Part shown: positions 1 to 64,000 of the stretch, one piece after another | How positions within the stretch are numbered: position 1 is the first letter of the stretch | How the letters are laid out: each line of letters starts with the position of its first letter | NCBI GenBank assembly: GCA_964016885.1 | Contig: OZ024745.1 | Coordinates: 93,434,001-93,498,000, forward strand | Direction of reading: 5' to 3' | Length of the DNA: 64,000 bases | Origin: Eledone cirrhosa | Taxonomy: Eukaryota | The notes under the pieces: model-generated | What the model saw: only the letters and a program-made list of their open reading frames with translations | Told to the model about the DNA's origin: nothing | The model's database searches: none | Position numbers and translations under genes: made by a program

Positions 1-925
1 TGCGGTAAGTTGTCACGTAAGAAATTCCAGTTATTATCTATCTCATACGTCTCTAAATTGTCTTCTTTTTCGTCATACACATCTTGAAGGGCTTTCCTAA
101 ATTTGTATTTTAGTGAAAGGTCTTTTAGCTTTCAGACCTTTCTTCTCCACACCTTCCTGTATGTCTCATTCCATCTCTTGCTTACTGAGATATCACTAAC
201 GACTAACCTATGCTGTGAGGTACATTCTTCCCCAGGTTATGCCTTGGTATTTGACACCATCTGCATGTCCCGCTGCCTAAATAGTAAGAAGTCAATCTGG
301 CTTATGTGCTCGCCTGATTTGTAGGTAATTAGGTGGTTGGCTGGTTTCTAGAAGTTAGTGTTGCAAATAGTCAGTGTACTTGCATCACAAAATTCAAGAA
401 GTCTCACTCCTTCTTCATTTCTTGAGCCGTAACCGTGCCCACCATGTACCCCAGTGTAACCATTCTGGAGCTGTCCAACATGACCATTGAAGTCCCCTGC
501 TAGCATAACGATGTCTCCGTCCTCTGTCATTGCGGCTGTTTGTAAAAGTTGCTCGTAAAAGGAGTCTTTCTCTTTTTTACCTCGGCCTGCTTGGGGAGCA
601 TAGGCAGAGATGATTGTCAGTAGTCTCCTGCCTACAACTAATCTAAGCTTAATTATTTGATTATTAACTCGAACTACCTCTATTGTCTTATTTATCCATC
701 TCTCAGCCAGGAAAATGCCTACCCCCCCCCCCTAACCCATCATCCTTACCTACCCAGAAAACCTTATAACTAAGATGTTTGCCTGCGATTACTCTCACAG
801 AGGCACCTCTCCATCTCATCGCTTGCACGCAGCACACATCCACATGCCTTCTCTCCAGCATCTCTGCTATTTCAGCAGATCTACCTGTGAGAGTGCCAAC
901 ATTAAGTGTTGCAACACTGAAATGC
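1..925 (-). mobile_element. RTE-clade LINE, apurinic endonuclease (APE) domain; degenerate, runs off window start
   Basis: Minus strand reads ATLNVGTLTGRSAEIAEMLERRHVDVCCVQ...GVGIFLAERW...AGDFNGHVG...GYGSRNEEGVRLLEFC...NTNF*; contains stops and a frameshift. Confidence 0.9.
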
Positions 926-1381
926 GATGTCTTTATATTTTTGTTGTTCCTATATATTTGTTGCTGCGCTCATAATTGTTTTGGCATTGATACACTGGTC
1001 GGATGCTCTTCCTAACACCAGTGCCACTTTACAGCATGGACTGGGTGCTTTTATTCGTGCCACTAGCACTAGAGGGGATGTCTTACTGGACTCCAAGGCC
1101 CTCTCTACCCTTCCATTTTACAGCATGGTCATAACAAAAAAACAAAAAAAAACAAAAAAACAACACCACTTATTGACACTCACGGCACACACACACACTC
1201 ACTCACACACCAACACTCATGCATACAAACACACACACACATATATTACCGTCAATACTGATACAAGATCATGTCAACTGTTGACTTTTACAGTTCAGTA
1301 TTTTTATAATAATAATAATTGTGTGCTTTACAGCATAGAGCAACGGCCCTCCACGTTCCGAGGGGGGGGGGGCAAAAACAA

Positions 1382-1427
<46 letters not shown>

Positions 1428-1744
1428 GTGGTAGAACACTGGAAGGTAATATCCGTAGTGGTAGAGCACTCAGTCCATGGGACGAGTTAGGTAGAAGTGG
1501 TTACACAACAGTTAGTTCACCATACCGAGAACAATTGTTTCACCTTACCGGATCCTCACCTCGTAATGGACATGGTTATACGGAACAGGAAGGACAACCG
1601 TACGAACGCGCATGCGCAGAAACGATCACTTCACACAGGCAATACTAAAATGCGCGCGAGGGGTGTAAGGGAGATAACTGCGAAAGTCCGAAAAGTTTCT
1701 AGTTGATAAGAACATTAGGATGGTGTTGTAACTCAATCCGGAGC

Positions 1745-2630
1745 TTTGTTGTTACGTAAGAGGTGTTTCCAGACGTGTGGACAACGTGTGAAGAATTCAT
1801 TTCTCGTGTTTAGGCAATCACTATTGCATAATCTCTTTAGAATATTTATTCGTTCATCAATACATAGTCCACTCGACGGATTTCCCCTTGCGTATGGCTT
1901 GGACCTATTGGTGGCTTTCCATTGAATGGAGTAGTCTATACTTGAGTCCCTGGGGGACCATACGTGGCTCGCGAGTTTCGTGGATGAACTTCTGTCCGGG
2001 TAACTAAAGGTCGACTGGTGGTTCAGAAGCGTTCCTTAAATCGGCCCTCCGCCGTACCCACATAGGATTTGACCTCCTGTGGTTGATTTGGTCAGTTGGA
2101 AGTGTCCACAGCTTCATAAACTACAGCGGGTGTGTTGCATTGCTGTTGAAGGGGACAAGCTTCGGACTTACGGCAAGAGCACCCTGGTGGGTGTTGCTCT
2201 TAGGGCTGTTGATGATGTGGGCCTTCATGTTCTTAGCGCAGGAGTATCCTAGTTTTACTTTGTGTCGGTTAAAGATGGAACGGTATTTATGACCTATGGG
2301 AAAGTGTCTATCTAAGAGGACTAGAAATATTTTGCCTACATTGGTTTTAACGTTGAGTGAGAAGGGAGGAGAGAACCAGATAGTTTGTCTATTGTTACGC
2401 TTTCTTTTCTTATTGCTGTTGTTGATAGTGGGAAAGTAAGTGATAGTTTGCGAGAAGCCGCTGTTAGCTAACGCCGTGTTATAGTAGGGTGCCGCTCTGT
2501 CAAAGATAGCCTTATTAGAGGAGAGGTTTGAGATTCTAGTAAAACCTGTACATGATCTACAAAGGCTTTCAAAAATCGATATTGGGGCCTTTGGAGACAT
2601 TAAAAAAGTTTCGGTTATTTGTGTCAATTT
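1745..2630 (-). mobile_element. Penelope-like element fragment (RT thumb, WF domain, GIY-YIG C-terminus)
   Basis: ORF 2121-2627 RISNLSSNKAIFDRAAPYYNTAL...IWFSPPFSLNVKT matches the PLE at 11578-13385; downstream DYSIQWK...GLCIDE...LNTRNEFFTRCPH matches its endonuclease end. Confidence 0.85.
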
Positions 2631-2772
2631 TCGTGGTTAAGTAAGACAAGAGTTATCTTTAAGTAAGACAAGAGTTATCTTTCGCAATTCGGCTCATTCG
2701 GGTTGTAATTTACTCTTTGTACTTGAAACAAAAAGTACGCTTCCTTGAGACTAACAATATCATTTTGTATAT

Positions 2773-4544
2773 AGAGCCGTTCCAAATCACGCGATCCATT
2801 CGACAGGGATGCCCTCTCTCCTCCCTCCTGTATGTGCTGGCTCTCGAGCCACTACTGCGGAAGCTGGAGCTGTTGCAGGGCATCCCCTTGGAACCGGGAT
2901 TGCGGAAAGCGGTGTCGGCCTACGCCGATGACGTGACAGTAATGGTGTCGTGCGCCTCGGAAATCGGGCAGATCGGCACCTTACTGGAGGAATATGAAAG
3001 GTTCACAGGAGCCAAGCTGAACCGCGACAAGTCCGTCGGTTTGCAACTCGGGACGTGGAGGGGCAAAACGATGCCCTCCGACGGCATCGTCGGACGCTGA
3101 ACGGAGGGACCGGTGAAGCTGCTCGGGGTCTGGTTCGGACCGGACCTCCAGGTAGAGAAAAACTGGGACGAGGTAACGGGCAAGGTGTTTGCACTCGCCC
3201 AGAAGTGGGCCGAGTGCAAACTATCCCTGAAAGGTCGAGCGGAGGTGGCGAACGCTTATATAGCGTCCGTCATCTACTACCGCTTGACCGTCGTGCCTTG
3301 CCCAGAGAAAACACTCGCCAAAATGGAGCGCGCGCTCTTCAGATTTCTTTGGAAGAAGCGGGCTCCTTTGGTGAGAAGATCCATCTGCTGTCAACACCCT
3401 TCGAACGGAGGGCTGGGGATGCCGTGGCTGACGATGCGTAGACACGCATTAAGGCTACGGCACCTCCAGGTATTCCTCACCGGTCAGCCGGTGTGGGCCC
3501 TGTTTGTGAGGCGAGCCTTTCCGAGACTCGTCTCACTCACCGAGCTTCAATCCTGGGTCAAGCAAAGACCGAGAAAAGTGGGCGACTGGCACATTGAATG
3601 TGCCCAGGCGCTCACGGCCCTCTGGCAAGCGGATCCGGCAATCAGTGGAGACTGAACCTCAACATTCTATAGAGGGTTGGTGCGCAATAAGTGCGACGAT
3701 GCTCTCGGAGAGGCTCTGGGCATGGAGGAAGACGAGCTGGCCAGTCTGTTCGGTAGGACGTTTGGCCCGGGACCGATGTACAACTTCCAAAAGTCCCTGG
3801 CTTGGCAATGTTACCGAGGAGCTCTACCCGTTCGGGACAAGCTCTACAGACACGGGCGCCCGGGTAAGGACCCCTCGAAGAAGATCTGTCCAAGATGCGT
3901 GTGTGACGAGGAAACTGTCGCACACGCATTCGTATACTGCCCGGGCGTTGCTGACCTGTGGGGCTATGTAGAACGACTACTGTCGCGGGTGGGACCAATC
4001 CGGTTGACCACCGAGAACATTGTCACGATCAAACCGCCTCCCCCTTTCAAAAACGAAGGAGAGGCGGTTTTCCTCTGTGTGATAGCCATGGCGAAAGAAG
4101 TTGTATGGTGGACAAGGTTGAAAGGGCTGAGGTCAGACACCTTTCTCTCCGGCCAACAACTGGTCTTTTTTTTCAAGTACCACTTTGGAAGAAGGATCAG
4201 AATGGAGAGAGAGGTGCTCTACCCCAGCAAGTTTTATGAAAGATAGGTGAAAGTAGCGAGAATGGCCCGAGTGAATGGGCCTTCTCTCTATATCAGCCTG
4301 TAGGTGAGAGAGGAGAAGAATGAGAAGAGGAAGGAAGCACCTGCTCTTTGTGCTCCTGAAGAGGAGGGTTGCACATTTTTTCGGGGGTGTGTGCGACCCA
4401 TGTCAACGCCCCTCCCTATTGAGGACATCGATTGTTAAATTTAATTTGTTATATGTTTTTTACACGTCTTTTTAAATGTATGTAAACTCCCCCCTTTGTA
4501 TTTGTCCCAATCTTTGATGCCCTGGTGGCAAATAAATAGAAATA
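2773..4544 (+). mobile_element. 5'-truncated L1/Tx1-clade LINE (RT C-half, zf-RVT, 3' UTR) with 17-bp TSD
   Basis: RQGCPLS, AYADD, GGLGMP and CPRC...ETVAHAFVYC in one frame broken by 3 stops (3098, 3653, 4244); A-rich tail; TSD aatatcattttgtatat at 2756-2772 and 4545-4561. Confidence 0.93.
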
Positions 4545-4989
4545 AATATCATTTTGTATATTTCACAACCAGCAATTTCTAACGGATTACTAAGTTAAGT
4601 TATAGATTTGACATTGTATAATTTATCGTTTCAAGCTTGATGTTCATATATTAAGTGATGTCATAACTTTTACAATATTATGCTTTGTACATACTAGTGT
4701 CTATTATTCACTTCACTTCTCTATTTCATGATGCGCTTTTACTGTTGTCAAAAAAGTTATACCTAGACTGGATTTCTGTTGTTACATGGTATAACGGATG
4801 ACAGCGAGCTCACATATTAATTATTTCGCTGGAATAGTGCCTAAGGTTTTCATGTTTACATAAAGTACGTTTTTCTTCTATGCATTCAAATTGACTTTGT
4901 TTAGTTTAATGAGCTACATCGAAAGCTACTTGAACCGTCCAAAGGACGGGTAGTTTAGCTAGTATATATATATATATGTATATGTATAT

Positions 4990-6186
4990 ATATAATATTA
5001 ATTCAAAATATTAACAAAATAGATATTCTTGTGATCAATTATATTTTATTATACATATTTCAGAGGTAATGAGTTAAGTTCAACAGTACGTCCTCATTAG
5101 ATAAAATAAAATGATACATGACATACCCTGACATGGTAGAGGGTTAAGATTCAATCAAGGTAGTGATTAAATTATGACAAAACTCAATATCTATACCCTA
5201 ATATTGAGAACATGAGATAATATAATACAAACAATAGAGAGGGTGTATGTAATAGATTTTAAGAAATACATGGCATCAATATAACAGTTATAAACTTTTT
5301 AATTTTTAAAAACTACTAGAGAAAGAAGAGGGATAAGAAAGCATAGAGGAAGAAACAGCTGATGTGATATCTTTAGTGCGTGGCTTAAGACAGATGAAAG
5401 ATGATTAAAGAGAGAGAGAGACAAAGGGGGGTAATTTATGTTCAAGTTTGTATATAATATAGTTGGCGGTTAATTTTCAAAATATTTAATTTATGTTATT
5501 TCAGGGTAAAGAATCATATTTTTGGTTTTAAAAGTTAATATGTATTTGTATTAATATTATAATATAATTATGTTAAATTTCTAAAATTCAAATTTTATGA
5601 AAACAAATTTAAAGGATTTAAGAAATACGAGAAAAGAATATATATATATATAATGTTCTATATCCTCACGAAGGTAATCTTTACCAAAATTACTTATAAT
5701 ATTGACAACAGTTTCTATAATATAATTTATAAGAGAATTATAGTTATAATTATTAAATAATTTATTGTTAAATAGTTTGAGTGCCTAAAGTATCAACCGG
5801 CCTTATAATTTTACATATATAGCCTAATTATGAGAAAATGCGAAAACGTAATAAATTCATTCTCTAATGAATTTATTACGTTTTCGCATTTTCTCATAAT
5901 TAGGCTATATATGTAAAACTTTCTCTTGGGTTAATCACTACCTTGATTAAATCTTAACCCTTTAACATCTCAGGGTATGTCATATATCATTATATTTTGT
6001 CTGATGAGGACGTACTGTTGTACATCCGAAATATGTATAATAAAATATAATTGATCAAAAGAACATCTATTTTATTAATATTTATATTTTAATATTAATA
6101 ACTCCGGAAAATTATTTTACCGTAGAGTGCTTCCAATCTACTGTAAAACTCATTCTTTGACATAATCATTGAATATCGTTTAACAC

Positions 6187-6190
<4 letters not shown>
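4990..6190. mobile_element. Non-coding fold-back PLE remnant (minus-strand 3' UTR plus inverted pseudo-LTR) between (TA)n tracts
   Basis: About 5000-5170 is the reverse complement of about 5931-6095; internal 53-bp perfect palindrome; hammerhead motif in both arms; (TA)n on both sides. Confidence 0.75.
5989..6051 (+). ncRNA. Type I hammerhead ribozyme
   Basis: Stem I attatattttgt/ataaaatataat; CTGATGA 6001-6007; stem II ggacgtac/gtacatcc; GAAA; short stem III tatgta; TA cleavage site. Confidence 0.85.
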
Positions 6191-6269
<79 letters not shown>

Positions 6270-7059
6270 AGTATTGAAGTTTCCGTTGAAAATTGAAAAA
6301 GTCATAGGAGTGAAGAGTGGTCTATGTAAGTTACAGAGCTAAATTTAATGTATAATAAACAATACAATATAATTACCTCATTACCAGAGGTTTCCCGGAT
6401 AAGACTAATACAAGAAACGTCCCCATTCGTTCGTCAGACAAGGCAATTTAAAACATAGTGAAATATTTGAAAAATCTCCTCAAGAAAGGCAAAAGTATAA
6501 CGGGCACAAAAAATATATAAATAAAAGTAATGCAAGAGATATATAAAAATAAAATAAGGAAATATAGTAATGGTATGTGTATAAATGTTTGTATATGCAC
6601 CTACAAATGTACATGTGTGTATGTTCAAATGCATGTGTATAGTGAAAAATGTGTGCGTAAGTACATAGATAAGGGCAAGCATATCAGTGTATAATATATG
6701 TTGCAAATATATAATATATAATATATGTTGCAAAAAGAAATTGTAAGATAATAGAGTTAGCGTACATACAGACTAAGGATTGAAATATATACACATACAA
6801 GTATGAAAGCACGCGTATAAACACATACACACGCGAAACCACATACATGCATGTGATATATACAGGGAAGGGAGTGTCTCAGTCAAAGCAGTGTCAGGCT
6901 GAAGGTCGATGCATATATAAAAATATAAAATATGAAAATAAAAAAATATATGAGAATACAAAAATTAAATCAAAGAGAAAGTAAGAGGGAGGGGTTATCA
7001 ATTATAAAGTAACACTAGAAAAATAGAAAACATACAGAGGTTCGTACACACACACACAC

Positions 7060-7096
<37 letters not shown>

Positions 7097-7244
7097 AATA
7101 TATATATAAAATATATATATAAAATATATATATAAATATATATATAAATACGTACAGACAAAATCACATACGTGCGTACATACATACAAAAGCGCGCATA
7201 CATACACACGAAGTACATATACATCTAATCACACGCACGCGACC

Positions 7245-7293
<49 letters not shown>

Positions 7294-7336
7294 TATATAT
7301 ACACGCACACACACATACATACACGTACACACACGT

Positions 7337-7406
<70 letters not shown>

Positions 7407-7726
7407 CCACACACACATATATATAAGTATGTAAAAAACATAGATATAAAAACACGCATACACATACACGCGCACATACGAATGTATACGTATACAAACA
7501 TGTATACACACATATGCACACTTACACGCATACATACAATATAAAAACCAGCCGTATGAATAAATGAGTACAAATTATACGCAAGTAAACATACATAAAA
7601 GTGGCTGAGGGACAACAGAATATATCTGGAGTTGAAAACGCAGTAAAATATGTAAAATTGTGAAGATATAAAGAAAGTGAATCAAAAAGCAGTGGTGGAT
7701 GTGAAGTTAAAAATAAAAATAAAAAC

Positions 7727-7790
<64 letters not shown>

Positions 7791-7815
7791 AACACACACA
7801 TATATAAACACACAC
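6191..7815. repeat. (TA)n, (CA)n and mixed low-complexity tract
   Basis: Long TA runs at 6191-6268, 7350-7400 and 7730-7788 with CA/TA mosaics; explains the YIYI/CVCV ORFs. Confidence 0.9.
6373..6446 (-). ncRNA. Type I hammerhead ribozyme in a PLE terminal-repeat remnant
   Basis: Reverse complement: ttgccttgt CTGACGA (stem II) GAAA cc-tct-gg TA atgaggtaa; 9-bp stem I including GU pairs. Confidence 0.8.
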
Positions 7816-7819
7816 ACCT

Positions 7820-9262
7820 TTTGTGACACTAAACTCCGCCAATTGCAGACTGCGCATTAACATGTGATATCTCGCTCCACAAAGTTGGCTCACCAGCAGC
7901 AGAGTTAAAAAACATCAAGACTAATCCATAAGTTGACATTGTCAAGCCATTGTTTGGCTGCCGGCCTCTGCTTCTCTACCAGCCAACCTTCCTTCCAGGC
8001 ATAGCCTACTCACACCACGAGTTCATCTTTTTATATGGCCGTATAGTTTGAGTTGACAATCTAAACTATAATAAAGTAAGGAACGCGGACTGCGTACGGT
8101 TTATAATTTTTCACCCCATTAGTAAAATAAGTTGGATTACTTTGAATAAATAATGAATGAATATTACATAATTTATCTACTAAATTTCGTGGCTGTTGAT
8201 TAAATATATTTTATTGTTTATTTAAAGATTCACTTCTTTAAAATGTTCAAATGTCAACACTTCCGGTTAGCGATCTCCTAAATAAACATACATATATTTC
8301 CGTCACTAATTTTCTCCAAATGCAGTTTATATATAACTAATTGGCCTGTCCGGCTGGCGTCCGGCTAGGTATACCGGCATTTTATCTTTTCAGGAATACC
8401 CCCAACACTCCAGTGCAAAGATACCGCACGCCCTCTCAAGTCAGCGAGGGGGGGGGGAGGTTAACGTGAATAGTTTTTAGGATTCCCCAGTTCAGCATCC
8501 AGTACGTTAAAGAAAATTGATAGTTACAACAATAAATGCTGAACAGAGAACATTTTTTAACAAACAATAATTTGTACATCCATAATGGAAATTCCAAGTA
8601 ACAGAAAATATTTAAATTACATTGTTAGAGCCTCAGAGTATACAATATTTTTTGTTCGGCCCTCCGGAGCAAAGATGAAGAGATTGTTTAGTGAGCTCAC
8701 CCTAGAGCATCCTACATACAATTGACAATGGGAGAATCACTGATTTCGTAGCTCGTCTCGCGGAGAAGCTCTGTAGACGCTGACCTCTGGACACTCCTGT
8801 CAGGAGCAGGTAAGCTGTAGTGACTTAGAGGTCCACACATGCTAGCAGAAAACCACCCGAAGGGTGGTTTTTATGCTAGTTGATGTAATTGGTCTAAGTT
8901 TGGTAATGTTGAGCAGCTCAATGATACAGATACGGTCGCTGAGCCGCTTGCCAATCATAAGTCTCATGATGTGGTTCGAAAGTGTAGAGAGCTTCTGAAG
9001 TGACCTTGTCGTCCAATTAACACAGTCAAGACCATATAACACAACTGGTAGGATGTAAGTATCGAAGATCTTAGCCTTCAAATGATAGGAAACTCGTTTT
9101 CATGTTAGAGCTTCTTTGTTCTTGTTGAAAGCTGCCCAAGCTAGAGTGATTCGATATTGTTGTTTGATGGTAGTTTGTGACCGAGATATACAAACTCTGT
9201 AACTTGAGCAATTTGCTGGTTGTAGATTGTGAGTAGGGGATTGGCTTTGTTGTTATCAGTTG
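7820..9262 (-). mobile_element. RTE LINE 3' fragment interrupted by a Helitron
   Basis: EFVYLG, KAKIFDTYILPVVLYGLDC, QLKLYGHIKR...CLEGRL...RGRQ on the minus strand either side of 8060-8879. Confidence 0.8.
8060..8879 (+). mobile_element. Non-autonomous Helitron
   Basis: 5' TCTAAACTATAATAAAG; 3' hairpin aaaaccaccc-gaa-gggtggtttt then CTAG (8876-8879); inserted between A and T with no TSD. Confidence 0.85.
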
Positions 9263-9399
9263 TCAACACACACACACATACATATAAACACACACACACA
9301 CATATATATATACATATAAACATACACTCATATACACAGCCACTTTACTGTGAAATCCAATATTAAAAAAAAATTTCTTCCCTCTCACAATTATTTTGT

Positions 9400-10105
9400 C
9401 ACTCTCTCTCAAAATATTACCTCTCTCTCACTAGAACATTATACCTTTCTCACCCTCTCTATATATCACTACATGCCTCACTCTCTCTCACTGGACTAAC
9501 ATTTTCTCTCTCACTAAACTACTCCCCTTCTCTATTCCGAATACATAATTTCTCCCCTTCTCTATTTCCGAATACATACCTCACTCTCTATCATTCTCGC
9601 AATTCACCCTCTCTCACTCAACCACCAAACTCTCTCCCGCTCTATATATCCCATTACATACCTCACTTTCTCTCACAATTCCCCCTCTCTTACTAGACCG
9701 CCAAAGTTTCTCCCCCTCTCTATATTCCACCATATACCTTACTCTCTTTCCCGCTCTTAATTCCACTCTCTCACTAGGCCAATAAACTCTCACCCCTCTC
9801 TATAACCCACTACATACCCCACTCTCTCTCTCTCTCACAATTCCTCCTCTGTCACTAGGCCACCAAATTCTCTCCCCCTCTCTTTATCCAACTACATACC
9901 TCACTCTCTCTCTCACAATTGCCCCTCTCTCACTAGACCACCAAATTCTCCCCCCCTCTCTATATCCCACTATATACTTCTCTCACAAAACTAACAAACT
10001 CTCTCCCCCTCTCTCAAAATTCCCCCTCTCTCACTAGACCACCAATCAATCTCCCCCTCTCTATATCCTACTACATACCTCACTCTCTCACTAGACCACC
10101 AAATT
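9400..10105. repeat. Pyrimidine-rich degenerate minisatellite (about 55-75-bp units)
   Basis: Recurrent ctctctcactagaccaccaaattctctccccctctctatatcccactacatacctca. Confidence 0.85.
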
Positions 10106-10220
10106 ACTGAGGTGTCAGGTGATGCCCGTGAGTGTGCCTGATTGTTTCAGGGTCTTAGCCTCGCCATCACCCATGGGAATGCTGCGAGCGTGTTGGTTTG
10201 CCTGAAGGTGTGCGGTTAAC
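10106..10220 (+). mobile_element. CRE-like non-LTR element, extreme C-terminus of restriction-like endonuclease
   Basis: EVSGDARECA*LFQGLSLAITHGNAASVL, homologous to the end of 40374-41500. Confidence 0.65.
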
Positions 10221-10648
10221 CCCCAAGGTTGTGAGGTGCCGCCGATTGTCACACATAGTGGTGAACAATTTTTCTTTCTTTTTTCTTTCCTTTATCATTT
10301 TTGTTCATGAATTTATATTATTGTGTTAGATATATTTGTCCTTCTGAACGAATTGCGAGCAACTTTTGGTGTTATTTACACATTTGTTATGTTATTTATG
10401 TATATATATTTAAAACATATTTGCAACGTTATTTTACTGTAAATTTATACAACTGTAATACAATTGAACTCGATATATATATGCCAATACAATTTGTTTT
10501 TGTTGATTTATGATGTATTATCTTAAGTCATGATAGGCAAACTGTAATATTATTATTAGTATATTTCTATCTAGCTAACTTGGTCATTTACAATACAAAC
10601 ATAAATATGACGATATTTGTGTTTATCAAATATATTGATTTATGTTAA

Positions 10649-10714
<66 letters not shown>

Positions 10715-10741
10715 AACAAAAGATGGTTAAAAGAGTTCCAT

Positions 10742-10813
10742 GTATTTTATTATGCGCATTTCAAAAACAAATATCATCATGCAATAATATTTGTGTTTTC
10801 ATCAGATAAAACA
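10742..10813 (-). ncRNA. Type I hammerhead ribozyme in PLE 3' pseudo-LTR
   Basis: Reverse complement: tgttttat CTGATGA, long stem II (acaaatattat/atgatatttgt), GAAA tgcgca TA ataaaatac. Confidence 0.88.
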
Positions 10814-11577
10814 GGACATGATATGAAGGTTAAAAAAATACTTGTGGATAGTTCAGTTTTAAATCAACATATGAGAAGTGGTTTTAGATTGATGTGTGAT
10901 ATTGGGAAAAATATTTTATTTAGAGGGGGGGGGGTGGCAAGGATGAGAGAAAGGAGGAGATGAGAGTGACGGTGGAGAGGGAGGAGTATAATGAGGAAGG
11001 ATGAGATAGGAGGAGAGATAGCTTTTATAACTGAGAAAGATATATTGTTTTACATAGAGAGGTTGAAAACCGTTGGAAGATAATGTATAAATTAAAAGAA
11101 TTTGAAAATTAACGAATAGAAAAATTATGTAAAGTTAAGGTTTGTATATTGAGGGGTTTGATAATATGTGCGAAGAAAAAGAAAGAGTTAATATGTATTG
11201 AGAATAATGAGTTAGATGAAGGGAGAAAAGAATAATGAATTGAGGATGAATAATCTAACGTAAAAAAAAATGTATATGTTTACGAAGGATTTTTACAAGG
11301 TGATATAGAGTAAGAATGTGTTGTATTATGTAATAATTGATTCTATGTTAGGCAGGAGTGAGAAAAGGTACAGATTAGGGGTTAGACATTAGAAGAAGAA
11401 GAAGAGAGGAAAGGGAAGTGATAAATAGGGGTGGTGTAGAAAGAGTAGACAAGTATTATAGAATGTATAATGACCTTTGAAATAAGGTAGAAAGATGGGT
11501 ATATTTTTAAAAGAAGTGTATATATATATATATATGTGCCTTTGAGAAAAAGATTCTAAATTGATAAAAATTGAATA

Positions 11578-13385
11578 TTAGCTGTATACTTTGTGAAATG
11601 TTTTATGGAATTTATGCAAGCAGATAGAAAACAAGTCAGTGCGTCTATTTATTATAGAATCTAGATTAGAGATAATGGTAAATTTTTCATTTAGACAGAG
11701 ATTGCAGATTTTGGATAGAGAACTGTTCAAGTATAAAGACGCAGAAGAAACCTTCTTCCAAAAGATGTTATATTTAATATTTTTGTCTTTCAAGAACCAT
11801 ATGAGTTCTGAGAGAGCCGTGTTGGTTCTTTTAAGTTTGTATTTAAACGACGAATGATGGTTATAAAGACGAGCTTTAAAAGAGGTGGAAGTGGAGCCAA
11901 AATAGGTGAAGGAATTGGTGTCAGTTATAACTTTACATTCGTAAATTAAGTTTTTATCAAGACAATGGTTGTTGAGAGGACATTTATTTTTAATAGGGCA
12001 ATTGCAATTAGAGAGATTATTAATGAGTGACCTAGTGTTATCTATAGAAGGAATTGGATTGGAGAAGTTGTTTGCGATAGGAATAATAGTTTCTTGATTT
12101 AGAATGGGATTATGAACATTTAACGAAGTTGTGTTTGACGTTGTATTTGGCTTTGTAGAAATTAGCCTAGGGTTTACAATGACGTCGGGAGTACTATTAT
12201 TATGAAATTCAGTGTTGGAAGGAAGAGATTTAGTATTTAGTATTTTATTGTTGTGTTTAGAGATAATGTTGGAAATGTTGGAGGATGTAGAATAAGAAAA
12301 TTTTATAGTGTGTTTGTTAAATATTTTACTATAGATATGTGAGGGAGGGAAGCATTTATTTAAGGCACTAAAGAATAATTTAGGAATATTGTTATTAATA
12401 GAGATGGAGAAAGGAGCATTATACCAGATTATGTTTTTGTATCTAGGTCTTTTATTAAAGTTATTGGAATGATCATGATTAATTATTCTACTGTAATTTC
12501 TTCTAGAATTTGTTTCTTTACTATATTTGATTTTATCAGGATAGCCGGCTTTAGAAAGCGCGTTATTATAGTAATTGGCGTTAGCATCAAAGATGTTTTT
12601 ATTAGAAGATAGGTTAGATATTCTTTTTCCAATATTACTAACTATAGCATTCTTGATATTAGTAGGATGGTTAGATTTAAAGTTAACATAATTTAGGTTC
12701 TCATTGTTTTTATGGTAAGGGTAATATAGGCCAGTATCAAGATTAAGAGATACATCCAAGAAATTAGCTAGTTTGATACTGTTATCAAATTCAATTTTTA
12801 GGTTATGTTGGTTAAAGAGATTACGTATATTGTTCTTAATAATATTAAGGTTAACTATGTTGCAATTTAAGATAGTAAAGAGTCCATCGTCACGATAAAT
12901 TCCACCGCGAAGTTGAGGAATTTTCCGACTCAAAGAGTTCAAAATAAAGATACCAATTAAATCAGTCAATTGGGATGAATCGGATGCTCCCATTGTGATG
13001 TCGAAGTTGTTAGAGGTATCGGCTCTGGTCCAATATTCGTTGTTGAACTCTAGGATGGTTTTACGTGCGGTGAGAATGATGTGAAGTTCATCTGTGGTGA
13101 TGTCAGAATATTTAAGTGCGAAAGATAGAGCATTATTGAGAAGTGAAGGCGAAATGGAGGAATAGTAGCTGGCAATATCAAATTGAACAAATTTTAGTTT
13201 GTTTTTATTATTCAATTTGTTGAACCAGCTAATCACTTCAGAAGTACCAAACCATAAATTTAGGTTCAAAGAAGAGCAATTAGAACGAACCTGTGGGATA
13301 ATTCTATCCAAGATGGCTTTACTAACAACCCCCAGATCTGATTTAGAGGGGGCGATTAATCTAACAGGTAGTTCAGTGCGAAAAT
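11578..13385 (-). CDS. PLE reverse transcriptase plus GIY-YIG endonuclease (about 600 aa, uninterrupted, N-terminus missing)
   Basis: QFDIASYY, ITMGASDS, GIYRDD, NFLDV; CNCx5Cx5C linker; LIY..YFG, KARLYNH, CNLC..CLH. Confidence 0.92.
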
Positions 13386-13529
13386 TGAAATGCGCATAAT
13401 AAAATACATGGAACTCTTTTAACCATCTTTTGTTCTTATATATTATGTATACTCCAGTCCTACAAACTGTAGAGTGCTTCTTATCCGATATCTGCATTGC
13501 TTTATTGTACTACAATAAAACTCACCTCC

Positions 13530-13598
<69 letters not shown>

Positions 13599-15334
13599 AA
13601 TTAATTAACTCGTCTCATAGACTAAGTGCCCTACCTATACCAAATTTGTACTACAGCGTCTCTGTTGAGCTCGCCTGCCTTCGTGAAACCTTTGGTAAAT
13701 GGAATAATTATATTGTGTTGTTTATTACATAATTATATATATATATATTATATAAATATCTATTATATATATATATATATGTGTGTGTGATTATAATGGA
13801 ATATTCCATTATTAATTTTGGTAAGGTGTGAAGAGCTCGATGCGCAAGGATTTCAAACAATCGCAATGTTTGTATATCGTGTAAACAATCGAATATTAAT
13901 TGATTCTTTGTTTGCATATACATGCAAGCTTACCACATCTATAGAAACGAATATAGATATTAAAGATGGATTTAATTTTAAAACTTTATATATATAAACA
14001 AATATACAGAGAGAGAGTGATGTAGAGAGAGGGAGTATTTTACGAAGTTATTTGAACAACGAAATTGCTTAATCTACAGGTGGGATAAAAAAACAAACAT
14101 CTTTCGTTCAGAACACAATAACTCCTTTTTATATGCTGTATTGACTGGCAAGTCTGTGTGATTAATTCTATAGGAAATGCCTCTCTAACTGAACTCACGT
14201 TGGTTAGTTATCAGGCAATATTTATGCACGAACTAACGACGGATATTCTACCTGGTCACTCGACTTGCTTGAAATAGTAGCTAATTCTCCGGGAGTACCG
14301 CAAATTACACCATACTGAAAGATGTATTGGATAAAGAAATCCTAGCTACACAATGCCTCCAAAAATTAGAGATAAACAACAAAACAACGCTAATATAAAA
14401 TGAAAAATATTGCGGCAATTCTGAATTTCATTCTGCAACAGGTAGGTGCACGAAAACCTTTATGATATGGATTGAAAAGATAAAGAAGTTTTACCTACAA
14501 TAAACGTTAAAATTGAGCACATTTTTAGCTTCGTGCCTAATATTACAAAAGAAAGTGTGCACAAAAAAAAAAAAAAAAAACATTTTATACATCTGAATGT
14601 TTGAAAAATTATAGTTTTGTAACTTTAACAAATTTTCGATTTAATAACATAAGTGTGAAACGACCACATTTTATTTGACAACAAAAGCTTAACGATTATT
14701 AATTAAAAAAAATAACGAACGATTTAATAAACATGCTTTAGCACTCACGATTACTATGGAAACAAAACAATTTTTACAAAAAAATAATGTTTTCCCCTTT
14801 GATACCAGCCGCCCGAAACCGCCCTACATTTCTGATACAAAATAGCTAATTATAAAACGTTATCATTATATAAAAAAAACATTTCATCATAATTTTATTA
14901 TAGAAATTTTTCTTAAGTAATGTTCTATTTATCAGCTTACTAATGAAAAACTCAGGGTAAATTTTTATTATTACACCTGTCTTTGAGGCGTGTTTTATGG
15001 AGTTCTCAGGTGAAGGAACCACATAAAACAATTTACAGTGGTTTTCAAGGCCAAATTTCGTAGGAAATACTTAAATTTCCCCTTCAAAATTCTAACCAAA
15101 CCTATCAACCCTTAAAATTAATATTACACCGATCTGGGAAACAGATGTAATAATGAAAATATACTATTTCATTAGAAATACAGTAATGAAAGGTTTAATA
15201 TTTAACTAGCTGGTTGATTGTCAGTTGCAATTTGTTTCTCTTTAAACATAAACATTGTACCTAATAATTTCACCATTTAACCGTCCCATACATCGCTAAT
15301 CTTACACTTGTAAAATATAGAGGTAGTCTTGTAT

Positions 15335-15505
15335 ATACCATTAAAATAGATTGTTAATCTTATAGAATACATCGGTATATATACACTTTTAAAATACTTT
15401 GGTAATCTATATACACTTCTAAAATACATCGGTAATTTTATATACACCTCTAACATACATCAGTAATCTTATATACACCTCTAAAATACTTCGGTAATCT
15501 TGTCA
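15335..15505. repeat. Short tandem array of about 30-bp units
   Basis: About 5-6 degenerate copies of taaaatacatcggtaatcttatatacacctc. Confidence 0.8.
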
Positions 15506-15939
15506 ATTAAATACATAGTTATAAATGAGACAAAAGATAATGGAGCATGTAAAAAAAAAAATTGAATATTTTTCTTGAAATGAAGGTGTGGTATCTTTTT
15601 TTTTAATTTTTTTTTTAATGTGAATTAATTTATATTCTAAGTATGCTAGAATTTTAATACTAAAATACAGACCTGCCAACCTCTAAAGCCCCAAACGGGG
15701 AGAAATGGGGCAAAATGGGGGGATTTTATATAATGAAAGGTGTACCCATTTTTATAAGAGAAGACATTTCTAACCCGCCCCAAAGTAGGTGGGAGATCTC
15801 CCCGTTGGACCGGAAGAGCTGACGGGTCTGAAAATAAGTATGTCCGTGAAACATACATACATATACACTAGGTCCAAACACAAAGGAACCAAACTCTCAC
15901 TACCTCCGTTTCTCCCGCTCTCCCCATCTCTCACTGTTA

Positions 15940-16190
15940 TGAACAAATGAGGGTTCACGCACCGACTGCCCCGCGGCCCCGGCGGACAGAATAGAGAAAG
16001 CGCTTCCCCGGAGGAAGGTGAGGGAGACTCGCCGGAAGAACTATTCGACCTCTCGAGGCTCACATCTGCGGGTAGCCAACTCTGTGCCGATGGTAGTGAG
16101 TAGGGAGGTGGTCCTATGGCCAAGGGCATCAGAAGTCTCCACTGCTACGGGCTCGACCGCAAATATGTCGGAGAGCGACCGATATTTGGA
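15940..16190 (-). mobile_element. CRE-like non-LTR element 3' fragment (REL endonuclease)
   Basis: SKYRSLSDIFAVEPVAVETSDALG...E*FFRRVSLTFLRGSAFSIL, closely matching 40374-40610. Confidence 0.8.
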
Positions 16191-18195
16191 GTTGATGGGT
16201 GTGTTGGTGAAACCTGGTACGTCTTAACAGCATTATAGGCCCCCGGGCAGATCTTACTGTATACATAGGTTACCATGGGCCCCCTATCCTCGTGGGGCCC
16301 CCCGGGCAACTGCCCAGCGTGCCCATGCGTTAAGACGGCCTTGGGTGTAACCGCTCTCGTATATTTATCGCAAAGATATTAAAATATATATACACTTAAC
16401 TTGATAAATATATTATAGTATAGAAATGGGATGGATCTCCGTCAGTTTCGACAACGAACATCTTACTTGTTCGAACAACAGAACACAAACTGCTTATGAA
16501 ATTATTTATGTAGGCATTTCACTGACAAATGTACCTTTTGACTTAATTATTAAGAGATTCAGCATGGCAATGTGTGTATTACAGCTACAGTCCATTCGGC
16601 GGGCTTCCAAATAGATTTTGTGTATCCCACGTTTCACTTACTAGGCTAGGCTATATGACATTTGTCCATGGTGTCGCACAGAAGGATTGAACCTGAGATC
16701 TAATGATTACGAAACGAATTTCTTAAACATTCGACCACACTGCATTCAAAAGTATAGAAATATTAATTAAATGACCCCCCCCCCCCTCTCCTCCCCCAAA
16801 AAACAATCTAGAGAAAAAAGAATAAAAAGGGAAAGGGTTTCCTTTCGGTATTTATTTCAATGTCTTTGTTTCTTTATAAAACTTATTTGTTTACCTACGT
16901 AATGTATTACGTATTCTTTTGTGGAGACGAAGAGCTCCACTAGAATGACAGCTGTTGCTTACAGTCTATCGTTCTTATGGTCTAACCTTGTAGTTTATCA
17001 AGGTTGTTTGTCTTATTGTAATAGTCATATCTTTATAGTTTACCACAGGGTGATATGCATGCGCACGAGTGTGTGTATGTATGTGTGTGCGAGTGCGCCG
17101 GTCATAACACAGTATTCTGTCACTACCTGTCAGTTCGCGGCTGTATACTAAAGTACTTCGTTGAAAACAATGTTGCCAGGGAAACTGAACTAATGCTATT
17201 ATACCTTCCACTCAAAAGATAAGAAACCGGTTTCGCTCATGACCTTCTGTTCTGTTCTGTTCTGTTCAGTTCGCGCGCGCGTGTTCATATTGCTTGCTTT
17301 TTTTTTTCAATCTTAACCATAGTAATTACGTTCTTTTAAAATGAAATAATGAATTATTGTGTACAGTGCTCAGGTGCACTACAACTTATCAAAGGTGCAT
17401 GTATAGTACATAGAATAACGTACAAATGTTAGGAAAATGAACAGTGTATGAGTCATGATATACATGTGTGCGTGTATATTGAGGGGGGATATCAGGTGTA
17501 GTGTAGTGTTGGCGAATTTCAGGAAGCATGGAGGTTTTAATTTAAGGCTTATTCTAAATATTAATGAACATTCGGAATAATCCTTCTGAACGACAGGTTT
17601 GTTCATTTTAAAAGGCAGTAAATAAATAAATTATAATAAACAGATAGAAAGTTATACTTGTTGTTTGTGGTGAAAAGTTTGAAAAAAAAATTTTCTTTTT
17701 CTCTTCTCAAAATTTGGCACAAAGTTGTGAGGTGCAGTCCCGAGGTATTTTCCCTTAGCCATAATCAGTGCCACTACATTGACTCTATTTCTGCATTTAT
17801 ATTGACCCTTCTTAGTTTTCCCAACTGAGTAGAATATGCTTCACTGAAGAGGTGTAATTCGATGGAAACATGTCCATCGCTTTCACCAGTTGGCTTTAAA
17901 GATCAGATGATCTCCAATCTGCATTGTTTACATTGGCGAAAAATATCGATTGAATGAGTGGTGAACACTAATCCCAATAATTAAGATTAAAGAATTCTTA
18001 GAACACTGGCATAAACTGAGATTGTAAATTTGGAGTTCCAAACAGCATCAGTTACCATATATAACCATGCAAAAGTCGAATTCTTTAGGTATGTGTGTGT
18101 GTGAGTGAGAGAGCGGGGGGGGGGGGGGGGTCAGGTTAAATCTATGGACTCGACTATTTCATGGATATTTCTTTCACACAATAGTCCAAAATAAG

Positions 18196-21100
18196 TTTAG
18201 TGGGTTGGTCATAGGGTTATTTACTCCAGTAAATACCACTGCATGCCAACCACTAATTTATTTTGAAAGAAGATATGGAACAACTTTTATGTAATTTTCC
18301 TTGGTTAGAATTATCTCTCTACATTCGAAATAATAATTGAAGCATGACGAATATCTCAAAACGAGTGTCAAAAACAATTTGTATTTATTGTAGTGCGTGT
18401 ATTACAATTTGGTAACAAAACGTACCTTGTGTAATCCGAAAATGCAAGATAGGATTAGAAAAGCTTAACATATTCGTGCTCGTGTGTGGTCAGTTTGAGA
18501 ACCTGCTGCCAAAGAGAGGAAGATTGCCCTTTGTTCTTTCTTTTATAATACCTGGAACGGAAGTCCAAGGGATATTCTAGAAATTTCACGGGAAGTAACT
18601 CTAGCTACTTCCCTTTGTCTAGAGAGCACTACAAGACTCCCCTCCAAGGTCATTGTAGCGAGAACCTGTAAGAAATAAGGAGCAAGACAAAAGTACAAGA
18701 AAATGCATGAATAAAACAAGAGCTCGCAACTGAAGCAAATAGCAAAAAAAAAACACAAAACAAATAAATGCATTTTACAAAGAAAAATTTTTGCTGCACA
18801 AGGATGATGCAGGAAAATGTAAATATCACAAAACTGATAATTCAAAGTTAACATAAAGGAGCAGAGAAAAATTAATGCTCAATGATAAGTTCAGTTTCTT
18901 CAAAATCAAATAGTTCATACATCACCAGTGTACAGACTTTTCTGACACTAATTCTATATGAACCTGAAAAGAGTTTGTTGATGCCACCAGGGGTTAAATG
19001 TATATAGTTTTTAACAATTTACTGTTCTGCCACTTCGTGTGACATAAGGTTGTGTGGTTTGCGGTGTTGGTGTGGGAGTGAATGTACGAGGTGTGTCAGG
19101 CATTGTAATGAGACTTTCAGAGAAAGCCCTCTTTGCTCTGTCAATGGATATTGTCTCTTTTCGACCATTGACAGCCACTGTGAAATGTTTTGGTGTGTGC
19201 GAAAGCACATGAAAAGGTCCATTATAGGGTGACTTAAGCGGTCCCTTGACGGAATCATTCCATATAAAGATGTGTCCACGTAGAGATATCTGATTGAACA
19301 GCAGAATAAATAGACTGGTCACGAGAGTTCATTGGTGAAAGATCCGAGAAGTAAGAACGAATCCTGGTGACATATGATGTTGGATCAAGATGCGATGAAT
19401 CAACCGGTGCTAGCATTTGACTGGTAAGAGTCAAGGTGGTACCGTAAAGAAGTTCAGCTGAGGAGAAAACCAAATGTGTCTTAACGGCAGAACGACAACC
19501 AAGAAGCATGATTGGCAAAAATTCAGTTCAACGTTGCGGATCAGGAGTAGCACAGAGTGCAGCTTTCAACTGTCTGTGAAACCTCTCCACCATTCCGTTG
19601 GAGGCTGGGTGATAGCTGGTCGTATGAATGGTGATGAGCACCCAAAAGTCGTGATATTTCATGAAATAAGGAAGCCTCGAACTGGCGTCCCCGATCCGTG
19701 GTTATTTTAGAAGGAACACCAAAGCGAGCAACCCAATTGGAAATGAAAGCTCGCGCAATGGACTCGGCTGTTATGTCCACTAGGAGTATGGCTTCAGATC
19801 ACCGAGAGAAACGATCGATGCAAGTCAATATATATATGTGAACCCACGACTAATGGGCCAAGGACCAACTATATCCATGTGAATGTGACGGAAACGAGCG
19901 TCCGGCGGGCTGAATTTACCAAGAGGAGCACAAACATGCCGATGAACCTTAGAGCGCTGACACTGCAAACAAGAACGTGCCCAACCGGTGATTAAATGAC
20001 GCATGTTAGGCCAGAAGAATCAAGCCGTGATGAGCTTCACTGTGGCAGCTATGCTGGGATGCGACAAGGAATGAAGTGCATCAAAAAATGGTACGCTGAT
20101 GACAATCTGGAACAAGTGGTCTGGGTGAGCCGGTAGAAATGTCGCAAAGAATTTTCCCTTCCACAGACGGAAGAGGTAAATATTCAAATTTACAGCAGGA
20201 AAACTGGGTAGAAGTATCCAGAGAATCCAAAGAAGGTTGGTCAGTCACAATGGCAACCAAATCAATATGTGCAGGAGACGCAAGGGAGCACACAGAGAGT
20301 TGAGACAGTGCGTCCGCGGATACGTTTCCAGCTATATGATGAATGTCACTGGTGTACTGGGAGATGAAACCCAAATGCCTGTATGCCCTCGGAGAGTAAC
20401 TGTCGGACTTGGATTGAAGAGCAAATGTGAGTGATTTATGGTCTGTGAATATCGTGAACTCCCGACCTTCAAGATGGTGGTGGAAGTGTCTTACAGCAAG
20501 ATAAACTGCTAAAAGCTCTGTCAAAAGTACTGTAACATTGCTCTGCTGGTTTTAGTTGGCGTGAGAAAAACGCCAGTGGTTGAAACTGGTGGTTGATTGT
20601 ATGTTGCAAGACTGCTCTGACAGCATGATCGGACGCATCAACAGTTAAGGATAGCCTCGTGTTCGCAAAAGGATGAGCCAGAAAGGAAACTTTAGCTATT
20701 TCGGACTTGACGGATTCAAAAGATTACAAAGCATCGGCAGAAAGTGAAATAGGAGCATCTTTTTTTTTCGCAGCCTTTAAAAACTGTGTCAAGGGAAACA
20801 ACATGTCCGCACAGTTAGGGATGAAACGATGATAAAAGTTGATTAATCCTAAGAAATGCTGTAACTGCCTCAATGAGGTGGGGGGTGCGATTCGCTGAAT
20901 CACTTCCACCTTAGATGGCAGAGGTCGAATGCCTTCTGAATCTATAAGATGTCCTAGGAATTCCAGTGAAGCGGTACCAAACACACATTTAGCTGGGTTG
21001 ATTCTGACCTGGTACGATTGAAGACGTACCAGGTCAGAGATAGATGTTGATGATGATGTTCAGCTGTGTCGTTGGCTATTAGAAGGTCATCCACATAAGC

Positions 21101-22908
21101 AAACACAAAATCCAATCCACACATGACTTCATCGATAAAACGTTAGAACGTGCTAGAGGCAGTCCGCAAGCCAAAAGGCATGGACAGGAATTCAAATGAA
21201 CCAAAGGGGGTGGTCACGGCTGTCTTTGGTATATCCTCTGGTTTCATGGGTATCTGGTGGTATGCACGTACTAGATCTATTTTGGAAAATATCGTGCATC
21301 CATGACGAACGGGTGAAAAATCCTGTAGGTTGGGTAAAGGATAACAATCAGGTGTGGTGATAGCGTTAAGTCTTCGGTAATCTCCTACTGGTCTAAAATC
21401 TGCTTCACCCTTTCGAGTCAAGTGGAGATACCCATGGGCTGGTGGAAGGTTGAATAAGACCGAGCTGGAGCATGTGCTCGAACTCGTCTCGTGCTTTTTT
21501 TAGTTTATCCGGAGCCAACCTTCATGGACGAGAGAAAACAGGTGGACCAGTCATTGTAACGAAGGACTGCCTGGGTAGGTTTAAATGAAATATCCGTTAA
21601 CTCGGGAAACGAAGTAAGGAGTGCATGAAGCTGGTTTCCAGCAGCAGCCACAAAAAAATGACGGACGGACTGACAGCAGCAGTGGTAGATTTAGACGAGT
21701 AGGCGTAGATAAGGATGTGGTACTATCCATAAGTTCCTGTTTCCTGACATCTACCAAAAGTGAATAGTGGTGTAAGAAATCCGCACCGAGAATAGGATGA
21801 GGTAGGTCAGCAATGACGAAAATCCATTTAAAATCTCAATGCAAAGCTAGGTCCAGTGATAAAGATATCTGTCCATAGGTTTTTATAGGAGACTGGTTCA
21901 CTGCATACAAAGAAATGCTGGAAAGAGTTGGCTTGGTAAAGCTGAACCGTAAGGGCCAAATACTGCAACTTGATCCTGTGTCAACCATGAATGACTTGTT
22001 TGAGACTCGGACTCTGATGAAGAAAGCACGATAAGGTGAAATGTTAAGGGAGAGGTCTGCCATGCTCTGTCTCTCCAAACTTAGTTTTCCGATGCCCCAA
22101 AAGAGCAGGGCTTGATACAATGTTGTGCCTTATCACGGAAACGCGCATGGTACCAACACAAAGAAGAACTGTTGGCGGGAGAGTTGGTATGCCGATGAGA
22201 AGAAAAAGACCGACTTCGTGAACGCTGCCTAGGTGGCGATCGATCACGACACAGTTTAGCTACTTGACGTGTTAACCCGTCAATAGCTCTCAATATGGCT
22301 TCCTCACTAGGTGAGGCAGGTAACGATGTGTTGCTCATAATTGTGACACGGTGGATGCTGAGCGAGGAATGCTCATATACAAAACTTGGTCGGATAAACA
22401 GAAACGAGAGAGATGATTTTCAGGAGAAATTTTATGTTCAAACGTCGGGTCACCACTTTAGTGGGTTGATCATAGGGTTATTTACTCCAGTAAATACCAC
22501 TGCATGCCAACCACTAATTTATTTTGAAAGAAGATATGGAACAACTTTTATGTAATTTTCCTTGGTTAGAATTCTCTCTCTACATTCGAAATAATAATTG
22601 AAGCATGACGAATATCTCAAAACAAGTGTCAAAAACAATTTGTATTTATTGTAGTGCGTGTATTACAATTTGGTAACAAAACGTACCTTGTGACATGATA
22701 GAAGTGTAATCCTGAAATGCAAGATAGGATTAGAAAAGCTTAACATATTCGTGCTCGTGTGTGGTCAGTTCGAGACCCTGCTGCCAAAGAGAGGAAGATT
22801 GCTCTTTGCTCTTTCTTTTATAATACCTGGAACGGAAGTCCAAGGAATTTTCTAGAAATTCCATGGGAAGTAACTCTAGCTACTTCCCTTTGTCTAAAGA
22901 GCGCTACA
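18196..22908 (-). mobile_element. Ty3/gypsy LTR retrotransposon, decayed, most of gag missing
   Basis: LTRs 18196-18633 and 22457-22908; TSD taag; PBS tggtgacccgacgt; PPT at 18634-18645; gag CWYH knuckle, protease VDTGS, RT DYRRLN/FSKIDL/YVDD, RNase H TDHK, integrase TDRGRQF and GPF. Confidence 0.95.
22442..22455 (-). promoter_or_regulatory. Primer-binding site, tRNA-Trp type
   Basis: TGGTGACCCGACGT next to the 5' LTR; complementary, with one gap, to the animal tRNA-Trp 3' end ACGTCGGGGTCACCA. Confidence 0.75.
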
Positions 22909-23589
22909 TAAGCATAAACCAAAATGAGCTCTAAACAAAAAATAAACAGTGAGTGACTGTAATTATGATTTCTAATTTTGGCACAAGGCCACCAATTTAG
23001 GGGAATGACGAAAGGCAAAGTTGACCTCAGCAGGATTTAAACTTTGGAACATTAAAGGGCTGTAAAAGAATGCTGCAAAACATTTTGTCTAATGCTTTAA
23101 CAATTCTAAGACGTCAGATAGCATGCTTTACAGTAATCGGCCCACCTCATTGTGCGCTCTGAGTTCAAATCCCACCAGGGTCAACTTTGCCTTTCATCCT
23201 TTCGAGGTTGATAAAAAAAAAGTACCAGTTCAGTACTGGGGTCGATTCTGCCTCTATAGAAAAAATTGGCTGTGTTCAGACCTGGAGAGGGTTGGGCTCC
23301 ACCAGGTTTAAAAGTGCCCTAGACACGCCGTATGACGGTGCCTGTACAACTCCATAAGTAATTATGGGATCTTTATCCTAACAATTTTGCCAATCCACTA
23401 CCATAATGATATATTTACTATTGTATTTTCACAATAAAGACTTTATCTTACATAATTATCTCACATAATACTGAATCTACAAGATTTTGCTGTTATTCAT
23501 TTTGAGAACAATACCTTAATGTAGGTATGAGCAGCCAGTATCAACAGAAAAAAGGTGAAAGTTCTGGCCAGTTTAAATGCTAAAGGGTT

Positions 23590-25045
23590 CATCTTCACAA
23601 ACCTGTTGTGGGCTACTGATGAGATCTGTGGTCGGAGCAGAATAACATTCAGATGAAAGGTGCCTGCAGATGTAACCATAAAAGCTAAAAGACAGGCCTG
23701 GAAATACTGGAAGAAAGAAGTCAACAAAGAACAATCCCAAGTTGATAGATGTCAGGTTTACATAGCTCAAAGAAAAGTTCTGAAGAAAAAGGCATGGCAA
23801 TGTTATTTATGGGAGGCTGATGAATGATTAAGTTATGAAAGTAATGGAAAGTTTTAGCACACAAATTAGGAAAAGAATTTGCTTAGATGAAATGCAATTT
23901 GGATTTGTACCAGGAAAGTTTATAACTGATGTCCTCTTCTTGGTGAGACAACTGTAAGATAATTGGTGTCTTCATCTTGGTGAGACAACTTTAACCATTT
24001 AGCATTTACATTACTCTATATTTACAATTATATTTTTGTGGTAAAGGCTTTATCTCGCATAATATCGAAGCTATGAGATTTTGATACAATTTATTTTAAG
24101 AACAATACCTTAACATCAGTATGAGTGGCCAGTTACAACTGGTTTGAACAGAAAGAGGTGAGAGAATTTTGGCCAGATATGGCCAGTTTAAATGCTAATG
24201 GGGTAAGAGAAGTTTCTAATCAAGCGTAAACCAAATATTTAACACTTGGTGATTTGGAGAAGGCCTTTGAGTGAGTACCACACACTTAGTCTGGTGGACT
24301 TTAAGAAAACTAGGTATAAATGAATAGCTTCCAAGTGTAATGCAAGATATGTACAAAGATGATGTCTGAATTTAGTGTGCAGGTGGGTATGTATTAGTGC
24401 CATTATTTATCCCTTTTCTGTTTATTATTATATAGTTCCCATAGCTTAATCTGTGAAAGATCTAGTAAAGAAATTCTAGATGTGGAAACAAAATCTAGAA
24501 TTAAAAAAAGTTAGAGTAAACTTAATAAAGACTAAATTAAGTTGGGTAAATGACATGACATTGTTACCATCAGGAAAATGGCCATGCTCAATATGCAGAA
24601 AAGGAGTGTGTATGAATTCTTGACAGTGTACTCAATGTGAAGTATAGGTATATAAATGTAGTGGGATCACAAGCTAACATAAAAAGATGTACAGAGAAAG
24701 TTAGTAGTAAAAGTATCAAGGAAATAAACTTCTTCCAATCCCAAAAAGTTCTTTAATAAATACTTGATAATTTCTGTTACCTGAGGGACTTAATTTGCAA
24801 TAGAAGAGGTTGTTCCGAAAGTATAGTAACTCAAATAAAAATAAGGTGAAAAAATTGGCAACCAAAGGATTTTTTTTCCAAGTGATGGGTTGATTGTATG
24901 ATTCCTGCATATGTAATGCTGTGTGACATGGTAGTGAGTCATTGGCATTGAATGTGAAGGATATGCAAGGGCTTGAAAGAAATGAATTGGACATGCTCCA
25001 GTGAATATGCAATGTTAGTGTACAAATGCAATAGGATGCTTTGGT
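23590..25045 (+). mobile_element. Highly decayed RTE LINE RT region
   Basis: LDEMQFGFVPGK, DLEKAF, SGKWPCSICRKGV, HGSESLAL...LERNE remnants matching 54181-55575. Confidence 0.8.
23995..24202. mobile_element. TTAA-type (piggyBac-like) MITE inside the RTE
   Basis: ttaa-ccatttagcattt ... aaatgctaatggg; same family as 36670-36967 and 37044-37227, in opposite orientation. Confidence 0.7.
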
Positions 25046-25479
25046 GCGTTTAATAAAACCCAAACTTGTCCATTACCTTGTTTTTGTTCTTTCATTTGTT
25101 TTGTTTGTATGAGGTTGCATGTTTTGCTGTTGTAGTTTTGTTGTTTGTGATTGTGTTGGTAAATGGTTACGGGCATTTTGGAGTTATTTCTACCTTTCCT
25201 CTTTCTGAGTTTCTGTGATTATTTGTTTGCTTCTTCTTGGCCTCTTTGACGACAGTTCACCATCACATTTCCTCCTTCTTCTCTTCAATTAACAATAAAC
25301 AAAAGGGATGGAGGCTGGTTGATGCAAGTGTGAGGATTTATGTTGTTTGTGGTTGGTATAGATTTTTTTTTTTTTAGGAATATTGATACAGTTCACTCCT
25401 GTGAGACTGCCTGTTTTCCTTCGTAGGGGTCTTATGTTTGTGGTGTTAGCTGCAAGAAGGTTTTCACTTTCTTTGTCAG

Positions 25480-25610
25480 ACGAAATAAAGCTGCTTGTGG
25501 TTGGTGCTATTCTCAGTTTAAAACCTGGTCCTCCTGCTTTCTACTACAACTCTTATTGTGTCTCCACTCTCCAAATAATTGAGATCAGGGACCCTTGTGC
25601 ATGTTTTCAA
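25480..25610 (-). mobile_element. Possible L1/Tx1 ORF1 remnant
   Basis: PDLNYLESGDTIRVVVESRRTRF* resembles the motif preceding the ORF1 zinc knuckle; flanked by decayed T/N/Q-rich low-complexity sequence. Confidence 0.4.
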
Positions 25611-25754
25611 GGGTGAGTGTCATTTGTACCTCTATTTTGAGTACCAACCAGTCTTTATGGGGGTTGAATGATCTCATGTTAATAATACCCCCTTCTCCTC
25701 CATGTTAATGGTGAAGTACTTTGTTTAATCCAGTTTAGGTCCCCTTTGGTCATG

Positions 25755-26063
25755 AATGATCATGTTATTTGCACCTAGAAAGTTTCCCTCCGAGGCACAA
25801 GACCGGGCAATGTTATTTGAGGAAGACTAGCAGTCACATACCAGCCTCCTCTCTTCACGCCACCAATGATGTCCAAGGGAAAGACAATGGTCAATACAGC
25901 TTGGCACCAGTGACGTCGCAACTCATTTCTACAGCTGAGTAAACTGGAGCAACGTGAAATAAAGTGTCTTGCTCAAGGACACAACACAACACCCGGTCCG
26001 AGAATCGAACTCACAACCTTTCATTTGCAAGCCCAATGCTCTAACCACTGAGCCATGTGCCTT
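25755..26063 (-). mobile_element. tRNA-derived SINE, family A
   Basis: A box tggctcagtgg, B box gttcgattc, core gtgtccttgagcaagacactttatttcac; related copies near 26460-26640, 41551-41892 and 43660-43775. Confidence 0.85.
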
Positions 26064-27552
26064 CACAGTTAAAACATTGCTAAATATCATCCAGGCCATT
26101 TGTCTCCTCTTATAGGATGACAGAAATAAATATTCCTCAGAGGAGCATTAGCCTCCTCTCCATTGAGGCATAAAGCTACCTCTCTTCCATATTGCCTTTG
26201 TTTTCTCATGGTCCCAATAGAACTCCACATATCCTCCATACATTTCTAGACATGTGTTGGGGTAGGGTTGTCTACTTCAGCACATGTCTTTCTGTTGAAG
26301 CATCTCTAATTCAGTCTCCTCATGTCTTCTCTTTCTGCTTCTGGTAGTACAAATATGTCAGGTCTCATGAGGCAATGTTTATGTTTTTTGCATGAACTCA
26401 GTTTTGTCTGCAAGCAAATATTATAGTCGCATTTTGTGTAGTACATATAAATACTATGAAGGTACAGTGGCTTAGTGGTTAGAGAGTTGGATTCACAATC
26501 ATTGGATTGCCGGAATGGGTAATGCGTTGTGTCCTTGATCAAGACATTTTATTTTGCTCTAGTTCACTCAGCTGTAGAAATAAGTTGCAATGTCACTGAT
26601 GCTGTATCAGCCTTTGCCTTTCCTGTGGTGTAGCATTAGTTGTGATAGGACAAACTTTCTAACAAAAACAAATAAGAGGCCTCATTCTGGAGGAACTTCT
26701 GAAATGACAGGCCTTAGGCCTCCCTGGTATTGGATAAAGAAGAAAGTCTTATAAATGCTGCTGTGGCAGTGATGGTAAACATCTTGCTTTTGTTAGTGGC
26801 AGGAGTAATAGTAATGGTGATGTTGCTGTTGCTGTTGGAGGAAGCTTTTATAATATTTGTCTCTATTACAATGGGGGAGGTAGTGGAGGTGTTGATGTTG
26901 GGAGTCACATTGGTGTTGTTGTCAGCTTCCCTAGTGGGAGCAGTTAGTTGTGGAGGTAGTGCTGGAAGTCATTTATTTTTCTGCAGCATTCAACCAAACA
27001 TAAGCTCATGATGACAGTGTTATTTTCACTATTTGTCATGTCATGTCATGGTTGTTGGTGTTGTTAGTGGTGGTTGTTGAGGCATTGTTGCTTATAGCTG
27101 TACTATATTTATCAGTTGTTAGAGAAGGTTTAATTTTTTCCCCTTTCTTCTAGGCAGGTGACAACCTTTGATAAATTCTTACCACTGGTTGGGTCCAACC
27201 CTTCCCTCCCTAACGTTGCCATCCACTACTCTTCTCTTTAAATGTCAACTCAACTCTGTAGTTGACATTGATTTGTATGGTTGCTTGCCAAACATCAGAC
27301 AAATATCAGTAAAATAGCTGTAGTTTCTCTAATAAGGGGAGACAAGAAGGAAAGAGTGTATAAGCTACCAGTGTCTTCCTTCTCCTTGAATATCTTTAGG
27401 AATAGACCTCAGTACTCAACTGGTACTTTATGGACCAACCACGGAAGGATGAAATGTCAAACTGCAATAATTATAATAGTAATTGTAATAATATTTTTTT
27501 TTATTGACCACAAAAGCAGTAATAATAATAATAATAATAATGGTTTCTTATA

Positions 27553-27948
27553 TAGGCACAAGGCCAGCAATTTGGGAGGAGGCGAAATTCGATTAAATCG
27601 ACTCTAGTGCATGACTGGTACTTTATTTTATCGACCCCCGTAAGGATGAAAGGCAAAGTTAACCTATGTAGGATTTGAACTTAGAACGCAAAGGGCCGCA
27701 ATTCCATGTTGTAAAGCATATTGTCCAACGCTCTACCGATACTGCCAATCCAATGGTAATAATTGTTTCTACTTTTGGCACAAGGCCAGCAATTTACCCA
27801 GTACATTACTGGTACTTTATTTTATCGACCCCATAAGGATGAAAGGCAAAGTTAACCTCGGCGGGATTTGAACTCAGATCATAAAGGGACGTAACTCTAT
27901 GCTTCAAAGCATGGCGTCCGACTCTCTACCGATACTGCCAATCCACCG
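27553..27948 (-). mobile_element. Two tandem tRNA-derived SINEs, family B (Meta/Sauria-like core)
   Basis: B box gagttcaaatcc; core gcctttcatccttacggggtcgataaaataaagtaccag; flanking (AAT)n. Confidence 0.85.
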
Positions 27949-27984
27949 TAATAATAATAATTGTAATAATAATAATGATAAATG

Positions 27985-28810
27985 TTACTTTATTCACCAC
28001 AAAGATTCACAAAAAGAAGGCATTGAGGATGATGCGGGGTGACACTGAGTTTGGGTGTGTAAAAATGTAAATAACACAAACAAAGCACATACAATTAAAA
28101 CAAAGAAAATTCTCCAATAGGGGAGACTTCTAAGGGTCACTCATTGAAAATGTCCACTAAAAGCCATAACCACCCTGACTGTTAGGGCAAATGCCCACTC
28201 TCAGTTGTTCTCCTTCACCTATGAGTATGTGCTTAGAAGAGGCCTGTTTACTGGGATCATGCTTGCCACTCTCCTCCACCTTTAAAAAAACTGGCTGAAA
28301 GGGAGCCCTTTCTTCTCTACCCTGATTTTCCTTTTCAAATGAAACTTAAAAAAAATTAATCTGCAGAGGAATGTGTCTGTCCTCACAACCTATTTCTTCA
28401 TGGCCACCAAGCAGATGAAAAATGCCAGCTCTTCCTGACTATAGTGGTTGGGAGATTTTCACGACAAGCTCAAGTTGTGGCTCAATCCATCCTTCACATG
28501 GCAACAGCTATTCCTTATAGTTCCACAAGTCAGCAATGCTTGGACACTGGACGAGTTCATGTGGAACAGTTTTGTTGCTGTACATGCATCTTGTACAGGC
28601 CCAGCTAATAGCTTATTTTGAATTAGCAATGCCCTACAGTAGCTCCTGCAGGTCAGGGATTTCTGGAAGTTATCCACTATGTTTTATCTATAGGAGCAGT
28701 ATTCGTTTTATTTGCTGGATTTAACCACTGATACCCTGTGATCGCTTGATGACATTCCCTCTGATCTTGGACTGTAGTTCCATCAAGGAGACAAGCTGGG
28801 GAAATATGTG
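27985..28810 (-). mobile_element. Decayed L1/Tx1 3' fragment
   Basis: FFKFHLKRKIRVEK and CRSYCRALLIQNKL align with FFKYHFGRRIRMER and WQCYRGALPVRDKL of 2773-4544. Confidence 0.7.
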
Positions 28811-29214
28811 TCTTTTGAACAGTAACAACAGTTATAATCGTTTTTTAATAAGATTTAAATTGATTTTTTTTCACTCAGTGAATTCACGTGTAATTCTTTT
28901 TCCCCACAACTTATCTAGAACAAAATCAATAGACTATTGACTAACACTATTAGTGAGTACATTTTACTTGAATATTTCTGTACCACCTAACTTCTGTATC
29001 AAGTAAATATTCAACTAAAATCCTCCCAATCAGTGATATTTTTTTCATGAATCATAACATCAAAATTGTATTTAATTGTTCAGAATAGCTTTGACATTGA
29101 AAAATGTAATGTTACTTTTAGTTGAAACTGCTTAAAAAAACAAATCTGCTTTGTCAATAAACAGGCTTCTCTACATGTTTTTAAAAGTAGTGAAACTTCT
29201 TTCATTATTCTCTT

Positions 29215-29597
29215 TGCAGCAAAGAGTTACGGCCCTTTATGGTCTGAGTTCAAATCCCGCCAAGGTTAACTTTGCCTTTCATCCTTACAGGGTCGATAAA
29301 ATAAAGTACCAGTAATACACTGGGATAATTGCTGGCCTTGTGCCAAAAGTAGAAACAATTATTACTCTTTACTCAAAGGCAGTGGATTAGCAGTATTGGT
29401 AGGGCGTCAAACACCATGCTTTGCAGCATAGTTATAGCCCTTTACATTCTGCGTTCAAATCCTGCTGAGGTTAATTTTGCTTCTGTCCTTACGGGGTTGA
29501 TAAAATAAAACACCAATAATGCATTGAGGTCGATTTAATCAACTTTCCTTTCCCCTTCAAATTACTGGCCTTGTGCCTAAAGTAGAAACAATTATTA
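29215..29597 (+). mobile_element. Two tandem family B SINEs
   Basis: Same B box and core; both end ggccttgtgcc(a/t)aaagtagaaacaattatt. Confidence 0.85.
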
Positions 29598-30259
29598 CTC
29601 TTTACTCTCATTAAAATAGGGAACAGCATGTTTTTAAGGCTCTACTTTGTAGGATGGCCCCCTCAACCTCCAATATAGAGTAGATTAACATGGGTAGAAT
29701 AGAAATTTGAATGTCGAGTTCTGTGACATAAATTTACCTAAGTAGAACAAACCAATGTTATTCCATAACAAATCTATAATAACCTTGCTTTGGACGAAGT
29801 ATAAAGCCAACTATCATATTGGAGTTGCCATAGTTATTTGTTTTGAACAAAGTGTGTAGCTGACAAAAGAAGCAAAAATAACTGGGAAAGCACAGTTAGC
29901 TGTAATATTTAACTCTCGATTAGTTCATACTTAGGTGTTGAATTTAAACCCATTGAAGGATATTTCCATATGTTTCATGAGTTCCATATCTGGGAAGACT
30001 ATCTGCATATATTAGACCACACAATGACATAAAACTGATGCCAAGCATATAGTTAATTTATCAAAAAGAAGACTGTAGTGAATTAAATTGACTCAGTATT
30101 TTACTAGGACTTTGTCATATTGAAGGGATGAAAGGGAAGGCTGATGAAAGTGAGATTTCATTTCAAAGTGTAGAGAAAATAAATTGAACACTGAAAGAAT
30201 CTAGGCAAGTATTCTATTGTTTCTACTGATGCTACCATTCTCCAAATTGAATTGACACA

Positions 30260-30790
30260 GTTGACCAATTAGATGCTTTTGACACCAAATGCCTACACAA
30301 AATGTTTGGCATCAGGTGGGATAATTTCATCACCAACAAAGAAGTCTGTCAACGAACTCACCAACAGCATGTGTTTAACATAATGTACAAGCATCGACTT
30401 TGCTGGTTGGGACATGTGACACAACTTGCAAGTAAGAGACATGCTAATAAGGCCATGTATTGGTACCCCTATGGCAAGTGGTGAAGTGGATATCCCAAAA
30501 TGAACTGGCAGCAGACAATCGACAGAGATCTGAAACCGGTCAAGAAAAGTTAGAATGTATTGATAGATGGAACTGACCATGGTCATTGGAGCACTTTGGC
30601 TACCTTACGAGTCTCAAGACGTGGGATGTATTGGTAGATGCAGCTGACCGTGGTCATTGGAACACTTTGGCTGCCTCATGTGTCTCAAGACATGGGATGT
30701 ATTGATAGATCTAACTGACCCTGGTCATTGGAACACTTTGGCTGTCTCATGTGTCTCGAGATGCAGGAACATCTAAGTCTTAAGTAAGAT
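30260..30790 (+). mobile_element. RTE LINE 3' end with internal about 66-bp triplication
   Basis: LDAFDTKCLHKMFGIRWDNFITNKEV...RLCWLGHV; three units 30575-30765; tail ctaagtcttaagtaag. Confidence 0.75.
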
Positions 30791-32387
30791 GAAATGCAAA
30801 GATAATCTTTAGAGGGATGAAATCAAATAATATAAAGCTAACTTGTCACCCACAATTTAACTATTAAACCTCATCAGCAAGCTATTTTTGAAACACAAAA
30901 CAGCACCACAACTGCATTTCATTAAAAATTAAAGTGGTTGCATTAGCTTTTATTTTTTATTTTATTTTTCAAGTTTTTGCAATGATTTGTACACTAGTAA
31001 AGATACTATAAACATTTGAATTAAATCTAATTTTACATTTTTTAAATTTTTTTTTGATAAATCATTAAAGGGTGTTAAGAATTAACTGAATGTTAAATAC
31101 AGAAACCATTATCATTAGTGTTATTGCTATGTGCCAGGCCAATAGAGTGGTAGAAATGGTAGACCACAAAACTAAAATATCTTAACTTATCTACTTTTGT
31201 CTCTTTGCATTTTGAGTTCCTGTCTCATGAAAGTTAACTTTGTCAGTCTTCTGACATTGATAACATCATTACAAGTCCTTAGGTGGATTCAATGGCATAA
31301 CCAGTTTAGAGTTCTGTTCTACCCATGACTTTGTTTCCTCATAACTTTCTTAGTAATGCATATTGTTTCATCATGTAGATTACACAAATTATTATTGTAC
31401 AGAAATTTCTTTTGTTAATGATTTCATTTACTGAATACTTTCGATTTATGTTTGTGGTAGGCTGAACATAAACATGGAAAATTTTTCATCAAGCTTTCCA
31501 ATTTTATGTTGATAATGACTATGAAAAAACAAGCAATTAATATAAGAAGGGTATAAAAAAAAAAGACTTAAATTATTGGCTCTACATATAGTTAATAGCC
31601 ATATGGTCAATTGGGTTTGAACAGCTGAGACTAGTTTGTGAAGTTTAACTGGCAATATGGTGCATAATCAACCGTGGCAACTGCATAATCAAGTGAACCA
31701 GAAAAACAATGTTGCAAGTTCATGTGAGTCTGGACAAATAGTTCATACTTCTAAAAGATAGTTGAAAAGAAAATAAGAATATTTCGCAAATCCCAGATAA
31801 AGCAATCACATTCAATGTCAAAGTGAAAATGTGTGTGACGTGTTGAAATGAATGCAGATGCAGGTAAATATTTAAAACAATGGAAGAGAAAAGATTAACA
31901 GAGAATGTCTAGTTTTTTTGTTTTGTTTTGTTTTTTTCATTAAGAATGAAGTGATTTCTTTCTTGGAAAGAAATCACATTTATTATAGCAAAAAACTGTT
32001 GAGCAGATCAAAAGTTCTTGTTTTATGTTTTTATGAAGTCACCAGAAAGGCAAAAGCGAATATGGAATGAAATGATGGAAGATACAAGAAATGTTGTATT
32101 GAATGTCTGAGAAATTCAATGTGTTATTATAAGGACTTCACAATGTTTTGCAAGTGAGGAAGAAACTTTCTCAGTGTCATCTTTTATACCTTTTTCATGA
32201 ACCCCCACTGTGCTTGATCAACCACCAATTATACAAAATTACTAAGTATGACTTTACTACAAACAAAAAAAATTGAGCTGTTTGCAGACACTAACAATTT
32301 TACTGAGTAAATTTTTAAAATAATGAAATAAAGATGAAAATTAAGTAAACAATGTTTTTTTTTTTTTTTTTTCCAGTAAAATACAAG

Positions 32388-32460
32388 ATGTTTTCATTAA
32401 AGTACAAGATGTTTTCCATCCTTCTCATAAGTTTATTGATGATGCTTGCCACAGCTCAAG
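32388..32460 (+). CDS. Cadherin-family gene, first coding exon (signal peptide); exon starts at 32377
   Basis: Poly-T ccag acceptor; MFSLKYKMFSILLISLLMMLATAQ; donor aag/gtactg, phase 1. Confidence 0.78.
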
Positions 32461-33539
32461 GTACTGTAACAAAGAGATATTTTTTCTTTTATTAATCAAT
32501 CAAATGTTAATGATTTATTTTATATTAGCTGAAATATATTGTCAAGTAGCTATAGTTCAAAGTAGATATTTACAACAGCTGACATAGTTAAACTTATGGT
32601 GACATATTTGTTTACATAATATGACAAAATAAGGAAACTAGGTTCTTCAGTGACATTGGATAGAAATTGAAGCAAAATTTCCATCAAGTCTCACAATACC
32701 AACTTCAAAGTACATTATACCTGAAAAACAACTCTATGGTGAAAGCTAGAATGCCTTTGAACAAAGGTTTGTTTGTTTGGGGATGACCTGGGGCTAAAAA
32801 TTAAAAACAATAAAAAATTAACTGATATATATATTTTTTTAATATATATATCATATATATAGTGGTCATGATGGTGACGCTACAAAAAGCATTTCTAAAA
32901 ACTTCCAATTAACTGGTGAAGGTAGCCATTTTCTTTTTATATAACAGGCTGAATGAGTTGGTGTGTATAACCCAACAAAACTTAAGTATCTGTGTATGTC
33001 ACTGTTGTAACTAATTGTGTATATATATATATAAGGAAAATGATAATAAAAGAAGGGTTCGAAAAGCACACCTGGTATATATATATATATAAAAAGGATT
33101 TTTACAACATGTATAAAAAAATTGATGATAGTGAAGCTTGTTTTTTCCATTCTAGGTCTTCAAAACATTTCTTATTAGGTTAAATTATCTGTTCATTAGA
33201 AATCCTGCATGCTGGTTTCCCTGAAAACAGCTTTGTTAAAATTACGATGGCTCTGAAGTGGTCATGTAGGTATCACGACAAAAAAGTACCCAGTCCATGC
33301 TGTAAAGTGGTCATGTAGGCGACATGACAAAAAGCACCCAGCACACACTGGAAATGTGGTTGCCATTAGGAAGCCATAGAAACCAAGCCAAAATCAGTTC
33401 TGTATGAGCGAATCACAGTCCTCCGACCTGATCCATCACAAAGGAATAGCCCATGCTACCCTTGCTAGCCTGGAAGATGGATGTTAAATCATGATGATGA
33501 TGAAAATGGCATGTACTGTATAACTTACTATCAGTTGCT

Positions 33540-33900
33540 GCTGTTGAAAGCATTAGTCCACACAGCTCAAATAATCATACTGAAAAGTATGGTAGTGAGG
33601 AAAGAGCCTTGTTTGACACCATTTGTTATTGCCTCTCAGTCATTCAGCATACAGATTACCATGCATTTGTTGAATTTTTGGATCATAATAATGAACCTGT
33701 TGGTGCAGCCAAATTTCTCTGTTAATCTTTCACTGGCTGTAACTTCAGTGTGACAAAAGTGAATAAATTGCCAGGTGAATAAATGTGGTGTAGAGTTCAC
33801 ATATGCTCTATTGGAAGATATGATCAGCCGTGCTAATGGAGGGCTGAAGTGGTTCTCTATGGCAATTAAAATATAGCAGTTTAGTCTTAGCTGCATTCAG
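33540..33900 (-). mobile_element. Decayed RTE (BovB-like) RT fragment; a further piece lies near 35200-35640
   Basis: KFGCTNRFIIMIQKF and TNGVKQG motifs. Confidence 0.6.
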
Positions 33901-34149
33901 GACACACTTAGTTATTTCAAGCAGTCACAAATAGAACCAAATAGTCACAAATAGTCCCAAATGATCAGAGGGATCACATTGATATAGCAGGAAAAGGTGA
34001 TTTCAGTGAACAATAGCAAGTAGAGTATTGCCTCTCCCTTCTGCTTCTCCTTTTTTTCATTATTGAATTATTTTTCTCTTGCTTTTTTTACTACCTTTCT
34101 TCACTCTTCCGGTTTATTGTTTTAATCCTTTAGTATTTACATTACTCTA

Positions 34150-34462
34150 TGATGTTGGTTAAGAGGTGCCTACTGACTGTACATAGGCAAGGCGGGTCTT
34201 CTGTATTACTGTGTAGCGCCAAACATCTCGGTCCAGTGACATTGTCTTAGAGAGCTGCAAGTGTGTAAGGTCAGAATTTATCAGATCGTCCCAGGTTTTT
34301 CTGGGTCTACCTACTCCGCAACTACCATCAATTTTGATCGCCCTGCACTTTTTTATACAGCTGTCGTCTTTCATGCGCATCACGTGGCCATACCAATGTA
34401 GTCTTCTCTCGAGTAAACAGCATCTGATCCCTCTTATTCCTAATTTCTCACGTTCATACAAT
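34150..34462 (-). mobile_element. RTE LINE C-terminal fragment
   Basis: RRLHWYGHVMRM...GRPRKTW, close to the end of ORF 54181-55575. Confidence 0.9.
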
Positions 34463-36669
34463 TTAGCAGTATTTAAATAATAGTCACCAATTTAGCAGGA
34501 ATATGTATAATGATAGTAATATCACCAAGAAGAATTATCATGATGTTGTATTCGTTTTAACTGGAAAGGTGTGTTAATAACATCACAAAACTTTACAATG
34601 TTTTTATGTAATTTATTTACAAAGATTGAGCTGAGTAGAGCTGGCATGCCAAAATAAATGAAACAAATGAATTAAGATTTCAGAAGGCACGGTCTACTAG
34701 CTGAAATGTTGGCCTGGCCATGGTTATATTGCTGTGTTACATATTGGCTAGTGATTTCACGGCGAAAGAAAAATAGTTGTTTACCTTTCCACAGTCAAAG
34801 CTGCAAGAGACAGATTTCTAGAATCGACGCGGGAATTTTTCCCTCAGGGCGTGTGTAGAGATACATTCTCCTCCGCTGGCGGCGATTGGCTGCCCAGAGC
34901 CAAACAACACACGGAGAATGTATATGAGCCTGCGGAATGTAGGTCACTACAGGTTAATAAAAAATATTTTCATTTTATGCTGTTGTTCCACAATAAATTC
35001 ATATCATTCCCTTTGTTCCACATGGACCTGAAGTAAATGTCACACCTACTTTGTACACTGAAATGGCATCTGGTTCGAGAACTTTCAGGACTTATGAAAT
35101 GTGGGTGGGAAGTCAAGCTTGTGGTTCAATGCTACCTGTGGCAGGTGGGCAATAGCATTCACATTGATTAAAGATAGATAGTTAAACACGTTATAAAAGG
35201 CTTTTGCCCTTCTCTATGGTATTTTCTGTTTTTTTGCGAGTAATGTTTGGCTATCAACACTGAGGAAAGGGATACTTTAGAGGATTGTGGATCATAGGTA
35301 GCTTTGAGTGTATTGTAGAGTTGCTTCATGTCTCACTTGTCCAAATAGGTCTAAATCTCATCTATTTTGGGGCTGAGCCAGTATTGCATCTCTTAAAGTC
35401 TTGCTGTACTGTGAATGTGGGTTGAAGCTGACTTATTTTCATGCTTGCTGATAATGGATCATTCTGGATCAATCCCTGATCTGATGAATTAGATTAGAAA
35501 TACTGATTTTTCTCAGAATATAAAGCTTAGATCTCTTTTCATTCTCATCAAACCAGTCCTAGAGGTTGCAAGTGGCTAGCATAATGTATTTTAGAGTAGT
35601 TTGGAAGACAGTGCCTTTAAAGGGTTTAGGATTAATACATGGAGATACACTATTCCTAAATGCTGGGTTTTTTTTCAGGTGGGTCTGAATCACTCTATTG
35701 TCTAGGTCTGAAGAAGTTGACTAAGGTTATATGGTCAGTCTTGATAGACTTTAGGATGGTGATAGATGTGCAAGTTCATTTTCAATGTGACCAGGGGGTG
35801 ATCTGTTTAGCTAAACTCTTTTACAATAATTGTAGTCAGTTAATTCAGTTATATACATCACCCATAAAGATGACTTTGTATCATCAAAGAAATTATTTAC
35901 CATATATATCTCATTTGAGCAGATACCTTTACATGAAACTATATAATTTGTATACTGGTGAACTGAGAATATGCTTTAATTTTTGGTATAAATACATATT
36001 GTATTAATTCTATGAGAGTTGATAATCTTTTGTACTTAAATTTTAATATCCAACAACAATCTAAAAGTTTTAGTCAACTTTGACAAGATTTTGAGTCAAT
36101 ATATTATGCTGTTAAGCCAATCCCCAACTATTCATCTGAATTGTTGCTTAACTACAGTGCTTGGTAATGAATTCCAGAAAAATAGACAAGAAAGTTGTTG
36201 ACTGGATTTAGTATAATAATCTGCAAGTTAAATTCTAATCAATAAAAAGCAAACTAACAAAAGAACTTCCATGTTACCACTTGGTCTGTAAAAGTCTCAC
36301 ATATTATTCGAGACTGTTTTAAAACATAAATCTTAGAACCTTATGCCTAAAATAAGAAAACTGATTGACTAACCCTTTAGAAAAATGAACTCACCTGGGA
36401 AAGGAACTCAACAATAACAGCAATTTGTAAAGCAGCATAACAGTATATAAAAAAAAAAGAAATCCACCTTTCATAGGTCATTGTTTCAGCACTAAAGGCA
36501 TTTCTTCTTATAGTTTCTTTAAAGCCTGGTATAAAATGTAGTCAGCTAAATGGTGAAACTATGAATCAAACTAGCTTACTGCGAATTTACAGCATTCATA
36601 ACTCAAGTTAAAATATAAATGTGTTTATAAGAAATTGAAATTTTGATAAAAATTGTTCTTGCATTTTAA

Positions 36670-36967
36670 CCGTTTAGCATTTGAACCGGTTGTAACCGGC
36701 CAGAATTCTCTCACCCCATTTTGTTCAAACCAGCTATAACCGGCCAGAATTCTCTCACCTCTTTTTGTTCAAACCGGTTGTAACTGGCCAGAATTCTCTC
36801 ACCTCTCTTTGTTCAAATTGGCCACTCATACTGACGTTATGGTTTTGTTCTTAAAATAAATGATATCAAAATCTCGTAAATTCAATATTACGTGAAATAA
36901 TTATGTGAGGTAAAGCCTTTACCATGAAAATATAATAGTAATATAGAGTAATGTAAATGCTAAAGGG
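36670..36967. mobile_element. TTAA-type (piggyBac-like) MITE with three internal about 39-bp repeats
   Basis: TTAA at both ends; TIR ccgtttagcattt/aaatgctaaaggg. Confidence 0.8.
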
Positions 36968-37043
36968 TTAAAAACATTTTTCAATTTGGAAATCATAACT
37001 GGAAAGATGTAATTCAAATTAAAAAAGTCTAAAACTGAATTAA

Positions 37044-37227
37044 CCCTTTAGCATTTAAATAAGTTGTTTCTAGCCAGAATTCTCTCACCTCTTTCTGTTC
37101 AAACTGGCTGTAACTGGCCACTCATACTGGTATTAAGGTATTGTTCTCAAAATAAATATCAAAATCTCATAAACTCAATATTATGTGAGATACAATAGTA
37201 TATATGAGTAATGTAAATGCTAAAGGG
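37044..37227. mobile_element. TTAA-type MITE, same family with a single internal unit
   Basis: TTAA-ccctttagcattta ... taaatgctaaaggg-TTAA. Confidence 0.82.
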
Positions 37228-37574
37228 TTAAAGTTTGAACTGAAATTAAGTTTCAATAGAAAAACCAATGCCAAATTTGAACCCCACAAAATTTTCTTTT
37301 ATAAAAGATTTTATGGAATTATAGTATCAATGTTTTTCTCCTATTTATTTTAGTTTATAAATATATATAAAAGATACAGTTCTATTAATTTGAATTTTGA
37401 AGAAGGAAAAAACCCCAATATTTGAGATATTTGTTGCTTATTTATATTTTACATCTTACTTTTTAGCTAGTTGCATCAAATGGTTCAGTATATATTTCCA
37501 GTTCTTTTATACTGTAAAACACATACTTCAAATGTTTGTACAAAATATTTCAATATGTATATTTTCTTTGTCAG

Positions 37575-37625
37575 ATACATCCAATATCACTAATCAGATA
37601 CAAGTAAAGGAGGACCATAACATAA
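37575..37625 (+). CDS. Cadherin-family gene, second coding exon (51 nt)
   Basis: ttttctttgtcag acceptor, gtaagt donor, phase 1-1; (D)TSNITNQIQVKEDHNI(N) contains the VxE start of a cadherin repeat. Confidence 0.78.
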
Positions 37626-37736
37626 GTAAGTGAATTTAAAACTCTCACTTTTAATAGTTCACATTAAAATGTTCATTTTGCAAGCCCTTGCTAGAAAGGA
37701 AAATGGATGTTAAATGATAATGATGAAATATATATA

Positions 37737-37812
37737 TTAGGTCATCAAGTATGAAATTTGTAAAAAAAACAAACAAAACAAATTTCTACAAATTTCATAC
37801 TTGACGACCCAA
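37737..37812. mobile_element. 76-bp Tc1/mariner-type MITE
   Basis: 26-bp TIR ttaggtcatcaagtatgaaatttgta/tacaaatttcatacttgacgacccaa flanked by TA. Confidence 0.7.
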
Positions 37813-37861
37813 TATATATATATATATATATAGTTATGTAATAAACAACAGTTATGTAATA

Positions 37862-38500
37862 AACCAGTGGTTTCTTGAAAGCAAACAAATTTGCTTTCAG
37901 TCATCAGAATAAAAAAATCCTGGTGTATTTATTGACAGTGGATTTGAAAATCATCTTGCACTGTGGAACAATTCTTTCGCGGTGATTGATTGGTTCAACA
38001 GCATATGCAGCAAGGAACATTGCCATTTTATCCAATTCGACAGCAATAATTACTACTCCTCCATCACTTTACCACTTCTCCTTAGAGCTATCAATTTCGT
38101 TAAAACACTCACAGTGGTTAAGGATTTCGAAGTTGATGTCATCCTCAATGCCTGTAAGTTGGTGATTAATTTCGACGACTCTATTTGGATTAAAAAATCT
38201 AATAGTACCCCATTCGACGTGAGTATGGGCGCCAGCGATTCTGCGGAGGTTACTGATCTTATCGGCCTTTTCCTTCTTTTCTCTATCAAAGAAGAATTCC
38301 CCAACGTGGGCAGTGGTTTGTACCATGATGACGGTCTTTTGACCATGACTAAGTGCGGCCCACATGCTTGCAACAGGTTCAGAAAAGAACTCACAGCCTT
38401 CTTTAAAGGCTTCAACCTTTCCATACAGGTTACGGCCAACCTCTCAGTCGTTAATTACCTCGACATTACCCTCAATTTATCGAATGGCTTGACATACGCC
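37862..38500 (+). mobile_element. PLE RT core fragment preceded by an inverted partial hammerhead
   Basis: IDWF..FIQFD..YYSSI, DVSMGASDSAEVTDLIG, LYHDDG, VNYLDITLNL; minus-strand CTGATGA/10-bp stem II/GAAA at 37862-37914. Confidence 0.85.
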
Positions 38501-38631
38501 ATAACATATACAATCAAATATACGTACGAGTTTAATAAATATTTGCTCTACGGTTCTTATATATTTGATATATATTTTCCTTATCGAGCCCTCTTTGGAT
38601 TTTAGTCTTCAAATTTATTATTATTACTATA

Positions 38632-38799
38632 TCGGTAGAGGGTCGGACGTTATGCTTTCCAGCATAGTTACGTCCCTTTACGATCTGAGTTCAAATCCCG
38701 CCGAGGTTGACTTTGCCTTTCATCCTTACGGGGTCGATGAAATAAAGTACCAGTAACGCACTGGGTAATTGCTGGCCTTGTGCCTAAAGTAGAAACAAT

Positions 38800-38802
<3 letters not shown>
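38632..38802 (+). mobile_element. Family B SINE
   Basis: B box and gcctttcatccttacggggtcgat core. Confidence 0.85.
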
Positions 38803-38843
<41 letters not shown>

Positions 38844-39119
38844 TATATATATAAAATTTCACTCATATATAAAAAACATATATATAAAAAAACCCTATTA
38901 TAAAGATATACATACATACACACATACGCATAAGTACGTACACATACATACACACGCACATACATATATATATATATCCATATATACACATATACACACA
39001 TATATATATACACACACATATACACACACATATATATATATATATAAATATACGTATATACATATATATATATAAATACATATATATATAAATATACGTA
39101 TATATATATATATATATAT

Positions 39120-39322
39120 TCAAATGCAAAGTATGGGTACATAAAAGATGTAGTGGAATCACAGGTAAGCTAACTAAGAATATAGATTTTATATGTGGCC
39201 GGTGCTCTGGTGGAATAAGTAGCAGCAAGTGCCCACAGAATACTAACTCATTCCATTGCACAGATGGTTCTATAGAAATAGTGGACAGCTTCCGTTACCT
39301 GGGTGATAAAATCAGCAGTGGG
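39120..39322 (+). mobile_element. Isolated internal RTE fragment
   Basis: [28 protein letters not shown]...DSFRYLGDKISSG, matching 54720-54920. Confidence 0.9.
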
Positions 39323-39351
39323 TTGCAATTCATATTCTCCGAGTGTGAAGA

Positions 39352-39435
39352 ACCCTCTGACGAAAGTCTTCTTCTCAATGGATTTCCGCATGGATTATCC
39401 AATTATTTTGAAACTTGAAACCGCGCGGTAAGGGT
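39352..39435 (+). ncRNA. Type I hammerhead ribozyme with extended stem II
   Basis: accct CTGACGA aagt...actt GAAA ccgcgcgg TA agggt. Confidence 0.85.
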
Positions 39436-39503
39436 AAATATAGTAGGTACAGTAAACTTTTTAAAATTTATTTTAAAACTTTTTCTCTATTTGCTAAACC
39501 TTG

Positions 39504-39539
<36 letters not shown>

Positions 39540-39540
<1 letters not shown>

Positions 39541-40370
39541 ATGATATTAATAAATGGAAATTATATTTATAAAACCATATTTATTCTATTATATATATTT
39601 CAAGGGTACCAAAACTTTGGTACGCACTCATCAGATAAAATACAAAGTTTGTTTTATAAATATTGACATATCCAGGAATGAGACCTTAACGGTTCAAGTT
39701 TTTCCTGGATAGTAAAAGGAAAAAGGGGAAGAGAGGAAAAAACAAATATTTCAAATTATTTAGATGAATATGCAAATGAGGTTGAGGCGTAGGGCTGAAA
39801 AAATCGTTATTTTAAGACGCTAGGTAGATTTAAATAATTATTAGGATATATATATGTATGTATAGGCAGAAGAAAGAGAAAGAAAGAAAAGCTTGTATTT
39901 ACGTGAATTTAAAAAGATTGAAACGTTAAGAATTAAGTTTGTTGGAGTGGTGGAATATGATTCCAGAATTTAAAAAAAATATTTAGCTAAATTATGAGTT
40001 ATACTATTATATATATAATCAATTAGATTATATGAAGAATTATGATTGTAAGTACATTTTATCTTGTTATATTGCAAGAGGTTGTAAGTATATAAATATC
40101 TATATAGATTAATAATTGTGCCAGTATAAGTAATATTGGTGATTTTATAGAAATAAACCACACGTATTAATTGTTTACATTTCTAATGAGTTACGAAGGA
40201 TGTTGATTTTACATATATATTTAAGAAAAAGACATAGAAAAGACAGAAAAATTATAAGAGATGAACAATTTTTAGATTCAAATATTTTCAGAACATTATT
40301 AATTTAGCGAAATTACATATAGTTTATCATACAAGTTATTATGTCTTGTATCAGATGAAAGAATGGTATT
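39540..40370 (-). mobile_element. PLE 3' UTR / pseudo-LTR remnant
   Basis: 39544-39670 closely resembles 61433-61576; shares ttacgaaggat with the 10713-11577 UTR; abuts (TA)n. Confidence 0.65.
39582..39642 (-). ncRNA. Type I hammerhead ribozyme
   Basis: Reverse complement: tattttat CTGATGA ..gtaccaa/ttggtac.. GAAA tatata TA atagaata. Confidence 0.85.
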
Positions 40371-40373
40371 TAA

Positions 40374-41500
40374 CTAATGTATTGGTACGCGATGGGGCCC
40401 ACCCACAGCCTCGGTGGACAGAATGGAGAAGGCGTTTCCCCGGAGGAAGGCAAGGGAAACGCGCTGGAAAAGCCACTCCAACTCGTAGGGCTCACACCTG
40501 TGGTTGGCCAGCTCAGCGCCTATGGTGGTGAGTAAGCCTGTGGAGGTAGCCCTGGGGCCGAGGACACCAGAAGTTTCCACTGCCAGGGGAGCGACCGGTA
40601 TTTGAGGAGTTTGGCCCCCTCAGCCCGACGTGCAGCAGAACCTCGGTCAGTCGCAGACTGCACCAGGTTGCGGCTGCAGAAAGTGTCGGTGCAAGTGGCA
40701 TCCCAGACGAGGGGTATGCCACCGCGGAACGGGAACATGTCATGCCATCTGGCCTTTTGCCGTCCCCTCGATCCAGCCCCACCGGCTCGAGCTGGGAAGG
40801 GAAGCCTGCAGCGTCCAAGCCATGCTTAATGACCTCGTTGAGGGCAGTATGGCGTGGAATGTGGTCGGCACTGTGGCGACAGGAAAGGGGGTGGAGGCCG
40901 AAAGAGTCCACTGTGGAACCGCAGCAACATTGGTGTGGCTGGCAGATCCGGAGGCCGAGCCTCAGGGAAACGCCGATTCGCAGGCTATGGTTGTCTAGCT
41001 GTGTGCCAGTAGAGAAGGAGGGCAGAGCATGGAGCCAGGCACCACTGTGGGGTTTGGAGCCCGCACGAAAACAAGCAAGGCGGTGCCGGTCGAGCTGGCG
41101 CGTGAGCCTGTCTGAGGCCAGGCTACACTGGATGGCATCCCAAGTGCGTTGGGGGGACTTGACGTTAACAGGGGAAGAAGGAGGAGGGACGTCTACTGGG
41201 CTAAGTCCCAGCCGGTCCCATGTCTCACAGGCGGCCTCACGTTCTCTGAACACAGAGGGTTCTGTTGTGTTTTGAAGAACCCTGCTGACGAGGACGCGGC
41301 ATGAGGTTACCGACGAAAGATACGCCGGCAAAGCTCGTGAGATCGGGGACCGGAGGCCTAGGCCGCCATACCTGACTGGTAAAGTGGCCTGTTGCCACCC
41401 TATGTCATCAAACTTGACGTCGCATATCCCTTCGGCTGCTGCTCGGATACAAGTATCGAGGTCAGCGAGGAGAGATGTCTGGGTGTAGCATGGAGCATGT
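40374..41500 (-). mobile_element. CRE-like non-LTR retrotransposon 3' half (post-RT region, zinc motif, REL endonuclease), frameshifted
   Basis: LPVRYGGLGL, SGAWL, CCCG..D..GLH..SC, RH..LN, RPDG, WDATC.D, E..KLLKY, ETSG..G, QRVSLAFLRGNA. Confidence 0.88.
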
Positions 41501-41550
41501 TTGCTCAGTTGTAAAGGAAAAGATAACTCCAATATTATTTGTTAAACTAT

Positions 41551-41892
41551 GGAAGCACATGACTTAGTGGTTAGAGCATTGGCCTTGCAATCGAAAGGTT
41601 GTGGGTTCAATTCTCAGACCGGGTGATGTGTTGTTTCCTTGAGCAAGACACTTTATTTCACATTGCTCCAGTTTACTCAGCTGTAGAAATGAGATGATAG
41701 GGACTGGGGTCCCTATCATTCCACTGCAAAGTGGTCGTGGAGGTGCCATGGCAAAAAAGCACCCAGCACTCACTGTAAATGAGGTTGGTGTTAGGAAGGG
41801 CATCCAGCTGTAGAAATCAAGCCAGAATCAGTTCCCATCCCACCCTTGCAAGCAGGGAAAAGCGGACGTAAAATGAAATGAAATGAAAAATG
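41551..41892 (+). mobile_element. Full-length family A SINE with RTE-derived tail
   Basis: A and B boxes; TSD aaactat at 41544-41550 and 41893-41899; tail cccacccttgcaagcagggaaaagcggacgtaaaatg. Confidence 0.88.
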
Positions 41893-42174
41893 AAACTATT
41901 AAAATTAGATTTGATTAATAATTTTTTAAGAAAATGCAGAAAGTATGTAGAGAAAATTATATATTATTTTGTGTGAGATTATAAGGTATTTTATATTACA
42001 TGTTTTAAAGGATGAGAATTTCAATTATATATGTATTATCTACGTCGAAAGATGTGTGAAAAGTTTGAAGATTAAAGAGAGGAAAAATGTATTATTAGTC
42101 AAGAGTGCATTTAGAAGAATTATCGTGTGTGTGTGTGTACACACACACACACGCGCACGCGCGCGCAAACAAAC

Positions 42175-42857
42175 AACTTCTGCCAAGACCAGAAGATCAA
42201 CTCCCAGAACAACAGGTGGCTCGCTGTCTCATCCAAAGACGTGCCCAGAATCAAGCAGACAAAGTTTCCAGTGACAACATTGGTCTTAGGTGTCGTCAGC
42301 AGTCAAGGTGACGTCATGCCACCTCACTTCATCCCTGAGGGTCTCAAGCTGAACACCGATGGCTACATCCGCGTTCTGAGCGAGGTAGTAAAGCCCTGGA
42401 TCGACCAGGTAACTGCAGGTAGGTCGTACATTTGGCAGCAAGACTCAGTGCCCTGCCATACCAGCTGAAAGACCCAAGCCTAGCTGTCAGAGAACTTAGT
42501 CAACCACACTTCACCTGACATCTGATCTCCCAGCTCGCCTGACTGCAACACCCTCAACTTCTTTGTGTGGGGCGCAGTGGAACGAGAGACCAACAGATCT
42601 AGGTGCAATACGAAAGACGATCTGAAGGCCAGGATCACAAGTGCCTTTAAGGGGACAGTGACGAAGGCTTGTAGCCGGTTCCGAGGCCACCTTGAGGCCA
42701 TCATCAAAGCCAATGGCGGGTTTATCGAGTGAGATCGAAAGAACAAGTCATGAAGACAAACTGACCCAAGTTTGATAAATATATCTTAAAAAATAAAACT
42801 ACTGTGTTATTTTTTTCCTAGACAGTAATCTTGCGAACAAATATTGTCCGCACCCTG
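42175..42857 (+). mobile_element. Tc1/mariner superfamily, DD37D (maT-like) transposase pseudogene, 3' half
   Basis: NSQNNRW, QQDSVPCH, SPDCNTLN(D) with 37 residues between catalytic positions; three stops; end ...gcaccctg-TA. Confidence 0.82.
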
Positions 42858-42975
42858 TATGTATATGTATATACACATATAAATATATATTTATATATAC
42901 ACACATGCATGCATATATACATACACATACCTGTACACCTACAGACATACATATACATCTACACACACATAGGGT

Positions 42976-43440
42976 TCATCATCATCGTTTAACGTCCATT
43001 TTTCACGCTAGCATGGGTTAGACGGTTTTGTTCCATTTTATGCAGGAATGTCTCGCTCTCACGGAAGCGTCTCTGGCAGGTTTCTTTTTACAGCTGGATG
43101 CCCTTCCTAACACCAACCACATTTACAGTGTGGACTGGGAGCCTTTTCACCGTGTCTCCTACATGGCCACCTTACAGTGTGGACTGTTGTGTCATTGACA
43201 CAGTGGATGAAACGAGAGAGGGAATATGGGATAGGGTGTGGCAGTGGAGTGTACATTGAGTTAAGAGGTGCCTACTGACTGTAGGTTTGTATGCAATGGT
43301 AGTTGGGTCTTTGGTACAACTGCATGGCGCCAAAGGTCTCGATCCAGTGTCATTGTCTTAGAGAGGTGTAGGTGGGCAGGGTCAATTTTTATCACCTTGT
43401 CCCAGGTTTTTCTTGGTCTACCCACTCCACCCATAGCTTT
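42976..43440 (-). mobile_element. RTE LINE 3' end with UTR and (ATG)n tail
   Basis: GRPRKTW...DRDLWR; UTR homologous to 53775-54060. Confidence 0.85.
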
Positions 43441-43878
43441 CATTTGGATATTTTTCGTAAGACAATGAACTAATTAAGAACCTATCTTCTTTTGTTTTAT
43501 TTTCATTGTTCAAAACACACACACAAGCGCACAGGCACGCGCGCGCACACACATACACACACGCACGCACGCATACATACACACACACACACGCATACAT
43601 GCACGCACATGCACACACACACACACATACACACACATGCACACACACGCATACACACATGCTTACATAGTCGCTGAGTGGTTAGAAAATTAGATTCGCA
43701 ATCGTGAGTTTGTAAGTTCGATTCCCGGAAGTTGCGATGCATCATGTCCTTTATTTCACGTTGCTCCTTCTACCTGGAGTTGCAACCGATAGATATTATT
43801 AGCAATTGGAAAGACCAATGGAAACATCGTTTCTTAGGTCCGATTTAACGAAAGTCAATTGTTCCTTTTATACATACA

Positions 43879-44879
43879 CTAGCATTAAAGCCCAGCATTG
43901 CTCGGGGTCAGTAAGTTACCAAAGTTAGGTTGCACCACCCATTTTATGGCAGCACTTTTTTGTCTGCCAGGCACTGGGTGAATGAATTGCAGACCTGGAC
44001 TGCCGAAGCAGGAGCTACAATTGTAGTTTCGCCTATGGATATTATCTCAGTGCAAAGAAGTGTTGAAATTTATTGTTTCACAGTACTTGTGCAACACGCG
44101 CGTAGACGATGCCAGCCGAACAACAGAGCTGCGATGGAGTTGTTCTGCATGGTTGTCTGTGTGTTTTCTAAATTTAAGACAGTAGAGAGTGGTGTGATAT
44201 GGGGGAGAGTTAGCTGCAGTTTCTAGCAGGTTTAGTGACCTCATAGAGGATATGTTTTCTAAATTTAAGACAGTAGGGAGGGGTGTGATATGGGGGAGAG
44301 TTAGCTGCTGTTTCTAGCAGGTTTAGTGACCTCATAGAGGATATTATTGTGTATAGTAAATAAACTGATACTTCTTTCTTCCACGTTTGTTGAGAGGTTT
44401 TAAAAAGATTTATCGCTATTTTTTTGTTGTTGAATAAATTTATCTGTTGCTTTTGAATAATTGTTGTTTTGTATGAAATGTAATAAGTTCTCTTTGTCAT
44501 CGAAGTAAATAAATGTTTGACCGTTCCACACTCAAAAACAAACGTTTTCTCTCTCCCTCTCACTCTCTTCTCTCTCTCTTCGGCGTTCCTAAAGGAAGTT
44601 TGTAAGCATGTATGTAGTTTTATCGAATTTTAAGGGGAGTAGAGAGAGAGTAATTCAGATTGTATTAGAGGGGTAAAGTGTCATGTATTTAGTTTTATCG
44701 ATTATTTCCGTAATTGTGGGTGAGTTTGAATGAAATAAATAGTCGTTGACCTAAGTTAGACCATTTACAACATTCTTACAGACGTTGAGTCGAATCGGTT
44801 TGAAATTGTGCAAATGTATAAACATGGAACATGCACACACACACAACAACAACAACAATCTGCCTTTTATAGATAATGA
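43879..44879 (-). mobile_element. Non-autonomous Helitron with internal about 90-bp tandem duplication
   Basis: Minus strand 5' A/TCATTATCTATAAAAGG; 3' hairpin cccgagcaatgctggg then CTAG/T; duplication near 44163-44343. Confidence 0.75.
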
Positions 44880-44945
44880 TATATGATATATACATATATA
44901 TATATATATATATACACATACATACATATATACACGCACACACAA

Positions 44946-46295
44946 ATTAGATGAGATGCAATTTGGTTTTGTGCCCCAGAAAAGTACAACAGATGCCCTC
45001 TTCTTGGTGAGACAATTACAAGAGAGGTTCCTAGAGAAGAATAAGCCACTATACTTAGCTTTTGTTGACCTAGAGAAGGCCTTTGATAGGGTACCCCAAT
45101 CTGTCATCTGGTGGTCCCTAAGTAAACTAGGTGTAGATGAATGGCTTGTGAGGACAGTGCAAGCTATGTACAGAGTTGCTGTCAGTAAGGTGAGAGTAGG
45201 AATGGAGTTTAGTGAGGAATTCCAGATACAAATAGGTGTACATCAGGGTTCGGTCCTCAGTCCGCCTTTGTTCATTATAGTCCTCCAAGCCATAACAGAG
45301 GAGTTTAAGACTGCCAATGGGAACTTCTCTATGCTGATGGTCTGCTTCTTATAGCAGAATCAATAGAGAAGCTAGAGAATAAATTCTGGCCTTGGAAACA
45401 GCAGTTGGAATCAAGAGGACTGAGAGTGAACATAACTAAGACAAAAGTGTTGATAAGTAGAAGAGAGGACAAAACTCTGACTCCAAAACTCTGATTCGGC
45501 CATGTTTGATATGTAGAAAAGGAACTGGCATAAATTCTATAAAATGTACGCAGTGCAAATCTTGGGTACACAAGAGATGTAGTGGGATAGCAGGCAAACT
45601 AACAGGTAGGGAAAACTACGTATGCAGTAGATGTACAGGGAAAGTTGGCAGTAGTAATCGCAGTGATAGACACATTTTTCAAATGAGGTGGTTTCTATAG
45701 AAGTGGTTGATAGCTTCCGGTACCTAGGTGATCAGATTAGCATTTGTTCTGAGGCCATAGTATCTAGAATAAGGACGGGTTGGAAGAAGTTTAGGAAGCT
45801 GCTTCCTCTGTTGACAAAGAAGGGTTTCTCCCTGCATACGAAAGGCTGGTTATATGATGCCCGTGTGAGATGCACAATGCTGCATGGTAGTGAGACATGG
45901 GCAGCAACTGCAGAGGATATGCGACGGCTGGAGAGAAATTAAGCAAGCATTCTCTGTTGGATGTGCAATGTCAATGTGCGTGAATGACCAAGTATAGATG
46001 AGTTGAGAGAGAAACTGGGTATAAGAAGGATAAGTTGTGGTGTGCAGGAGAGGACACTGAGATGGTATGGACATGTGATGCACATGGAGGATGACCGCTG
46101 GGTAAAGAAGTGCCAAGAAATCCCAGTAGAAGGAAGACGCAGTAGAGGTAGACCACGGAAAACATGGGCGGAGGTGGTGAGAGCAGACCTCAGATTGCTG
46201 ATAGTCACAGTGACAAGTGAAGAGATGCTGTGCTGAATAGGACCTGTCCCACCCTTGCAAGCAGGAAAAAGTGGACGTAAAATGTGATGATGATG

Positions 46296-46296
<1 letters not shown>
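44946..46296 (+). mobile_element. 5'-truncated RTE LINE (RT, Cys/His finger, 3' end), frameshifted
   Basis: [46 protein letters not shown]; (GAT)n tail. Confidence 0.92.
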
Positions 46297-46384
<88 letters not shown>

Positions 46385-46438
46385 CTATAGAAATGGCTGG
46401 AGCTCAGCCATCAGGATCCTGAATCTTTTCATATATAC

Positions 46439-46484
<46 letters not shown>

Positions 46485-47384
46485 GAAAATATGTAAATGT
46501 GGTTGGTGTTAGGAAGGGCATCCAATTGTAAAAAACCTGCCAGAAACACTTCCATATGAGCGAGACATGGTCTCCCGACCATTCCCGCATCAAATTGAAC
46601 AAAACCGTCTAACTCATGCTAGCGTGGAAGATGGACGTTAAATGATGACGATGATGATATAAATATATGTAAATGATTCTGTAACTTTGATGAAACCTTA
46701 TGTGATGAAAATATTTACAGCTTGTTTTAGAATCAACAACAAAAGATTTTAATAATTAAAAATGAGTAAAGTAGAATGAAAATAACTTACCGTTGAGATT
46801 TTCAGTAAGGATCAAATTTCAAATTACCTAATGTTAATTTGAAAATTCATCATCATTATTTACCATGTTTTCCTTGCTTGCAAAGGTTGGCCAAAATGAA
46901 TAATGTAGACACCTAATACATATATTGAAGTGAATGATTTGTGTAATTCTTTAACCCTCAGAATATTATTATTTATGTATGTTTTTTTATATTCCATAAA
47001 AGATGCACCATGGCTATGAGGTTAAGATGCTGGACTGCCAATCACATGTTTATAAGAGCAACTTTTCCTACTGGAACCATTGTATTATGCCCTTGTGCAA
47101 GATACAAGGTGACTCTTTCCATGTTACCAGACTGGTAAAATCATCAAGGTGGGGTATCAAGCTGTAAAACCATCCCACCTATAGAAAAAGGAAAGAAGCC
47201 ATTTATCAGATTAGACCATGGAAACAATATTTTCATTGATCTTTCTATTCCTGGAATTATCTGGTTGTCACAGCTCCTGCCAGAAAACTAAAGAAAGAAC
47301 TATAAACAGCCCGACCTAAAATAAATGTTGTGTGTATCATTTTATTTTTTATAATTTTACTGAAACTAAATTTCTATTTTACAG

Positions 47385-47545
47385 ATACTGCCTTTACAAC
47401 AATTTATTTGAACGAACCTGGTAATCCTCAACTTGTTTTAGTTGATCAGGATTATTTTAAAGTAAAAAAAAATTCTATTTGTGCATCAAATGCACCATGT
47501 CAATATTTTGATTTGATTCTTCTAAAAAAGCTTGACAGAGAAAAG
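47385..47545 (+). CDS. Cadherin-family gene, third coding exon
   Basis: tttctattttacag acceptor, aag/gtatgt donor, phase 1-0; TAFTTIYLNEPGNPQLVLVDQDYFKV...FDLILLKKLDREK with the LDRE calcium-binding motif. Confidence 0.82.
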
Positions 47546-47602
47546 GTATGTACCAAAGCTTCTTTTTGAAATAATTCTTACTAGCTGATATTATTAAGTA
47601 GA

Positions 47603-48013
47603 TGGTGGATGGCAGTATCGGTAGAGGGATTGGCAGTATTGGTAGAGGGTTGGACATCATGCTTTGAAGCATAGAGTTACCTTCCTGTATGATCTGAGTT
47701 CAAATCCCGCTGAGGTTAACTTTGCCTTTCATCCTTACAGGGTCAATAAAATAAAGTACCAGTAATGTACTGGGGTTAATTGCTGGCCTTGTGCCAAAAG
47801 TAGAAACAATTATAATTAATAAGCAAGTATGGTGGATTGGCATTATCGGTAGAGTCGGATGCTATGCTTTGCAGCATAGAGTTACGGCCCTTGTCATTCT
47901 GAGTTCAAATCCTGCCATGGTTAACATTGCCTTCATCCTTACGGGGTCGATAAAATAAAGTACCAGTAATGCACTGGGTAATTGCTGGCCTTGTACCAAA
48001 AGTAGAAACAATT
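47603..48013 (+). mobile_element. Two tandem family B SINEs
   Basis: A box ggtggattggc, B box and core present twice. Confidence 0.85.
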
Positions 48014-49474
48014 AAGTAAAGAAAACAAGATATATTTTTGATAGGACATTTTTCATCTATCTGTCTATGTATATAATATTTTACAAGTTGTTACTGAGTT
48101 ATCAAAGAGACATAAGATGATAAAAGAGGTTATTTATATCATAGAGGCTGGAAATGTGCATAGTAGCTTCATAGTTGGTAAAATCAGAAAAGTTGCCTAT
48201 TTTGGAAACAGATTTTCTGTACAGAAAAAAATCATTCCAAGGTTTATTGAGAATATAGGCCAACTTGAGAGCAGACTGTTTTAGAGTGATGGTAGTCCAA
48301 CGTATTGCAACTTGGTGATGAGGTGGGAAAGAAAAAAAATTGGGTTGTGCAAAACTTTACCATTTTAGTTAAAGAGTGTTAGATAAAAAGAGTCTACAAA
48401 GAACATATTCATTTACAATAAACTAGAAATTTGTAGATTATGGTGAAATCATCAATGGAAAGCATGTGTCAACATTTTGGATTTTTCTTCAGTTGAGTTT
48501 TATTTTGAATGTCTATAGCAACAGCACAAACTTCATTAAAAGCATGTAAGTGATAGGAAGGTGGTTTAAAACTGAGAAGCATCTTGCGTTTACTGCCACA
48601 TCAAAAGTAGGGGAGCAGTGTGTGTTTATCATGATACCAGATCAAAAGAGTTTTTGAAAGACTTAGAACATTCTCTGTCTTGGGCAGGTATTTTTCCATT
48701 TCAGAATAATAGAACTCCTAGGTGTTCTGCTTTACTGTAACTGCAGAGGTTATATCTTTCTTGAAGTGAACAAAGATATAGATAATACAGGCGGGAATAG
48801 AAGAATAGAGAAGGAAAAAAGAGAAATAAGAAGTGTTAAAAGGATGTAAAATTCAGGTAGATTTGAAAATTAGACAATATTTCCTCAAAGATAGATGTAA
48901 CAATTCCCAACAAAAAAGAAAATGAAGGTGTGAAAGAGGAGCAGGTTTTAAAACAAACATAACCATGTATACTCATGTATAAGCTGAGAAATATGCAACA
49001 AAAAAATTTATGATAAAATTGGTGGTGTGGAGTTGCCGATTTTCACCAAGTACTTAAAAAATGGCACTAAAATATCTGGATACTTCTGGTAATTTTTGTG
49101 AGTGAAAATGGTATTTAAAAAAATGTCATCATTCTTGTAATGCATACATTCGGAAAATCTATCTGAAAAACATGCAATTTTACAGATGTTGTGAAGAAAC
49201 AAATTGTGTATGGGGGAAGCAGTACACTGTAATTATACATATATATACTGTATATACTCAATTATAAGCTGATCTGAATATAAGCTGACACCCTATTTCA
49301 TGTTTGAGAAATAGGCAAAAATTCACATTATGTTTAGATGATGTGGTTTTGAAATTCTCTAGAGTATAGTTTTTGTTTCACAACCCCATTGTGTAATGAT
49401 TTTTTACCAATTTCCAACGATTTTGAAGGCCATAGTTATTGAAAACATATTAAAAACTAGATGAAATACGAATT

Positions 49475-51760
49475 GAAGCCAGTATATTATTCACATCCAA
49501 AGTGAAACCAGTGTAACATTCACTTCCAAAGTGAAACCGGTGTAATATTCACCTCCAAAGTGAAACCGGTGTAATATTCACCTCCAAAGTGAAACCGGGG
49601 TAACATTCACTTCTAAAGTGAAACCGGTGTAATATTCACTTCCAAAGTGAAACTGGTGTAATATTCACCTCCAAAGTGAAACTGGCGTAATATTCACCTC
49701 CAAAGTGAAACTGGCGTAATATTCACCTCCAAAGTGAAACCGGCGTAATATTCACCTCCAAAGTGAAACTGGCGTAATATTCACCTCCAAAGTGAAACTG
49801 GCGTAATATTCACCTCCAAAGTGAAACTGGCGTAATATTCACCTCCAAAGTGAAACCGGCGTAATATTCACCTCCAAAGTGAAACTGGCGTAATATTCAC
49901 CTCCAAAGTGAAACCGGTGCAATATTCACCTCCAAAGTGAAACCGGTGTAATATTCACCTCCAAAGTGAAACTGGCGTAATATTCACCTCCAAAGTGAAA
50001 CTGGCGTAATATTCACCTCCAAAGTGAAACTGGCGTAATATTCACCTCCAAAGTGAAACTGGCGTAATATTCACCTCCAAAGTGAAACTGGCGTAATATT
50101 CACCTCCAAAGTGAAACTGGCGTAATATTCACCTCCAAAGTGAAACTGGCGTAATATTCACCTCCAAAGTGAAACCGGTGCAATATTCACCTCCAAAGTG
50201 AAACCGGTGTAATATTCACCTCCAAAGTGAAACCGGTGCAATATTCACCTCCAAAGTGAAACCGGTGCAATATTCACCTCCAAAGTGAAACCGGTGTAAT
50301 ATTCACCTCCAAAGTGAAACTGGCGTAATATTCACCTCCAAAGTGAAACTGGCGTAATATTCACCTCCAAAGTGAAACTGGCGTAATATTCACCTCCAAA
50401 GTGAAACTGGCGTAATATTCACCTCCAAAGTGAAACCGGTGTAATATTCACCTCCAAAGTGAAACCGGTGCAATATTCACCTCCAAAGTGAAACCGGTGC
50501 AATATTCACCTCCAAAGTGAAACCGGTGCAATATTCACCTCCAAAGTGAAACCGGTGTAATATTCACCTCCAAAGTGAAACCGGTGTAATATTCACCTCC
50601 AAAGTGAAACCGGTGTAATATTCACTTCCAAAGTGAAACCGGTGTAATATTCACCTCCAAAGTGAAACTGGCGTAATATTCACCTCCAAAGTGAAACTGG
50701 CGTAATATTCACCTCCAAAGTGAAACCGGCGTAATATTCACCTCCAGAGTGAAACCGGCGTAATATTCACCTCCAAAGTGAAACTGGCGTAATATTCACC
50801 TCCAAAGTGAAACTGGCGTAATATTCACCTCCAAAGTGAAACTGGCGTAATATTCACCTCCAAAGTGAAACTGGCGTAATATTCACCTCCAAAGTGAAAC
50901 CGGTGTAATATTCACCTCCAAAGTGAAACCGGCGTAATATTCACCTCCAAAGTGAAACCGGCGTAATATTCACCTCCAAAGTGAAACCGGTGCAATATTC
51001 ACCTCCAAAGTGAAACCGGTGCAATATTCACCTCCAAAGTGAAACCGGCGTAATATTCACCTCCAAAGTGAGATTGGCGTAATATTCACCTCCAAAGTGA
51101 AACCGGTGTAATATTCACCTCCAAAGTGAAACTGGCGTAATATTCACCTCCAAAGTGAAACTGGTGTAATATTCACCTCCAAAGTGAAACTGGCGTAATA
51201 TTCACCTCCAAAGTGAAACCGGTGTAATATTCACCTCCAAAGTGAAACCTGTGTAATATTCACCTCCAAAGTGAAACCTGTGTAATATTCACCTCCAAAG
51301 TGAAACTGGCGTAATATTCACCTCCAAAGTGAAACCGGTGCAATATTCACTTCCAAAGTGAAACCGGTGCAATATTCACCTCCAAAGTGAAACTGGTGCA
51401 ATATTCACCTCCAAAGTGAAACCGGCGTAATATTCACCTCCAAAGTGAGATTGGCGTAATATTCACCTCCAAAGTGAAACCGGTGTAATATTCACCTCCA
51501 AAGTGAAACTGGTGTAATATTCACCTCCAAAGTGAAACTGGTGTAATATTCACCTCCAAAGTGAAACTGGTGTAATATTCACCTCCAAAGTGAAACCGGT
51601 GTAATATTCACCTCCAAAGTGAAACCGGCGTAATATTCACCTCCAAAGTGAAACTGCCGTAATATTCACCTCCAAAGTGAAACTGCCGTAATATTCACCT
51701 CCAAAGTGAAACTGGCGTAATATTCACCTCCAAAGTGAAACCGGTGTAATATTCACCTCC
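49475..51760. repeat. 29-bp tandem satellite, about 78 units
   Basis: Unit aaagtgaaacYggYgYaatattcacctcc repeated head to tail with no spacers. Confidence 0.97.
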
Positions 51761-51988
51761 TTACTGAAAATCAGTAAAATATTGACTCCAAATAAAAACC
51801 AACTTTACATATTTCTTGGCTCATATCATGTCCGTTGTTACAATAAATATAAAAACTTACAAACATACTTTTATAAATATACTGAAACATTGACACAGAC
51901 ACATACATGCACACACAGAAATTTACAATTATGCATAGACAGTAAAATACACTCATATAATCACATAAATGAAAACAGACTATATATA

Positions 51989-53228
51989 TTGGGTTGATGC
52001 ATAATTATTGAGGCCTTTTTTCAGCAAATTTTATTCAATAAAAACAATAACATTTAACAAAAACATCTTTAAATGATTATTCCGGAGCATATTCATCATT
52101 TACTTCAATTACTGCTTCCCATTTGCTTGGCAGACGGTCGATTCCACGGGCGAAGAAGTTACTGTTCTTAGAGGCAATCCACTCTTTGATGGCGGCCACC
52201 AAATCATCCAAGTCGTCGGAAACTTTGTTCGCGAGCCAATTTTTCAGCAATCGATTGACGTGATAGTCTGTGGGAGAATATGGCGGATGAGGAAGCAGTT
52301 CCCAGCCCTTATTGGCGATAGATTCGACGACACTACGCTCAACATGTGGACGCGCATTATCGTGGTGGTAGACAATATGGTTCTTTTTGCGCAGTCTTTT
52401 CATCTTGATTGCAGCGTGAATGCGGTCAAGTTGAGCTAGATAAACGTCGCTGTTGATATTTAATTGCCGCTTGCCATTTTTGTCCAGAATCTGCCACTGT
52501 TGACGCTCATCGTCGTCATTCCACCAATAACAAATCCCGGTTGAGATGATTTCCCAGTGAATGATTCCGCTTCTGTCCCACCAAACACACCACATTGCCT
52601 TCTTACAGTGGACGCCTTTAGGTATTCCTTTTGGTGAAACACCTGGCGAAATGCAAACCTTCTTTCTTTTGACATTTTTGAAGAGAAGCCATGATTCATC
52701 CCCAGTGACGAGATTCTTCAGGAACAGAGTTTGCTCATTTCGCTGCAGCAAATCGGTAAAAATTCGGACACGTTCGGCTTTGTTGTTATCCAGCCAATTT
52801 CCATACTTTTCCGAGCTTTTTGAGACGACGAACGATAGTCAAATGGTCCACATTGAAGTCTTCGGCCAACATTCTCGTTGTCAAGCTTTCGTCCTCTTCC
52901 ACGGCTGCCAAAAGTACCTGGTCGTTGAAATTTGATGGTCGACCTCTTCCTTCTTCACCTGCGAGGTTTGTATCGCCCGATTTGAACTTCCTGAACCATC
53001 TTTCAACTTGGCATTTGCTGATTGTTCCTTCATCAAAAAGTTCATTGAGATCGCGAAATGACTGTGCTGCATTCCAACCTTTCTCGAAGTGTGGATATGA
53101 TTTTCGATATGCATTCTGAAAAGAGAAAAACCCGACCGTCATTTAAAGATATTTTTGTTAAATATTGTTATTGTTTTTGTTAAATAAAATTTGTTGAAAA
53201 AAAGCCGCAATAATTATGCACCAACCCA
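51989..53228 (-). mobile_element. Mariner transposon (D,D,D transposase, frameshifted) with about 88-bp inverted termini
   Basis: HTH (VERWFRKFKSGD, GRP), TGDESW, HHDNARPH, HPPYSP-TDYH; TIR ttgggttgatgcataattattg/caataattatgcaccaaccca; left TA present. Confidence 0.93.
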
Positions 53229-53700
53229 CATTGTGTGGATCTGTCTGATTCTGGATCTGCAGGTTTAACGGACACTTCTAATGATTTCCGAGCAAATTCT
53301 CTCACTGGGGTGTTAGCGTCAAAAACATCCTCTTCGCGCGTCCTGCTAGTGGCTGCTGTTTTTCTACGTCATCATAATTTTGACCAACAGGTGCCATCCA
53401 ACTGACTATCAGCTGTCCCTTTTCTGCCACACTTTGATGAATTACTGCTGGGTTTGGTAGTTCACACGTCCGCGCGCGCACTCACACACACAGACACAAT
53501 CCGATAGATAACTACATCCGTACGCATATACTCCCGCTATACATACGCACTTAAGGAGAACATATAAACCTATAAACATATGCATACACAGACGCCTGCC
53601 TACATGCCCACATACATCAACACACGCTCACACATGCATACGCGCATATCTACTCATATACACAAACACGTACAAACATATACATAGACACGCACATGCA
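53229..53700 (-). repeat. Second copy of the non-coding element at 60219-61116
   Basis: Reverse complement of about 60446-60950 with few differences. Confidence 0.9.
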
Positions 53701-53774
53701 CATACACACGTGTCCATATATATAGGCACAAGACTCGCTCGCAAACACACACACACACACACATATATATATAT

Positions 53775-56112
53775 CATCATCAATCATCATCAACGTTTAA
53801 CGTCCGTGTTCCACGCTTGCATGGGTTTGGACGGGGGTTTTCCCACTTGAGGCAAGAGTGATTGTCTTGCTCGCATAGGACTGTCTGGCAGGTTTTCTAC
53901 AGTTGGATGCCCTTCCTAACACCAACCACATTTACAGTGTGGGTCTGGGAGGTTTTTACCGTGTTGCCTACACGGCCAAATTACAGCGTGGACTGTGTGT
54001 TTTTTTGTCGTGACACCTACACGATCTCATTTGTTTCGGCCTGGATGGTGTGGCACCAACATAACTTTACATAGAAGGGGGCGGTGTGGATGGGGTGGGG
54101 GTGGTGGTGGTGGTGGTGGGGGGGGGGGGGGGGTATTTTGTTAGAGATGCCTACTGACTGTAGTAGGTTTTACTATGTATTTAGGTAAGGCGGGTCTTCT
54201 CTATTACTGAGTACCGCCAAAGGTCTCGGTCCAGTGACATTGTCTTGGAGAGGTGTAAGTGTGTGAGGTCGGAGTTTATCAGCTCGTCCCAGGTTTTTCT
54301 AGGTCTGCCTATTCCGTGGCTACCGTCTATCTTTATTGCCCTGCACTTTGTTATACAGCTATCGACTTTCATGCGCATCATGTGTCCATACCAACGTAGC
54401 CTTCTCTCGAGTAAACAACATCTGATCCCTCTTATTTCTAATTTTTTCTTTAGTTCGTTTATGCTTTGCCATTCACGTATATTACTATTACACATCCAGC
54501 GGAGCATGCAAGCTTCGTTCCTCTCTAGTCTGCGTATATCCTCTGCACACAATGCCCAGGTCTCACTGCCATGCAACATTGCTGTTCGTATGCAGGCATC
54601 ATACAACCTGCCTTTCGTTTTTAGGGAGAACCTTTTAGCGGCTAATAGTGGTATAAGCTCTCTGAACTTTTTCCATCCAGTTCTGACTCTAGCTATTATA
54701 CTTTCAGAGCACCCTCCCCCACTGCTGATTTTGTCACCCAGGTAACGGAAGCTGTCCACTATTTCTATAGAGCCCTCTGCGCAGTTGAAAGAGCTAGTAT
54801 TTTGTGGGCACTTGCTGCTACTTATTGCACCAGAGCACCGGCCACATGTGAAATCTATGTTCTTAGTCAGCTTACCTGTGATCCCACTACATCTTTTATG
54901 CACCCATACTTTGCATTTCTGACACAAAATGGAGTTTCTACCTACGCCTTTCCTACACACTGAGCATGGCCACTTCCCGGAAGGGATCGCCGCCTTATTT
55001 TCTTTCCTACAAACTAGAACTTTGGTCTTAGCCAGATTAATTTTAAGGCCTTTTGATTCTAGGCCGTGCTTCCATGTTTGGAATTTCTTCTCTAGCTCGG
55101 CCATTGATTCAGCTATGAGTGTTAGGTCGTCTGCGTATAGGAGTTCCCATGGGCAGCCGGTCTTGAACTCCTCTGTTTTAGCCTGAAGGGCAATAATAAA
55201 TAGTAGGGGGCTAAGAACAGAGCCCTGATGGACGCCAACTTTTACGCTAAACTCTTCACTATATTCGTTGTTAATTCTAACCTTGCTGACTGTTTCTTTA
55301 TACATGGCTTGTATAGCTCTCACAAGCCATTCGTCGACACCTAGTTTTCTAAGGGCCCACCAGATAATGGAACGGGGGACTCTGTCGAAGGCTTTCTTCA
55401 AGTCGACAAAAGCTAAGTAGAGGGGTTTACTTTTAGCTAGGTACTTCTCCTGTAGTTGTCGTACAATGAAAAGAGCGTCTGTGGTACTTTTGCCTGACAC
55501 AAACCCGAACTGCATTTCATCTAGGTCAATTCTCTCTCTGATTAGTTGCGCTATTACTTTTTCTGTGACCTTCATGACCTGGTCGATTAATTTAATGCCT
55601 CTATAGTTACTCCTATCTAGGGCATCTCCTTTACCCTTATAACAGTTAACGATGATGCTGCTATGCCAGTCCTTCGGAACAACCCCATTTTATACGACTT
55701 GGTTAACTATCCGGGTGACCATGGTGTGTCCCACCGTGCCAGATGCCTTCAGCATCTCAGCAACTATTTCCGAAGGCCCAGCCGCCTTACCCGTCTTCAT
55801 ATCCTTGATTGCCTTACTTATTATACTACCCTCGACTAACACTGCTGCTCCCTCCATTGGGTCGATATGGGGGAGACTGTCTTTCTCCCATTTATTCTCC
55901 TCATTTAGTAGCCTTTCGTAGTGACACTTCCAAGCTACCTTCTTATCAGCGTCGGTGATGGCAAGTACGCCGTCATCATTAAGTACACACTTCTCCCCGA
56001 CAATATCACGGTTTGCCTTGACACATTGCCTAGCAATCCTGAACACCTCACGTTTTTGGTCCTCGCGTTGTAGAACATGCTTGAACTTTCTTTCCTCTGC
56101 TTCCCTTCTTGC
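53775..56112 (-). mobile_element. 5'-truncated RTE LINE, near-intact RT ORF with one in-frame stop at 55690
   Basis: ORFs 55690-56121 and 54181-55575 share a frame; YADD intact; 3' UTR and (ATG)n tail; inserted in TA/CA tract. Confidence 0.95.
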
Positions 56113-56148
56113 GAAGTACACTTATATATATTTATATATATTTATATA

Positions 56149-56204
<56 letters not shown>

Positions 56205-56567
56205 AACAAGCCCTTTCCCTATAGTGGGTGCATGTACACACTCACAGTGGCTTATATACACTCCTACAAATATGCGCCTATTCACATACAGGCCCACACA
56301 CGCCTACAAAGATACATAATGGGTCCTACAATGGTTCATACATGAAAGGATGTATCTTGATATAAACATGCACATATAAACAATATATACATATACACAC
56401 ACATATATATATACACGTATATAAAAAAAACATACAATATACTAAAATATATATATAATGTCATACATTAAAGGATGTATCTTGTAGTAAACATGCACAT
56501 ATATAAACAATATAACCATATACATACATCCATTAAAAATTGCAAACTTGACTGTCACCACATATTA

Positions 56568-56606
56568 TGAACCTGAAGATTGCGAAAGCATGAAAGTACT
56601 TGTTCA
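56568..56606 (+). ncRNA. Minimal type I hammerhead ribozyme
   Basis: tgaac CTGAAGA t-tgc-gaaa-gca-t GAAA gtac TT gttca. Confidence 0.8.
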
Positions 56607-56919
56607 ATTAACACTTAGAATTTAATATTCTACCATACTATTTCATTATAATACCATTATAAATTTTAAAGGATTGTAAATAAAACGAGTAAATCAGACA
56701 AAGTTGGAATTTCTCTTATTAATATAATCTTCTATACACAATCATACACACCCGTGTATATTTACCTATCTATATATATATACATATATATATATATACA
56801 CACATATATATATATACACATACATATATACACATATATAAAAGTAATATACAATATACCAAAAATATACATATAACGTCACATAGAAATATATAAAAAA
56901 AAGAAGGGACGTGTATGCG

Positions 56920-59900
56920 TATGAGATAGTACAAGGAGGAGTATGAGATGTACACTTGGGCCTGTATACGGAACAAATAATGTGTTCCAAAATGGAATAC
57001 GTGGAGAGTATGGACTCTCGATTGAAAAGATACATATGCATGGGGGTGCGTGGTCCGGCCATACTGGAGTATGTCACTGTGGTTGAGGTATGTTGTCCTA
57101 TAGGTGTAAGGTATTTGACTGAAAGTCAACTTGTCCCGGCTCAGGCGATGTTCTTGCCTAAGGTGACGTGCAGAGTCGGGTATGCATCTTGGGTTATTTT
57201 GGTTTACCCCAAGGGGCATATACTGTCATCAGGGTATGGTGTCTGATCCCTTGAACCGGTTTCGCTACTCTGGTCGGCATGTGCTCCGCCGCATACCTTT
57301 AGCCCCTGGGCTTCTCGGTGGATTCCATGCGGAGAGTGTGCACCTTCTCTGGTGTCTGCACGTCATGATTATTTCCGATTTCAGGTTGACTGCATCATCC
57401 TTCAGTCTGACTATCTCCATGGCCTCGTATAGGCATAGGCTACACTTTCTACCTCCAGCCGAGTATGCATTCGCGTGCTGAACGATACTCCAGTCAAGGG
57501 CATACGGGGTGCCCTTGTCTTTTAAGTCCCACACCAGGTCCGCCAGCCTAGTAGAGTGCCTCTTACTCCGGTCCTTGAAAGAGTTTGTGTGGTTATACAT
57601 CCGTGATTTAAAGGTTGTGGATGTTGCGCCGATGTATGTGCGGTTTATATTGTGCGTGCTAACCACACATTTATATACCAGGCCCTTCATCAGGCATCTT
57701 CCCTGCAGGAGGCACTGCATGCCCGCTCTGCAGTTGCACGTTATGTTGTAATGTTCATTTCGGACGCCTGGCCCTTATTCTGCTAGGGCCCTCTCCCGAT
57801 TCTCGGTGTTGTTCCGCTGACACGGTGGTCTCTCCTCCGCCACTCAATCCTGCTTGGCATTGGATTGTATCGTCTTCCGTGGGTGTGGCGGCCGCCGCGA
57901 AGGCCGGATTGTGGTTGGAAGTCCAGTCTGTGAAGGGCCCTCCGGGCTCCGATGGACGGTCATTCTGCTGCCGCGGTTGATGGTCGAGGTTCCCCATCTT
58001 TGCCGCATTGGTTTTCGCCATGTAGTAGGCCATATTAGGTGCTGTGGAGAAGGAAAACTTCACCGTGTGGCGGTTGAAAATCTTGTGGTATCTGTTCGAC
58101 GGCGAGAAGCACTCGTCTAACGCTTGGAAAAAGAGGCCTGGCACATTACTGCATTGCTTAGAATACGGCGCGTTAAACCATGTAACGCCCTTAGATCTTG
58201 TCTTGTTCTTTCGTGTGTGTGTGTAGTAGCGTGAGTGTGTTTTGGGTCTGATGTCTCTCGGGTTTTGCCTGCCCATTATTTCGTCCCCTATGTTGCCTCT
58301 ATCTATATGTCTGCTGTGGGCGCCATGGTTATGCCTTTCGCTTACTAAGGTATTCCGTTTTGTATTGTCGGCTCTACTGTTAGTCTCGTTAATGCTATGT
58401 GGTGCTGTTATCGGGGCTATACCATTGCTACCGGGCCGGGTGTTCCCTCTAGCGGGTGTTCCCTCTAGCATGGCCGTACTTGTCGTTACTCTGTCCCTAG
58501 TTCTAGTTTCCGCAACACACGTGGTGTGCATGCCGGGCTTTTGTCTACATGTACTGGGTCGTCTATCGCCCGTGTGCGTCTTCGTCTGTCCTATTGTTGG
58601 TCCTGTGTCCTTATGGTGACCTGTGCTGCTACTTGTGTTCTTGGAGGCTAGTTCCAGGTCGTTTCTTCTAGTTATGGAAGTGCCACTACTATTGCCATAT
58701 CCACATGCCTCAACGCTAGGCTCTTGCCTGTCTGTGGTGTACACTATGCTGTCTGTGTAACCGGCCCTGCGCAGTGCCTCATTATAATAGTCGGCGTGTT
58801 GGTTGAACACGTCTGCGTTGGCCGACGGGGTGGATACACGTTTAGATACCCCTTTAATTATTGCTTCTATGAGTGACTTGGGGTGGTTCGATTGCCTGTT
58901 CACATATTGCAGGTTCTCATTGGGCTTGTGATAAGGTTGGTGGATGCCCGTATTCATTTCCAGGGTAACGTCCAGGAAATTCACTGTCTTAGTGCTAGGA
59001 TCTATCGTCACGGATAAGCTATGTTGCTTAAAAAAGTGTGATATACGCTTCCTCATATGCTCCAGCTGGCTGGGGTTTAGGGAACGGAAGGTTAAAAAGT
59101 GTGTTGTCTCTGTATATTCCTCTGCTGATCCCTGGGATCTCCTCCGCTAATCTTTGGAGGATAGATCCCCACCAGATCGGTCACCTGCGCCGAGTCGCTC
59201 GACCCCATAGTAATATCGAAACTGTCGGGTCTGTCCCTCCTCTCCCATAACTTGTCTTCGAATCTAATTAGCGTCTTTCATGCTGATATTATGAGGCTTG
59301 CCTCCTCCCTAGTGAGGTTGGACTTGGCCATGGCGCTAATGAGGGCCTTGTTCACTATTACAGGTGATACTCACGCGTAATAATTTGCTATGTCTAATTG
59401 AATAAAATTTACCTGCTGTTTGCTATCTATTAGCGAGAACCAGTCAATTACCTCCTTGGTGGAGGTCCATAAGCTAAGCCTAGTTTTGTTCCTAAGTACC
59501 GGTAGTATCCTGTCTATGAAATTCTTGCTGGTCCTACCTATGTCTGATTTGGAGGGTGCTATTAGCCTAACAGGTAGATTAGTTCTAAAGTCTAATTTAT
59601 GATCCTTAATGGATATCCAAGGTTTTCTAGGTACATATAGTTCTGACTTATCATCTATTCCTAGCCTGGTCATTATTTTTTTGGACGTGGCGTTAATGTT
59701 ATCTAAGTTGTCCTGTCCTGTGGTCCTGTAATTTTTCCTAACCTCTTTCCCAACGCAGTCGTTGTATGTAAAACGGTCAAGCATGTATACATTACCAGTT
59801 TTGTCCGAGGGCACAATTAAATCCAGGTACTCCTCCATGCTTTTGATTGTGGAGCTCAATCTCCGGAGGTAATCCGTATGTCGTGTAATATTCCTTCGGA

Positions 59901-60208
59901 ATTTGATGTTTCTGACGATGTTGATGATGTGGTTTTCAAATTCTTCCAGCTGTACATTATGTGGTGGGTGTCGTCTTGATCTAAAGATCCACTTTAGGCG
60001 GTCCTGAGGATTATCGGGTGCGTGTTGCTGTGTCCTTCTGTTGTAGTGAAATGCGCACCATCTCATGCTTCTAACGAAAGAGTTGGTGTGGTGCATCAGT
60101 AGGCTCATGTATGTGTTGTCAGATGGGATTGGGATGTCTTTAAAGAGGAAGAGTAATTGAATTTTTCCATGGCGAATCACTGTAAGTGCTCTACTTGTAC
60201 AGGAACGT
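56920..60208 (-). mobile_element. Full-length but inactivated GC-richer Penelope-like element
   Basis: gccATGG at 60170; KDIPIP N-terminus, SDKT, KDHK, QLDIANYY, ITMGSSDS, YRDN (catalytic D lost), NFLDV, CNC..C..C, LVY..YIG, CSLC..CRH; two TGA stops and about three frameshifts. Confidence 0.93.
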
Positions 60209-60218
60209 AATATATATA

Positions 60219-60651
60219 TGTCTGATGGTAGCTAAGATGCTTCCATAGGCAGTATGCCGGTTGAGCGCTCTATGTTCTTACAGAGCAGAGTGTGATATAA
60301 TATAAAACGAAAAATCAGTGATGATCTGAACTCAATTTATTGGGTGTTACAATTGTTTTGCCAGCGGACAGCTCGAGACACGATCATTGTGTGGATCTGT
60401 CTGATTCTGGATCTGCAGGTTTGACGGACACGTCTAATGATTTCCGCATGTGCGTGTATATGTCTGTATGTGTTTGTGTATATGAGTAGATATGCGTGTA
60501 TGCATGTGTGCTCCTGTGTGCATGTGTTGATGTATGTGGGCATGTAGGCAGGCGTCTGTGTATGCGTATGTTTATAGGTTTATATGTTCTCCTTAAGTGT
60601 GTATGTATAGCGGGAGTATATGCGTACGGATGTTGTTATCTATCTGATTGG

Positions 60652-60696
<45 letters not shown>

Positions 60697-61116
60697 TGCA
60701 CGCGCGCGGATGTGTTAACTACCAAACCCAGCAGTAATTCATCAAAGTGTGGCAGAAAAGGGACAGCTGATAGTCAGTTGGATGGCACCTGTTGGTCAAA
60801 ATTATGATGACGTAGAAAAACAGCAGCCACTAGCAGGACGCGCGAAGAGGAGGTTTTTGACGCTAACACCCCAGTGAGAGAATTTGCTCGGAAATCATTA
60901 GAAGTGTCCGTCGAACCTGCAGATCCAGAATCAGACAGATCCTCACAATGATCGTGTCTTGAGCTGTCCGCTGGCAAAACAATTGTAACACCCAATAAAT
61001 TGAGTTCAGATCATCACTGATTTTTCGTTTTATATTATATCACACTCTGCTCTGTAAGAACATAGAGTGCTCAACCGGCATACCGCCTATGGAAGCATCT
61101 TAGCTACCATCAGACA
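60219..61116. mobile_element. Non-coding fold-back element with about 230-bp inverted termini between (TA)n tracts, PLE-associated
   Basis: 60219-60445 is the reverse complement of 60889-61116; each arm has a hammerhead-shaped fold and the TA-bulged hairpin. Confidence 0.75.
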
Positions 61117-61473
61117 CATATATATATATATATGTATATATATATATGTAAATATATGTATGTATATATATATTTGTATATATATATATGTAAATATATG
61201 TATGTATATATGTATATATATATATATGTAAATATATATATGTATATATATATATGTAAATATATGTATGTATATGTATATGTAAATATATGTATATATA
61301 TATGTATGTAAATATATGTATGTATATGTAAATATATGTATATATATATGTATATATGTGTATATATACATATGTAAATATATGTATTATGTATATGTAT
61401 ATATATATGTAAATATATGTATGTATATATACAATATTAAATAAATGGAAAACTATATTTATAAAACCATATT

Positions 61474-61539
61474 TATTTCATTATATATATTTCGGGGATA
61501 TCATATTAACAATATGCTATGCCTTCATCAGACAAAATA
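61474..61539 (-). ncRNA. Type I hammerhead ribozyme
   Basis: Reverse complement: tattttgt CTGATGA ..catatt/aatatg.. GAAA tatata TA atgaaata; abuts TA-rich microsatellite. Confidence 0.85.
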
Positions 61540-61909
61540 CAATATAAACAGTTTTATAGATAAATATATTCGACATACCGTAATAAACATCAACTTCATT
61601 TGAAGAGGTTCACTCTAGCAGTGAAAATACAGAGAGAAAGAAAGAAAGAGAGAGAGAAAAAAAGAGGGAAATAAGAAAGAAAGAAAGACGAAACGAAGAA
61701 AAGGAAGAAAAAGAAGAAAAAGAAGAAATGCATGGGACAAAATAGAGAGATGGAAAAATAGATAAAGCGAAGAGCTTCATGTAAAGAGACCGAAAGAGAT
61801 ATATATATATATATAGAGAGAGGAAATAGAGATAGATACATATATAAATATAGATATAGAAAAATTAGGTAGTGGGAGGTCATTTTGAGTAAGTGTATCA
61901 ATGATGCAT

Positions 61910-61944
<35 letters not shown>

Positions 61945-62757
61945 GCTCAAGTATTAATGTAAGGGAGATATAGAGAGATATAGAGAGATATAGAGAGAGA
62001 AAAATTTAAAAATAGCCAGACATATTCGAGGCGTAGAAAACCCTATGTTTTAATGTATTAGTATTTATAAAACTTACACTATATTGTAAATATCAGTATT
62101 CCTGAATGAAACAAGTATTCATAATGCGTGAAAATTCATTATCTTATGTTTAGTTTTTTAAAAAATTCATATGTCTATGTGAATCCAACTGATTCACTCC
62201 GCAAATTCAAAGTTACCGGAAAACATTCTCAATGTGGTATAAACATTTGAGCGTATTATTATTCTTGCGATTACTCTACAAGATTATCTATCAAGCAGAA
62301 ATAGAGAGCAGATTTCAATATACTAATCGAAAATATATATTATATTATAAGCAGAGATAACAATAATAATGATAATAAGTAAAAATATATAAAAATATAA
62401 AAATATAGAATAGAAAACTAAAAAAGAATATTACGAAAGAATATTACATAATAAAAATATTGCATATTAAAAATACTATGTTTTAAAATTATTACGTATT
62501 AAAACTTTACATATAAAAATATTAAAAATAAAAATAAAATAAAATAAAAAATAAAAAATAAAAATATAAAAATATTATAGAATACTACAATACTAAAAGA
62601 ATAAAAATAAAAATAAAAATAAAAATAAAAATAAAAATAAAAATAAAAAATAAACCACAAAGAACAACCCTTCAAGGTTAATTGACAATATATTGCCAAG
62701 TTCACTACAAGACAAAGCCAAAAATTATCTATCAAATCACATCTAGCAAGGAATATC

Positions 62758-62795
<38 letters not shown>

Positions 62796-64000
62796 ATTGA
62801 CATAACTATGGGATCTTCCGACTCAGCTCAAGTAACTGACCTTGTGGGCTTATTTTTAATCAATTCGCTACATAGGAAAATACCTGGTACTACCGGAGGT
62901 TTATATAGGGATGACATGCTTTTACTCATTAATAATAATAACCCTGAACTAAATAGAAAATGTAAACAAATTACAAAATTTTTTAATTACTTTAACCTTA
63001 AAATAGAAATTGAGAACAACCATAGAATAGTCAATTTCCTAGATATAACATTAAATCTCAACACATGTCTCCACTATCCTTTTCACAAGTTGAATGAAAA
63101 CTTAAACTATGTCAACTTTAACTCTAACCACCCCAGATCTGTCAAAAACACTATAGTAAACTCAGTCCAAAAGCGTATCTCTAGGATCTCGTCGAATAGA
63201 AAGATTTTTGACGAAAAGGCCCAATACTATAATGATGCACTAGCTAGGGCAGGGTATGCTGATAAGATTGTGTACATAGATAATGATAAACAAACTAAAC
63301 AAAGTAACAACTTTTTTAATTATGGCAACAACATTAACAACTATAATAGAAACCATTACAATAATTCCAAAGGACAAAAAAGAAATAGAACTAGGAACAT
63401 AATTTGGTTTGCCCCCCCTTTCTCACTAAACATTAAAACCCACATCGCTAAATTATTTTTCAAAGCTCTTGATAATCGCTTCCCTAGAACACATAGGTAC
63501 CACTCAATCTTCAATAGGCATACAATTAAATTAACCTATTCATCCACCAAAAATTTAGCACAAAATATTAATAGAATAAATAATAGGAACTTAAAAACTA
63601 CTGATAATAGCATAAATAATATACAAGTTAACAAATGCAACTGTAGAGATAGATCTAAATGTCCGTTAAATAACAACTGCTTAGTTAAAAATATAGTATA
63701 CAATTGTAATGTTAATACTGACTCTAATTCTTTTAACTACGTCGGTTCCACATCGACGGAATTTAAACTTCGCTATAATAACCACAAGAATTCTTTCACA
63801 GATCCAAATAAAAAATCTTCAACGGCACTATCAGGTGTACTCTGGCAACTTAAGCTAGATAACGTTAGATATTCGACGGCTTGGAATATAGTCTCAAGAG
63901 GGATTCCTTTTAATTCATCCTCTGAGACATGTGACCTCTGCGCAGAGGAGATATTCTTTATACTAAAATCTAAAAATTCCCTTAACCTACGGACAAATTT
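62796..64000 (+). CDS. PLE RT plus GIY-YIG, open to the window end (absent from the ORF track)
   Basis: Manual translation: DITMGSSDSAQVTDLVG, LYRDD, VNFLDI, IWFAPPFS, CNCRDRSKCPLNNNC, IVY..YVG, CDLC; no stop seen over about 400 codons. Confidence 0.9.
   Translation, partial: MDITMGSSDSAQVTDLVGLFLINSLHRKIPGTTGGLYRDDMLLLINNNNPELNRKCKQITKFFNYFNLKIEIENNHRIVNFLDITLNLNTCLHYPFHKLNENLNYVNFNSNHPRSVKNTIVNSVQKRISRISSNRKIFDEKAQYYNDALARAGYADKIVYIDNDKQTKQSNNFFNYGNNINNYNRNHYNNSKGQKRNRTRNIIWFAPPFSLNIKTHIAKLFFKALDNRFPRTHRYHSIFNRHTIKLTYSSTKNLAQNINRINNRNLKTTDNSINNIQVNKCNCRDRSKCPLNNNCLVKNIVYNCNVNTDSNSFNYVGSTSTEFKLRYNNHKNSFTDPNKKSSTALSGVLWQLKLDNVRYSTAWNIVSRGIPFNSSSETCDLCAEEIFFILKSKNSLNLRTN

Follow-up and report, generated by a model that had tools for sequence, protein, structure and literature searches.

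Several structured RNAs recruit or position a reverse transcriptase (RT). The hepadnavirus epsilon element, which is recognized by the RT, comprises a lower stem, a bulge and an upper stem, and its 6-nt bulge on the 5' side templates protein priming. The 3' stem-loops of stringent LINEs (eel UnaL2, CR1/L2) and the 3' UTR of R2 recruit the RT for target-primed reverse transcription and are common to non-autonomous partners; these 3' structures are single, lie 5' of the start and hence are copied. Telomerase RNA and DGR spacer RNA each have a structured part that lies next to a short template patch and places the RT for internal initiation.

The RTs of Penelope-like elements (PLEs) are related to that of telomerase (PMC8557442). 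In PAc (Poseidon), reverse transcription begins at two internal sites that coincide with the tail ends, both target strands are extended, RNA 3' of the start is required, hammerhead cleavage is dispensable, and a dimer was predicted by Frangieh 2024 (PMC11167929). The accessible text of that paper describes one predicted AC-rich stem loop, 111–118 nt into the ORF, with starts in or beside its loop (PMC11167929). The marks of the Hydra clade, as given by Craig 2021, are a C-terminal GIY-YIG endonuclease (EN) with CxCX5C, CxxC and CxH motifs, a DKG motif changed to DKT, an RWK motif towards the N-terminus, the absence of the CCHH motif, hammerheads in the pLTRs and (TA)n targets (PMC8557442). 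How PLE proteins choose their RNA, and how inverted repeats with a one-ended tail originate, are stated to be open questions in the accessible parts of these papers (PMC8557442, PMC11167929).

Hairpins and element ends in the window

We analysed a 64,000-nt stretch of the Eledone cirrhosa genome (the window), for which a preliminary description had reported a recurrent hairpin in PLE termini. All six hairpin stretches that it listed are present at the coordinates and on the strands given there. In the features below, hp1 and hp2 denote the two hairpins of the element order hammerhead–hp1–hp2–ATG, which is seen in read-through copies of families A, B, C, E and others; short ends stop 5' of hp1 and long ends 5' of hp2.

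4992..5100, minus strand: inverted family E arm whose short end stops ~4 nt ahead of hp1; probably the partner of the end at 6194
5994..6046, plus strand: predicted type I minimal hammerhead, family E (pattern match)
6101..6131, plus strand: hp1, family E; in the read-through sister copies L161 and L170, hp2 follows 98 nt further on, then the ATG
6132..6194, plus strand: remaining tail, family E; the long end meets (TA)n about where hp2 would start
6267..6315, minus strand: remaining tail, family C; long end into (TA)n
6316..6339, minus strand: hp1, family C, with one mismatch; hp2 is seen in the read-through sister copies L446 and L477
6373..6446, minus strand: predicted hammerhead, family C
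10708..10811, minus strand: family A body, with hammerhead and short end but no hairpin; partner of the end at 13534
11578..13380, minus strand: 5'-truncated Hydra-type RT–EN reading frame, family A
13387..13534, plus strand: inverted arm, family A, with the 3' half of the hammerhead, hp1, tail and a long end that lies 6 nt before the hp2 of read-through copies
13451..13478, plus strand: hp1, family A, within the inverted 5' arm
13694..13736, plus strand: family C-type short end without hairpin
39537..39634, minus strand: family D hammerhead and short end, without hairpin
57265..60170, minus strand: Hydra-type ORF, family B, broken over several frames
60185..60206, minus strand: hp2, family B, 14 nt 5' of the ATG
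60264..60291, minus strand: hp1, family B, in a read-through copy
60344..60381, minus strand: hammerhead-shaped element without canonical core, family B
61044..61071, plus strand: hp1, family B, in an inverted arm
61072..61123, plus strand: remaining tail, family B; long end into (TA)n
61429..61531, minus strand: family D hammerhead and short end, without hairpin

Other elements also occupy the window. A Hydra-type RT fragment at 37913–38605 (+) is joined to an inverted family C-like short end at approximately 37830–37876. A mariner-type transposon at 51990–53228 (Transposase_1, E 3e-11; inverted termini) has inserted directly in front of the hammerhead region in a piece of family B 3' UTR (53229–53699). 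In addition, the window holds a non-LTR RT followed by a PHD finger at 54181–55689 (−), with a second, diverged copy at 44948–46192; a 2.3-kb tandem array at 49471–51800 with a period of ~29/58 bp; an LTR-type RNase H fragment at 20081–20551 (−); and a 342-codon frame with Cys/His motifs at 40513–41541 (−) that overlaps an antisense hammerhead-like core (CTGACGAG...CGAAA at 41285 (+)).

The distance from the hammerhead cleavage position to the hairpin is 61, 42, 52 and 56 nt at four loci, and the hairpin at 60185–60206 (−) stops 14 nt 5' of the ATG at 60168–60170 (−), both as described before. A hammerhead at each of the four loci had also been claimed. The complete core is present at two of them (5994–6046 (+) and 6373–6446 (−)); near 13451 the 3' half alone lies in the window, and the family at 61044 and 60291 (family B) keeps the three hammerhead stems, with the canonical core in 0 of 56 copies. 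The five loci of the preliminary description do carry the motif but are not equivalent sites, four being hp1 of four families and 60185–60206 being hp2, which belongs to one and the same family B element as the hp1 at 60264–60291. In the window, the copies at 6316 (GACC) and 60185 (GTTC) carry mutations, and sister copies show GAGC and GCTC.

The hairpin hosts are assigned to the Hydra clade

By their protein motifs and insertion features, the elements that carry the hairpin are assigned to the Hydra clade of PLEs. Both window ORFs have a C-terminal GIY-YIG-type EN, for which the Pfam match is weak (E 0.005), together with CxCX5C, CxxC and CxH, and the elements lie in (TA)n. The family B ORF at 57265..60170 shows RWC, DKT, CxCX5C, GIY-YIG-like, CxxC and CxH motifs. 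The DKG-to-DKT change is present in the family B copy of the window and in read-through copies of families A, E and D, where family A combines it with an RWK-like motif; the RWK motif near the N-terminus reads RWK in family C, RWR in D and E, RWI in A and RWC in the window's B copy. A search that used the family A frame as query retrieved 46 relatives of 32–40% identity, and an alignment of 20 of these led to 76 metagenome loci and 10 MAG contigs. Among the 57 metagenome loci with an ORF start, RW[KR] is found in 57/57, [AS]DK[TS] in 56/57, CxCX5C and CxxC each in 52/57, and CxH in 51/57. A canonical hammerhead is present in the pLTRs of families A, C, D and E, in 0/56 copies of family B, and none was seen in family G. 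The elements insert into (TA)n, have inverted pLTRs and may carry a tail.

The Hydra elements of Craig 2021 are alike, in the accessible text, in protein motifs, hammerheads, (TA)n, inverted pLTRs and a tail that is frequently one-ended; their tail measures 30–40 bp and is ascribed to the endonuclease, whereas the tail here measures 55–98 (PMC8557442). The motif had been attributed to PLEs at large, but we see it in the Hydra clade only. A Naiad/SECIS identity was considered and rejected, because the EN lies at the C-terminus and the motifs are those of Hydra.

Five Hydra anchors have 15,310, 3,224, 1,602, 46,022 and 8,607 exact matches in the genome, counts far above the expansion of a few families described for the clade. 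The 3' UTRs of families A and D measure 0.9–1.4 kb. The contigs L247–L256 are Hydra PLE contigs within three bacterial MAG assemblies in GTDB, and probably represent contamination from an animal host.

The motif is abundant genome-wide

The motif is not provable from the window alone, where a loose descriptor gives 7 matches compared with 4.1 in shuffles (maximum of 10 among 200 shuffles) and single hairpins fold weakly (z −0.05 to −1.93), frequently in another register; the genome-wide counts exclude chance. In the 3.0-Gb genome of this species, ACTC-N8-26-TAGAGTGCT has 21,001 matches versus 272 with a reversed-pattern control, and GCTC-N8-26-TWGAGCACT has 17,389 versus 293. Three of the first 30 ACTC-pattern loci (L014, L015 and L018) are unrelated sequence, and the two-arm pattern yields 3,839 matches versus 539 in the control, many of them satellites. 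A covariance model built from 19 metagenome hairpins finds 133 matches in 86 loci; it recovers only four of the six window hairpins, weakly (E 0.03–2.2), and ranks two antisense matches and a loose match at 38539–38594 equal to or above them. An Rfam 15 scan of the window returned 45 matches with E <= 1, all below the gathering score and none at the six hairpins, and a search of viral contigs for relatives found none.

An invariant lower stem supports a covarying upper stem

The hairpin consists of a near-invariant lower stem (GCUC/GAGC, or ACUC/GAGU through a G–C to A–U exchange in most hp1 of this genome), a U–N bulge on the 3' side, an upper stem that varies in sequence and covaries, and an unpaired RCU that is conserved; GAGCACU, like the lower stem, is nearly invariant. 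Loci were clustered at 75% nucleotide identity and one per cluster was kept, giving 47 hairpins from 27 clusters with sequence-only anchors; the variable stems were misaligned by MAFFT, and pairs were therefore counted by script from the stem base. In these metagenome hairpins, upper-stem pairs 1–4 are formed in 44/47, 32/44, 23/29 and 16/24 cases, as compared with shuffled means of 35.5, 18.8, 11.1 and 9.9 (p <= 0.007, with shuffles that ignore relatedness among the sequences), and the fifth pair is at chance. The exchanges seen are C–G/U–A and A–U/U–A/G–C/C–G, and the invariant lower stem adds little covariation. For hp1 covariation is significant at all four pairs; for hp2 it is modest (p 0.08 at the first pair and 0.04 at the second and third, not significant at the fourth). 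Thus, the proposal that the upper stems vary and yet pair is borne out above shuffles in 47 hairpins of 27 divergent metagenome families.

A bulge of 0, 1, 3 or 4 nt abolishes upper pairing, and the 2-nt register alone pairs; an alignment tool is concordant with this register, one of its two runs being fitted to the model. The bulge is not specific to TA, as had been proposed. It is U–N, mostly UU, with U as the first base in 44/47, and in the metagenome relatives (n = 47) it reads TT in 30, TC in 9, TA in 5 and otherwise in 3. Within this genome, the 152 distinct strings comprise 88 TA, 53 TT and 11 TC in a sample partly selected for TA. G–U pairs exceed A–C oppositions by 12 to 4 in the metagenome set and by 57 to 31 in the non-independent strings of this genome, a modest excess that favours the sense strand. 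Single hairpins give weak and often misregistered folds, so that the structure would need protein.

The hairpin is duplicated upstream of the ORF

The motif is duplicated, which the preliminary description had missed, and it is this doubling that accounts for the tail. Of the 50 loci of this genome taken at an ORF start, two arms are seen in 23, one in 10 and none in 16, and one yielded no start; those listed among the 16 are mostly 5'-truncated. Two hairpins are found in 27 and one in 11 of the 51 metagenome loci that have 110 nt or more of upstream sequence, and when an upstream hammerhead core is present (n = 23) the counts are 17 and 4. By comparison, 451 control ORF windows contain two hairpins in 4 cases and one in 9; these windows were used instead of a reverse-strand control (7 with two and 13 with one, of 51), which is uninformative because the motif is partly self-complementary. 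The hp1–hp2 spacing is 55–83 nt in 20 metagenome families and 87–98 nt in families A, B and E, and in 22 of 24 families hp2 ends 12–39 nt 5' of the first ATG.

Published consensi carry the same arrangement in part. Hydra-1_Ajap starts with hp1, also has hp2, and has its 3' end 2 nt before hp1, and Hydra-2_Ajap and Hydra-2_Amil contain the motif once each, terminating in hp1 and tail. In Hydra-1_Crog the motif is degenerate and in Hydra-1_Obim it is ambiguous; Hydra-1_Amil, which has no tail, does not contain it. The supplement of PMC8557442 (584,000 characters, in which line breaks may hide some) contains six occurrences of three exact 9-mers from the 3' arm, four in Hydra consensi and two in coding-like sequence (Naiad and Chlamys files).

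For family C, two pattern searches for hp2 gave 0 matches and 8 matches, with no ORF start after the two of these that were inspected. This hp2 was located through the ORF in L446 and L477, and the searches missed it because its upper arm is ~65 nt long, which indicates that the loop side tolerates large insertions. A separate, nested element as the source of the family B hp2 was considered and rejected.

Inserted copies end just upstream of either hairpin

The hairpin sits 3–6 nt downstream of both positions where inserted copies end. Copies were chosen by hammerhead-side patterns, blind to the hairpin. Unseeded extension alignment places the ends of family A as 13 short, 15 long and 2 run-on of 30, those of family E as 19 short, 10 long and 1 other, and those of family B as 13 short, 11 long and 6 other. 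In a count over five families that was seeded near the hairpins and could place ends there only, 262 ends comprise 149 short, 105 long, 2 run-on and 6 unplaced. The last matching base falls at −7 to −1 in 127/149 ends at hp1 and 78/105 at hp2 (205/254 placed ends), positions that TA microhomology blurs by several bases. The same offsets are found in six metagenome or MAG loci (L200, L201, L203, L210, L248 and L251), and in family C hp2 begins ~4 nt past the long end, as predicted. Since the ends stop just 5' of hp1 or hp2, the PLE tail here corresponds to the hp1-to-hp2 interval. Upstream of the hairpin, TAT or ATA occurs at −9 to −3 in 35/47 cases, compared with 14 and 9 in flanking windows, and TA occupies −6/−5 in 48% of 46 hairpin flanks.

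Inverted insertions pair a long end with a short end

From match lists, 60 inverted insertions were picked by position alone. Their end pairs comprise one long and one short end in 55 cases, two short ends in 4 and two long ends in 1, with totals that are unchanged when L404 and L410 swap classes by eye and that include the duplicates L415 and L416; this mixing has p ~5e-12 versus independent choice. The family A and family E insertions of the window are of the mixed type. Arms are more similar within than between pairs in families A, C, D and E, and not in family B. By a rough count of asymmetric pairs, the tail is on the longer arm in 12 pairs and missing from it in 6. The inverted arms pass uncut through the hammerhead site. 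Many short palindromes of family A (L377–L391, L035–L047) stop, by eye, ~110 nt upstream of the hammerhead GAAA, a boundary that is possibly the RNA 5' end or transcription start; similar 5' boundary clustering is hinted at in families E and B.

The hairpin is retained without hammerhead or ORF

The hairpin does not depend on an intact hammerhead, as family B retains both hairpins although the canonical core is present in 0/56 copies. Its shortened core (CTCGA) is found in all 56 copies examined, and the family gives 1,602 anchor matches; family B appears to be a ribozyme-dead or variant family that was amplified nonetheless. The hammerhead-shaped elements of family B at 60344–60381 (−) and 60954–60991 (+) keep stems I–III and the cleavage position around this core.

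Family G (L495–L498, G000:C1 18.4–23.1 Mb) has an ORF-less 575–600 bp unit in PLE-type partial tandems in (TA)n. Its four tandem loci show no match to five Hydra proteins and no full hammerhead core, having only a CTGATGA half core, and they carry hp1 and a degenerate hp2 ~3 nt past the long end. By these features, family G is likely a non-autonomous Hydra partner. In families F and I (L061, L075 and L082), hp1 and tails were seen with no hammerhead nearby.

A model for priming beside the hairpin, and alternatives

The duplicated hairpin is probably a cis-signal that acts on the RNA by docking the RT–EN, with target-primed reverse transcription starting just upstream. The element protein would bind the hairpin on the sense RNA, and the nicked (TA)n target would pair with the UA-rich patch (−9 to −3) and prime there. 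Two enzyme units, possibly a dimer, would use hp1 and hp2 to serve one target strand each, and the two cDNAs, joined head to head, would give the inverted repeats and the one-sided tail. In this model each Hydra end is read as an RT start by carrying over the internal starts of PAc, an element that belongs to another clade and does not have this sequence in its stem-loop. Lying just 3' of each end, the hairpin is then the best candidate for a docking site, and the mixed end pairs suggest one hairpin per target strand. As both arms cover the same RNA region, the process would need two RNA molecules, strand displacement or template re-use. A recognition or priming signal for the element protein, as proposed before, is the most likely role, and the ends 3–6 nt 5' of the hairpin give positional evidence for it; epsilon-style priming at the bulge does not fit, since the ends fall 5' to the stem and are joined to (TA)n of the target. 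A stronger form of the model is programmed double priming, in which two hairpins dock two RT–EN units, each unit primes from one strand of the (TA)n target at the UA patch next to its hairpin, and this alone yields inverted pLTRs and a one-sided tail, the hairpin being a portable RNA anchor. We hold this form tentatively, at slightly less than even.

The main rival is a signal at the DNA level, followed by a single start with fold-back or antisense self-priming and then by 5'-UTR regulation. At the DNA level, the GIY-YIG EN would recognize the motif in the cDNA or a double-stranded intermediate and cut at the TA patch 3–6 nt off, so that a longer intermediate is resolved at hp1 on one side and at hp2 on the other. 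GIY-YIG enzymes cut at a fixed distance from their recognition site, and the lower stem and 3' arm are invariant in sequence, the arm being a GAG-NN-CTC near-palindrome in 27/47. Craig 2021 ascribed the tail to EN-mediated resolution (PMC8557442), and according to Frangieh 2024 the D. virilis tail is needed for EN recognition of plasmids (PMC11167929). However, a covarying upper stem of variable length, from loops of a few nucleotides to a 65-nt arm, is unexpected of a double-stranded DNA site, the excess of G–U over A–C favours one strand, and the tail ends are RT start sites in PAc (PMC11167929); we regard a DNA-level signal, including such two-sided resolution, as unlikely.

In the fold-back reading, one hairpin would set where the RT starts and the other where it stops or where joining takes place, with the second arm terminating at hp1 after fold-back of a single cDNA or antisense self-priming. 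Many short insertions are indeed near-perfect head-to-head palindromes with common variants, and antisense-template self-priming was proposed for the Adineta Penelope (PMC3846280). Fold-back from an hp2 start predicts a tail that is always on the longer arm, whereas the longer arm lacks the tail in 6/18 asymmetric pairs (3/8 clean cases) and in the family A insertion of the window; furthermore, a single consensus and a single offset are common to both hairpins, suggesting one role, and we consider either part of this reading improbable. The slimmest chance is given to hairpins that serve translation control or packaging from within the 5' UTR, for example in autoregulation by the element's own protein or in hammerhead gating, with ends that coincide through preferred neighbouring TA patches. 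Such a role would fit the placement of hp2 12–39 nt before the first ATG in 22/24 families and the protein requirement of PAc hammerhead cleavage (PMC11167929), but the end offset is fixed at both hairpins across spacings of 55–98 nt, the end pairs are mixed, and an ORF-less element keeps the hairpins, as does a family that lacks the hammerhead core.

Comparison with described RNA elements

In its proposed role the Hydra hairpin resembles the RT-recruiting RNAs of LINEs, R2, epsilon and telomerase, and it is closest to the PAc stem loop; it lacks those defining features of epsilon and of the PAc structure for which it was tested. The bulge here is 2 nt and on the 3' side, and the ends lie outside the hairpin and join target DNA, in contrast to epsilon. 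As compared with the LINE and R2 structures, the Hydra hairpin is doubled, lies 3' of its start site and is not copied from that start. The doubled, downstream position is unmatched by the RT-recruiting RNAs of LINEs, R2 and telomerase RNA considered above. The likeness to PAc, from the accessible parts of the PAc paper, includes internal initiation 3' of the hammerhead, two tail-defining starts, AT-rich targets and the extension of both strands (PMC11167929). In our own reading, the letters of the PAc stem loop (Fig. S1B) also allow a lower and an upper stem with an internal loop on the 3' side, without the GCUC/GAGCAC sequence. By comparison, the Hydra hairpins are a short motif doubled in the 5' UTR and conserved across phyla, with variable loops and with ends outside the stem. 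Neither a strand difference in start sites nor end pairing is reported in the accessible parts of the PAc paper (PMC11167929).

The earlier suggestion of a second conserved, covarying structured module in PLE termini holds, and the module is apparently undescribed. In PMC8557442, the word 'hairpin' occurs 0 times in the accessible text and supplement and 'stem-loop' 0 times in the supplement, and the accessible parts of PMC4209133, PMC7229834, PMC8969392 and PMC3846280 do not mention the motif. No description of the hairpin was found in the openly accessible text that was searched.

A motif of 25–35 nt is shared from coral and sea cucumber consensi to this genome, and its two copies predict both ends of the elements within a few bases. 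It provides a simple annotation rule for the boundaries of Hydra elements and their non-autonomous partners, of which this genome holds tens of thousands of ends, and it could serve as a minimal RNA partner in structural studies of this telomerase-related RT. The doubled motif also makes the choice of RNA by PLE proteins and the origin of the tail testable with few mutants. If double priming is true, the hairpin together with its template patch would be the first RNA anchor to be defined for a retroelement RT related to telomerase; it would be portable and enough to mobilise an unrelated RNA.
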